DNA from: Convolutriloba macropyga
Lineage: Eukaryota
Length of the DNA stretch: 64,000 nucleotides
Assembly (NCBI RefSeq): GCF_964194025.1
Contig: NC_134479.1
Coordinates: forward strand, 11,346,001 to 11,410,000
Reading direction: 5' to 3'
This document shows, piece after piece, positions 1 through 64,000 of this stretch. Numbering within the stretch: the first letter of the stretch is position 1; each line of letters starts with the position of its first letter. Under the pieces are notes generated by a model, which did no database searches, was not told the DNA's origin, and saw nothing but the letters and a program-made list of their open reading frames with translations. Both the position numbers and the translations under genes were made by a program.

Positions 1-506
1 TATTATTCCTGTGATTGGGATCTCTATGTTATTGAAGCATCTATACTGGGTCTGGCTGTTTGTTGGCTCTTTCCACTTGGCTGATTTGCACTTTTGTATT
101 ATTCTTTCCGCTTCCGTTTTACAAATGAAGCTTCGAGGGCTGCCTGTGTCTGCGAGCCAGTTCGTATCGAATGTGTCTGTGGATGGTGGATGTTTTGATC
201 CAGATTTCATGTGAGATATTTGGAGATAGTTCTTGTGGGTGTGCGTGGACGAAATTTTTTGGATGTATGAGGTTTACAGTATTCCAGCTGTCGAATACTT
301 CCTGGATGTAAAACGTATATTCAAGGTCTAATGTTTCGTCTGTGGCTTCCGTTCGGGTTTCCTGGAGTTGTGGTTCTTCTTCTTGTTGTTCTTGTGCGGG
401 TCTGATGTTCCTGACTCGTCCAGTTTGTGGGAATGTTTGTTGGGGTGGAGTTGTTTGTGGCTTTATTTGTTGGGTTTGCCACATGAATTTTGCTGATCTG
501 CATACT

Positions 507-1523
507 TTACTGTAATGTCCAATTTTTTTTGCATAGATTGCATTGGACTTTTTTGGCGGGGCAAACTTGCAGGTGCTCGATTGAAAACTGTATTCCGCAG
601 CGTCGGCAGGGGTTTGGGGTGATTGTGTGTCTTTGAGTCTGGGTGTTCCGTATGGGTGGTCGTGATCGGGGTGTGAATGAAGTATTTCTCAGGGTAGTTG
701 TAATGTTGGATATTTGTTTAGATGCATATGGGGGGTATCGATTGAGTTGGGAGTTTATTGCTTTTTGATTTTCTTGGCCCCGGTCGCGATTGAGTGCGAA
801 TTGTAAGATTTGCTGTGCTGTTCGAGTTTCCATCAGGAGTTCTCTTTGTATATCAGGGTTAGTCATAAAAGCTATAAAGATGTCTTTTATGAGGTCTTCT
901 TCTGCAGATCATAGGCGGCACTTTGCGCCTAGGGCTTTTAGTCGACAGTGGAAGCTTTCGAGTTTTTCGTTAGGCTTTCGTTTACAAGTAAAAAGGAGGA
1001 AGCGATCGTAAGTTATGTTGCGGGGTTGTGTGAAGGAGAGAGAAAGTTCGTGTGCCAATTCGAATACTGTGATTCGCTCGATGTTCGAGTGGGGGAATCG
1101 TTGTTGGTAAATTCGTTGGGCTTCGGTTCCTAGGCTTAAGGATATTAAGCTGCGTACTTTCAGGTCCGCTTCGTCCCACGGTATTCCATCAACTGTGGGG
1201 CCTTTGAATGCGATCTGTTTGCATTCGTTGTCCCAGTCCACCTTTCGTTTAAGGTTTCGTAGGTCTCTTTCTCTGTGTTGTGCCTGTGTTTCATTTTCGG
1301 TCGGGGGTTCGTATGTCGGTTCTATTGGGTAAGTCAAGTCTTTCCTGTCTGGTTTGTGTTTTAGTAGTGAGTCGACGTTTATAGAGTTTTTGGCCATTAT
1401 TGCCAACTTTAGTGAGGCTGCCCATATGGGCCACTCCACTGGGGGTTCTATTCCGCTTTCCCAGAAGAATGGGATGCCCACTGGCGACCGTGCTATTGAT
1501 ACAGCAGCTGCTGACTGCGCCAT
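507..1523 (-). pseudogene. gag: gag, disrupted (stop at ~909, 1-nt insertion at ~525)
   Basis: ORFs 909-1523 and 507-866 are consecutive gag pieces; knuckle CRRCGIQFSIEHLQVC; one extra T relative to copy 2. Confidence 0.8.
1508..1522 (-). promoter_or_regulatory. primer-binding site, tRNA-Ser type
   Basis: TGGCGCAGTCAGCAG directly after LTR terminal CA; resembles tRNA-Ser PBS TGGCGCAGTCGG; same motif in family 2. Confidence 0.65.
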
Positions 1524-1834
1524 GTTGTGTGCACAAAAGCTCTTTGTGCAGATTATTGGATTGCTAGGCTTAAGGCTGTAAAACCCTAGCGCGATAAGAA
1601 TTACTTCTTTTCTTCACTTTGCTTTCGATCTCTCTTGACACCAAGTGCGCTTCTCACTTGCGCTCCGTTTAGAGCGTACGAACGATGGCTGGTACAACCA
1701 GCAAATGAACTAACAAAGCGTGCAACTTTTTTACAACTACGAACAGTGAAATATAGTAACATAAGGAGTCTTTATACGAGTTTATATTAATACTTGTAGT
1801 TCTTGGTTACGGTGTGAGTAGGAGGCTCACCACA
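1523..1834 (-). repeat. 5' LTR (312 bp), Gypsy family 1
   Basis: TG...CA ends, flanked by PBS and (TTA)n; repeated at 5406-5717. Confidence 0.75.
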
Positions 1835-1867
<33 letters not shown>

Positions 1868-2399
1868 ATTATTATTATTATGCTTATTATCAAGATTATT
1901 GTTTTTTTATAGGTTTTTTATATATTGTTTTATTATTACTATTTTTTCATTACGATGATGTTTATTAACATTATTANNNNNNNNNNNNNNNNNNNNNNNN
2001 NNNNNNNNNNNNNNNNNNNNNNNNNNNNNNNNNNNNNNNNNNNNNNNNNNNNNNNNNNNNNNNNNNNNNNNNNNNNNNNNNNNNNNNNNNNNNNNNNNNN
2101 NNNNNNNNNNNNNNNNNNNNNNNNNNNNNNNNNNNNNNNNNNNNNNNNNNNNNNNNNNNNNNNNNNNNNNNNNNNNNNNNNNNNNNNNNNNNNNNNNNNN
2201 NNNNNNNNNNNNNNNNNNNNNNNNNNNNNNNNNNNNNNNNNNNNNNNNNNNNNNNNNNNNNNNNNNNNNNNNNNNNNNNNNNNNNNNNNNNNNNNNNNNT
2301 AAGATTTTGTTTTTATTATAGGTGTTTATATATTTTTTTATTATTGCTATTTTTTCATTCCGATGATGTTTATTAAAATTTTTTATACTATTGTAACTA

Positions 2400-2439
<40 letters not shown>

Positions 2440-2499
2440 GTCATTACTAAATTATTATTGTTATTTTTTTTGTCATTATTATTATTATTCTTATTATTG

Positions 2500-2534
<35 letters not shown>

Positions 2535-2781
2535 TTTTTTTTATTATTATTTTTTATTAATATTTTTTTAATTATTCTTATTATTTTTATTATTATTATT
2601 TTTGTTTTTTTTTTTCTATGATTATTATCATTATTTTTATTATTATTAGGATCATTATCTTTATTATAGCTGTTTATATTATCTTTTAATTATTACTATT
2701 TTTTCTTTACGTTAATTGTTACTAAAAATATTAATACTATCGTTATTATTTTATTATTTTTTTTATTACTTTTATTATTTA

Positions 2782-2827
<46 letters not shown>

Positions 2828-2842
2828 TCATATATATATATT
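1835..2842. repeat. degenerate (TTA)n/(TA)n microsatellite with N run
   Basis: Direct inspection. Confidence 0.95.
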
Positions 2843-4094
2843 TCATGGGTTGGTGTATTGAGCCCATAAGGGAGCAAAGTTGTTTTAGTGTGTTAGGGGG
2901 TTTTAGGTTCATTATGGAATCTGTCTTTTTTACGGTAGGGGAAATTCCCGACTGGGTTATTTTGTAGCCTAGCCAGGTTATTGAGGATTTGGCAAATTCG
3001 CATTTTTCTAGTTTAATGGCTAGGTTTTCTTTGTCAAGTCTTGATAGGACTTTGTATATGTCGAGTTCATGGTCGAGGGTGGAGCCTTTTGTTATGATTA
3101 GTATGTCATCTAAAAAGTTGAATTTGTTGTCGATGTTTTCGAGCGTTTTGTCCAAGGTTTTTTGGAATGTGGCAGGCATATCGCTTAGGCCGTAGAATCC
3201 GTTTATGAACTGGTATGTGCCAGTTGATTTGCCCCCGAGGATGTTGAAGTTGCAATGTTTTCTAATTTCGGGGTGTAGTGGGATTTGGCTGTATGCATAT
3301 TTTAGGTCTACTTTCGAGAATAGGAAGCTGCCTTGTTTGTTCTTATTGTCTGAGATGTATTTAGCTACTGAGTCCATTAGGTTGTCGATGGATTGCATTT
3401 GATATTTGTTTTTATCAATTGCGTCATTCAGTAGTTTTGAGTCTAGTGTCAGTTTGATCGATTGGTCATGTTTCACTGTTATTACTACAGGGCTTATGAA
3501 AACTTGGTCGGAGCATTTTTCTAGTTTTATTATTTGGTTTGTGTTAGGTAAATGTTGTATCTCCTTATCAACTTTTTCCGTTAGGTGAAGTGGTACCCTT
3601 CGGCCTTTGTGTTGGTATGGGGAGATGTCTTGTTTTAGCGTTGATTTGGCAATGTGGTTTTTGGATTTTTCCAAACGGGAACACAGGTGTGGGAATTTCT
3701 TTATGATTTTTATTTCTAGTCTGTTATCCATATTATTGTTGTTAATGTGTGTACCTTTATTTTGTGAGAGGGTGAATCCAAGTTTCCCCAATATATCTCG
3801 TCCCATCAGGTTCACAGTGTTTGCGTTGACCACTAGGATCTCGTTGTTTGTTGCTTCTCGGAGTCCCGATGGGAGGTTTATCTGTATTATTCCTGTGATT
3901 GGGATCTCTATGTTATTGAAGCATCTATACTGGGTCTGGCTGTTTGTTGGCTCTTTCCACTTGGCTGATTTGCACTTTTGTATTATTCTTTCCGCTTCCG
4001 TTTTACAAATGAAGCTTCGAGGGCTGCCTGTGTCTGCGAGCCAGTTCGTATCGAATGTGTCTGTGGATGGTGGATGTTTTGATCCAGATTTCAT
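2843..4094 (-). pseudogene. pol: pol fragment: aspartic protease + reverse transcriptase
   Basis: WLADTGS, LMGRD, KVDLKYAYSQIPL, FYGL..MPATFQ, FLDDILI, KCEF, WLGY motifs. Confidence 0.9.
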
Positions 4095-5406
4095 GTGAGA
4101 TATTTGGAGATAGTTCTTGTGGGTGTGCGTGGACGAAATTTTTTGGATGTATGAGGTTTACAGTATTCCAGCTGTCGAATACTTCCTGGATGTAAAACGT
4201 ATATTCAAGGTCTAATGTTTCGTCTGTGGCTTCCGTTCGGGTTTCCTGGAGCTGTGGTTCTTCTTCTTGTTGTTCTTGTGCGGGTCTGATGTTCCTGACT
4301 CGTCCAGTTTGTGGGAATGTTTGTTGGGGTGGAGTTGTTTGTGGCTTTATTTGTTGGGTTTGCCACATGAATTTTGCTGATCTGCATACTTTACTGTAAT
4401 GTCCAATTTTTTTGCATAGATTGCATTGGACTTTTTTGGCGGGGCAAACTTGCAGGTGCTCGATTGAAAACTGTATTCCGCAGCGTCGGCAGGGGTTTGG
4501 GGTGATTGTGTGTCTTTGAGTCTGGGTGTTCCGTATGGGTGGTCGTGATCGGGGTGTGAATGAAGTATTTCTCAGGGTAGTTGTAATGTTGGATATTTGT
4601 TTAGATGCATATGGGGGGTATCGATTGAGTTGGGAGTTTATTGCTTTTTGATTTTCTTGGCCCCGGTCGCGATTGAGTGCGAATTGTAAGATTTGCTGTG
4701 CTGTTCGAGTTTCCATCAGGAGTTCTCTTTGTATATCAGGGTTAGTCATAAAAGCTATAAAGATGTCTTTTATGAGGTCTTCTTCTGCAGATCATAGGCG
4801 GCACTTTGCGCCTAGGGCTTTTAGTCGACAGTGGAAGCTTTCGAGTTTTTCGTTAGGCTTTCGTTTACAAGTAAAAAGGAGGAAGCGATCGTAAGTTATG
4901 TTGCGGGGTTGTGTGAAGGAGAGAGAAAGTTCGTGTGCCAATTCGAATACTGTGATTCGCTCGATGTTCGAGTGGGGGAATCGTTGTTGGTAAATTCGTT
5001 GGGCTTCGGTTCCTAGGCTTAAGGATATTAAGCTGCGTACTTTCAGGTCCGCTTCGTCCCACGGTATTCCATCAACTGTGGGGCCTTTGAATGCGATCTG
5101 TTTGCATTCGTTGTCCCAGTCCACCTTTCGTTTAATGTTTCGTAGGTCTCTTTCTCTGTGTTGTGCCTGTGTTTCATTTTCGGTCGGGGGTTCGTATGTC
5201 GGTTCTATTGGGTAAGTCAAGTCTTTCCTGTCTGGTTTGTGTTTTAGTAGTGAGTCGACGTTTATAGAGTTTTTGGCCATTATTGCCAACTTTAGTGAGG
5301 CTGCCCATATGGGCCACTCCACTGGGGGTTCTATTCCGCTTTCCCAGAAGAATGGGATGCCCACTGGCGACCGTGCTATTGATACAGCAGCTGCTGACTG
5401 CGCCAT
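4003..5406 (-). pseudogene. gag: gag with in-frame stop at ~4792; two CCHC knuckles
   Basis: ORFs 4792-5406 and 4003-4749 in the same frame; CRRC...H...C and CNLCKKIGHYSKVC. Confidence 0.8.
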
Positions 5407-5717
5407 GTTGTGTGCACAAAAGCTCTTTGTGCAGATTATTGGATTGCTAGGCTTAAGGCTGTAAAAGGCTAGCGCGATAAGAATTAATTCTTTTCTTCAC
5501 TTTGCTTTCGATCTCTCTTGACACCAAGTGCGCTTCTCACTTGCGCTCCGTTTAGAGCGTACGAACGATGGCTGGTACAACCAGCAAATGAACTAACAAA
5601 GCGTGCAACTTTTTTACAACTACGAACAGTGAAATATAGTAACATAAGGAGTCTTTATACGAGTTTATATTAATACTTGTAGTTCTTGGTTACGGTGTGA
5701 GTAGGAGGCTCACCACA
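5406..5717 (-). repeat. 5' LTR, Gypsy family 1 copy 2
   Basis: Near-identical to 1523-1834. Confidence 0.75.
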
Positions 5718-6269
5718 ATTATTATTATTATTATTGTTATTATTATTATTATTATTAATATTATTATTATTATGCTTATTATCAAGATTATTGTTTTTAT
5801 TATAGGTTTTTTATATATTGTTTTATTATTACTATTTTTTCATTACGATGATGTTTATTAACATTATTAATACTATTGTTACTATTTTATTATTATTTTT
5901 TTTATNNNNNNNNNNNNNNNNNNNNNNNNNNNNNNNNNNNNNNNNNNNNNNNNNNNNNNNNNNNNNNNNNNNNNNNNNNNNNNNNNNNNNNNNNNNNNNN
6001 NNNNNNNNNNNNNNNNNNNNNNNNNNNNNNNNNNNNNNNNNNNNNNNNNNNNNNNNNNNNNNNNNNNNNNNNNNNNNNNNNNNNNNNNNNNNNNNNNNNN
6101 NNNNNNNNNNNNNNNNNNNNNNNNNNNNNNNNNNNNNNNNNNNNNNNNNNNNNNNNNNNNNNNNNNNNNTAAGATTTTGTTTTTATTATAGGTGTTTATA
6201 TATTTTTTTATTATTGCTATTTTTTCATTCCGATGATGTTTATTAAAATTTTTTATACTATTGTAACTA

Positions 6270-6303
<34 letters not shown>

Positions 6304-6363
6304 GTCATTACTAAATTATTATTGTTATTTTTATTGTCATTATTACTATTATTCTTATTATTG

Positions 6364-6401
<38 letters not shown>

Positions 6402-6741
6402 TTTTTTATTATTATTTTTTATTAATATTTTTTTAATTATTCTTATTATTTTTATTATTATTATTTTTGTTATTTTTTCTATGATTATTATCATTATTTT
6501 TATTATTATTAGGATCATTATCTTTATTATAGCTGTTTATATTATCTTTTAATTATTACTATTTTTTCTTTACGTTAATGGTTACTAAAAATNNNNNNNN
6601 NNNNNNNNNNNNNNNNNNNNNNNNNNNNNNNNNNNNNNNNNNNNNNNNNNNNNNNNNNNNNNNNNNNNNNNNNNNNNNNNNNNNNNNNNNNNNNNNNNNN
6701 NNNNNNNNNNNNNNNNNNNNNNNNNNNNNNNNNTTCTTATA

Positions 6742-6816
<75 letters not shown>

Positions 6817-6829
6817 CTATCATTATTAT
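5718..6829. repeat. degenerate (TTA)n microsatellite with N runs
   Basis: Direct inspection; largely duplicates 1835-2720. Confidence 0.95.
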
Positions 6830-6904
6830 GGTGGTGGACGGATCCACCCGGAGAGCCTGCAACCAAGTATTTTACCTAATAATATGAACACTGATAAACT
6901 ATAT

Positions 6905-6943
<39 letters not shown>

Positions 6944-7193
6944 CTTATGGAACGAACTCTTACTCTTTTGTGAATATGTTAGATTGATTAGTATCACCAA
7001 TAGGTGACAACGTATTGTACGCTAGAGTGACAGCTTTGTTGAACATTCATTATAAAGTGCAAACTGGTACTTCGTCTAAATCACGCAGAGCGTGAAAGCT
7101 GAAGCGCAGCTCTGCCTTTAGCAAATTGAAAGATATTTGCTAATTCAAGTTTCGCACTTGCTCTTTTGTGATCAAACCTAATTCAATACGACA
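6830..7193 (+). repeat. 5' LTR, Gypsy family 2 (internal (TA)n)
   Basis: GTGGTGGACGGATCC...ACGACA then PBS TGGCGCAGTCAGCA; repeated at 11495 and 13892. Confidence 0.85.
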
Positions 7194-9950
7194 TGGCGCA
7201 GTCAGCAATGGCAAGATCTCCTCTTGGAGTTAACTTTTTTTGGGATAAAGGCCATCAACCAGAATTGGACTGGGACAAATGGTTACCAACTGTTAAGCTA
7301 GCGATTATGGTGAAGAATAATATTCAAGTAGAAAAGTTACTACAACCAAAACCAGAAAGCGAGGACCTAGATTATCCAGCCCAACCACACTACGAACCAC
7401 CACAACCAAACGCAACAACGGCCAAAAAAAGGCAACGCGAACAGTGCAATCAAAATGGAAAACCGATTGGCAAAACGAATGCAAAACAATTGAAGAAAAA
7501 AGAACAATGGTAGATAACATCCCAAGGGATGATGCAGACAACAAAGCAAAGAGCCTAATCTACCTAACACTAGGAGGCAACGCTACAGGCACATACAAAT
7601 TTTTAAATGGATTTTACGGACTAACAGATCTCCCGGCAACCTTTCAAAAAATGATGGACACAACATTAGATGGACTAGATTCAACAAACGCAATTTTAGA
7701 TGATTTAATTATCATAACAAAAGGCACAATAGAAAAACACGAAGAAGAAATTGACAAAACACTAAACAGATTAAATGAAGAAAACCTGGCAATAAGTCTA
7801 CACAAGTGCGAATTTGGTCTGAACGAAATTATATGGTTGGGATACAAAATAAATGCAGAAGGAATAAAACCAACCAAACGAAAAACAGACGCAATTATCC
7901 AACTGGAAAATCCTAAAACACTCAAGCAACTACGATCATTTATGGGTAGCATTCATCAACTGATAAAATTCATAACAAACCTGGCAACACTATCAGCACC
8001 AATTAGACCACTGCTTTCATCATCAGCATCTAAGAAAAAACTAGAATGGAAAGAAAAACACTCAGCCGCATTCAAAAACATAAAAAACGCAATACGGAAC
8101 ATAATAGAACAAAAACATTTTAATATCAACAACGAAACATGAGTAAAGTGCGACGCAAGCAAAGAAGGACTAGGCGCATGCTTAGAACAAAAAGAGAACA
8201 ACAACTGGCATCCTATTGCATATGCCAGTAGGGTTCCTTAACAAAAATGAACAAAGATACAGTATAAATAAACCCGAACTATTAGCGGTCGTCTGGTCGC
8301 TAGAACACTTCAAATATTACCTAATTGAATCACGCTTCACCCTCCAAATGGATCACCAAGCATTATTATCAGCCCTAAAAATAATAGAGGAAATAAAACA
8401 TATCAAAGCCGACTAACTAGGTGGTTCGACAGACTACTACCATTCCATTTTAAAGTCGAACACATCGCAGGAAGAGACATGGGTTTCACAGACTATTTAA
8501 GCCGCCATCCGAATTCACCACCAACTGGTGAAAACATGAACGAAAATCATGTAATTAACATAATAACAACATTAAAATATACTCTATTCACCAAACAGAG
8601 AAAATCAGCCAATCAGAAAGCGCGCCAAATAAGCGCACAGAATGACGTCAAAAACCATTCTAATTGGAGCGAACAAACGCAACGCGCTTTTTGCCACTTT
8701 CAAGCTAACAAACATTTGCCATCTATTACGCCTTCGTCAACAACAAACTTCCAAATTAACAATTCAACACGGGCTAAACTTTTTCAATTTAAACAAAACA
8801 TTCATAATTTATCCAAAACAAAAGTACACATAACAACACGAAGAAGACAACAGTTAGACTTAAACACAATACCAATAACAAGAAGACACAAAGCACCCAA
8901 CAAAAAGAAGATGGATTCACCAACTGGTTACACAACAAACAACACAAACACAATAGCAACACAGACCGAGGACACAAACAATACAGGACAGGGACGAATT
9001 CCACTCAATTCAAAACAACACTTTTGCCCATTCGTAGAGATACATTACGAGGAATTCCCGGACTACCTTAAGAACTTACACAAAGTCCTAGGAGAAGAAT
9101 TCATAGCGGAGGCCACAAGATCGGATCCTCAAAGCCGGAGCTTATTACAAATTATACAGGACAAAGATTGGACGACATTAAAACACTTAGCAGTAACACC
9201 ATCCGGATGCATCCTATACGATGGCAAGCTATTCATACCGACTCAGTTACGCAAACCCATCATGAAGGCAATACACAGGAAACTTCCAGGACAAACAGGG
9301 ATGATGCATCTCGCGAATTTAATTTGGTTCCCACGCATACACAGGGAAATCGTTACGCTTACTCAAAATTGCCAATCATGCATCAAGATAGGTAAGAACA
9401 TAAAACCACTAATTCTCAAAAACAAAACATCAGAACTTCCACCATTAATGGAACCAAATGAGGAAGTCTAACTAAGCTGGCCCAATAACAGACGAACAAC
9501 ACAAAGAATCGTATTTATTAGCATCTGTAGATAGATACTCTAGGTACCCTCACGCTAAAGTATATCATAATTGCAACGCGGAATTCGCAATCGAATATCT
9601 CAACCAATATATAAAATTCCACGGAATACCTAGAAACATAAGGTGCAATCAAGCACAAGCATTCAAATCAAGACAATTTGAAATATATTGTAAAAACAAA
9701 AACATAAAACTAATACTAGCTCCAGTCGGAGACCACAGAGCCACAGGAATGATAGAGCGCCTAATCCAAACAATCAAAAGACGCCTATCAGTACTAAACA
9801 ATGACACCAATTGGTCACAAGTAACACTCGCAGACAAAGTAGCAGAAATAATACAAAAATAAAATTAATCCCTAACACAACAACTGAAATAACACCATAC
9901 ACAGCACACTTCGGCAGAAAAATCAACACACAAATTTCAAACATGACCAC
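7193..9950 (+). pseudogene. pol: gag-pol remnant (gag N-terminus fused to RT C-terminal half, RNase H, integrase), many stops and frameshifts
   Basis: MAQSAMARSPLG gag start homologous to family 1; ILDDLIII; CDAS/ELLAVVW/DHQAL RNase H; degenerate HHCC and integrase core. Confidence 0.85.
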
Positions 9951-11478
9951 AAAACCATCACAAAACAACTTGACATACGAAGAAATAAAAAAATTTTATT
10001 TAGACAAGAAGAGAGGGCTCAAACAGCCAATGTTGAACGTTGAACAGCCAATGTTCCAAATCCATTTGGAACATCGAGATTGATTCGGAACCAGAGCTAG
10101 ACATCAGATTCAACGAAAACATTCCCGTGAAGATTCTGTATCCGGCAACTCCACCCTACAGAACAACAAGAAAAAGGTAGTGAAACGTAAGAATACATCA
10201 CCTATAAAAATTAGACCTGATAAAATAATATTAACATTCGGAGATAAAACAACAACAATCACTAACACAAAAAAACAAGTAACAAGAAAAACACTCGCGC
10301 GTAGATCGAATGAACCTTGAGGTACACTTAAACCATTATGGAACATAATACCAGATGGTACAATTACAAACTACACTCCAACAACAATAACACTAGACAC
10401 ACACACAATCGCAAAAACACAGTAATCACAAAAAACGACCTAGCTATCGTTAACGAAACAAAACCTAGATTGATACACTTTGTAGCATGTAAAACCGTAG
10501 GAGAATACAAAAGAAATCAAGAAAAAATAAAAGAATTTTTGTTAACAGAAAAGAAGACCAACAAGTAGACTCACCCTAAAGAGCAACAAAACGAGTGCAT
10601 CCCCGGACCATCAACCCAAATGGACCAACCCGGCCCAAGCGGAACACAGTGGACTCATCCAACCAAGAACCCCAAGCAACCAAAAAGAAAAGGGACGGCC
10701 CCAACCAAACGCACATATAAACTTAACAAAGATTTCGACCAACGCTCAAAGGAGGCAGCTCTCGCACAAACAAAACTTGAAAAGGCAAGGCAGTGACAAA
10801 AAGACAAAGTAAACTCACCAGGCATCCAACTGGATACTAAAAGGCTACACAAGGACAAATCAGTAGAAGTAATAAACCTTTCATCAGACTCGTCCCAAGG
10901 AAGTCCATTGCAAATCTTCACCTCCGACAACCCCAATGCATTTTTGTACGCACCACCAAACAATAGAGACAACAGCCCAACGAAAAGAGATGCAAAAATC
11001 GACAAGATCATAAGAAGAATCACCAACTTACCCAAGAAGACACCAGTAGAACCCGAAATCGAACAAATCATAACAATCACCCCAGCATCAACATCAACAC
11101 CAATTGGAAACAACACAAAGACACTACAACACATTGACAGCAAACAAACACCACAACGAACGGGTAATGACAACAAAGACACACCACAACAGGACATCGA
11201 AAAACAAACAACAAAACCAACTGGCTCAGACAACAACTCACAACAACATAGCAACATACAACAAATTTCGACACTACCAAACGACAACACACAAACACTT
11301 CAGCAAATAAACAAAGGACTAACAGAAACACCAGAGGAACGTCAAGACACGAACACAGACAGAGAAAACATACACAGGGTGGATCAAGAGGACGATTATT
11401 CAGGATCAAGCTCCATATCATCACTAAACACTGCGGACATAGAAGCGCTGAACAAGATTTTTGACTAAATCAAAAATC

Positions 11479-11494
11479 AAAAGACGAGGGGAAG
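11479..11494 (+). promoter_or_regulatory. polypurine tract
   Basis: AAAAGACGAGGGGAAG immediately before TGTGGTGG LTR start. Confidence 0.8.
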
Positions 11495-11816
11495 TGTGGT
11501 GGACGGATCCACCTGGAGAGCCTGTAACCAAGTATCTTACCTAATAATATGAACATTGATAAACTATATTACATATATATATTCCTTATGGAACGAACTC
11601 TTACTCTTTTGTGGATATGTTAGATTGATTAGTATCACCTATAGGTGACAACGTATTGTACGCTTGAGTGACAGCTTTGTTAAAAATTCATTATAAAGTG
11701 CCAACTGGTATTTCGTCTAAATCACGCAGAGCGTGAAAGCTGAAGCGCAGTTCTGCCTTTAGCAAATTGAAAGATAGTTGCTAATTCAAGTTTCGCACTT
11801 GCTCTTTTGTGATCAA
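11495..11816 (+). repeat. 3' LTR, Gypsy family 2 (end hidden by Ns)
   Basis: Matches 6830-7175. Confidence 0.9.
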
Positions 11817-11999
11817 NNNNNNNNNNNNNNNNNNNNNNNNNNNNNNNNNNNNNNNNNNNNNNNNNNNNNNNNNNNNNNNNNNNNNNNNNNNNNNNNNNNN
11901 NNNNNNNNNNNNNNNNNNNNNNNNNNNNNNNNNNNNNNNNNNNNNNNNNNNNNNNNNNNNNNNNNNNNNNNNNNNNNNNNNNNNNNNNNNNNNNNNNNN

Positions 12000-12615
12000 T
12001 ATTTTTGTTTTTAGTGTTATTACTATTTTCGCTATTTTTTTTTTTCATTTTTATTATTTTATTAATGTTACTTACGTTATTATTATTATTATTAATATTA
12101 TTATTATTATGATAACTGTTATTATTATTATGTTATTATAATTAATATTATNNNNNNNNNNNNNNNNNNNNNNNNNNNNNNNNNNNNNNNNNNNNNNNNN
12201 NNNNNNNNNNNNNNNNNNNNNNNNNNNNNNNNNNNNNNNNNNNNNNNNNNNNNNNNNNNNNNNNNNNNNNNNNNNNNNNNNNNNNNNNNNNNNNNNNNNN
12301 NNNNNNNNNNNNNNNNNNNNNNNNNNNNNNNNNNNNNNNNNNNNNNNNNNNNNNNNNNNNNNNCATTATTATTGTTTTTAGTGTTATTACTATTTTCGCT
12401 ATTTTTATTTTTGTTTTTTTCATTATTATTATTTTATTAATGTTACTTACGTTAGTAGTATTTTTTTAACTGCTTTTATTGTTATTATTATCATTTTTAT
12501 TATTATTATTATTATTTAATATTATTATTATCATTATAATTTTAATAATAATATTAATAAAAATAATAATAGTTATCATTATTGTTTTTATTTTATTACT
12601 TCTATCAGTTTTATT

Positions 12616-12646
<31 letters not shown>

Positions 12647-12845
12647 CTATTATTATTATTATTATTGTTATTATTAATATTAGTATTAGTAATATTATAA
12701 TTATTATGATTTTTAATAGTTTTGTTTTGTTTATTTTTAATACTATTTTTTATTATTATTGCTAATGTTTTTTTAAATTTTATTTTTATTTTTATTGCTC
12801 TTATTATTAAATTTATTAATAATATTTTCACTTTTATTATTTTAT
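12000..12845. repeat. AT-rich (TTA)n low-complexity tract
   Basis: Direct inspection. Confidence 0.9.
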
Positions 12846-13042
12846 GGCGGTAAATTTTTATTACATTCTTATGTATAGATTTCTGTATTAAGTGATTTAT
12901 AAAATTGATACCAGATAGAGCTAGGCCATTCACTTTACAAATAGATTGTGTTCTCTGATGGCTTTGAGATAGTCTTAGTTGAAGTGGTCTCTGACGAAAA
13001 AAGTCAAAAAAATTTAGCCAAAGACAGTAATTGAATTAACAA

Positions 13043-13969
13043 TGGACTCATCCAACCAAGAACCCCAAGCAACCAAAAAGAAAAGGGATGGCCCCAACCA
13101 AACGCAAATATAAACTTAACAAAGATTTCGACCAACGCTCAAAGTAGGCAGCTCTCGCACAAACAAAACTTGAAAAGGCAAGGCAATGACAAAACAAAGT
13201 AAACTCACCACGCATCCAACTGGATACTAAAAGGCTACACAAGGACAAATCAGTAGAAGTAATAAACCTTTCATCAGACTCGTCCCAAGGAAGTCCTTTG
13301 CAAATCTTCACCTCCGACAACCCCAATGCGTTTTTGTACGCACCACCAAACAATAGAGACAACAGCCAAACGAAAAGAGATGCAAAAATCGACAAGATCA
13401 TAAGAAGAATCACCAACTCACCCAAGAAGACACCAGTAGAACCCGAAATCGAACAAATCATAACAATCACCCCAGCATCAACATCAGCACCAATTGGAAA
13501 CAACACAAAGACACTACAACACATTGACAACAAACAACCACCACAACCAACGGGTAATGACAACAAAGACACACCACAACAGGACATCGATAAACAAACA
13601 ACGAAACCAACTGGCTCAGACAACAACTCACAACAACATAGCAACATATAACAAATTTCGACACTACCAAACGACAACACACAAACACTTCAGCAAATAA
13701 TTAAAGGACTAACAGAAACACCAGAGGAAAGTCAAGACACGAACACAGACAGAAAAAACATACACAGGGTGGATCAAGAGGGACGATTATTCAGGATCAA
13801 GCTCCATATCATCACTAAACACTGCGGACATAGAAGCGCCGCGCTGAACAAGATTTTTGACTAAATCAAAAATCAAAGAGACGAGGGGAAGTGTGGTGGA
13901 CGGATCCACCTGGAGAGCTTGTAACCAAGTATCTTACCTAATAATATGAAACACTGATAAACTATATTA

Positions 13970-14027
<58 letters not shown>

Positions 14028-14276
14028 TATATATATATTCCTTATGGAACGAACTCTTACTCTTTTGTGGGTATGTTAGATTGATTAGTATCACCTATAG
14101 GTGACAACGTATTGTACGCTTGAGTGACAGCTTTGTTAAACACTCATTATAAAGTGCCAACTGGTACTTCGTCTAAATCACGCAGAGCGTGAAAGCTGAA
14201 GCGCAGTTCTGCCTTTAGCAAATTCAAAGATAGTTGCTAATTCAAGTTTCGCACTTGCTCTTTAGTGATCAAACCT
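13043..14276 (+). mobile_element. duplicated 3' end + PPT + 3' LTR (from 13892) of Gypsy family 2
   Basis: Matches 10650-11816; part of a tandem segmental duplication. Confidence 0.9.
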
Positions 14277-14555
14277 NNNNNNNNNNNNNNNNNNNNNNNN
14301 NNNNNNNNNNNNNNNNNNNNNNNNNNNNNNNNNNNNNNNNNNNNNNNNNNNNNNNNNNNNNNNNNNNNNNNNNNNNNNNNNNNNNNNNNNNNNNNNNNNN
14401 NNNNNNNNNNNNNNNNNNNNNNNNNNNNNNNNNNNNNNNNNNNNNNNNNNNNNNNNNNNNNNNNNNNNNNNNNNNNNNNNNNNNNNNNNNNNNNNNNNNN
14501 NNNNNNNNNNNNNNNNNNNNNNNNNNNNNNNNNNNNNNNNNNNNNNNNNNNNNNN

Positions 14556-14812
14556 ATTATTGTTTTTTATTGTTATTACTATTTTCGCTATTTTTTTTTG
14601 TTTTTTTTTTCATTATTATTTTTTTATTAATGTTTCTTCCGTTAGTAGTATTTTTATTATAACTGCTATTATAGTTATTATTATCATTTTAATTATTATT
14701 ATTATTATTATTTAATATTATTATTTTTATCATTATAATTTTAATAATAATATTAATAAAAATAATAATAAATATCATTATCGTTTTTATTTTTATTACT
14801 TCTATTAATATT

Positions 14813-14843
<31 letters not shown>

Positions 14844-14844
14844 C

Positions 14845-14881
<37 letters not shown>

Positions 14882-15065
14882 TTTATTGTTATTAATAATA
14901 TTAGTTTTAGTAATATTATAATTATTATGATTTTTAATAGTTTTGTTTTGTTTATTTTTAATACTATTTTTTAATATTATTGCTAATGTTTTTTCAATTT
15001 TATTTTTATTTTTATTGCTCTTATTATTAAATTTATTAATAATATTTTCACTTTTATTATTTTAT
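14556..15065. repeat. AT-rich (TTA)n low-complexity tract (duplicate of ~12365-12845)
   Basis: Direct inspection. Confidence 0.9.
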
Positions 15066-15902
15066 TGCGGTAAATATTTATTACATTCTTATGTATAGAT
15101 TTCTGTATTAAGTGATTTATAAAAATGATACCAGATAGAGCTAGGCCATTCACTTTACAAATAGATTGTGTTCTCTGATGGCTTTGAGATAGTCTTAGTT
15201 GAAGTGATCTCTGACGAAAAAAGTCAAAATAATTTAGCCAAAGACAGTAATTGAATTAACTACTCTTACTTCTCTCTTCAATCACAAGACAAGTGTATTG
15301 TTCTTATCAGTGCCAGCTGTGAATACACCACATGGTGCATTCAGCTAAGAAGACAAGAACCCTATTCGATAAGACCAATCCTGGGAAAGACCCAACCCAA
15401 CTTTGGCAACGGTGGCGCACACAAGTCAATTTGCAATCAATTTGCCATCAATTTGTTAACTTTATTACTCGGATATTGACACTTTAAACCTCCGTATCTG
15501 CAATGTTTCCATTGTAGACAGAAAATTTGTAATTCTAAAGCAATTTTGTATGACAAGATCAGGCAGCTTTGCATGTATAAAACGGTTTTCAATTCATTTT
15601 TCTCTTATCTTTTCATAGTTCAAGTAAAAAACCTTCATTTGAAAATCTGTTTTTTGTTAGTAAGTATAATTACCCATATTTTAAGCAGTTTTCTTCATTC
15701 ACAAAACAGGTTCAAATTTTCGTATTAATTAACTTCACTGGATAAAATCACGCGAAAGATACAGTATACCCTCAATTCAAACAATACTGCGATCCTTAGT
15801 GCGATCCATTAGAGGACTGGAACTGGATCTTCCCACATAGTGGCCGATCAACAGATGAAATTGTTACAGAATTTATTGAATCAGTATTTCTACTATGCTA
15901 TA

Positions 15903-15950
15903 ATAGGCACAGTTGTGATCCCTCGAGGTTATCATTATATTTAGTACAAA

Positions 15951-15994
<44 letters not shown>

Positions 15995-16041
15995 CTATAA
16001 TATATATAATGATAACCTTGAGGGATCACAGTCGTGCCTAT
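15903..16041. repeat. short inverted-repeat element (38-bp arms) enclosing (TA)n, MITE-like
   Basis: 15903-15940 is the reverse complement of 16004-16041 with 4 mismatches. Confidence 0.6.
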
Positions 16042-16322
16042 AAGAGCCGAGTAGGGAATCTATCCCTTAAAATACTCCAAAGTCCTCTAAAATCCTCCAA
16101 TGCTCTATATAAGAAATATATTTATATATTTAAAGACAATATAAGGGCGGCTGCCGTTAAAAAGTCCACAAAAATCGGTGTGCTATTTCACAAATTGGTT
16201 TAATAACAAGCAGCCCATTCAGATGGTATGATCTCTAAAGCAATACTGTATATCAAGATCAAGCAATTTTGCATGTTCATTTATTATTTCTTTATTACTA
16301 GATATTATTTTTTTAAGTCTAT

Positions 16323-16522
16323 NNNNNNNNNNNNNNNNNNNNNNNNNNNNNNNNNNNNNNNNNNNNNNNNNNNNNNNNNNNNNNNNNNNNNNNNNNNNNN
16401 NNNNNNNNNNNNNNNNNNNNNNNNNNNNNNNNNNNNNNNNNNNNNNNNNNNNNNNNNNNNNNNNNNNNNNNNNNNNNNNNNNNNNNNNNNNNNNNNNNNN
16501 NNNNNNNNNNNNNNNNNNNNNN
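16323..16522. other. assembly gap (exactly 200 N)
   Basis: Round-number N run that cuts an H4 gene. Confidence 0.85.
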
Positions 16523-16746
<224 letters not shown>

Positions 16747-16776
16747 GCTCTGAGCAGCTCTACCTCAACACAAACA

Positions 16777-16792
16777 GGCCTTTTTAAAGGCC
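16777..16792 (+). terminator. histone 3' stem-loop (H4); same element follows every complete histone gene in the array
   Basis: GGCCTT-TTTA-AAGGCC followed by ACCAAA. Confidence 0.95.
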
Positions 16793-16947
16793 ACCAAACC
16801 TTCTAAAGTTACCTTACTAGCTAGTAAGCTCAAGCTATGTAGCTAGCAAGCTCAAAACAAGCTAATTGTCTTAATTTAAGCTTGAGTTGAGGTATCTGAA
16901 CTTTGTTCAAAAACTCTTATTTCTTTCAGCTAATCAGAGTTCGAGAA

Positions 16948-17175
16948 ACTGTTAGGCTATTTGGGAGCTCTTTTCTCGCACTCTGATTGGCTGAGAGCTC
17001 AATATACTGTTAGGCTACTTTGGGAGCTCTTTTCTCGCACTCTGATTGGCTGAGAGCTCAATATACTGTTAGGCTACTTTGGGAGCTCTTTTCTCGCACT
17101 GTGATTGGCTAAGCTCGAATATGGGCTTTTGAACGACTTTTTATATTTAGGTAGCAAAAAAGTTGGGTGCCCCAA
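16948..17175 (+). promoter_or_regulatory. H2B promoter: 59-bp repeats with inverted CCAAT, TATA-like TTTATATTTA, CCCAA initiator-like region
   Basis: Three ATTGG boxes at 59-bp spacing; repeated before each H2B or inserted element. Confidence 0.7.
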
Positions 17176-17239
17176 CCCAACCCAACACAACTACAACTAC
17201 AACTAGTAAAAGAGGAGCAGCAGAGGACAGCAAGAGGAA

Positions 17240-17608
17240 ATGGCACCCAAAGTGAGCGGCAAAGCAGTGAAGAAGGCAGGCAAGGCACAGAAGAAGCCCT
17301 CTGGTGACAAGAAGAAGAAAAAGAAGAGGAGAGAGACCTACTCCCTCTACATCTACAAGGTGCTGAAGCAGGTCCACCCCGACACTGGCATCTCCTCCAA
17401 AGCTATGTCGATCATGAACTCGTTCGTGAACGATATCTTTGAGAGGATAGCTGGAGAAGCTTCGAGACTGGCCCACTACAACAAGCGATCAACCATCTCA
17501 AGCCGGGAGATCCAGACTGCAGTGAGGCTCTTGCTACCAGGAGAGTTGGCCAAGCATGCTGTGAGCGAGGGAACCAAAGCTGTGACCAAATACACCAGCT
17601 CCAAGTAA
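17240..17608 (+). CDS. H2B: histone H2B
   Basis: [20 protein letters not shown]...KYTSSK. Confidence 0.99.
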
Positions 17609-17638
17609 AGTCCGTTGCTACTTAAGCAACAACACACA

Positions 17639-17654
17639 GGCCTTTTTAAAGGCC
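17639..17654 (+). terminator. histone 3' stem-loop (H2B)
   Basis: GGCCTTTTTAAAGGCC-ACCAAA. Confidence 0.95.
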
Positions 17655-17765
17655 ACCAAACCTTTTGAAGTTAACTTAATAGCTGCAATGAAGCTCAAAA
17701 CAAGCTAACTTGAAGCTAAAAACCTTATTTTCAAAGTTGCCGGTACCCTTATTCTATGTATTTTC

Positions 17766-18050
17766 GAGCTATAGCTAGCTCGAGCTCAACTTAGCTAGCT
17801 TGAGCTTGAGCTAGCTAGTTTGAGCTTGAGCTAGCTAGTGTGAGCTTCAGCTAGCTAGTGTGAGCTTGAGCTAGCTAGCTCGAGCTTGAGCTTGATAGCT
17901 TGAGCTTGAGCTAGCTGGCTTGAGCTTGCTATCTTGAGCTTGAGCTTGAGCTTGCTAGCTTGAGCTTGCTAGCTTGAGCTTGCCAGCTTGAGCTTGAGCT
18001 TGCTGGCCTGAGCTTGAGCTTGCTAGCTGCAGTTAGAGCTAACTTGAGCT
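17766..18050. repeat. AGCT/(AGCTTG)n simple satellite after each H2B (also ~20994, 25010, 28238, 35951, 43207, 52829, 54980)
   Basis: Dense AGCT, GCTAGC and GAGCTT units. Confidence 0.9.
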
Positions 18051-18054
18051 CTCT

Positions 18055-18592
18055 GCCAATCAGAGTTCGAGAAAAGCGCTCCCAAATAGCCTAACAGTGG
18101 CAGCCAATCAGAGTGCGAGAAAAGCGCTCCCAAATAGCCTAACAGTGGCAGCCAATCAGAGAGCTAGAAAATCAAAATTGCATAGAATATAAGTACCTGC
18201 AGCTCTGAGCAGAGGTGAAGGTCCGAGCAGGCTTGCTCGGGCATAGGCGAAGGTCCGAGCAGGCTTGCTCGGGCATAGGCGAAGGTCCGAGCAAGCTTGC
18301 TCGGGCATAGGCGAAGGTCCGAGCAAGCTTGCTCGGGCATAGGCGAAGGTCCGAGCAAGCTTGCTCGGGCATAGGCGAAGGCCCGAGCAAGCTACCTCTA
18401 AGCTCCAAAGCTGCCAAAACCCTTATTCTATATAACTCCTCAAAAGCTCTCAGCCAATCAGAGTGCGAGAAAAGCGCTCCCAAATAGCCTAACAGTGGCA
18501 GCCAATCAGAGTGCGAGAAAAGCGCTCCCAAATAGCCTAACAGTGGCAGCCAATCAGAGTGCGAGAAAAGAGCTCTAAAATAGCCTAACAGT
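18055..18592 (+). promoter_or_regulatory. H3 upstream module: 48-bp CCAAT repeats flanking a 32-bp minisatellite
   Basis: 48-mer GCCAATCAGAGTGCGAGAAAAGCGCTCCCAAATAGCCTAACAGTGGCA repeated on both sides. Confidence 0.75.
18217..18392. repeat. 32-bp minisatellite with internal 18-bp palindrome
   Basis: GAAGGT-CCGAGCAAGCTTGCTCGG-GCATAGGC, ~5.5 copies. Confidence 0.9.
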
Positions 18593-18636
18593 TGATTCAA
18601 GCTCTAAGCCAATGAGAGATCACTAGTTCGGGGTAG

Positions 18637-19119
<483 letters not shown>

Positions 19120-19146
19120 AAAGCTATCAGCTCTCCAACCCAAAAC

Positions 19147-19162
19147 GGCCTTTTTAAAGGCC
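19147..19162 (+). terminator. histone 3' stem-loop (H3)
   Basis: GGCCTTTTTAAAGGCC-ACCAAA. Confidence 0.95.
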
Positions 19163-19265
19163 ACCAAAGCTTGCAAGTTAACTAACTAGCTTCAAGCTAG
19201 CTTATAATAAGCTCAAAACAGCTTAAAACTCTTATTTTGAGCTGGAGTTGAGGTATGCCAACATT

Positions 19266-19502
19266 TTCAAAAACCCATATTTAATTCAGCCAATCAGAAA
19301 GCGAGAAAATCAAAAGTGAATAGAATAAGTGTTTATGCAGCTTCTAGCAGCTGTAAGGTACGAGCAAGCTACCTCGGAGCCTGAGTAATGTACGAGTAAG
19401 TTACCTCGGCCTTCGGAAGCTCCCTAGCTGCAGAAACACTTATTCTATGCATTCTTGATTTTCTCGCTCTCTGATTGGCTGAGCGAAATATGGGTTCTTG
19501 AA
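19266..19502. repeat. inverted repeat (~77-bp arms) in H3-H4 spacer
   Basis: 19266-19342 vs reverse complement 19426-19502; a CCAAT box in each arm. Confidence 0.8.
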
Positions 19503-19590
19503 AGGTATCTCTATGGCTCGTTTCAAGTTGAAATATGGGTTTTTGAAGGTGTCAGCTCTCGACCAATCACATTGCGAGAAAATACAGTGA

Positions 19591-19974
<384 letters not shown>

Positions 19975-20467
19975 GCTCTGAGCAGCTCTACCTCAACACA
20001 AACAGGCCTTTTTAAAGGCCACCAAACCTTCTAAAGTTACCTTACTAGCTAGTAAGCTCAAGCTATGTAGCTAGCAAGCTCAAAACAAGCTAATTGTCTT
20101 AATTTAAGCTTGAGTTGAGGTATCTGAACTTTGTTCAAAAACTCTTATTTCTTTCAGCTAATCAGAGTTCGAGAAACTGTTAGGCTATTTGGGAGCTCTT
20201 TTCTCGCACTCTGATTGGCTGAGAGCTCAATATACTGTTAGGCTACTTTGGGAGCTCTTTTCTCGCACTCTGATTGGCTGAGAGCTCAATATACTGTTAG
20301 GCTACTTTGGGAGCTCTTTTCTCGCACTGTGATTGGCTAAGCTCGAATATGGGCTTTTGAACGACTTTTTATATTTAGGTAGCAAAAAAGTTGGGTGCCC
20401 CAACCCAACCCAACACAACTACAACTACAACTAGTAAAAGAGGAGCAGCAGAGGACAGCAAGAGGAA

Positions 20468-20836
20468 ATGGCACCCAAAGTGAGCGGCAAAGCAGTGAAG
20501 AAGGCAGGCAAGGCACAGAAGAAGCCCTCTGGTGACAAGAAGAAGAAAAAGAAGAGGAGAGAGACCTACTCCCTCTACATCTACAAGGTGCTGAAGCAGG
20601 TCCACCCCGACACTGGCATCTCCTCCAAAGCTATGTCGATCATGAACTCGTTCGTGAACGATATCTTTGAGAGGATAGCTGGAGAAGCTTCGAGACTGGC
20701 CCACTACAACAAGCGATCAACCATCTCAAGCCGGGAGATCCAGACTGCAGTGAGGCTCTTGCTACCAGGAGAGTTGGCCAAGCATGCTGTGAGCGAGGGA
20801 ACCAAAGCTGTGACCAAATACACCAGCTCCAAGTAA
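20468..20836 (+). CDS. H2B: histone H2B
   Basis: Same protein as 17240 copy. Confidence 0.99.
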
Positions 20837-21864
20837 AGTCCGTTGCTACTTAAGCAACAACACACAGGCCTTTTTAAAGGCCACCAAACCTTTTGAAGTT
20901 AACTTAATAGCTGCAATGAAGCTCAAAACAAGCTAACTTGAAGCTAAAAACCTTATTTTCAAAGTTGCCGGTACCCTTATTCTATGTATTTTCGAGCTAT
21001 AGCTAGCTCGAGCTCAACTTAGCTAGCTTGAGCTTGAGCTAGCTAGTTTGAGCTTGAGCTAGCTAGTGTGAGCTTCAGCTAGCTAGTGTGAGCTTGAGCT
21101 AGCTAGCTCGAGCTTGAGCTTGATAGCTTGAGCTTGAGCTAGCTGGCTTGAGCTTGCTATCTTGAGCTTGAGCTTGAGCTTGCTAGCTTGAGCTTGCTAG
21201 CTTGAGCTTGCCAGCTTGAGCTTGAGCTTGCTGGCCTGAGCTTGAGCTTGCTAGCTGCAGTTAGAGCTAACTTGAGCTCTCTGCCAATCAGAGTTCGAGA
21301 AAAGCGCTCCCAAATAGCCTAACAGTGGCAGCCAATCAGAGTGCGAGAAAAGCGCTCCCAAATAGCCTAACAGTGGCAGCCAATCAGAGAGCTAGAAAAT
21401 CAAAATTGCATAGAATATAAGTACCTGCAGCTCTGAGCAGAGGTGAAGGTCCGAGCAGGCTTGCTCGGGCATAGGCGAAGGTCCGAGCAGGCTTGCTCGG
21501 GCATAGGCGAAGGTCCGAGCAAGCTTGCTCGGGCATAGGCGAAGGTCCGAGCAAGCTTGCTCGGGCATAGGCGAAGGTCCGAGCAAGCTTGCTCGGGCAT
21601 AGGCGAAGGCCCGAGCAAGCTACCTCTAAGCTCCAAAGCTGCCAAAACCCTTATTCTATATAACTCCTCAAAAGCTCTCAGCCAATCAGAGTGCGAGAAA
21701 AGCGCTCCCAAATAGCCTAACAGTGGCAGCCAATCAGAGTGCGAGAAAAGCGCTCCCAAATAGCCTAACAGTGGCAGCCAATCAGAGTGCGAGAAAAGAG
21801 CTCTAAAATAGCCTAACAGTTGATTCAAGCTCTAAGCCAATGAGAGATCACTAGTTCGGGGTAG

Positions 21865-22347
<483 letters not shown>

Positions 22348-22818
22348 AAAGCTATCAGCTCTCCAACCCAAAACGGCCTTTTTAAAGGCCACCAAAGCTT
22401 GCAAGTTAACTAACTAGCTTCAAGCTAGCTTATAATAAGCTCAAAACAGCTTAAAACTCTTATTTTGAGCTGGAGTTGAGGTATGCCAACATTTTCAAAA
22501 ACCCATATTTAATTCAGCCAATCAGAAAGCGAGAAAATCAAAAGTGAATAGAATAAGTGTTTATGCAGCTTCTAGCAGCTGTAAGGTACGAGCAAGCTAC
22601 CTCGGAGCCTGAGTAATGTACGAGTAAGTTACCTCGGCCTTCGGAAGCTCCCTAGCTGCAGAAACACTTATTCTATGCATTCTTGATTTTCTCGCTCTCT
22701 GATTGGCTGAGCGAAATATGGGTTCTTGAAAGGTATCTCTATGGCTCGTTTCAAGTTGAAATATGGGTTTTTGAAGGTGTCAGCTCTCGACCAATCACAT
22801 TGCGAGAAAATACAGTGA

Positions 22819-23202
<384 letters not shown>

Positions 23203-23598
23203 GCTCTGAGCAGCTCTACCTCAACACAAACAGGCCTTTTTAAAGGCCACCAAACCTTCTAAAGTTACCTTACTAGCTAGTAAGCTCAAGCTATGTAGCT
23301 AGCAAGCTCAAAACAAGCTAATTGTCTTAATTTAAGCTTGAGTTGAGGTATCTGAACTTTGTTCAAAAACTCTTATTTCTTTCAGCTAATCAGAGTTCGA
23401 GAAACTGTTAGGCTATTTGGGAGCTCTTTTCTCGCACTCTGATTGGCTGCCACTGTTAGGCTATTTGGGAGCGCTTTTCTCGCACTCTGATTGGCTTAGC
23501 AACATAAGGGTTTTTGGAACGCATTTTTAACTTAGGTAGCCATATGTGAGTCTGGGTAACAACCATTTACAACAGACGAAGAAACAAGACGAAGAGAG

Positions 23599-24000
23599 AT
23601 GTCAGGCAAAGGAGGCAAATCGAAGAGCGGCAAGGTGGGAGCTAAGGCCAAGACCCGATCAAGCCGAGCTGGACTGCAGTTCCCCGTGGGCAGAATCCAC
23701 CGATTCATCCGCAAGGGCAACTACGCTGAGAGGGTGGGAGCTGGAGCCCCAGTGTACCTTGCTGCTGTGCTTGAGTACTTGACTGCTGAGATCTTGGAGC
23801 TTGCTGGCAACGCTGCTAAGGACAACAAGAAGTCGAGAATCATCCCCCGACACTTGCAGCTCGCTATCAGAAACGACGAGGAGCTGAACAAGCTGCTGCA
23901 AGGAGTGACCATTGCTCAAGGTGGTGTGCTACCCAACATCCAAGCAGTGCTCTTGCCCAAGAAACAGTCTTCCTCTCAGCCCAAGTCTGACAAGAAGTAA
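23599..24000 (+). CDS. H2A: histone H2A
   Basis: [14 protein letters not shown]...VLLPKK. Confidence 0.99.
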
Positions 24001-24029
24001 AGAAGCTTCTAGCTTGCTACTTCAACACC

Positions 24030-24045
24030 GGCCTTTTTAAAGGCC
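24030..24045 (+). terminator. histone 3' stem-loop (H2A)
   Basis: GGCCTTTTTAAAGGCC-ACCAAA. Confidence 0.95.
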
Positions 24046-24483
24046 ACCAAACCTTCGAAGTTACCTTACTGGCTTCAGCTTACTACCTAGCAAGCTCAAA
24101 TTAAGCTAAATGTCTTATTTTAAGCTCGAATTGAGGTATTTGAACTTCATTCAAAAACCCTTATTTGGTTCAGCCAATCAGATTGCGAGAAAGTGTTAGG
24201 CTATTTGGGAGCTCTTTTCTCGCACTCTGATTGGCTGAGAGCTCAATATACTGTTAGGCTACTTTGGGAGCTCTTTTCTCGCACTCTGATTGGCTGAGAG
24301 CTCAATATACTGTTAGGCTACTTTGGGAGCTCTTTTCTCGCACTGTGATTGGCTAAGCTCGAATATGGGCTTTTGAACGACTTTTTATATTTAGGTAGCA
24401 AAAAAGTTGGGTGCCCCAACCCAACCCAACACAACTACAACTACAACTAGTAAAAGAGGAGCAGCAGAGGACAGCAAGAGGAA

Positions 24484-24852
24484 ATGGCACCCAAAGTGAG
24501 CGGCAAAGCAGTGAAGAAGGCAGGCAAGGCACAGAAGAAGCCCTCTGGTGACAAGAAGAAGAAAAAGAAGAGGAGAGAGACCTACTCCCTCTACATCTAC
24601 AAGGTGCTGAAGCAGGTCCACCCCGACACTGGCATCTCCTCCAAAGCTATGTCGATCATGAACTCGTTCGTGAACGATATCTTTGAGAGGATAGCTGGAG
24701 AAGCTTCGAGACTGGCCCACTACAACAAGCGATCAACCATCTCAAGCCGGGAGATCCAGACTGCAGTGAGGCTCTTGCTACCAGGAGAGTTGGCCAAGCA
24801 TGCTGTGAGCGAGGGAACCAAAGCTGTGACCAAATACACCAGCTCCAAGTAA
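24484..24852 (+). CDS. H2B: histone H2B
   Basis: Intact ORF + stem-loop. Confidence 0.99.
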
Positions 24853-25880
24853 AGTCCGTTGCTACTTAAGCAACAACACACAGGCCTTTTTAAAGGCCAC
24901 CAAACCTTTTGAAGTTAACTTAATAGCTGCAATGAAGCTCAAAACAAGCTAACTTGAAGCTAAAAACCTTATTTTCAAAGTTGCCGGTACCCTTATTCTA
25001 TGTATTTTCGAGCTATAGCTAGCTCGAGCTCAACTTAGCTAGCTTGAGCTTGAGCTAGCTAGTTTGAGCTTGAGCTAGCTAGTGTGAGCTTCAGCTAGCT
25101 AGTGTGAGCTTGAGCTAGCTAGCTCGAGCTTGAGCTTGATAGCTTGAGCTTGAGCTAGCTGGCTTGAGCTTGCTATCTTGAGCTTGAGCTTGAGCTTGCT
25201 AGCTTGAGCTTGCTAGCTTGAGCTTGCCAGCTTGAGCTTGAGCTTGCTGGCCTGAGCTTGAGCTTGCTAGCTGCAGTTAGAGCTAACTTGAGCTCTCTGC
25301 CAATCAGAGTTCGAGAAAAGCGCTCCCAAATAGCCTAACAGTGGCAGCCAATCAGAGTGCGAGAAAAGCGCTCCCAAATAGCCTAACAGTGGCAGCCAAT
25401 CAGAGAGCTAGAAAATCAAAATTGCATAGAATATAAGTACCTGCAGCTCTGAGCAGAGGTGAAGGTCCGAGCAGGCTTGCTCGGGCATAGGCGAAGGTCC
25501 GAGCAGGCTTGCTCGGGCATAGGCGAAGGTCCGAGCAAGCTTGCTCGGGCATAGGCGAAGGTCCGAGCAAGCTTGCTCGGGCATAGGCGAAGGTCCGAGC
25601 AAGCTTGCTCGGGCATAGGCGAAGGCCCGAGCAAGCTACCTCTAAGCTCCAAAGCTGCCAAAACCCTTATTCTATATAACTCCTCAAAAGCTCTCAGCCA
25701 ATCAGAGTGCGAGAAAAGCGCTCCCAAATAGCCTAACAGTGGCAGCCAATCAGAGTGCGAGAAAAGCGCTCCCAAATAGCCTAACAGTGGCAGCCAATCA
25801 GAGTGCGAGAAAAGAGCTCTAAAATAGCCTAACAGTTGATTCAAGCTCTAAGCCAATGAGAGATCACTAGTTCGGGGTAG

Positions 25881-26363
<483 letters not shown>

Positions 26364-26834
26364 AAAGCTATCAGCTCTCCAACCCAAAACGGCCTTTTTA
26401 AAGGCCACCAAAGCTTGCAAGTTAACTAACTAGCTTCAAGCTAGCTTATAATAAGCTCAAAACAGCTTAAAACTCTTATTTTGAGCTGGAGTTGAGGTAT
26501 GCCAACATTTTCAAAAACCCATATTTAATTCAGCCAATCAGAAAGCGAGAAAATCAAAAGTGAATAGAATAAGTGTTTATGCAGCTTCTAGCAGCTGTAA
26601 GGTACGAGCAAGCTACCTCGGAGCCTGAGTAATGTACGAGTAAGTTACCTCGGCCTTCGGAAGCTCCCTAGCTGCAGAAACACTTATTCTATGCATTCTT
26701 GATTTTCTCGCTCTCTGATTGGCTGAGCGAAATATGGGTTCTTGAAAGGTATCTCTATGGCTCGTTTCAAGTTGAAATATGGGTTTTTGAAGGTGTCAGC
26801 TCTCGACCAATCACATTGCGAGAAAATACAGTGA

Positions 26835-27218
<384 letters not shown>

Positions 27219-27711
27219 GCTCTGAGCAGCTCTACCTCAACACAAACAGGCCTTTTTAAAGGCCACCAAACCTTCTAAAGTTACCTTACTAGCTAGTAAG
27301 CTCAAGCTATGTAGCTAGCAAGCTCAAAACAAGCTAATTGTCTTAATTTAAGCTTGAGTTGAGGTATCTGAACTTTGTTCAAAAACTCTTATTTCTTTCA
27401 GCTAATCAGAGTTCGAGAAACTGTTAGGCTATTTGGGAGCTCTTTTCTCGCACTCTGATTGGCTGAGAGCTCAATATACTGTTAGGCTACTTTGGGAGCT
27501 CTTTTCTCGCACTCTGATTGGCTGAGAGCTCAATATACTGTTAGGCTACTTTGGGAGCTCTTTTCTCGCACTGTGATTGGCTAAGCTCGAATATGGGCTT
27601 TTGAACGACTTTTTATATTTAGGTAGCAAAAAAGTTGGGTGCCCCAACCCAACCCAACACAACTACAACTACAACTAGTAAAAGAGGAGCAGCAGAGGAC
27701 AGCAAGAGGAA

Positions 27712-28080
27712 ATGGCACCCAAAGTGAGCGGCAAAGCAGTGAAGAAGGCAGGCAAGGCACAGAAGAAGCCCTCTGGTGACAAGAAGAAGAAAAAGAAGAG
27801 GAGAGAGACCTACTCCCTCTACATCTACAAGGTGCTGAAGCAGGTCCACCCCGACACTGGCATCTCCTCCAAAGCTATGTCGATCATGAACTCGTTCGTG
27901 AACGATATCTTTGAGAGGATAGCTGGAGAAGCTTCGAGACTGGCCCACTACAACAAGCGATCAACCATCTCAAGCCGGGAGATCCAGACTGCAGTGAGGC
28001 TCTTGCTACCAGGAGAGTTGGCCAAGCATGCTGTGAGCGAGGGAACCAAAGCTGTGACCAAATACACCAGCTCCAAGTAA
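27712..28080 (+). CDS. H2B: histone H2B
   Basis: Intact ORF + stem-loop. Confidence 0.99.
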
Positions 28081-28573
28081 AGTCCGTTGCTACTTAAGCA
28101 ACAACACACAGGCCTTTTTAAAGGCCACCAAACCTTTTGAAGTTAACTTAATAGCTGCAATGAAGCTCAAAACAAGCTAACTTGAAGCTAAAAACCTTAT
28201 TTTCAAAGTTGCCGGTACCCTTATTCTATGTATTTTCGAGCTATAGCTAGCTCGAGCTCAACTTAGCTAGCTTGAGCTTGAGCTAGCTAGTTTGAGCTTG
28301 AGCTAGCTAGTGTGAGCTTCAGCTAGCTAGTGTGAGCTTGAGCTAGCTAGCTCGAGCTTGAGCTTGATAGCTTGAGCTTGAGCTAGCTGGCTTGAGCTTG
28401 CTATCTTGAGCTTGAGCTTGAGCTTGCTAGCTTGAGCTTGCTAGCTTGAGCTTGCCAGCTTGAGCTTGAGCTTGCTGGCCTGAGCTTGAGCTTGCTAGCT
28501 GCAGTTAGAGCTAACTTGAGCTCTCTGCCAATCAGAGTTCGAGAAAAGCGCTCCCAAATAGCCTAACAGTGGC

Positions 28574-28929
28574 AGCCAATCAGAGTGCGAGAAAAGCGCT
28601 CCCAAATAGCCTAACAGTGGCAGCCAATCAGAGAGCTAGAAAATCAAAATTGCATAGAATATAAGTACCTGCAGCTCTGAGCAGAGGTGAAGGTCCGAGC
28701 AGGCTTGCTCGGGCATAGGCGAAGGTCCGAGCAGGCTTGCTCGGACCTTCGCCTATGCCCGAGCAAGCTTGCTCGGACCTTCGCCTATGCCCGAGCAAGC
28801 CTGCTCGGACCTTCACCGCTGCTCAGAGCTGCAGGTACTTATATTCTATGCAGTTTTGATTTTCTAGCTCTCTGATTGGCTGCCACTGTTAGGCTATTTG
28901 GGAGCGCTTTTCTCGCACTCTGATTGGCT
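28574..28929. repeat. long imperfect palindrome at H2B-H2A junction (H3-H4 absent)
   Basis: Orientation flips inside a 32-bp unit at ~28735. Confidence 0.85.
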
Positions 28930-29031
28930 TAGCAACATAAGGGTTTTTGGAACGCATTTTTAACTTAGGTAGCCATATGTGAGTCTGGGTAACAACCATT
29001 TACAACAGACGAAGAAACAAGACGAAGAGAG

Positions 29032-29433
29032 ATGTCAGGCAAAGGAGGCAAATCGAAGAGCGGCAAGGTGGGAGCTAAGGCCAAGACCCGATCAAGCCGA
29101 GCTGGACTGCAGTTCCCCGTAGGCAGAATCCACCGATTCATCCGCAAGGGCAACTACGCTGAGAGGGTGGGAGCTGGAGCCCCAGTGTACCTTGCTGCTG
29201 TGCTTGAGTACTTGACTGCTGAGATCTTGGAGCTTGCTGGCAACGCTGCTAAGGACAACAAGAAGTCGAGAATCATCCCCCGACACTTGCAGCTCGCTAT
29301 CAGAAACGACGAGGAGCTGAACAAGCTGCTGCAAGGAGTGACCATTGCTCAAGGTGGTGTGCTACCCAACATCCAAGCAGTGCTCTTGCCCAAGAAACAG
29401 TCTTCCTCTCAGCCCAAGTCTGACAAGAAGTAA
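29032..29433 (+). CDS. H2A: histone H2A
   Basis: Intact ORF + stem-loop. Confidence 0.99.
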
Positions 29434-30689
29434 AGAAGCTTCTAGCTTGCTACTTCAACACCGGCCTTTTTAAAGGCCACCAAACCTTCGAAGTTACCTT
29501 ACTGGCTTCAGCTTACTACCTAGCAAGCTCAAATTAAGCTAAATGTCTTATTTTAAGCTCGAATTGAGGTATTTGAACTTCATTCAAAAACCCTTATTTG
29601 GTTCAGCCAATCAGATTGCGAGAAAGTCTTAGGCTATTTGGGAGCTCTTTTCTCGCACTCTGATTGGCTGAGAGCTCAATATACTGTTAGGCTACTTTGG
29701 GAGCTCTTTTCTCGCACTGTGATTGGCTGAAAAAGTGACGTGATATGACGTGGAAGCCGGCGTGCCTACGTGGCTGTTTTCTCACACTGTGGTTGGCTAA
29801 GCTCAATATGGGCTTTTGAACGACTTTTTATATTTAGGTAGCAAAAAAGTTGGGTGCCCCAACCCAACCCAAGACGACAGATGAGGAGCTAGATGAAGAG
29901 TACGCAGTATCACACTTTCTCAGCAACAACGGTAAGCCGACTTAGTTGTGTCTCTTAGTCTCTTTTCCAAGAGGCGAGGCTTTAGTTGCGCGCCACCCCC
30001 CCTCCCAAAGGCCCCTGCCAGAACTGCGCTGCCAATCTACACTACGCGGGAGTAGAGGCTGAGTCTACGCGGGACAACCCGGCCACCATAGCACTTACTC
30101 CTGAGCTAGCTCGCACTGAGTCAAGAGTACCTGGTGCTATAAGTTAGAGTGTTGGCGGTACCACTTGCACTTCGGTTCCGTCGAGAGCACAAGCCCAGGT
30201 TTAGACACCAAAGGGTTGGCGTACTCTCACGAACGCAACACTCGCCACCCCGAGCATCCTTTTCAGGAAGCTCGAGCTAGCTCTAGGACCTGCAAGCTCC
30301 CTGGTGTAACCGCTCCAAGAAGAATTCCCTCGAACGCTGAGACTAGTTGGAGGCAAAGGAATCCCGGTGTTAGCCGTCCTGAGCCGAAAACTTGAGGCTA
30401 GCACTACAGTCTATAGATAGGCGGTAAGCTGCTAGTCTCACTCTCAGTGAGAGGGGGACCGAGCAAGACGTCGCGAGGACGAGCAAAGAAAGTGCTAGAC
30501 GTCGCGAGACGCCGCGAGACGCCGCGATCCCAGACGAAGAGGGTGCAAGAAGACAGCTCTGCCCACATAGTGGGTGAAGATAAGAGAAGCACCACCGCAC
30601 TCTGCTTGTCCAGCCTGAACCAATAAGCTCCTGTGTTGGGACATCGAACATCGCCTCTCTCCCTTTCTGTCATCGAGTCACGAGCCCCT

Positions 30690-31110
30690 TTTTAACTGTA
30701 CAAAGATCAAGCTCTTCTACCAACTCGAAGAAGAGAACTCTCATCTCGAGCTCTTAGACTGTACAAACATCCAACTCGAGCTTCATAGACAACAACTCCA
30801 TTTTTATCCCTGTACAAAGACGAACCCTGTATAAACTCTCATCTCGAGCTTTTAGACTGTACAAACCTCCAACTCGAGCTTTTAGACAACAACTCTACTT
30901 TTACCTCTGTACAAAGACGAACCCTGTACAAACTCTCATTTCGAGCTTTTAGACAACTCCACTTTTACCTCTGTACAAAGACGAACCCTGTACAAACTCT
31001 CATCTCGAGCTTTTAGATTGTACAAACTTACAACTCGAGCTTTCATCAACCCCTGCTTCAAGCTTTTACCCCTGTACAAACATCAATTTCGAGCTTTTTA
31101 CAACTCTAGT
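30690..31110 (+). repeat. family-A-specific degenerate tandem repeats in 5' UTR
   Basis: Recurring CTGTACAAA and CTCGAGCTTTTAGAC; also ~47795-48215. Confidence 0.8.
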
Positions 31111-31129
31111 CTTTCAAGCCAACTCAGTA

Positions 31130-32338
31130 ATGTCTCTTCGCAATCCTTTCTCTCTTAATGCGAAGATCTTCCACCCAGCTGCCTCAACAGTGAACTGTTC
31201 TGCTCCAAGTCTTGACATATCTCAAGCCTCCAACCTCGACCAAAGTCTAGCAACGAGCCACAACCAAAGCCAGAGAAAACGCAAAGCAACTGATGGACCC
31301 CGAACCAGCTCCAAGATTAGAAAGAGGCAACCTGAGCAACATATTAAAGTAGTCTACTTCACATTTGAACATGAGACACCGAGCCACAAAGAATTCAACC
31401 AGCAGCTGAAAAACTTAACTGGCAACCCAAACTACGGAGAAGTGAGGCGAAGTCAGAACGGAAAAGGCTACTCGATGAAACCACGAACTATCGAGATAGC
31501 AAAGATGATTACTGCAAACAAAGTCAAGGAAGCATTCGCAAACTACCAAGTCAAACTAAGCACTGCTGCCTCCAACCCGGTGAAACCGAGCTTCGTCATA
31601 ACAAGTGTAGACCAAGACATCGATCCTGAAGACGTTAAAAGTGAGCTGCAAAGTCAGAACATAGAGGCAACATCAGTACATAGAATAACAAGTCGTGCAA
31701 CCAACCAACCTACGAGGCTCATAAGAGTGTTTACAAACACAGAGACAACTGCCAGGAATGCTGTTGACAACGGTGTCAAAATTTTCAATCAGAGAAAGAG
31801 ATGTGAGCGATCGAGACTAGAGCCCTCGGTAGTACAATGCTTCAAATGCCTCCAATATGACCACAAGGCGAAGGACTGCCCAAACAATCTCAAATGTAGA
31901 CGATGTGGCGGAGAGCATGTTATAAGAGAATGCGATGTTGCTCCAGAAAGTGCCAAATGCTCTAACTGCGGAGAGAGTCACTCTGCAAATTATCGAGGCT
32001 GCTCCAAGTACCAAGAAGCACGAGCCAGCAGCTATGCTGATGCAGTGAAGAGCAAGGCCCACTCTAGTCCACAAAGCTCTCTGAACAAGATCGAAGAAGT
32101 GGCTGAACTAAACAACAAGATCAATCTGGCGGAGCAAAGAGAACAAAACAGCATGACAATTATTGCAGCCATGATACAATGCTTCTTCGACTCCCCAAAG
32201 CAGAAGATAAACATCCTCCAGGCTCTAAACGTTGTCTCTGGTCATAACTACAGCCAAGTTAAATATGATGCAAAGATTAGAGAATTCAAGCATCAATTCG
32301 CAAGCCAACGAACATCAACTCAACATGGCAAACCTTAA
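31130..32338 (+). CDS. LINE ORF1 nucleic-acid-binding protein, three CCHC knuckles (78-bp in-frame deletion vs copy A2)
   Basis: CFKCLQYDHKAKDC, CRRCGGEHVIREC, CSNCGESHSANYRGC. Confidence 0.9.
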   Translation: MSLRNPFSLNAKIFHPAASTVNCSAPSLDISQASNLDQSLATSHNQSQRKRKATDGPRTSSKIRKRQPEQHIKVVYFTFEHETPSHKEFNQQLKNLTGNPNYGEVRRSQNGKGYSMKPRTIEIAKMITANKVKEAFANYQVKLSTAASNPVKPSFVITSVDQDIDPEDVKSELQSQNIEATSVHRITSRATNQPTRLIRVFTNTETTARNAVDNGVKIFNQRKRCERSRLEPSVVQCFKCLQYDHKAKDCPNNLKCRRCGGEHVIRECDVAPESAKCSNCGESHSANYRGCSKYQEARASSYADAVKSKAHSSPQSSLNKIEEVAELNNKINLAEQREQNSMTIIAAMIQCFFDSPKQKINILQALNVVSGHNYSQVKYDAKIREFKHQFASQRTSTQHGKP

Positions 32339-34988
32339 AGTAGCTCAACTGAACGTCAGAGGCTTGAGACCAAAGCTCAGAGTTATTGAACCAGTTTTAT
32401 TAGACAAGGGCATTCATGTAGCCTGTTTTAACGAGACAAAAACGAAGCAGCCTCCTCATCTGCGAAATTTTATCTTAGCTGCAAGCATTAACGACAATAT
32501 ACATGGCTCAGCCATATATATAAGAGAGGGACTAAACTACTCACTGCTAGACAACAAATTCGTCAAAAACAACTCTAAAACCAACGAGAAGCTGCATATA
32601 AGACTCAAAGAATCTGATGTTGACATTACTCTGATATACTGTTCACCCGGCAATGAGATTGAAGCAAGTCACTTGGTCAGGCACAATACAAAATGCATAG
32701 TGGTGGGAGATTTTAATCTCCAGAACATAAACATCAACCCTATGTCCACAAAGAGCGATGCAACAGGTCGAGTCGTTGAGGAACTTCTGGATGAAGAATA
32801 CATACTTCTGAATAACGACTTCAAAACGCATGAGAAGGGATCCGTTTTAGACCTGCACCTGTGCTCTAAGCCTTTGGCAAAACACTTTGTGAAGTTCGAA
32901 ATATTTGAAGAGACTCTGAGCGACCACTATATGACCATCAGCGAATTTAACCTGCGAGCTCCAAAATCTAGATCACTGTGGCCAAATTGGAAATGCTTCA
33001 GAGAGAAAGTGAGTTGCTACAGAAGCCAGTATGCAGATTTGAACAGCAGAGCAGAAAGCATAGCAACCCACATTAAGACGTGTTACGAGAGCAGCCTCAA
33101 AGAAGCTAAGCCAATACAAAACAAAGAAATAGTCGCGCTCACCAGAAAGAAACACCAGCTGCAGAGAAAAGTCAGAAAGCTGAGAAGACTGGGCATGAGG
33201 GGATACTCAGAGGAGAGATACCTCACATCAGAGCTCAATAGAACATCGAGAAAGCTCTCACAATCACTAATACAAGAAAGGCAGAATCAAGAACTGAAGA
33301 TGGTGGCCAGCATGAACTCAAATGGGAAGGGCATCGATTTCTGGAAGGCCTACAAGAAACTCACGCAATCTAGCAAGAGCAATGCAAACCAGCTTAAAAT
33401 TAGCACGCAGGAGGCAGCAGATAAATTTGCTGAGAAGCTGAAACAGAATATGAGAATGCATGAGGCTGTAACTCAGGAAGCTAAAGAGATTGAAGATCTA
33501 GTTGAAACATGCGTGAACGAGAATGAAATAGCACAGTTTCGCCTGCCCCCTAACCACCATGAAACTACAGTCGAGGTTGAACAACTGAGAAGCATCATTA
33601 AAGGGAGGAAAAACACAGCTCCAGGACCTGACGGAATATCGTACAAAATATTGAAACAGCTACCAGACGCTATAATGAAAGAACTCAGTGACATAATACA
33701 AAGCTCTCTAAAAGATGGAATTGTGCCTGACTGCTGGAAAAGATCCAATGTCTCTATGCTGCCCAAGCCAAATAAAGACCACTCTGATCTCAAGAATTAC
33801 AGACCTCTCTCCCTCACAAGTTGCATCGGTAAATTGTGCGAAGTTGTTACCAAGGAGCACTTAAACAAGCACTGTGAAAGTAACGATATCTTCACCAACG
33901 CGCAAGGCGCATACAGAGCAGGTCGCTCTACAACTGATAATTTACTCTGCTTAAGCGAACATATTTTCAGTGAAGCCCTCTGGAAGCAGCCAACCGCAGC
34001 AGCTTTTCTCGATGTTCAGCAGGCATTCGATGCGGTGTGGCATAAAGGACTAATCTATAAAATGCAGCTAAACAAAGTGCCAGAGTGGATCATAAAATGG
34101 ACCGTAAGCTATCTCAAAGACCGAGAGCTGACTGTAATATACCAACAGGCTGTGGCCAACAGCTTTAAACCAAGTGCAGGAGTACCACAGGGCAGCGTAA
34201 TCAGCCCTACACTGTTCAACATCTATGTCAGCAGTCCAGAAGTCTCGAATGCAAAAGTCTCTCAATATGCAGATGATATTGCAATATACACGAGTGGCAG
34301 AAACTGTAGAGCAGCTACTTTCAAACTACAGAAGGCTCTCAACTCACTGGACATGTGGTGCAACCTTTGGAAAATCAAAATTAATCCCGAGAAAACAAAC
34401 TTCATGCTATTGACCAGAAATAGAGACAAAAGCCACCACCATCTCAAACTGCAAGACGTAATTCTAAATCCATCGAAGTCGTCTACTTTTCTCGGAGTTG
34501 AGTTGAATGATAATCTAACTTGGGCGGCGCAGATCAGGAAGATTGAAAACAAGATGTTTGGGAGAATAAATGGACTCATGATGCTGAAAGCGAAAGGTGT
34601 CAACTCTAAGTGCCTCATATTACTATATAGAGCAACGATACGACCAATTATGGAGTATGCTTCGCCGGCATGGGCGAATGCTCCCAAGCACAGCATCATG
34701 AGACTTCAAAGAAAACAAAACAAAGCCATAAGAGTAGCATTAGATCTACCCAGATGGACGTCGTCAGATGAGCTACATAACGCAGCAAACCTTCCCAGAG
34801 TGAGCACACTTCTAGCCCAGAGAAATATACAATACCTCAAGAGAGCTTCTAGCAACAACGCAGCAATAAGAGAACTGATCCAAGATCAACTTACTAAAAC
34901 GACCACTGAACTCCAATACATTACACCTGTACAGACGATACTGTTTGAAACAGCGAAAAATAGACTCGACAATATGGGCAGTCCCTAG
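32325..34988 (+). CDS. LINE ORF2: APE endonuclease + reverse transcriptase (887 aa)
   Basis: QLNVRG, NETK, GDFN, LDL, SDH; APGPDGI, NYRPLSLTS, LDVQQAFD, GVPQGS, QYADD; ATG 32325 chosen by homology with family B start. Confidence 0.95.
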   Translation: MANLKVAQLNVRGLRPKLRVIEPVLLDKGIHVACFNETKTKQPPHLRNFILAASINDNIHGSAIYIREGLNYSLLDNKFVKNNSKTNEKLHIRLKESDVDITLIYCSPGNEIEASHLVRHNTKCIVVGDFNLQNININPMSTKSDATGRVVEELLDEEYILLNNDFKTHEKGSVLDLHLCSKPLAKHFVKFEIFEETLSDHYMTISEFNLRAPKSRSLWPNWKCFREKVSCYRSQYADLNSRAESIATHIKTCYESSLKEAKPIQNKEIVALTRKKHQLQRKVRKLRRLGMRGYSEERYLTSELNRTSRKLSQSLIQERQNQELKMVASMNSNGKGIDFWKAYKKLTQSSKSNANQLKISTQEAADKFAEKLKQNMRMHEAVTQEAKEIEDLVETCVNENEIAQFRLPPNHHETTVEVEQLRSIIKGRKNTAPGPDGISYKILKQLPDAIMKELSDIIQSSLKDGIVPDCWKRSNVSMLPKPNKDHSDLKNYRPLSLTSCIGKLCEVVTKEHLNKHCESNDIFTNAQGAYRAGRSTTDNLLCLSEHIFSEALWKQPTAAAFLDVQQAFDAVWHKGLIYKMQLNKVPEWIIKWTVSYLKDRELTVIYQQAVANSFKPSAGVPQGSVISPTLFNIYVSSPEVSNAKVSQYADDIAIYTSGRNCRAATFKLQKALNSLDMWCNLWKIKINPEKTNFMLLTRNRDKSHHHLKLQDVILNPSKSSTFLGVELNDNLTWAAQIRKIENKMFGRINGLMMLKAKGVNSKCLILLYRATIRPIMEYASPAWANAPKHSIMRLQRKQNKAIRVALDLPRWTSSDELHNAANLPRVSTLLAQRNIQYLKRASSNNAAIRELIQDQLTKTTTELQYITPVQTILFETAKNRLDNMGSP

Positions 34989-35424
34989 GACTTTTTATCG
35001 CAATTTCAATTCAATCAATCTTTTCTTTTAATCGACTTTCTATCTCTTTCTGATGGCCTGTGTGTTTTATTGAGCAACGGACATATGGAACATATACACA
35101 GCATATACACAACAACACTCATCATCTTCTTCTTCTCTTCTTCACTTTTTGGTGGCCTAATTTCAATTCTGACTCTGACTCTTTCTCTTTGCAACACGAG
35201 CAACAATAGACGTCTAGTTGGGTTCCATGACTGAGAGCACGATCTGAGAAAGAACACACGAAGACAAGAGACGGGTTTGAAAGGCTCAATCTCAGCGAGC
35301 CAAAGAAACTCAAGTCCCCCCCTCGGGAGACCTACAGCCTCGGTACAATGGGTGCCCCAACCCAACCCAACACAACTACAACTACAACTAGTAAAAGAGG
35401 AGCAGCAGAGGACAGCAAGAGGAA

Positions 35425-35793
35425 ATGGCACCCAAAGTGAGCGGCAAAGCAGTGAAGAAGGCAGGCAAGGCACAGAAGAAGCCCTCTGGTGACAAGAAGA
35501 AGAAAAAGAAGAGGAGAGAGACCTACTCCCTCTACATCTACAAGGTGCTGAAGCAGGTCCACCCCGACACCGGCATCTCCTCCAAAGCTATGTCGATCAT
35601 GAACTCGTTCGTGAACGATATCTTTGAGAGGATAGCTGGAGAAGCTTCGAGACTGGCCCACTACAACAAGCGATCAACCATCTCAAGCCGGGAGATCCAG
35701 ACTGCAGTGAGGCTCTTGCTACCAGGAGAGTTGGCCAAGCATGCTGTGAGCGAGGGAACCAAAGCTGTGACCAAATACACCAGCTCCAAGTAA
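35425..35793 (+). CDS. H2B: histone H2B (separated from its promoter by element A1)
   Basis: Intact ORF + stem-loop. Confidence 0.95.
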
Positions 35794-36712
35794 AGTCCGT
35801 TGCTACTTAAGCAACAACACACAGGCCTTTTTAAAGGCCACCAAACCTTTTGAAGTTAACTTAATAGCTGCAATGAAGCTCAAAACAAGCTAACTTGAAG
35901 CTAAAAACCTTATTTTCAAAGTTGCCGGTACCCTTATTCTATGTATTTTCGAGCTATAGCTAGCTCGAGCTCAACTTAGCTAGCTTGAGCTTGAGCTAGC
36001 TAGTTTGAGCTTGAGCTAGCTAGTGTGAGCTTCAGCTAGCTAGTGTGAGCTTGAGCTAGCTAGCTCGAGCTTGAGCTTGATAGCTTGAGCTTGAGCTAGC
36101 TGGCTTGAGCTTGCTATCTTGAGCTTGAGCTTGAGCTTGCTAGCTTGAGCTTGCTAGCTTGAGCTTGCCAGCTTGAGCTTGAGCTTGCTGGCCTGAGCTT
36201 GAGCTTGCTAGCTGCAGTTAGAGCTAACTTGAGCTCTCTGCCAATCAGAGTTCGAGAAAAGCGCTCCCAATTAGCCTAACAGTGGCAGCCAATCAGAGTG
36301 CGAGAAAAGCGCTCCCAAATAGCCTAACAGTGGCAGCCAATCAGAGAGCTAGAAAATCAAAATTGCATAGAATATAAGTACCTGCAGCTCTGAGCAGAGG
36401 TGAAGGTCCGAGCAGGCTTGATCGGGCATAGGCGAAGGTCCGAGCAGGCTTGCTCGGACCTTCGCCTATGCCCGAGCAAGCCTGCTGGGACCTTCACCGC
36501 TGCTCAGAGCTGCAGGTACTTATATTCTATGCAGTTTTGATTTTCTAGCTCTCTGATTGGCTGCCACTGTTAGGCTATTTGGGAGCGCTTTTCTCGCACT
36601 CTGATTGGCTTAGCAACATAAGGGTTTTTGGAACGCATTTTTAACTTAGGTAGCCATATGTGAGTCTGGGTAACAACCATTTACAACAGACGAAGAAACA
36701 AGACGAAGAGAG

Positions 36713-37114
36713 ATGTCAGGCAAAGGAGGCAAATCGAAGAGCGGCAAGGTGGGAGCTAAGGCCAAGACCCGATCAAGCCGAGCTGGACTGCAGTTCCCCG
36801 TGGGCAGAATCCACCGATTCATCCGCAAGGGCAACTACGCTGAGAGGGTGGGAGCTGGAGCCCCAGTGTACCTTGCTGCTGTGCTTGAGTACTTGACTGC
36901 TGAGATCTTGGAGCTTGCTGGCAACGCTGCTAAGGACAACAAGAAGTCGAGAATCATCCCCCGACACTTGCAGCTCGCTATCAGAAACGACGAGGAGCTG
37001 AACAAGCTGCTGCAAGGAGTGACCATTGCTCAAGGTGGTGTGCTACCCAACATCCAAGCAGTGCTCTTGCCCAAGAAGCAGTCTTCCTCTCAGCCCAAGT
37101 CTGACAAGAAGTAA
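36713..37114 (+). CDS. H2A: histone H2A
   Basis: Intact ORF + stem-loop. Confidence 0.99.
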
Positions 37115-38400
37115 AGAAGCTTCTAGCTTGCTACTTCAACACCGGCCTTTTTAAAGGCCACCAAACCTTCGAAGTTACCTTACTGGCTTCAGCTTACTAC
37201 CTAGCAAGCTCAAATTAAGCTAAATGTCTTATTTTAAGCTCGAATTGAGGTATTTGAACTTCATTCAAAAACCCTTATTTGGTTCAGCCAATCAGATTGC
37301 GAGAAAGTGTTAGGCTATTTGGGAGCTCTTTTCTCGCACTCTGATTGGCTGAGAGCTCAATATACTGTTAGGCTACTTTGGGAGCTCTTTTCTCGCACTG
37401 TGATTGGCTGAAAAAGTGACGTGATATGACGTGGAAGCCGGCGTGCCTACGTGGCTGTTTTCTCACACTGTGGTTGGCTAAGCTCAATATGGGCTTTTGA
37501 ACGACTTTTTATATTTAGGTAGCAAAAAAGTTGGGTGCCCCAACCCAACCCAATTGCATTTACAATTGGAACAACCATTTACAAGACGACAGATGAGGAG
37601 CTAGATGAAGAGTTCGCAGTATAACACTTTCTCAGCAACGACGATAAGCCGACTTAGTTGTGTCTCTTAGTCTCTTTTCCAAGAGGCGAGGCTTTAGTTC
37701 CGCGCCACCCCCCTTCCCAAAGGCCCCTGCCAGAACTGCGCTGCCAATCTACACTACGCGGGAGTAGAGGCTGAGTCTACGCGGGACGACCCGGGCACCA
37801 AAGCACTTACTCCTGAGCTAGCTCGCACTAAGTCAAGAGTACCTGGTGGTATAATTAGAGTGTTGGCGGTACCACTTGCACTTCGGTTCCGTCGAGAGCA
37901 CAAGCCCAGGTTTAGACACCAAAGGGTTGGCGTACTCTCACGAACGCAACACTCGCCACCCCGAGCATCCTTTTCAGGAAGCTCGAGCTAGCTCAGGACC
38001 TGCAAGCTCCCTGGTGTACCCCCGTACCAAGAAGAATTCCCTCGAACACTAAGCCCTAGTCTGAAGCAAAGGAATCCCGGTGTTAGCCGTCCTGAGCTGA
38101 GGGCTTGATTCTAGCACTACGGCCTATAGATAGGAGGTAAGCTGCTAGTTTCACGCTTAGTGAGAGGGGGACCGAGCAAGACGCCGCGAGGACGACCTAA
38201 GAGAGTGCTAGACGCCACGAGACGCCGCGATCCCCGACGAAGAGAGTGCAAGACGCCGCGATCCCAGACGAAGAGGGTGCAAGAAGACAACTCTGCCCAC
38301 ATAGTGGGTGAAGACCAGAAGCACCGAAGACCAGAAGCAAGTACCTCTCTCCCTAGCCTCTGACCCCTCAATACGCGAGTCCTTCTGCTGAATACTCCCA

Positions 38401-39675
38401 ATGGCACACCGAAACCCCCTCGCTCGACCCTTCTTCCCCAACAGCTCGATGAACAACAACGCAGTGAACTGCTCAGATGCCAACCAGAGCCTAAATATGA
38501 CCGCCTTGACCAACATTAGCTCAGTCAGTCAACAAGGAACCAAGAGGAAAGCCCAAGACAGTGGTCCCCGAACAAGCTCCAAAGTCCGAAGAACCCAAAG
38601 TGACAGACCCAAAGTGATCTACTTCTCCTTTGACACACCAGTACCGAGCCTCAAAGACTTCAACCTCAAGCTGATTGCCCTGACCAACTGCCAGAACTAT
38701 GGAGAACTAAGGAAGTCCAAGAACGGCAAAGGCTTCTCCATCAAGCCAAAGACCACTGACATAGCCAAGACAATTACCCCGAGCAAAGTTACCACAGCCT
38801 TCCCCAACAGCAAAGTGAGACTGAGCACCATGACCACCAACAACTCAAAGCCAAGCTTCGTTATCACTAACATCGATCTCGATGTACAAACTGATGACAT
38901 CAAGACCGAGCTACAGAACCAACACATTGACGCTGAGACTGTGCACAGAATTACTAGCAGAGCCACCAACAACCCAACCCGACTAGTTAGAGTGTTCACC
39001 TCCTCTGAAGCCAACGCAAGAACAGCGGTAGAAAATGGGGTCTCTATCTTCAACCAACGCAAGAGATGTGAGAAATCAAGACAAGAGCCTCAAGTGATCC
39101 AATGTTTCAAGTGCCTCGAGTTTGGACACTGGAGCCATGAATGCTGTAACAGCGTAAAGTGTCGAAGATGCGGAGGCGAGCATCTCGTAAAAGACTGCGC
39201 ACAAACTGAACAAGAGACTAAGTGCCCAAACTGTGGAGAGAACCACTCCTCCAACTACCGAGGATGTGCAAAGTACCAGGAGGCAAAGTCAATCAGCTAT
39301 GCTCAAGCAGTCAAGAAGAGCCAACCAGAAACCTCTACCGCTTTCACGAAAATAGAGAAGATGTTAGAAACAATGAATGAGAGACTCAGCAACATCGAAG
39401 ACAAACTAACGCAGAGAGTAAAGACTTTAGAAGACCAAACAGCCCAGCTGACCATAAAGACAAGTTCAATCGAAAACAGCCAACTGAACAACTTCATGAC
39501 TCTCGCAGCCCTCATACAGTGCACACTAGACTCCTCACAAAAGAAGATTAACATCATGCAAGCTCTAAACTTCATCACAGGACAGACAATCAGCAATTCT
39601 CAGTTTGACGCGAAAGTGAAAGAATTCAAACAATACTTCGCCAGCCACAAAATCACATCTCAACATGGCAGATAA
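38401..39675 (+). CDS. LINE ORF1, three CCHC knuckles + predicted coiled coil
   Basis: CFKCLEFGHWSHEC, CRRCGGEHLVKDC, CPNCGENHSSNYRGC. Confidence 0.92.
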   Translation: MAHRNPLARPFFPNSSMNNNAVNCSDANQSLNMTALTNISSVSQQGTKRKAQDSGPRTSSKVRRTQSDRPKVIYFSFDTPVPSLKDFNLKLIALTNCQNYGELRKSKNGKGFSIKPKTTDIAKTITPSKVTTAFPNSKVRLSTMTTNNSKPSFVITNIDLDVQTDDIKTELQNQHIDAETVHRITSRATNNPTRLVRVFTSSEANARTAVENGVSIFNQRKRCEKSRQEPQVIQCFKCLEFGHWSHECCNSVKCRRCGGEHLVKDCAQTEQETKCPNCGENHSSNYRGCAKYQEAKSISYAQAVKKSQPETSTAFTKIEKMLETMNERLSNIEDKLTQRVKTLEDQTAQLTIKTSSIENSQLNNFMTLAALIQCTLDSSQKKINIMQALNFITGQTISNSQFDAKVKEFKQYFASHKITSQHGR

Positions 39676-42337
39676 CTTGACAGTTCTACAACTCAATGTT
39701 AGAGGGATGAGATCCCAACTTAGACTACTCGACACTCTACTAAGTGACAAAGGCGCTCATGTTGCCTGCTTCAATGAAACCAAGACAAAACAGCCGCCAA
39801 GACTCAAAGACTTCATCTTAGCTGCAAGCATTGACGACAACAAACATGGCTCAGCCATCTATGTTAGACGCGGACTCAGCTTCAAGCTCATCAACATCAA
39901 AGTTGTAAAATCAGACTCCAAAACCAACGAGATGCTACACATCAGACTCACGGACTCCAACATCGACATCATACTAATCTACTGCTCTCCTGACTTAGCC
40001 ATCGAACCAACCCACCTCCAATACTCAAATAGAAGAACTCTCATACTGGGTGACTTCAACATCAAATGTCCATACATTAACCCCAAATCATACAGCTTCA
40101 ATGCAACTGGACGAACAGTAGAGGAACGACTAGATGACGGCCTTGTGCTGCTGAATGACGACAGTGCAACGCACAAGAGTGGCTCAATCCTAGATCTCCA
40201 GCTCAGCACGATTGACCTCGCCTCGGACCTTGCATCTTTTCACACTGCAGACGGAACTTTAAGTGATCATCTAATGACGATAAGCCAATTTAACATCAAT
40301 GCTCCGAAACCCTACTATCTAAGACCAGATTGGAAGCAGTTCAAGAGGAAAGTGGCGGAATTCACCAACAGCACAGATGAACTAGATGAGAAGGCTAAAG
40401 AGCTGGCAACTCACATCAAGCGCTGCTATGACGACTGCCTAAGACCTCAACGACGAAGCTCCAACAAAGAAATAGCCAATCTAATCAAGACCAAGCATCG
40501 AATACAGAGGAGAGTCAGAAAACTCAGACGAAATGGACTAAGGGGTGATATGGACGAAAGAGAACTGACAGCTGAACTAAACAGAGTCTCAAAACAACTG
40601 ACCAGAACAATTAAGCTTGAGAAGCAACAACAAGAGAATAAACTGATTGAACAGCTCAATGACGACAAAAACTGCCAGAACTTCTGGAAGGCCTTCCACA
40701 GACTCAACAAAGACAATCAGCACAGCACAAATCGACTCAAGATGACTACACAAGAGGCTGCAAACAGCTTCGCAAACTCCCTCCAGCAGACCATGGTGAC
40801 GCACAGACCCGAGACAACTGAAGCGAGCGATCATCAAGAAGAAGTTGAGAGAAATATTGACGAAGCTGCGATAGACGCCTATGAAACACCAAGAGAACAC
40901 TGGCAAACTGATTTACGACCACAACTGCTTAGACGACTGATTTCTGAGAGAAAGAACACAGCCCCAGGCGATGACCAAGTTTCTTATAAGATCCTGAAAC
41001 AACTGCCAGACAACATCATAGAGAACCTCTGCGAACTCATTCAAGAATCACTCAAACGAGGCAAGATACCAACGTGCTGGAAGAAGGCCAAAGTCTGCAT
41101 GCTCCCTAAACCAGGCAAGGATCACACGAACATCAAGAATTACAGACCCCTCTCTTTGACAAGCTGCATTGGCAAACTAGGCGAAATTATCGTAAAGGAG
41201 CATCTGACCAAACACTGCGAGGACTTAAACGTATTCGGAAACACCCAAGGTGCATACAGAGCGAAGAGATCAACTGTTGACAATCTGCTATGCCTGACTC
41301 AACACGCCTTCAGCGAAGCTCTCTGGAAACGACCAACTGCAGCAGTCTTTCTTGACGTACAACAAGCATTTGATGCAGTGTGGCACAAGGGACTACTCTA
41401 CAGACTCCAGGAGAACAAAGTTCCAATGTGGATCATCAAATGGACCAAAGACTACCTCAAGAACAGAGAACTGAAAGTTGTGTACCAGCAAGCTGTAGCA
41501 GAGAGCTTCGTCCCAAGTGCCGGTGTCCCTCAAGGAGGAGTTATAAGTCCAGTTCTTTTCAACATCTATGTCAGCAAACCCGAAGTAGCAACAGCCAATG
41601 TTTCCCAGTATGCAGATGATATAGCACTCTACACGACCAACGCAACCTGCAAAGCAGCCACTCTAAGACTACAAAGAGCACTCGACACACTTGACCACTG
41701 GTGCAACCTGTGGAAGATCAAACTCAATCCTGACAAGACGCACTTCATGCTCATCACTCGTCTGAAAGACAAACAACAACTACTGACCCTCAAAGGAGCA
41801 CAATTGAAGACAACAAAGAAAACAACCTTTTTAGGAGCAGAAATATCAGACAGCTTGACTTGGACTGAGCACATCAACAAAGTTGAACAGAAAGTTTTCG
41901 CCAGGACAAACGGACTCAAAATACTCAAAGCTAAAGGAATCAGCTCTAAAAGCCTAATCAAACTTTACAAGATGACTATCAGACCAATCATGGAGTACGC
42001 CTCACCAGCCTGGGCCAATGCTTCGAACTCACTCTTACAAAGACTACAGATACTACAAAACAGAGCACTGAAGACAGCACTAGATCTACCTCCTTGGACA
42101 TCCAGGACAGAAGTACACAGCAAAGCTAACATACCGACCATGACTGAATACTTGACGAGACGCAACATCAACTACCTGAAACAAGCATCGAAGTACAACT
42201 CCTCTATAAGAGAACTCATCCAAGATGAACTGAAGACAGTACAAACCGATAGCAACCTCAGGACTCCGATACAGACGATACTGTTCCAAACAGCACTTGA
42301 GCGGCTCTCGATTTCATCAACTGACGTTCCAAATTAA
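39665..42337 (+). CDS. LINE ORF2: APE endonuclease + reverse transcriptase (890 aa)
   Basis: QLNVRG, NETK, GDFN, SDH, NYRPLSLTS, GVPQGG, QYADD. Confidence 0.95.
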   Translation: MADNLTVLQLNVRGMRSQLRLLDTLLSDKGAHVACFNETKTKQPPRLKDFILAASIDDNKHGSAIYVRRGLSFKLINIKVVKSDSKTNEMLHIRLTDSNIDIILIYCSPDLAIEPTHLQYSNRRTLILGDFNIKCPYINPKSYSFNATGRTVEERLDDGLVLLNDDSATHKSGSILDLQLSTIDLASDLASFHTADGTLSDHLMTISQFNINAPKPYYLRPDWKQFKRKVAEFTNSTDELDEKAKELATHIKRCYDDCLRPQRRSSNKEIANLIKTKHRIQRRVRKLRRNGLRGDMDERELTAELNRVSKQLTRTIKLEKQQQENKLIEQLNDDKNCQNFWKAFHRLNKDNQHSTNRLKMTTQEAANSFANSLQQTMVTHRPETTEASDHQEEVERNIDEAAIDAYETPREHWQTDLRPQLLRRLISERKNTAPGDDQVSYKILKQLPDNIIENLCELIQESLKRGKIPTCWKKAKVCMLPKPGKDHTNIKNYRPLSLTSCIGKLGEIIVKEHLTKHCEDLNVFGNTQGAYRAKRSTVDNLLCLTQHAFSEALWKRPTAAVFLDVQQAFDAVWHKGLLYRLQENKVPMWIIKWTKDYLKNRELKVVYQQAVAESFVPSAGVPQGGVISPVLFNIYVSKPEVATANVSQYADDIALYTTNATCKAATLRLQRALDTLDHWCNLWKIKLNPDKTHFMLITRLKDKQQLLTLKGAQLKTTKKTTFLGAEISDSLTWTEHINKVEQKVFARTNGLKILKAKGISSKSLIKLYKMTIRPIMEYASPAWANASNSLLQRLQILQNRALKTALDLPPWTSRTEVHSKANIPTMTEYLTRRNINYLKQASKYNSSIRELIQDELKTVQTDSNLRTPIQTILFQTALERLSISSTDVPN

Positions 42338-42680
42338 TGGACAAACCTACAAATCTTTACAAACTCAATTCAGCTTTTTCTTTATGACTTCATGACAATC
42401 TTCTCTTTTGGTGGCCTTAGATGACAAAGCAATGCAAAGTGCAAATCGACAACTCCTTCGACATCTCTCTTCCACAACGAACCTGACGACCAGACGCAAA
42501 ACCATGTACAGACCAAACATTGACTACAACTGCAAAGCAAGACGCGAGTTTACAAGGCTTCTTGAAAAGAAGCCAAAGAAGCTCAAGACAACCCCCTTCA
42601 CACACGGGTGCCCCAACCCAACCCAACACAACTACAACTACAACTAGTAAAAGAGGAGCAGCAGAGGACAGCAAGAGGAA

Positions 42681-43049
42681 ATGGCACCCAAAGTGAGCGG
42701 CAAAGCAGTGAAGAAGGCAGGCAAGGCACAGAAGAAGCCCTCTGGTGACAAGAAGAAGAAAAAGAAGAGGAGAGAGACCTACTCCCTCTACATCTACAAG
42801 GTGCTGAAGCAGGTCCATCCCGACACTGGCATCTCCTCCAAAGCTATGTCGATCATGAACTCGTTCGTGAACGATATCTTTGAGAGGATAGCTGGAGAAG
42901 CTTCGAGACTGGCCCACTACAACAAGCGATCAACCATCTCAAGCCGGGAGATCCAGACTGCAGTGAGGCTCTTGCTACCAGGAGAGTTGGCCAAGCACGC
43001 TGTGAGCGAGGGAACCAAAGCTGTGACCAAATACACCAGCTCCAAGTAA
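42681..43049 (+). CDS. H2B: histone H2B (downstream of element B1)
   Basis: Intact ORF + stem-loop. Confidence 0.95.
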
Positions 43050-44051
43050 AGTCCGTTGCTACTTAAGCAACAACACACAGGCCTTTTTAAAGGCCACCAA
43101 ACCTTTTGAAGTTAACTTAATAGCTGCAATGAAGCTCAAAACAAGCTAACTTGAAGCTAAAAACCTTATTTTCAAAGTTGCCGGTACCCTTATTCTATGT
43201 ATTTTCGAGCTATAGCTAGCTCGAGCTCAACTTAGCTAGCTTGAGCTAGCTAGTTTGAGCTTGAGCTAGCTAGTGTGAGCTTCAGCTAGCTAGTGTGAGC
43301 TTGAGCTAGCTAGCTCGAGCTTGAGCTTGAGCTAGCTGGCTTGAGCTTGCTAGCTTGAGCTTGAGCTTGCTAGCTTGAGCTTGCTAGCTTGAGCTTGCCA
43401 GCTTGAGCTTGAGCCTGCTGGCTTGAGCTTGAGCTTGCTAGCTGCAGTTAGAGCTAACTTGAGCTCTCTGCCAATCAGAGTGCGAGAAAAGCGCTCCCAA
43501 ATAGCCTAACAGTGGCAGCCAATCAGAGTGCGAGAAAAGCGCTCCCAAATAGCCTAACAGTGGCAGCCAATCAGAGAGCTAGAAAATCAAAATTGCATAG
43601 AATATAAGTACCTGCAGCTCTGAGCAGAGGTGAAGGTCCGAGCAGGCTTGCTCGGGCTTAGGCGAAGGTCCGAGCAAGCTTGCTCGGGCAAAGGCCAAGG
43701 TCCGAGCAAGCTTGCTCGGGCAAAGGCGAAGGTCCGAGCAAGCTTGCTCGGGCATAGGCGATGGTCCGAGCAAGCTTGCTCGGGCATAGGCGAAGGCCCG
43801 AGCAAGCTACCTCTAAGCTCCAAAACTGCCAAAACCCTTATTCTATATAACTCCTCAAAAGCTCTCAGCCAATCAGAGTGCGAGAAAAGCGCTCCCAAAT
43901 AGCCTAACAGTGGCAGCCAATCAGAGTGCGAGAAAAGCGCTCCCAAATAGCCTAACAGTGGCAGCCAATCAGAGTGCGAGAAAAGAGCTCTAAAATAGCC
44001 TAACAGTTGATTCAAGCTCTAAGCCAATGAGAGATCACTAGTTCGGGGTAG

Positions 44052-44534
<483 letters not shown>

Positions 44535-45005
44535 GAAGCTATCAGCTCTCCAACCCAAAACGGCCTTTTTAAAGGCCACCAAACCTTGCAAGTTAACTAA
44601 CTAGCTTCAAGCTAGCTTATAATAAGCTCAAAACAGCTTATAGCTCTTATTTTGAGCTTGAGTTGAGGTATGCCAACATTTTCTAAAACCCATATTTAAT
44701 TCAGCCAATCAGAAAGCGAGAAAATCAAAAGTGAATAGAATAAGTGTTTATGCAGCTTCTAGCAGCTGTAAGGTACGAGCAAGCTACCTCGGAGCCTGAG
44801 TAATGTACGAGTAAGTTACCTCGGCCTTCGGAAGCTCCCTAGCTGCAGAAACACTTATTCTATGCATTCTTGATTTTCTCGCTCTCTGATTGGCTGAGCG
44901 AAATATGGGTTCTTGAAAGGTATCTCTATGGCTCGTTTTAAGTTGAAATAGGGGTTTTTGAAGGTGTCAGCTCTCGACCAATCACATTGCGAGAAAATAC
45001 AGTGA

Positions 45006-45389
<384 letters not shown>

Positions 45390-45589
45390 GCTCTGAGCAG
45401 CTCTACCTCAACACAAACAGGCCTTTTTAAAGGCCACCAAACCTTCTAAAGTTACCTTAGTAGCTAGTAAGCTCAAGCTATGTAGCTAGCAAGCTCAAAA
45501 CAAGCTAATTGTCTTAATTTAAGCTTGAGTTGAGGTATCTGAACTTTGTTCAAAAACTCTTATTTCTTTCAGCTAATCAGAGTTCGAGA

Positions 45590-46033
45590 AACTGTTAGGC
45601 TATTTGGGAGCTCTTTTCTCGCACTCTGATTGGCTGCCACTGTTAGGCTATTTGGGAGCGCTTTTCTCGCACTCTGATTGGCTGAGAGCTTTTGAGGAGT
45701 TTTATAGAATAAAGGTTTTGGCAATTTTGGAGCTTAGAGGTAGCTTGCTCGGACCTTCGCCTATGCCCGAGCAAGCTTGCTCGGACCTTCGTCTATGCCC
45801 AAGCAAGCTTGCTCGGACCTTCGCCCATGCCCGAGCAAGCTTGCTCGGACCTTCGCCTATGCCCGAGCAAGCTTGCTCGGACCTTCGCCTATGCCCGAGC
45901 AAGCCTGCTCGGACCTTCACCGCTGCTCAGAGCTGCAGGTACTTATATTCTATGCAGTTTTGATTTTCTAGCTCTCTGATTGGCTGCCACTGTTAGGCTA
46001 TTTGGGAGCGCTTTTCTCGCACTCTGATTGGCT
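45590..46033 (-). repeat. inverted copy of the H3 upstream module, lying upstream of H2A
   Basis: Reverse complement of 43517-44008 apart from repeat-unit number; also 57315-57772. Confidence 0.9.
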
Positions 46034-46135
46034 TAGCAACATAAGGGTTTTTGGAACGCATTTTTAACTTAGGTAGCCATATGTGAGTCTGGGTAACAAC
46101 CATTTACAACAGACGAAGAAACAAGACGAAGAGAG

Positions 46136-46537
46136 ATGTCAGGCAAAGGAGGCAAATCGAAGAGCGGCAAGGTGGGAGCTAAGGCCAAGACCCGATCAAG
46201 CCGAGCTGGACTGCAGTTCCCCGGGGGCAGAATCCACCGATTCATCCGCAAGGGCAACTACGCTGAGAGGGTGGGAGCTGGAGCCCCAGTGTACCTTGCT
46301 GCTGTTCTTGAGTACTTGACTGCTGAGATCTTGGAGCTTGCTGGCAACGCTGCTAAGGACAACAAGAAGTCGAGAATCATCCCCCGACACTTGCAGCTCG
46401 CTATCAGAAACGACGAGGAGCTGAACAAGCTGCTGCAAGGAGTGACCATTGCTCAAGGTGGTGTGCTACCCAACATCCAAGCAGTGCTCTTGCCCAAGAA
46501 GCAGTCTTCCTCTCAGCCCAAGTCTGACAAGAAGTAA
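46136..46537 (+). CDS. H2A: histone H2A (FPVGR>FPGGR)
   Basis: Intact ORF, one substitution. Confidence 0.95.
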
Positions 46538-48226
46538 AGAAGCTTCTAGCTTGCTACTTCAACACCGGCCTTTTTAAAGGCCACCAAACCTTCGAAGTTA
46601 CCTTACTGGCTTCAGCTTACTACCTAGCAAGCTCAAATTAAGCTAAATGTCTTATTTTAAGCTCGAATTGAGGTATTTGAACTTCATTCAAAAACCCTTA
46701 TTTGGTTCAGCCAATCAGATTGCGAGAAAGTGTTAGGCTATTTGGGAGCTCTTTTCTCGCACTCTGATTGGCTGAGAGCTCAATATACTGTTAGGCTACT
46801 TTGGGAGCTCTTTTCTCGCACTGTGATTGGCTGAAAAAGTGACGTGATATGACGTGGAAGCCGGCGTGCCTACGTGGCTGTTTTCTCACACTGTGGTTGG
46901 CTAAGCTCAATATGGGCTTTTGAACGACTTTTTATATTTAGGTAGCAAAAAAGTTGGGTGCCCCAACCCAACCCAACCCAAGACGACAGATGAGGAGCTA
47001 GATGAAGAGTACGCAGTATCACACTTTCTCAGCAACAACGATAAGCCGACTTAGTTATATCTCTTAGTCTCTTTTCCAAGAGGCGAGGCTTTAGTTGCGC
47101 GCCACCCCCCCTCCCAAAGGCCCCTGCCAGAACTGCGCTGCCAATCTACACTACGCGGGAGTTGAGGCTGAGTCTACGCGGGACAACCCGGCCACCATAG
47201 CACTTACTCCTGAGCTAGCTCGCACTGAGTCAAGAGTACCTGGTGCTATAAGTTAGAGTGTTGGCGGTACCACTTGCACTTCGGTTCCGTCGAGAGCACA
47301 AGCCCAGGTTTAGACACCAAAGGGTTGGCGTACTCTCACGAACGCAACACTCGCCACCCCGAGCATCCTTTTCAGGAAGCTCGAGCTAGCTCTAGGACCT
47401 GCAAGCTCCCTGGTGTAACCGCTCCAAGAAGAATTCCCTCGAACGCTGAGACTAGTTGGAGGCAAAGGAATCCCGGTGTTAGCCGTCCTGAGCCGAAAAC
47501 TTGAGGCTAGCACTACAGTCTATAGATAGGCGGTAAGCTGCTAGTCTCACTCTCAGTGAGAGGGGGACCGAGCAAGACGTCGCGAGGACGAGCAAAGAAA
47601 GTGCTAGACGTCGCGAGACGCCGCGAGACGCCGCAATCCCAGACGAAGAGGGTGCAAGAAGACAACTCTGCCCACATAGTGGGTGAAGATAAGAGAAGCA
47701 CCACCGCACTCTGCTTGTCCAGCCTGAACCAATAAGCTCCTGTGTTGGGACATTGAACATCGCCTCTCTCCCTTTCAGTCATCGAGTCACGAGCCCCTTT
47801 TTAACTGTACAAAGATCAAGCTCTTCTACCAACTCGAAGAAGAGAACTCTCATCTCGAGCTCTTAGACTGTACAAACATCCAACTCGAGCTTCATAGACA
47901 ACAACTCCATTTTTACCTCTGTACAAAGACGAACCCTGTATAAACTCTCATCTCGAGCTTTTAGACTGTACAAACCTCCAACTCGAGCTTTTAGACAACA
48001 ACTCTACTTTTACCTCTGTACAAAGACGAACCCTGTACAAACTCTCATTTCGAGCTTTTAGACAACTCCACTTTTACCTCTGTACAAAGACGAACCCTGT
48101 ACAAACTCTCATCTCGAGCTTTTAGACTGTACAAACTTACAACTCGAGCTTTCATCAACCCCTGCTTCAAGCTTTTACCCCTGTACAAACATCAATTTCG
48201 AGCTTTTTACAACTCTAGTCTTTCAA

Positions 48227-49275
48227 CCTGAGCAACATATTAAAGTAGTCTACTTCACATTTGAACATGAAACACCGAGCCACAAAGAATTCAACCAGCA
48301 GCTGAAAAACTTAACTGGCAACCCGAACTACGGAGAAGTGAGGCGAAGTCAGAACGGAAAAGGCTACTCGATGAAACCAAGAACTATCGAGATAGCAAAG
48401 ATGATTACTGCAAACAAAGTCAAGGAAGCATTCGCAAACTACCAAGTCAAACTAAGCACTGCTGCCTCCAACCCGGTGAAACCGAGCTTCGTCATAACAA
48501 GTGTAGACCAAGACATCGATCCTGAGGACGTTAAAAGTGAGCTGCAAAGTCAGAACATAGAGGCAACATCAGTACATAGAATAACAAGTCGTGCAACCAA
48601 CCAACCTACGAGGCTCATAAGAGTGTTTACAAACACAGAGACAACTGCCAGGAATGCTGTTGACAACGGTGTCAAAATTTTCAATCAGAGAAAGAGATGT
48701 GCAAATGCTTCCAATATGACCACAAGGCGAAGGACTGCCCGAACAATCTCAAATGTAGACGATGTGGCGGAGAGCATGTTATAAGAGAATGCGATGTTGC
48801 TCCAGAAAGTGCCAAATGCTCTAACTGCGGAGAGAGTCACTCTGCAAATTATCGAGGCTGCTCCAAGTACCAAGAAGCACGAGCCAGCAGCTATGCTGAT
48901 GCAGTGAAGAGCAAGGCCCACTCTAGTCCACAAAGCTCTCTGAACAAGATCGAAGAAGTCCTCAGCAACATCGACAAGAGGCTCGAGAAAATAGAGAGCA
49001 ACCTCACTGAAAGGGTCCAAATACTTGAGAACAAAGTGGCTGAACTAAACAACAAGATCAATCTGGCGGAGCAAAGAGAACAAAACAGCATGACAATTAT
49101 TGCAGCCATGATACAATGCTTCTTCGACTCCCCAAAGCAGAAGATAAACATCCTCCAGGCTCTAAACGTTGTCTCTGGTCATAACTACAGCCAAGTTAAA
49201 TATGATGCAAAGATTAGAGAATTCAAGCATCAATTCGCAAGCCAACGATCATCAACTCATCATGGCAAACCTTAA
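48227..49275 (+). pseudogene. ORF1 remnant (start deleted, frameshift at ~48702)
   Basis: 213-bp and ~37-bp deletions vs A1. Confidence 0.85.
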
Positions 49276-51866
49276 AGTAGCTCAACTGAACGTCAGAGGC
49301 TTGAGACCAAAGCTCAGAGTTATTGAACCAATTTTATTAGACAAGGGCATTCATGTAGCCTGTTTTAACGAGACAAAAACGAAGCAGCCTCCTCATCTGC
49401 GAAATTTTATCTTAGCTGCAAGCATTAACGACAATATACATGGCTCAGCCATATATATAAGAGAGGGACTAAACTACTCACTGCTAGACAACAAATTCGT
49501 CAAAAACAACTCTAAAACCAACGAGAAGCTGCATATAAGACTCAAAGAATCTGATGTTGACATTACTCTGATATACTGTTCACCCGGCAATGAGATTGAA
49601 GCAAGTCACTTGGTCATGCACAATACAAAATGCATAGTGGTGGGAGATTTTAATCTCCAGAACATAAACATCAACCCTATGTCCACAAAGAGCGATGCAA
49701 CAGGTCGAGTCGTTGAGGAACTTCTGGATGAAGAATACATACTTCTGAATAACGACTTCCAAACGCATGAGAAGGGATCCGTTTTAGACCTGCACCTGTG
49801 CTCTAAGCCTTTGGCAAAACACTTTGTGAAGTTCGAAATATTTGAAGAGACTCTGAGCGACCACTATATGACCATCAGCGAATTTAACCTGCGAGTTCCA
49901 AAATCTAGATCACTGCGGCCAAATTGGAAATGCTTCAGAGAGAAAGTGAGTTGCTACAGAAGCCAGTATGCAGATTTGAACAGCAGAGCAGAAAGCATAG
50001 CAACCCACATTAAGACGTGTTACGAGAGCAGCCTCAAAGAAGCTAAGCCAATACAAAACAAAGAAATAGTCGCGCTCACCAGAAAGAAACACCAGCTGCA
50101 GAGAAAAGTCAGAAAGCTGAGAAGACTGGGCATGAGAGGATACTCAGAGGAGAGATACCTCACATCAGAGCTCAATAGAACATCGAGAAAGCTCTCACAA
50201 TCACTAATACAAGAAGGGCAGAATCAAGAACTGAAGATGGTGGCCAGCATGAACTCAAATGGGAAGGGCATCGATTTCTGGAAGGCTTACAAGAAACTCA
50301 CGCAATCTAGTAAGAGCAATGCAAACCAGCTCAAAATTAGCACGCAGGAGGCAGCAGATAAATTTGCTGAGAAACTGAAACAGAATATGAGAATGCATGA
50401 GGCTGTCACTCAGGAAGCTGAAGAGATTGAAGATCTAGTTGAAACATGCGTGAACGAGAATGAAATAGCACAGTTTCGCCTGCCCCCTAACCACCGCGAA
50501 ACTACAGTCGAGGTTGAACAACTGAGAAACATCATCAAAGGGAGGAAAAACACAGCTCCAGGACCTGACGGAATATCGTATAAAATATTGAAACAGCTAC
50601 CAGACGCAATAATGAAAGAACTCAGTGACATAATACAAAGCTCTCTAAAAGATGGAATTGTGCCTGACTGCTGGAAAAGATCCAATGTCTCTATGCTGCC
50701 CAAGCCAAATAAAGACCACTCTGATCTCAAGAATTACAGACCTCTCTCCCTCACAAGTTGCATCGGTAAATTGTGCGAAGTTGTTACCAAGGAGCACTTA
50801 AACAAGCACTGTGAAAGTAACGATATCTTCACCAAGGCGCAAGGCGCATACAGAGCAGGTCGCTCTACAACTGATAATTTACTCTGTTTAAGCGAACATA
50901 TTTTCAATGAAGCCCTCTGGAAGCAGCCAACCGCAGCAGCTTTTCTCGATGTTCAGCAGGCATTCGATGCGGTGTGGCATAAAGGACTAATCTATAAAAT
51001 GCAGCTAAACAAAGTGCCAGAGTGGATCATAAAATGGACCGTAAGCTATCTCAAAGACCGAGAGCTGACTGTAATATACCAACAGGCTGTGGCCAACAGC
51101 TTTAAACCAAGTGCAGGAGTACCACAGGGCAAAAGTCTCTCAATATGCAGATGATATTGCAATATACACGAGTGGCAGAAACTGTAGAGCAGCTACTTTC
51201 AAACTACAGAAGGCTCTCAACTCACTGGACATGTGGTGCAACCTTTGGAAAATCAAAATTAATCCCGAGAAAACAAACTTCATGCTATTGACCAGAAATA
51301 GAGACAAAAGCCACCACCATCTCAAACTGCAAGACGTAATTCTAAATCCATCGAAGTCGTCTACTTTTCTCGGAGTTGAGTTGAATGATAATCTAACTTG
51401 GGCGGCGCAGATCAGGAAGATTGAAAACAAGATGTTTGGGAGAATAAATGGACTCATGATGCTGAAAGCGAAAGGTGTCAACTCTAAGTGCCTCATATTA
51501 CTATATAGAGCAACGATACGACCAATTATGGAGTATGCTTCGCCGGCATGGGCGAATGCTCCCAAGCACAGCATCATGAGACTTCAAAGAAAACAAAACA
51601 AAGCCATAAGAGTAGCATTAGATCTACCCAGATGGACGTCGTCAGATGAGCTACATAACGCAGCAAACCTTCCCAGAGTGAGCACACTTCTAGCCCAGAG
51701 AAATATACAATACCTCAAGAGAGCTTCTAGCAACAACGCAGCAATAAGAGAACTGATCCAAGATCAACTTACTAACACGACCACTGAACTCCAATACATT
51801 ACACCTGTACAGACGATACTGTTTGAAACAGCGAAAAATAGACTCGACAATATGGGCAGTCCCTAG
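49262..51866 (+). pseudogene. ORF2 (APE-RT), frameshifted by 59-bp deletion at ~51131
   Basis: Split into 49169-51154 and 51111-51866 between GVPQG and YADD. Confidence 0.9.
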
Positions 51867-52302
51867 GACTTTTTATCGCAATTTCAATTCAATCAATCTT
51901 TTCTTTTAATCGACTTTCTATCTCTTTCTGATGGCCTGTGTGTTTTATGGAGCAACGGACATATGGAACATATACACAACATATACACAACAACACTCAT
52001 CATCTTCTTCTTCTCTTCTTCACTTTTTGGTGGCCTAATCTCAATTCTGACTCTGCGTCTTTCTCTTTGCAACACGAGCAACGCAAGACGTCTAGTTGGG
52101 TTCCATGACTGAGAGCACGATCTGAGAAAGAACAAACGAAGACAAGAGACGGGTTTGAAAGGCTCAATCTCAGCGAGCCAAAGAAATTCAAGTCCCCCCC
52201 TTGGGAGACTTACAGCCTCGGTACAATGGGTGCCCCAACCCAACCCAACACAACTACAACTACTACTAGTAAAAGAGGAGCAGCAGAGGACAGCAAGAGG
52301 AA

Positions 52303-52671
52303 ATGGCACCCAAAGTGAGCGGCAAAGCAGTGAAGAAGGCAGGCAAGGCACAGAAGAAGCCCTCTGGTGACAAGAAGAAGAAAAAGAAGAGGAGAGAGAC
52401 CTACTCCCTCTACATCTACAAGGTGCTGAAGCAGGTCCACCCCGACACTGGCATCTCCTCCAAAGCTATGTCGATCATGAACTCGTTCGTGAAGGATATC
52501 TTTGAGAGGATAGCTGGAGAAGCTTCGAGACTGGCCCACTACAACAAGCGATCAACCATCTCAAGCCGGGAGATCCAGACTGCAGTGAGGCTCTTGCTAC
52601 CAGGAGAGTTGGCCAAGCATGCTGTGAGCGAGGGAACCAAAGCTGTGACCAAATACACCAGCTCCAAGTAA
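52303..52671 (+). CDS. H2B: histone H2B (FVND>FVKD; downstream of element A2)
   Basis: Intact ORF, one substitution. Confidence 0.9.
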
Positions 52672-53560
52672 AGTCCGTTGCTACTTAAGCAACAACATAC
52701 AGGCCTTTTTAAAGGCCACCAAACCTTTTGAAGTTAACTTAATAGCTGCAATGGAGCTCAAAACAAGCTAACTTGAAGCTAAAAACCTTGTTTTCAAAGT
52801 TGCCGGTACCCTTATTCTATGCATTTTCGAGCTATAGCTAACTCGAGCTCAACTTAGCTAGCTTGAGCTTGAGCTAGCTAGTTTGAGCTTGAGCTAGCTA
52901 GTGTGAGCTTCAGATAGCTAGTGTGAGCTTGAGATAGCTAGCTCGAGCTTGATAGCTTGAGCTTGAGCTAGCTGGCTTGAGCTTGCTAGCTTGAGCTTGC
53001 CAGCTTGAACTTGAGCTTGCTGGCTTGAGCTTGAGCTTGCTAGCTGCAGTTAGAGCTAACTTGAGCTCTCTGCCAATCAGAGTGCGAGAAAAGCGCTCCC
53101 AAATAGCCTAACAGTGGCAGCCAATCAGAGAGCTAAAAAATCAAAACTGCATAGATTATAAGTACCTGCAGCTCTGAGCAGAGGTGAAGGTCCGAGCAGG
53201 CTTGCTCGGGCATAGGCGAAGGTCCGAGCAGGCTTGCTCGGGCATAGGCGAAGGTCCGAGCAAGCTTGCTCGGGCATAGGCGAAGGTCCGAGCAAGCTTG
53301 CTCGGACCTCCGCCTATGCCCGAGCAAGCCTGCTCGGACCTTCGCCTCTGCTCAGAGCTGCAGGTACTTATATTCTATGCAGTTTTGATTTTCTAGCTCT
53401 CTGATTGGCTGCCACTGTTAGGCTATTTGGGAGCGCTTTTCTCGCACTCTGATTGGCTTAGCAACATAAGGGTTTTTGGAGCGCATTTTTAACTTAGGTA
53501 GCCATATGTGAGTCTGGGTAACAACCATTTACAACAGACGAAGAAACAAGACGAAGAGAG

Positions 53561-53961
<401 letters not shown>

Positions 53962-54454
53962 AGAAGCTTCTAGCTTGCTACTTCAACACCGGCCTTTTTA
54001 AAGGCCACCAAACCTTCGAAGTTACCTTACTGGCTTCAGCTTACTACCTAGAAAGCTCAAATTAAGCTAAATGTCTTATTTTAAGCTCGAATTGAGGTAT
54101 TTGAACTTCATTCATAAACCCTTATTTGGTTCAGCCAATCAGATTGCGAGAAAGTGTTAGGCTATTTGGGAGCTCTTTTCTCGCACTCTGATTGGCTGAG
54201 AGCTCAATATACTGTTAGGCTATTTTGGGAGCTCTTTTCTCGCACTGTGATTGGCTGAAAAAGTGACGTGATATGACGTGGAAGCCGTCGTGCCTACGTG
54301 GCTGTTTTCTCACACTGTGGTTGGCTAAGCTCAATATGGGCTTTTGAACGACTTTTTATATTTAGGTAGCAAAAAAGTTGGGTGCCCCAACCCAACCCAA
54401 CACAACTACAACTACAACTAATAAAAGAGGAGCAGCAGAGGACAGCAAGAGGAA

Positions 54455-54823
54455 ATGGCACCCAAAGTGAGCGGCAAAGCAGTGAAGAAGGCAGGCAAGG
54501 CACAGAAGAAGCCCTCTGGTGACAAGAAGAAGAAAAAGAAGAGGAGAGAGACCTACTCCCTCTACATCTACAAGGTGCTGAAGCAGGTCCACCCCGACAC
54601 TGGCATCTCCTCCAAAGCTATGTCGATCATGAACTCGTTCGTGAACGATATCTTTGAGAGGATAGCTGGAGAAGCTTCGAGACTGGCCCACTACAACAAG
54701 CGATCAACCATCTCAAGCCGGGAGATCCAGACTGCAGTGAGGCTCTTGCTACCAGGAGAGTTGGCCAAGCTTGCTGTGAGCGAGGGAACCAAAGCTGTGA
54801 CCAAATACACCAGCTCCAAGTAA
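54455..54823 (+). CDS. H2B: histone H2B (AKHAV>AKLAV); empty target site upstream
   Basis: Intact ORF + stem-loop. Confidence 0.93.
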
Positions 54824-55776
54824 AGTCCGTTGCTACTTAAGCAACAACACACAGGCCTTTTTAAAGGCCACCAAACCTTTTGAAGTTAACTTAATAGCTG
54901 CAATGAAGCTCAAAACAAGCTAACTTGAAGCTAAAAATCTTATTTTCAAAGTTGCCGGTTACTTATTCTATGTATTTTCGAGCCATAGCTAGCTCGAGCT
55001 CAACTTAGCTAGCTTGAGCTTGAGCTAGCTAGTTTGAGCTTGAGCTAGCTAGTGTGAGCTTCAGATAGCTAGTGTGAGCTTGAGCTAGCTAGCTCGAGCT
55101 TGATAGCTTGAGCTTGAGCTAGCTGGCTTGAGCTTGCTATCTTGAGCTTGAGCTTGAGCTTGCTAGCTTGAGCTTGCCAGCTTGAGCTTGCTGGCTTGAG
55201 CTTGAGCTTGCTAGCTGCAGTTAGAGCTAACTTGAGCTCTCTGCCAATCAGAGTGCGAGAAAAGCGCTCCCAAATAGCGTAACAGTGGCAGCCAATCAGA
55301 GAGCTAGAAAATCAAAACTGCATAGAATATAAGTACCTGCAGCTCTGAGCAGAGGTGAAGGTCCGAGCAGGCTTGCTCGGGCATAGGCGAAGGTCCGAGC
55401 AGGCTTGCTCGGGCATAGGCGAAGGTCCGAGCAAGCTTGCTCGGGCATAGGCGAAGGTCCGAGCAAGCTTGCTCGGGCATAGTCGAAGGTCCGAGCAAGC
55501 TTGCTCGGGCATAGGCGAAGGTCCGAGCAAGCTACCTCTAAGCTCCAAAATTGCCAAAACCCTTATTCTATATAACTCCTCAAAAACTCTCAGCCAATCA
55601 GAGTGCGAGAAAAGCGCTCCCAAATAGCCTAACAGTGGCAGCCAATCAGAGTGCGAGAAAAACGCTCCCAAATAGCCTAACAGTGGCAGCCAATCAGAGT
55701 GCGAGAAAAGAGCTCTAAAATAGCCTAACAGTTGATTCAAGCTCTAAGCCAATGAGAGATCACTAGTTCGGGGTAG

Positions 55777-56259
<483 letters not shown>

Positions 56260-56730
56260 AAAGCTATCAGCTCTCCAACCCAAAACGGCCTTTTTAAAGG
56301 CCACCAAACCTTGCAAGTTAACTAACTAGCTTCAAGCTAGCTTATAATAAGCTCAAAACAGCTTATAGCTCTTATTTTGAGCTTGAGTTGAGGTATGCCA
56401 ACATTTTCTAAAACCCATATTTAATTCAGCCAATCAGAAAGCGAGAAATTCAAAAGTGAATAGAATAAGTGTTTATGCAGTTTCTAGCAGCTGTAAGGTA
56501 CGAGCAAGCTACCTCGGAGCCTGAGTAATGTACGAGTAAGTTACCTCGGCCTTCGGAAGCTCCCTAGCTGCAGAAACACTTATTCTATGCATTCTTGATT
56601 TTCTCGCTCTCTGATTGGCTGAGCGAAATATGGGTTCTTGAAAGGTATCTCTATGGCTCGTTTTAAGTTGAATTAGGGGTTTTTGAAGGTGTCAGCTCTC
56701 GACCAATCACATTGCGAGAAAATACAGTGA

Positions 56731-57114
<384 letters not shown>

Positions 57115-57874
57115 GCTCTGAGCAGCTCTACCTCAACACAAACAGGCCTTTTTAAAGGCCACCAAACCTTCTAAAGTTACCTTACTAGCTAGTAAGCTCA
57201 AGCTATGTAGCTAGCAAGCTCAAAACAAGCTAATTGTCTTAATTTAAGCTTGAGTTGAGGTATCTGAACTTTGTTCAAAAACTCTTATTTCTTTCAGCTA
57301 ATCAGAGTTCGAGAAACTGTTAGGCTATTTGGGAGCTCTTTTCTCGCACTCTGATTGGCTGACACTGTTAGGCTATTTGGGAGCGCTTTTCTCGCACTCT
57401 GATTGGCTGAGAGTTTTTGAGGAGTTATATAGAATAAGGGTTTTGGCAATTTTGGAGCTTAGAGGTAGCTTGCTCGGACCTTCGCCTATGCCCGAGCAAG
57501 CTTGCTCGGACCTTCGCCTATGCCCGAGCAAGCTTGCTCGGGCAAGCTTGCTCGGACCTTCGCCTATGCCCGAGCAAGCTTGCTCGGACCTTCGCCTATG
57601 CCCGAGCAAGCCTGCTCGGACCTTCGCCTATGCCCGAGCAAGCCTGCTCGGACCTTCACCTCTGCTCAGAGCTGCAGGTACTTATATTCTATGCAGTTTT
57701 GATTTTCTAGCTCTCTGATTGGCTGCCACTGTTAGGCTATTTGGGAGCGCTTTTCTCGCACTCTGATTGGCTTAGCAACATAAGGGTTTTTGGAACGCAT
57801 TTTTAACTTAGGTAGCCATATGTGAGTCTGGGTAACAACCATTTACAACAGACGAAGAAACAAGACGAAGAGAG

Positions 57875-58276
57875 ATGTCAGGCAAAGGAGGCAAATCGAA
57901 GAGCGGCAAGGTGGGAGCTAAGGCCAAGACCCGATCAAGCCGAGCTGGACTGCAGTTCCCCGTGGGCCGAATCCACCGATTCATCCGCAAGGGCAACTAC
58001 GCTGAGCGGGTGGGAGCTGGAGCCCCAGAGTACCTTGCTGCTGTGCTTGAGTACTTGACTGCTGAGATCTTGGAACTTGCTGGCAACGCTGCTAAGGACA
58101 ACAAGAAGTCGAGAATCATCCCCCGACACTTCCAGCTTGCTATCAGAAACGACGAGGAGCTGAACAAGCTGCTGCAAGGAGTGACCATTGCTCAAGGTGG
58201 TGTGCTACCCAACATCCAAGCAGTGCTCTTGCCCAAGAAGCAGTCTTCCTCTCAGCCCAAGTTTGACAAGAAGTAA
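57875..58276 (+). CDS. H2A: histone H2A (three substitutions)
   Basis: APEY, RHFQ, PKFD vs other copies. Confidence 0.9.
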
Positions 58277-59562
58277 AGAAGCTTCTAGCTTGCTACTTCA
58301 ACACCGGCCTTTTTAAAGGCCACCAAACCTTCGAAGTTACCTTACTGGCTTCAACTTACTACCTAGCAAGCTCAAATTAAGCTAAATGTCTTATTTTAAG
58401 CTCGAATTGAGGTATTTGAACTTCATTCATAAACCCTTATTTGGTTCAGCCAATCAGATTGCGAGAAATTGTTAGGCTATTTAGGAGCTCTTTTCTCGCA
58501 CTCTGATTGGCTGAGAGCTCAATATACTGTTAGGCTATTTTGGGAGCTCTTTTCTCGCACTGTGATTGGCTGAAAAAGTGACGTGATATGACGTGGAAGC
58601 CGGCGTGCCTACGTGGCTGTTTTCTCACACTGTGGTTGGCTAAGCTCAATATGGGCTTTTGAACGACTTTTTATATTTAGGTAGCAAAAAAGTTGGGTGC
58701 CCCAACCCAACAACCATTTACAACAGCAAGACGACAGATGAGGAGCTAGATGAAGAGTTCGCAGTATAACACTTTCTCAGCAACGACGATAAGCCGACTT
58801 AGTTAATCTCTTAGTCTCTTTTCCAAGAGGCGAGGCTTTAGTTGCGCGCCACCCCCCCTCCCAAAGGCCTCCTGCCAGAACTGCGTTGCCAATCTACACT
58901 ACGCGGGAGTTGAGTCTGAGTCTACGCGGGACGACCCGGGCACCAAAGCACTTACTCCTGAGCTAGCTCGCACTAAGTCAAGAGTACCTGGTGCTATAAG
59001 TTAGAGTGTTGGCGGTACCACTTGCACTTCGGTTCCGTCGAGAGCACAAGCCCAGGTTTAGACACCAAAGGGTTGGCGTACTCTCACGAACGCAACACTC
59101 GCCACCCCGAGCATCCTTTTCAGGAAGCTCGAGCTAGCTCAGTCGACCTGCAAGCTCCCTGGTGTACCCCCGTACCAAGAAGAATTCCCTCGAACACTAA
59201 GCCCTAGTCTGAAGCAAAGGAATCCCGGTGTTAGCCGTCCTGAGCTGAGGGCTTGATTCTAGCACTACGGCCTATAGATAGGAGGTAAGCTGCTAGTTTC
59301 ACGCTTAGTGAGAGGGGGACCGAGCAAGACGCCGCGAGGACGATCTAAGAAAGTGCTAGACGCCGCGATCCCAGACGAAGAAAGTGCAAGACGCCGCGAT
59401 CCCCGACGAAGAGAGTGCAAGACGCCGCGATCCCAGACGAAGAGGGTGCAAGAAGACAACTCTGCCCACATAGTGGGTGAAGACCAGAAGCACCGCCTGG
59501 AAGTGCCTCTCTCCCTAGCCTCTGACCCCTCAGTACACGAGTCCTTCTGCTGAATACTCCCA

Positions 59563-60834
59563 ATGGCACACCGAAACCCCCTCGCTCGACCCTTCTTCCC
59601 CAACAGCTCGATGAACAACGCAGTGAACTGCTCAGATGCCAACCAGAGCCTAAATATGACCGCCTTGACCAACATTAGCTCAGTCAGTCAACAAGGAACC
59701 AAGAGGAAAGCCCAAGACAGTGGTCCCCGAACAAGCTCCAAAGTCCGACGAACCCAAAGTGACAAACCCAAAGTGATCTACTTCTCCTTTGACACACCAG
59801 TACCGAGCCTCAAAGACTTCAACCTGAAGCTGATTGCCCTGACCAACTGCCAGAACTATGGAGAACTAAGGAAGTCCAAGAACGGCAAAGGCTACTCCAT
59901 CAAGCCAAAGACCACTGACATAGCCAAGACAATTACCCCGAGCAAAGTTACCGCAGCCTTCCCCAACAGCAAAGTGAGACTGAGCACCATGACCACCAAC
60001 AACTCAAAGCCAAGCTTCGTGATCACTAACATCGATCTCGATGTACAAACTGATAACATCAAGACCGAGCTACAGAGCCAACACATTGACGCTGAGACTG
60101 TGCACAAAATTACTAGCAGAGCTACCAACAATCCAACCCGACTAGTTAGAGTGTTCACCACCTCTGAAGCCAACGCAAGAGAAGCGGTAGAAAATGGGGT
60201 CTCTATCTTCAACCAACGCAAGAGATGTGAGAAATCAAGACAAGAGCCTCAAGTGATCCAATGTTTCAAGTGCCTCGAGTTTGGACACAGGAGCCATGAA
60301 TGCTGTAACAGCCTAAAGTGTCGAAGATGCGGAGGCGAGCATCTCGCAAAAGACTGCGCACAAGCTGAACAAGAGACTAAGTGCCCAAACTGTGGAGAGA
60401 ACCACTCCTCCAACTACCGAGGATGTGTAAAGTACCAGGAGGCAAAGTCAATCAGCTATGCTCAAGCAGTCAAGAAGAGCCAACCAGAAACCTCTACCGC
60501 TTTCACGAAGATAGAGAAGATGTTAGAGACAATGAATGAGAGACTCAGCAACATCGAAGACAAACTAACGCAGAGAGTAAAGACCTTAGAAGACCAAACA
60601 GCCCAGCTGACCATAAAGACAAGTTCAATCGAAAACAGCCAACTGAACAACTTCATGACCCTCGCAGCCCTCATACAGTGCACACTAGACTCCTCACAAA
60701 AGAAGATTAACATCATGCAAGCTCTAAACTTCATCACAGGACAGACAATCAGCAATTCTCAGTTTGACGGAAAAGTGAAAGAATTCAAACAATACTTCGC
60801 CAGCCACAGAATCACATCTCAACATGGCAGATAA
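59563..60834 (+). CDS. LINE ORF1, three CCHC knuckles
   Basis: Near-identical to 38401-39675. Confidence 0.9.
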   Translation: MAHRNPLARPFFPNSSMNNAVNCSDANQSLNMTALTNISSVSQQGTKRKAQDSGPRTSSKVRRTQSDKPKVIYFSFDTPVPSLKDFNLKLIALTNCQNYGELRKSKNGKGYSIKPKTTDIAKTITPSKVTAAFPNSKVRLSTMTTNNSKPSFVITNIDLDVQTDNIKTELQSQHIDAETVHKITSRATNNPTRLVRVFTTSEANAREAVENGVSIFNQRKRCEKSRQEPQVIQCFKCLEFGHRSHECCNSLKCRRCGGEHLAKDCAQAEQETKCPNCGENHSSNYRGCVKYQEAKSISYAQAVKKSQPETSTAFTKIEKMLETMNERLSNIEDKLTQRVKTLEDQTAQLTIKTSSIENSQLNNFMTLAALIQCTLDSSQKKINIMQALNFITGQTISNSQFDGKVKEFKQYFASHRITSQHGR

Positions 60835-63495
60835 CTTGACAGTTCTACAACTCAATGTTAGAGGGATGAGATCCCAACTTAGACTACTCGACACTCTACT
60901 AAGTGACAAAGGCGCTCATGTTGCCTGCTTCAATGAGACCAAGACAAAACAGCCGCCAAGACTCAAAGACTACATCTTAGCTGCAAGCATTGACGATAAC
61001 AAACATGGCTCAGCCATCTATGTTAGACGCGGACTCAGCTTCAAGCTCATCAACATCAATGTTGTAAAATCAACCTCAAAGACCAACGAGATGCTACACA
61101 TCAGACTCACGGACTCCAACATCGACATCATACTAATCTACTGCTCTCCTGACTTAGCCATCGAACCGACCCACCTCCAATACTCAAATAGAAGAACTCT
61201 CATACTGGGTGACTTCAACATCAAATGTCCATACATCCACCCCAAATCATACAGCTTCGATGCAACTGGACGAACAGTAGAGGAACGACTAGATGACGGC
61301 CTTGTGCTGCTGAATGACGACAGTGCAACGCACAAGAGTGGCTCAATCCTAGATCTCCATCTCAGCACGATTGACCTCGCCTCGGACCTTGCATCTTTTC
61401 ACACTGCAGACGGAACTTTAAGTGATCATCTAATGACGATAAGCCAATTTAACATCAATGCTCCGAAACCCTACTACCTAAGACCAGATTGGAAGCAGTT
61501 CAAGAGGAAAGTGGCGGAAATCACCAACAGCACGGATGAACTAGATGAGAAGGCTATAGAGCTGGCAACTCACATCAAGCGCTGCTATGACGACTGCCTA
61601 AGACCTCAACGACGAAGCTCCAACAAAGAAATAGCCAATCTAATCAAGACCAAGCATCGTATACAGAGGAGAGTCAGAAAACTCAGACGAAATGGACTAA
61701 GGGGTGATATGGACGAAAGAGAACTGACAGCTGAACTAAACAGAGTCTCAAAACAACTGACCAGAACAATTAGGGTTGAGAAGCAACAACAAGAGAATAA
61801 ACTGATTGAACAGCTCAATGACGACAAAAACTGCCAGAACTTCTGGAAGGCCTTCCACAGACTCAACAAAGACAATCAGCACAGCACAAATCGACTCAAG
61901 ATGACTACACAAGAGGCTGCAAACAGCTTCGCAAACTCCCTCCAGCAGACCATGGTGACGCACAGACCCGAGACAACTGAAGCGAGCAATCATCAAGAAG
62001 AAGTTGAGAGAAGTATTGACGAAGCTGCGATAGACGCCTATGAAACACCAAGAGAACACTGGCAAACTGATGTACGACCACAACTGCTTAGACGACTGAT
62101 TTCTGAGAGAAAGAACACAGCCCCAGGCGATGACTAAGTTTCTTATAAAATCCTGAAACAACTGCCAGACAACATCATAGAGAACCTTTGCGAACTCATT
62201 CAAGAATCGCTCAAACGAGGCAAGATACCAACGTGCTGGAAGAAGGCCAAAGTCTGCATGCTCCCTAAACCAGGCAAGGATCACACGAACATCAAGAATT
62301 ACAGACCCCTCTCTTTGACAAGCTGCATTGGCAAACTAGGCGAAATTATCGTAAAGGAGCATCTGATCAAACACTGCGAGGACTTAAACGTATTCAGAAA
62401 CACCCAAGGTGCATACAGAACGAAGAGATCAACTGTTGACAATCTGCTATGCCTGACTCAACACGCCTTCAGCGAAGCTCTCTGGAAACGACCAACTGCA
62501 GCAGTCTTTCTTGACGTACAACAAGCATTTGATGCAGTGTGGCACAAGGGACTACTCTACAGACTCCAGGAGAACAAAGTTCCAATGTGGATCATCAAAT
62601 GGACCAAGGACTACCTCAAGAACAGAGAACTGAAAGTTGTGTATAAGCAAGCTGTAGCAGAGGGCTTCGTCCCAAGTGCCGGTGTCCCTCAAGGAGGAGT
62701 TATAAGTCCAGTTCTTTTCAACATCTATGTCAGTAAAACCGAAGTAGCAACAGCCAATGTCTCCCAGTATGCAGATGATATAGCACTCTACACGACCAAC
62801 GCAACCTGCAAAGCAGCCACTCTAAGACTACAAAGAGCACTCGACACACTTGACCACTGGTGCAACCTATGGAAGATCAAACTCAATCCTGACAAGACGC
62901 ATTTCATGCTCATCACTCGACTGAAAGACAAACAACAACTACTGACCATCAAAGGAGCGCAATTGAAGACAACAAAGAAAACAACCTTTTTAGGAGTAGA
63001 AATATCAGACAGCTTGACTTGGACAGAGCACATCAACAAAGTTGAACCGAAAGTTTTCGCCAGGACAAACAGACTCAAAATACTCAAAGCTAAAGGAATC
63101 AGCTCTAAAAGCCTAATCAAATTTACAAGATGACTATCAGACCAATCATGGAGTACGCCTCACCAGCCTGGGCCAATGCTCCGAACTCACTCTTACAAAG
63201 ACTACAGATACTACAAAACAGAGCACTGAAGACAGCACTAGATCTACCTCCTTGGACATCCACGACAGAAGTACACAGCAGAGCTAACATACCGACCATA
63301 ACTGAATACTTAACAAGTCGCAACATCAACTACCTGAAACGAGCATCGAAGTACAACTCCTCTATAAGAGAACTCATCCAAGATGAACTGAAGACAGTAC
63401 AAACCGACAGCAATCTCAGTACTCCGATACAGACGATACTGTTCCAAACAGCAATTGAGCGGCTTTCAAATACATCAACTGACGTTCCAACTTAA
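60824..63495 (+). pseudogene. ORF2 (APE-RT) with nonsense codon at 62135 and frameshift at ~63121
   Basis: CAA>TAA and 1-nt deletion vs B1. Confidence 0.9.
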
Positions 63496-63849
63496 ATGGA
63501 CAAACCTCTAAATCTTTACAAATACAATTCAACTTTTTCTTCCCATACTTCAAGACATTAACTACTTTCTTACTTCTCTTTTGGTGGCCTAAGACGACAA
63601 AGCAATGCAAGGTGCAAACTGACATCTACCTCATCTCTCTTCTCTTACCCAATCCTGACGAATAGACGCAAAACCAAGAACTGACCAAACAAGAGACTGC
63701 AAAGCAAGACGCGAGTTTACACGGCTTCTTGAAAAGAGGCCATAGAAGCTCAAGACAAACCCCTTCACTTCACAGGGTGCCCCAACCCAAACCAACACAA
63801 CTACAACTACAACTAATAAAAGAGGAGCAGCAGAGGACAGCAAGAGGAA

Positions 63850-64000
63850 ATGGCACCCAAAGTGAGCGGCAAAGCAGTGAAGAAGGCAGGCAAGGAACAG
63901 AAGAAGCCCTCTGGTGACAACAAGAAGAAAAAGAAGAGGAGAGAGACCTACTCCCTCTACATCTACAAGGTGCTGAAGCAGGTCCACCCCGACACTGGCA
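63850..64000 (+). CDS. H2B: histone H2B, runs off window end
   Basis: [19 protein letters not shown]... Confidence 0.9.

Follow-up and report, generated by a model that had tools for sequence, protein, structure and literature searches.

The window, that is, the whole 64,000-nucleotide stretch of DNA analysed here, contains replication-type histone genes (H2B, H3, H4 and H2A) arranged in a tandem array that extends from ~16.5 kb to the window end, with all genes on the + strand. The units of the array vary in gene composition across the window, and a gap of Ns at 16323-16522 adjoins the array. Nine H2B leaders with promoters are present, five of which are undisturbed and read ...TTTATATTTAGGTAGCAAAAAAGTTGGGTGCCCCAACCCAACCCAACACAACTAC...ATG, and four of which are split by insertions of 5.0-5.5 kb. 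An example of an empty H2B target site is located at 27637-27657 (+ strand), and the other empty sites lie at 17165, 20393, 24409 and 54380. In the assembly as a whole, 12 H2B promoter-leader sites were identified, comprising 4 occupied and 8 empty sites.

Four sequencing runs of undeclared kind cover intergenic promoter DNA and behave as DNA; the element was detected in three samples of organism A and in none of organism B. Contigs representing empty sites are present in the low-coverage DNA runs, where words from histone promoters exceed element words in depth by two to three orders of magnitude, although these depths do not equal copy numbers. Considering this difference together with the N gap at the array edge, the array is probably for the most part unassembled. 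The sequence data indicate that the real histone array is much larger than its assembled part and that most of its units are unoccupied.

Insertion geometry and the four elements

In the unit occupied by the first element, termed A1, the upstream promoter region of H2B (29600-29810, + strand) comprises CCAAT modules, found in both forward and inverted orientation, and a variant 76-nt module with TGACGTGATATGACGTGG. The TATA box TATATTTA (29829-29836, + strand), contained within TTTATATTTA at 29827-29836, now faces the element. The start site of H2B is predicted to be the A at 29861, part of a C-A step located 32 nt beyond the first T of TATATTTA, a distance at which TATA-directed initiation would be expected. 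A1 is bordered by two copies of a 21-bp target duplication, GGGTGCCCCAACCCAACCCAA, the upstream copy (29852-29872, + strand) lying 23-43 nt downstream of the first TATA T and the downstream copy (35350-35370, + strand) following directly after the element body. Relative to the predicted start, the duplication covers positions -9 to +12, and the insertion falls at +12/+13; residues 29861-29872 therefore constitute a 12-nt leader piece, AACCCAACCCAA, extending from the predicted start site to the insertion point. Beyond the insertion point the H2B leader continues CACAACTAC....

These positions agree with an earlier note on this DNA, which had placed the target ~20-40 bp downstream of a TATA-like sequence, with CCAAT repeats upstream, and had proposed that the downstream H2B keeps only the duplicated ~20 bp. 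The same note had located the insertion at the likely transcription start, a placement that the geometry refines to ~12 nt downstream of the predicted start. A CAACC-rich motif that it had considered common to the H3, H4 and H2A leaders was recovered in part: CAACCCAAC is found in the leaders of H3 and H4, but that of H2A opens with AACAACCATTTACAAC.

The four insertions occupy the same position among the nine H2B leaders of the window (A1 at 29873, B1 at 37554, A2 at 46977 and B2 at 58711), and all of them run in the orientation of the H2B gene. The target duplication GGGTGCCCCAACCCAACCCAA is 21 bp long at all four, the upstream copy of B2 being retained over only 16 bp. The elements belong to two families, A and B, with coding regions that are ~66% identical, the first ~720 nt of the 5' UTR displaying ~91% identity. 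Since the same nucleotide was hit repeatedly by two families with such different coding regions, chance is excluded, and the differing 5' junctions of B1 and B2 reveal independent insertion events. Recurrent insertion in a fixed orientation at one nucleotide of a multicopy target identifies these elements as site-specific LINEs.

Element A1 (29873-35349, + strand) is a 5477-bp member of family A. Its body starts GACGACAG... and comprises a 5' UTR (29873-31129), ORF1 (31130-32338), ORF2 (32325-34988) and a 3' UTR (34989-35349), with both ORFs open. Element A2, which together with its duplications (46956-46976 and 52228-52248) extends from 46956 to 52248 (+ strand), shows 99% identity to A1 if internal deletions are disregarded; both of its ORFs are interrupted, and one additional CCCAA (46977-46981) precedes its body (46982-52227). 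In family B, the upstream target duplication of B1 (37533-37553, + strand) is followed by a 31-nt 5' extension (37554-37584, + strand) that ends in AACAACCATTTACAA, the start of the H2A leader. The B1 element itself (37585-42605, + strand) presents an open ORF1 (38401-39675) and an open ORF2 (39665-42337), and its downstream duplication lies at 42606-42626. Element B2 (58695-63795, + strand) has a body at 58730-63774 with an interrupted ORF2 and a downstream target copy at 63775-63795. Its upstream target is kept only as far as GGGTGCCCCAACCCAA (58695-58710), and its 5' extension, CAACCATTTACAACAGCAA (58711-58729), matches 16 nt of the H2A leader.

The ORF1 product displays a PRE_C2HC match and three CCHC knuckles, a combination that presumably points to the I/Jockey/R1 group. 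ORF2 comprises an APE endonuclease and a reverse transcriptase (RT) with a YADD motif, and the Pfam families Exo_endo_phos_2 and RVT_1 match both element families. The catalytic residues N10, E37, D129, N131, D200 and H201 of the endonuclease are conserved, and the model of this domain (pLDDT 90) has its best fold matches in the L1, TRAS1 and R1Bm endonucleases; the L1, TRAS1 and R1 enzymes all match at 16-19% identity, and the matches do not separate them. In a sequence search of the PDB, RT domains were the only matches, and the protein atlas yielded only generic LINE clusters. The closest protein relative, P0001, is 46% identical and derives from the assembly of another organism, where it is 5'-truncated and has no histone context. 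Judged from domains, conserved residues, YADD motif and predicted fold, the elements are APE-type non-LTR retrotransposons (LINEs), whose endonuclease and RT are intact at the sequence level. They insert by target-primed reverse transcription with target-site duplications, as LINEs do, and carry no poly(A) tail. Instead of the R2-type arrangement of a restriction-like endonuclease and a single ORF, the elements possess two ORFs and an endonuclease of the APE type.

The H2B gene behind the element and the variant promoter

The H2B ORF located behind A1 (35425-35793, + strand; ATG at 35425) encodes a protein identical to that in unoccupied units. It is followed by the histone 3' stem-loop (Rfam RF00032; 35819-35865, + strand), which was the only Rfam family matched on either strand of 29700-35900. 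This H2B retains 9 nt of its former promoter, inside the 21-bp copy, and no TATA-like sequence was found in the last 59 nt of the element, in either family, before the downstream target copy. A search for AATAAA found none over the terminal ~780 nt of A1, nor over the terminal ~1.9 kb of B1. The lack of this signal near the element end, with the stem-loop as the sole downstream RNA family, makes read-through to the stem-loop plausible, and the H2B behind the element is probably either silent or transcribed solely as the terminal part of a read-through RNA extending to the histone stem-loop.

A variant promoter was observed in all four occupied units and in one empty unit. It contains a 76-nt module with two TGACGT motifs instead of a CCAAT module and a proximal ATTGG altered to GTTGG; its core, from -60 to +12, is almost unchanged. 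Canonical-promoter units are occupied in none of four cases (Fisher p = 0.048), an association that is confounded by physical neighbourhood. The variant promoter of the occupied units might be weak or silenced, and its presence in every occupied unit counts against transcription of the elements from the H2B promoter.

These features bear on the possibility that the occupied units are dead ends at a decaying array edge, transcriptionally silenced like R2-inserted rDNA, and that capture of the histone promoter by the element is now history. The occupied units cluster in a part of the array where the histone ORFs show amino-acid changes, and the variant promoter, with its mutated proximal CCAAT box, is found in the same part. 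Two of the elements are broken in their ORFs (A2 and B2), but the other two, A1 and B1, have both ORFs open, and A1 is 99% identical to A2. R2-inserted rDNA units are usually inactivated (PMC8789037). The near-constancy of the core promoter counts against the dead-end explanation, as does the recent activity indicated by copies outside the array with 98% identity to B1. We thus regard the dead-end explanation as quite improbable.

Histone leader pieces on copies outside the array

The shared 5' UTR, searched against the 1.18-Gb genome, matched ~30 further places on many chromosomes, 18 of which were retrieved with both flanks for junction mapping. The assembly contains ~28 element 3' ends, of which 4 are in H2B, at least 8 in a satellite at C2:84.2 Mb and the rest dispersed; the low number in H2B counts against promoter capture, although the histone array is clearly under-assembled. 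The C2 satellite is built of histone-promoter-like CCAAT and TATA modules, and the elements within it sit in GGGGTTGTTGAAAGTATCAGC, a 21-bp sequence homologous in position to the H2B target relative to the TATA-like box. Stretches of TTGAAAGTATCA that precede some of the satellite copies were considered as a third captured leader and were found to be the inverted-repeat flank of the satellite itself. Trees of the copies are star-like, and the H2B-resident and dispersed copies, at 96-99% identity, are interleaved, which suggests few masters and recent activity.

All five full-length or 5'-complete family-A copies outside H2B (L031, L032, L039, L047 and a copy nested in L034) carry a piece of the H2B leader directly before the element start. 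The piece consists of (A)ACCCAACCCAA or a longer CCCAA run, and is typically AACCCAACCCAA. The four dispersed copies are flanked by local, non-histone duplications of 14-22 bp, namely GGGAGCAATATATAAACTCATT in L032, TGCAAAAG(A/G)GTAAGA in L031, TCAACTTGGACTTT in L039 and GCTCTTT(C/T)TGTTTG in L047; the fifth is nested in the C2 satellite and its own duplication is undefined. Across the off-array copies, local duplications measure 13-22 bp. The 5' boundary of the family-A piece is constant at A 29861/29862, and the 3' flanks of these copies, where present, are without the piece. L039 contains one more CCCAA, like an A2-type donor. The 29-mer AACCCAACCCAAGACGACAGATGAGGAGC, which spans the junction of leader and element, occurs exactly at six genomic places, only two of which are H2B sites. 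An extra G directly before the leader piece in three of the five copies is weakly consistent with copying of a cap. The internal deletion of L047 was considered as the product of a spliced RNA, an origin ruled out by the lack of GT..AG boundaries.

The location of the leader piece between the upstream duplication and the element start, and its absence from the 3' flanks, argue that it was part of the inserted RNA. Moreover, the piece corresponds to the H2B segment from the predicted start to the insertion point, so the reverse-transcribed RNA would have begun at the H2B start site. Including family B, leader pieces were found on all 16 of the 16 off-H2B copies with assessable 5' ends. Indirectly but strongly, the pieces suggest that the transposing RNAs began at histone start sites.

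An origin of the leader pieces at integration, with the RT jumping to histone mRNAs or with microhomology to CCCAA-like targets, would be favoured by the abundance of histone mRNAs in S phase and by untidy 5' junctions, where additional stretches, non-templated or duplicated, occur (L032, L042, B1) together with microhomologies, for example CAA. A template jump, however, normally reaches the 3' end of its acceptor and should therefore yield 3' parts or whole mRNAs, not the first 12-17 nt. In addition, the off-array junction between CCCAA and GACGACAG reproduces the genomic H2B-element junction exactly, with the same 29-mer at six places, and CCCAA is missing from the 3' flanks, which shows that the piece does not derive from the target. 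On this evidence, an origin at integration is highly improbable.

Family B presents pieces of the H2A leader. Ten off-array copies (L033-L037, L040-L043 and L046), as well as B1 and B2, carry AACAACCATTTACAA or part of it, a sequence that matches the first nucleotides of the H2A leader exactly. The core promoters of H2A and H2B, which are homologous, display a common motif, TTAGGTAGC, after which the H2A piece starts at 26 nt and the H2B piece at 27 nt. The 21 nt from GGGT in the H2A leader are GGGTAACAACCATTTACAACA, a length equal to that of the H2B duplication, and the B2 extension is composed of CAACCATTTACAACA followed by GCAAGACG. This extension fits an earlier insertion into an H2A leader with, apparently, the same cut spacing. 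In L037 and L046 the pieces are stacked in the order H2A piece, H2B piece and element, as would be expected from serial rounds of transcription from host promoters. An eleventh off-array family-B copy, L044, is older (~90% identical to B1) and carries a diverged, nearly complete H2A-type leader with 35 of 41 positions matching; the canonical element start, CAAGACGA...AGAG, resembles the end of this leader. The simplest reading of these junctions is that, in repeated rounds, the element lay just behind a histone start, was transcribed from there and carried the leader along.

Two negative results concern the donors of family B. None of the 10 H2A leaders in the assembly, searched as possible donors, is occupied, and the order H2B piece then H2A piece (5' to 3') was not found among the copies with a family-B body that were examined. 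Family-B copies transcribed from H2B sites should give precisely this order, and its absence, like that of occupied H2A leaders, counts against promoter capture. Taken together, the two results imply that the family-B donors are unassembled H2A-resident copies, or that family B starts from its inherited piece.

The second of these options leads to an explanation in which an internal promoter of the jockey or L1 type, acting downstream from within the conserved 5' UTR, initiates at element nucleotide 1 wherever the element resides. The pieces AACCCAACCCAA and AACAACCATTTACAA would then be relics, captured once from histone leaders and inherited, perhaps serving as initiator or homology arm, and the H2B promoter would be irrelevant or additive. 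Consistent with such a promoter are the 91% identity of ~720 nt of 5' UTR between families otherwise ~66% identical, the location of most assembled copies outside H2B, and the fact that, despite the residence of B1 and B2 at H2B sites, the H2A piece of family-B-body copies is never preceded by an H2B piece. The presence of a leader piece on every copy, wherever located, is likewise compatible, as a start at the first inherited leader nucleotide would give the same pattern. The pieces would nevertheless still require at least two original rounds of transcription from histone starts, and each piece begins, at its 5' end, exactly where the TATA box of the corresponding histone gene predicts the start. 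Neither the H2A piece 5' of the H2B piece in L037 and L046 nor the nearly whole H2A-type leader of the older copy L044 is explained by an internal promoter, which we consider unlikely as the source of these RNAs.

Promoter capture is the best-supported explanation of the H2B insertions and, on the geometry and leader pieces described above, the probable one. Two sister families of APE-type non-LTR retrotransposons would home to the H2B 5' leader, where the junctions suggest that the endonuclease nicks the bottom strand just before GGGT and that the top strand is opened 21 bp further on. The element would thereby land in gene orientation ~12 nt past the H2B start and 44 nt past the TATA box. 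Polymerase recruited by the intact TATA and CCAAT promoter of H2B, presumably Pol II given the TATA-type promoter, would start at the normal +1 (A 29861) and run into the element. The resulting RNA, 5' AACCCAACCCAA then GACGACAG..., would serve as the transposition template, such that the host leader is copied into each new insertion, off-target ones included. During formation of the 5' junction at a fresh H2B target, the leader may pair with the CCCAA repeats, and such pairing would account for the additional CCCAA of A2. In family B, the same process would be recorded at the H2A leader, and the H2B behind each element would lose its promoter. Cleavage of the RNA 5' end has little place in this scheme: no ribozyme or other RNA family was found by Rfam within element A1 (both strands, 29700-35900, E<=1), and retention of the leader on transposed copies argues against 5' processing. 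The earlier proposal that the element is transcribed from the histone promoter thus gains support at the DNA level, from leader pieces on off-array copies that match the segment between start site and insertion point. We infer the position of the H2B start site, present-day use of the promoter, read-through and coupling to the cell cycle from the DNA.

A more far-reaching version, possible although held here only tentatively, is that this LINE lineage lives on the whole replication-dependent histone expression system. Its RNA would have a capped start at the H2B or H2A +1, would lack a poly(A) signal and tail of its own, and would continue through the downstream histone gene as far as the stem-loop; synthesis and stabilisation of this RNA would thereby fall in S phase, the time at which DNA is accessible to integration. 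Serial leader capture would have assembled its 5' UTR (H2A-type, H2B and H2A again). If true, serial leader capture would constitute a visible route by which a promoter-less, site-specific element gains a portable initiator and escapes its target.

Relation to known site-specific elements

The known targets of site-specific LINEs are rRNA, snRNA, spliced-leader and tRNA genes as well as simple repeats. A full-text literature search found no LINE family that targets histone genes. The elements described here share with R1 and R2 of 28S rDNA their site-specific non-LTR character, the lack of a poly(A) tail and a tandem multigene family that is only partly occupied. R1 copies also occur outside rDNA (PMC8789037), similar to the copies found here outside H2B. 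R2 has no promoter of its own and depends on that of the host, being transcribed within the pre-rRNA and freed by a ribozyme (PMC8789037). In contrast with R2, which is located deep inside a Pol I precursor, has a ribozyme-freed 5' end and uses a restriction-like endonuclease, the elements described here possess an APE-type enzyme and lie 12 nt from a predicted TATA-type start, the host leader apparently staying on the RNA. The analogy with R1/R2 co-transcription drawn in the earlier note is therefore loose, as there is no 5' ribozyme, the leader is retained and the promoter is of the TATA type.

SLACS and CZAR are closer. These elements insert between nt 11 and 12 of the mini-exon, the spliced-leader exon (PMC5814959), and SLACS is reported to be transcribed from the +1 of the host gene that it interrupts (PMC3447711). 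The SLACS/CZAR/CRE elements of trypanosomatid spliced-leader genes thus interrupt a tandemly repeated gene with its own promoter at a single position, only a few nucleotides inside its transcribed part, similar to the insertion described here after nt 12 of the predicted H2B leader. They differ in having a restriction-like endonuclease and belonging to an early-branching clade, whereas those described here combine an endonuclease of the APE type with a gag-like ORF1 that contains CCHC knuckles. Furthermore, the host here is a protein-coding histone gene in an animal-type array, and leader pieces reach off-target sites and stack. Based on DNA geometry and leader pieces, SLACS/CZAR would be the nearest functional analogue.

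Target-specific LINE families have been reported in the early-branched, Tx1 and R1 groups (PMC4640811). The APE-type members of the Tx1 and R1 clades, which target snRNA, 5S rRNA, microsatellite or telomeric-repeat sequences, resemble the elements described here in combining APE and RT domains with sequence-specific insertion into multicopy sequence; histone genes, in contrast, are not among their targets. The elements probably represent a known strategy in a new form and with a new class of target, no histone-gene case having been found in the literature searched.

For LINEs, a histone gene that codes for protein and is regulated with the cell cycle would constitute a safe harbour of a new kind, and its promoter would be a further example of a host Pol II promoter borrowed by a parasite. 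The element endonuclease is predicted to make staggered cuts 21 bp apart at a defined site. The array would provide a natural model of how tandem gene arrays outside rDNA tolerate and purge insertions. The leader pieces on off-array copies would constitute a built-in record of the promoter behind each transposing RNA, through which the origin of internal promoters and the transcription of promoter-less elements become readable from genome sequence.

Promoter variant of the occupied H2B units and the surrounding array

The H2B units occupied by the non-LTR elements of families A and B display a variant promoter, in which one CCAAT module has given way to a 76-nt module that includes TGACGTGATATGACGTGG and CCTACGTGGC, and the proximal ATTGG is changed to GTTGG. 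The variant is found in the window at 29728-29805, 37409-37486, 46832-46909, 54256-54333 and 58571-58648, which correspond to all four occupied units plus one empty unit, and is present in none of the four canonical empty units. Genome-wide there are six copies, every one of them located within 11.375-11.414 Mb of sequence C12.

Histone genes at window 43000-64000 carry scattered amino-acid substitutions, among them K to T in H4 (from 45078), V to G in H2A (from 46136), and N to K and H to L in H2B (from 52303 and 54455, respectively). There is also a single 5'-truncated H2A (from 53647). This pattern is consistent with the array having a decaying edge here, at which insertions build up. In window 1-15000, LTR-type retrotransposons are present on both strands as multiple copies and fragments, including parts of gag with a zinc knuckle, protease, RT and integrase, with N gaps and low-complexity, AT-rich stretches lying between them.

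Conserved element ends

The 5' UTRs of families A and B (window 29873-30600 and 37585-38330, respectively) present ~91% identity over the first ~720 nt, while the ORFs are only ~66% identical. This difference implies either that the two families have recombined with each other or that the 5' UTR is under strong constraint, for instance because it serves as a promoter, contains a translation element or acts as a packaging signal. Close to the other end, TTTTGGTGGCCT is present in all four window elements (35147-35158, 42406-42417, 52025-52036 and 63579-63590), ~200 nt upstream of the element 3' end. The reverse complement of AGGCCACCAAA, which comprises the histone stem-loop's 3' arm and the ACCAAA downstream of it, is TTTGGTGGCCT; base pairing of TTTGGTGGCCT with the stem-loop region would be possible in a read-through RNA or in histone pre-mRNAs.

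Tandem, diverged and older copies

Two family-B copies are arranged head to tail at L035 (C7:10.03 Mb), where the second starts right at the final bases of the first and ~10 nt short of the canonical element start. That canonical start, CAAGACGA...AGAG, resembles the end of a histone leader. An older, family-B-like copy at L044 (L044:1481-1530; C4:28.93 Mb) displays a nearly complete H2A-type leader (35/41 positions) ahead of its 5' UTR, lacks the 19-nt CAGATGAGGAGCTAGATGA present in canonical copies, and is itself flanked by a CCAAT module resembling the H4 promoter. At L038 (C16:18.424-18.434 Mb), the 5' end of an element lies downstream of a diverged H2B-like promoter, TTTTTTAAATAGGTAGCGAAAAAGTTGTTTGCCCCAACCCAAG, and beyond it come internally deleted element fragments in a tandem array with a period of ~1.4 kb; no histone gene was identified within the 10 kb examined.

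Insertions in a promoter-like satellite

A satellite at C2:84.21-84.30 Mb (loci L034, L040, L045 and L046) is composed of modules that resemble histone promoters, with inverted CCAAT boxes, ATATGGGATTTTGAAAGG and TTTATAGCT, and its examined parts contain no histone genes. At least eight element 3' ends are observed there, both families being represented, and some elements are nested or in tandem. Since these insertions are flanked by the 21-bp duplication GGGGTTGTTGAAAGTATCAGC and, relative to the TATA-like box, occupy a position homologous to the H2B target, they suggest that target recognition may involve the core of the promoter and not the CCCAA repeats.

Follow-up and report, generated by a model that had tools for sequence, protein, structure and literature searches.

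Retrotransposons in the H2B leader of Convolutriloba macropyga carry a conserved sequence antisense to the histone mRNA 3′ end

Introduction

To our knowledge, among metazoan mRNAs only the replication-dependent histone messages terminate in a stem-loop in place of poly(A), and we know of no mobile element that exploits or counters this signal. We analyzed a 64-kb stretch of Convolutriloba macropyga DNA (NC_134479.1, positions 11,346,001 to 11,410,000; here called the window), in which a tandem histone array is broken up by four non-LTR retrotransposons. A first-pass annotation had pointed out a short sequence in the 3′ UTR of each element that is antisense to the histone mRNA 3′ end, and had proposed that the element RNA pairs with such ends. 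The locus therefore raises the question of why these retrotransposons hold a sequence antisense to the 3′-end signal of their host genes: does it pair with that signal, and in which RNA, or does the match have another role or none?

Results

Four retrotransposons occupy one site in the H2B leader

The histone genes of the window all lie on the plus strand in the order H2B–H3–H4–H2A, and each ends in the hairpin GGCCTT-TTTA-AAGGCC followed by ACCAAA. The array is interrupted by four elements, each between an H2A and an H2B gene:

29873–35348, plus strand: element A1, in the H2B leader with a 22-bp target duplication; ORF1 31130–32338, ORF2 32232–34988 (APE and RT)
37554–42605, plus strand: element B1; ORF1 38401–39675, ORF2 39665–42337
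46977–52226, plus strand: element A2; ORF2 broken
58711–63774, plus strand: element B2; ORF2 broken, 5′ boundary approximate

The element ends were placed by the 22-bp target duplication TGGGTGCCCCAACCCAACCCAA, which flanks the elements; their 3′ ends have no A-tail. Comparison of empty and filled units showed that the insertion lies in the H2B leader, in the orientation of the gene and ~30 bp past a TATA-like box, with the H2A stem-loop ~370 bp upstream and the H2B stem-loop ~420 bp downstream. All four copies have the duplication, the same target and the same orientation but differ in their 5′ junctions. The A2 5′ junction contains an extra CCCAA, and the 5′ starts of the B copies (37554–37584 and 58711–58729) show a short match to the H2A leader (BLAST against 23558–23579, E 0.01).

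The ORFs are open in A1 and B1 and broken in A2 and B2. ORF2 of both A1 and B1 matched Pfam Exo_endo_phos_2/Exo_endo_phos plus RVT_1, indicating an APE-type endonuclease followed by a reverse transcriptase. Judged by these domains, the shared site and the duplication, the A and B elements are site-specific APE-type non-LTR retrotransposons; their best database relatives are unnamed. The ORF2 proteins of A and B are 57% identical, and the first ~700 nt of their 5′ UTRs are ~91% identical.

The stretch from H2B to the next H2A in a unit without H3 and H4 contains palindromic repeat arrays of the GAGCT/AGCTAG type and a perfect hairpin with 22-bp arms (35950–36220 and 36425–36472), with sub-threshold matches to microRNA families in Rfam.

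The motif is complementary to every histone 3′ end in the window

The motif TTTGGTGGCCT has 29 exact matches in the window, against 0.02 expected. On the plus strand it occurs only at 35148, 42407, 52026 and 63580, once per element and always in the 3′ UTR, which confirms the positions first reported. The minus strand holds the other 25 matches, every one of them corresponding to the AGGCCACCAAA at the 3′ end of a histone gene (H2B, H3, H4 or H2A). At 25 of 25 histone 3′ ends in the window, the stem-loop 3′ arm and the ACCAAA that follows it are exactly complementary to the motif, and the description of the motif as the reverse complement of the arm and tail common to H2A, H2B, H3 and H4 therefore holds in full.

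35148–35158, plus strand: motif TTTGGTGGCCT in the A1 3′ UTR, 190 nt before the element end
42407–42418, plus strand: motif in the B1 3′ UTR as the 12-nt match TTTGGTGGCCTT; its 11-nt core stops at 42417, 188 nt before the element end
52026–52036, plus strand: motif in the A2 3′ UTR, 190 nt before the element end
63580–63590, plus strand: motif in the B2 3′ UTR, 184 nt before the element end
35122–35147, plus strand: pyrimidine tract before the A1 motif; tract and motif are 96–100% conserved against A′, an A-type copy that is 11% diverged

A pyrimidine tract directly precedes the motif in all four copies, and the earlier spacing of 184–190 nt to the element end was likewise borne out in four of four. 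The match reaches 12 nt in B1 (…GGCCTT) and 11 nt in A1, A2 and B2.

When aligned, the A and B 3′ UTRs are ~50% identical. Their longest invariant run is TTTTGGTGGCCT, at 12 nt, with the next at 5 nt (two of three MAFFT modes). The first-pass statement that these UTRs otherwise align poorly agrees with this identity but misses a second conserved element, a hairpin ~40–75 nt from the 3′ end, which was detected with RNAalifold:

35273–35311, plus strand: conserved 3′ hairpin of A1
42545–42584, plus strand: conserved 3′ hairpin of B1
52151–52189, plus strand: conserved 3′ hairpin of A2
63712–63751, plus strand: conserved 3′ hairpin of B2

The predicted hairpin has an outer stem GGGUUU/AAACUC and an inner stem GGCUC/GAGCC in A or GGCUU…/…AAGCC in B, with one compensatory pair, and is a likely recognition site for the reverse transcriptase.

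By BLAST, it is not uncommon for an 11-mer to match at some position of the 4-kb histone unit (E 0.6 for A1 and 0.13 for B1). That the sole conserved 12-nt block should land on the ~26-nt stem-loop core has, by our own rough count, a probability of ~1e-5 to 1e-4. The match to the histone 3′ end is not a chance match, and the perfect retention of the motif across the deep A/B split argues for selection. Moreover, the motif covers the single-stranded ACCAAA tail and one arm only, which is the right shape for strand invasion; tail plus one arm is the only antisense form that is usable, because a full antisense hairpin would fold on itself. The motif has no partner arm on either strand.

In the stretch scanned with Rfam (29400–43200), the Histone3 model (RF00032; 6-bp stem, 4-nt loop) matched at 29458, 35819, 37139 and 43075, all real histone 3′ ends, and gave no match in the element UTRs at E up to 10. 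A U7-like RNA or a mimic of the histone stem-loop in the UTR was rejected for lack of any Rfam match at the same threshold. The upstream tract pairs with the HDE region over at most 4 bp, as judged by eye. Extended inverted-H2B homology around the motif was not significant (B1 z 1.9, B2 z 0.2, A1 UTR 130–360 z −0.3). The 5′ UTR was also considered as a captured sense histone 3′ flank, which found no BLAST support.

The motif is a feature of the A/B lineage

Relatives in protein databases led us to ENA assemblies from the same or a very close species (ERZ25071359) and from another species (ERZ25878734 and ERZ25071366). The motif was exact in four more A/B-type copies, namely the A′ copy (L008) and the B-type copies L007, L010 and L011. 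L008 is an off-target A-type copy, 11% diverged from A1; it lies outside any histone array (400–5853), with a ~23-bp target duplication and a 3′ end without H2B sequence. The B-type copies represent two subfamilies and one copy that is 8.5% diverged, and those in L007 and L010 again occupy the position between H2A and H2B. Sequencing runs containing the element include two other organisms, at word shares of 0.23 and 0.10.

Between A1 and L008, the ~190 nt downstream of the motif are 87–92% identical, and the 74 nt just upstream of the tract and motif are only 51% identical, with many gaps. The motif thus opens a conserved 3′ domain beside a fast-changing stretch. Both species sampled have the same host stem-loop, and A, A′ and B all have an unchanged motif, so that neither strand of the proposed helix offers a change with which the other could covary.

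More distant relatives gave a different picture. Family C, whose ORF2 is 46% identical to that of A1, occupies the position between H2A and H2B in another species, where the host stem-loop is identical to that in the window and the 22-bp duplication is a different leader sequence (CTGCTTCTACAACTCGACAACA). Its ~175-nt 3′ UTR contains no motif within one mismatch. A wider antisense match between family C and its host H2B 3′ end was rejected, as the duplex z of −3.5 came from scattered 6–8-bp helices and the alignment scored 24 against a null of 21.9±3.3. Copies of this family (L002 4480–8838, also L003–L006) have a 5′ UTR of ~18 nt and a 3′ UTR that repeats the ORF2 end; those in L003 and L004 have identical ORF2 and lie outside histone arrays.

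The motif is also absent from family D (L012; ~35% identity), perhaps a third lineage that makes use of the H2B leader region. Two head-to-tail copies of it (L012 9053–16926 and 16927 onward) directly follow a B2-type element, and their 3′ UTR is long, A-rich and repetitive. Four loci were uninformative: L001, whose 3′ end is missing because of a further insertion and the end of the contig; L009 and L013, which are rearranged or 3′-truncated; and L014, which has no context.

Absence of the motif from other homologues, which the first-pass annotation had named as counting against its reading, is thus seen in families C and D. As family C reaches the same site, beside the same host stem-loop, without it, the motif is not needed for H2B targeting: it is a feature of the A/B lineage and not a requirement for life in the H2B leader.

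Family A carries a second segment antisense to H2B

When the A1 UTR was aligned locally with the histone unit in inverted orientation, a second antisense segment emerged in family A:

35045–35082, plus strand: second antisense segment of A1, complementary to the H2B 3′ UTR and the stem-loop 5′ arm and loop (35795–35837)
51923–51960, plus strand: second antisense segment of A2, one substitution against A1

This 38-nt segment of A1 is H2B-specific and contains exact blocks of 12 and 10 nt in the right order. It scored 39 in the alignment, where none of 300 dinucleotide shuffles exceeded the top value of 38, and the predicted duplex had an energy of −43.9 kcal/mol, against −17.4±3.2 for shuffles (minimum −30.0; 0 of 500 reached it). 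The motif and the second segment match neighboring stretches within the final ~51 nt of the H2B message, and a pseudoknot would result if the two helices formed at once. The H2B specificity of the segment favors fold-back on the H2B stem-loop of the element's own read-through RNA over a general guide to histone mRNAs.

No block match of this kind to the H2B 3′ end is present at that place in L008, and B1 and B2 match that end at the motif only, without a second segment. The segment sits in the fast-changing stretch of the UTR and may have arisen by a recent templated insertion, not as an adaptation.

Predicted partners of the motif

The H2B 3′ ends downstream of the elements are located as follows:

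35824–35845, plus strand: H2B stem-loop and ACCAAA 3′ of A1, the proposed cis partner, ~680 nt 3′ of the motif
43080–43101, plus strand: H2B stem-loop and ACCAAA 3′ of B1
52702–52723, plus strand: H2B stem-loop and ACCAAA 3′ of A2

The 6-bp H2B hairpin alone had a predicted energy of −9.1 kcal/mol, and the helix between motif and stem-loop had −18.6 kcal/mol over 11 bp or −19.5 kcal/mol over 12 bp. When the whole read-through RNA was scanned, the motif paired best with the H2B hairpin in A1 and A2; in B1 this hairpin ranked second. In the equilibrium fold of B1 from the stop codon to ACCAAA, the local stem-loop reached a probability of 0.98 and the motif helix 0.02, which argues against fold-back pairing. 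In the A1 read-through fold, the second-segment duplex displaced the stem-loop with pair probabilities of at least 0.99; the motif helix is then a pseudoknot and falls outside that model. The proposal that the RNA folds back on its own H2B stem-loop thus draws support from the H2B-specific 38-nt segment of family A and from the lack of a poly(A) signal (see below), and is weakened by the B1 fold. A near-complement of the motif is also present at the H2B start (35427–35436, ATGGCACCCAAAG), where it is the partner of the motif in the A1 read-through MFE fold.

When the 3′ UTR was folded alone, MFE prediction gave no internal partner common to A1, B1 and B2. Such a partner was rejected, since the MFE partners differed, RNAalifold offered only the four-pair GGUGG:CCCC helix without covariation, and an ACCAAAC site was B-specific. 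The 5′ UTR has a site at 30081 in A1, 47190 in A2 and near 37790 in B1. Its A form, GGCCACCAtAG, and its B form, GGgCACCAAAG, both differ by a single change from the H3-type 3′ end GGCCACCAAAG, and both offer the motif an 8-bp partner.

The element RNA may be a co-transcript with H2B

At the 5′ end of L008 we found a transduced stretch of the H2B leader (ACCCAACCCAACCCAA…; ACCCAACCCAACCCAAGCCAA), which shows that its template RNA began at the H2B promoter. Neither AATAAA nor ATTAAA occurs between the ORF2 stop and the H2B stem-loop, and the first 3′-end signal after ORF2 is that stem-loop. With RNA that starts at H2B, no poly(A) signal or A-tail, and the stem-loop as first end signal, an element–H2B co-transcript ending at the H2B hairpin is plausible. 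Against a read-through template weigh the off-target copies L003, L004 and L008, which end at or within ~8 nt of the normal element 3′ end without H2B sequence. R1Bm is reported to need downstream target sequence, present on a read-through RNA, for accurate initiation of reverse transcription (PMC7265360, citing Anzai 2005). We count this precedent in favor of cis pairing on a co-transcript.

Discussion

Our preferred reading, held tentatively, is that the motif pairs in cis with the H2B 3′ end on the element's own read-through transcript. The motif would then be a selectively kept antisense element of the A/B lineage, with the 3′ end of the H2B message as its partner and an element–H2B co-transcript as the template RNA. 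UUUGGU, acting as a toehold, would first pair with the single-stranded ACCAAA tail. GGCCU(U) would then invade the 3′ arm of the stem-loop, opening the 6-bp hairpin in exchange for an 11–12-bp helix. In family A, the second segment would take the H2B 3′ UTR and the other half of the hairpin, so that both would jointly tie up the last ~51 nt. As a consequence, the chimeric RNA might escape ordinary histone mRNA handling, namely SLBP/U7 processing and S-phase-coupled 3′ decay; alternatively, its non-adenylated 3′ end might be protected. The broader first-pass claim that the motif RNA pairs with histone ends keeps its basis in the exact complementarity, retained in both families and in further copies, and loses ground through the absence of the motif from families C and D. 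The motif as a primer-binding site for the end of a histone mRNA or of the co-transcript was rejected, since all copies keep 184–190 nt downstream of the motif.

Two alternatives treat the complementarity as history. The tract and motif may be a recognition element, either a site for the element's own protein or the closure of a ~200-nt 3′ domain recognized by the reverse transcriptase, with the match left over from captured H2B sequence. The motif does lie at the 5′ edge of the conserved 3′ domain, fixed 184–190 nt from the end; RNAalifold pairs GGUGG with a conserved C-run past the 3′ hairpin, family A shows that inverted H2B 3′ sequence does enter this UTR, and family C reaches the same site without the motif. 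However, the proposed closing helix has four GC/GU pairs, a bulge and no covariation, the predicted internal partners differ between A1, B1 and B2, and it would have to be a coincidence that the retained part is exactly the tail and one arm, the only accessible antisense form. On balance, we consider this explanation possible, though somewhat doubtful. The second alternative, which we consider unlikely, is a functionless scar. Template switching during DNA replication or repair, seeded by short inverted repeats that the UTR has in common with the H2B 3′ end 0.5–0.7 kb downstream, would copy inverted H2B 3′ sequence into the UTR, leaving the motif as a remnant or refreshing it repeatedly. The second segment of A1 and A2 fits this, being collinear with the inverted H2B 3′ UTR, partly destroyed in the hairpin region and located in a hypervariable stretch; a self-complementary GGCC is present at the junction, and, by the BLAST statistics above, it is nothing unusual for an 11-mer to match some part of the histone unit. 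A neutral 12-mer would nevertheless hardly stay intact in both families at ~50% UTR and 57% ORF2 identity, independent gains by A and B at equal distance from the 3′ end are unlikely, and the z values around the motif give no significant extended inverted-H2B similarity.

Other alternatives keep the pairing but change the partner. The element RNP could act in trans, pairing with nascent or mature ends of any histone mRNA and thereby homing to the locus or competing with SLBP/U7. The matched 11 nt are exactly the part common to the H2A, H2B, H3 and H4 3′ ends, and stem-loops flank the insertion site on both sides. Yet the extra segment of family A points to the neighboring gene and not to all histone RNAs, a hairpin bound by SLBP would have to be opened in trans by a helix of 11 bp, family C finds the same target while lacking the motif, and no precedent for guiding by host-mRNA pairing is known to us among non-LTR elements; we regard such a guide as quite unlikely. 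That the RNP docks through the motif on the stem-loop tail of nascent histone transcripts, parked in the histone locus body by its DNA target, seems improbable as well, and slightly more so. Least credible is a 5′–3′ cyclization of the element RNA through the GGCCACCA-like site in the 5′ UTR (A1 30081; B1 has GGGCACCAAAG), which we judge very improbable. This site ranks second among the partners in A1 and third in A2, offers an 8-bp contiguous match in both A and B, and is also found in A′; against this, it differs between A and B at two positions with no compensating change in the motif, the two 8-bp matches are in different registers, the expected number of chance 8-mers in a 5.4-kb element is about 0.08, and the site is not among the eight best partners in B1.

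In their build, the A and B elements resemble R1Bm, R1, TRAS, SART and R7, with ORF1, an APE–RT ORF2, and one fixed site and orientation in a tandem multicopy gene. They further share with R1-type elements a precise 3′ junction without an A-tail and a conserved 3′ UTR hairpin; this is a likeness by features. The target differs, being the leader of a Pol II histone gene in A/B and rDNA or telomeric repeats in the R1-type. In the literature searched, we found no R1-type member with a UTR element antisense to the 3′-end signal of its host gene, and the full-text searches returned no histone-targeting non-LTR element and no retroelement UTR antisense to a histone 3′ end. SLACS/CZAR/NeSL-type elements insert in spliced-leader genes. 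Like A/B, they lie a few nucleotides past the transcription start of a tandem host gene, whose promoter drives the element; they differ in having a restriction-like endonuclease rather than an APE, and we know of no antisense element among them directed at the host RNA 3′ end.

R2 elements carry a 5′ HDV-like ribozyme that self-cleaves the co-transcript at the 5′ junction. R2 and A/B are alike in host co-transcription and in having an RNA device for the host part of the co-transcript, but the device is a ribozyme in R2 and a putative base-pairing clamp on the host 3′-end signal in A/B. Recognition of a target by a short antisense RNA is also known from the EBS–IBS pairing of group II introns and from U7 snRNA, which recognizes the HDE in the 3′ region of histone pre-mRNA. 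The A/B elements differ from these in having no ribozyme, Sm site or U7-like fold in Rfam searches, and their motif matches the stem-loop arm and tail, not the HDE or the DNA target site.

We regard the motif as a new trait of site-specific non-LTR retrotransposons; it does not set them apart as a separate kind of system. Were it a capture scar, it would still record sequence exchange between the tail of an element and the 3′ end of the neighboring gene; were docking true, non-LTR homing would be aided by RNA–RNA recognition of host transcripts. If the proposed cis pairing is true, these elements would draw on both ends of the histone gene, starting from its promoter and finishing with its 3′-end signal, and a built-in antisense clamp would control how the histone 3′ end is read. 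They would then offer a compact natural tool for following the fate of a cis-masked stem-loop in processing, export and S-phase decay, and an RNA–RNA layer would be added to the life of site-specific retrotransposons in tandem gene arrays.
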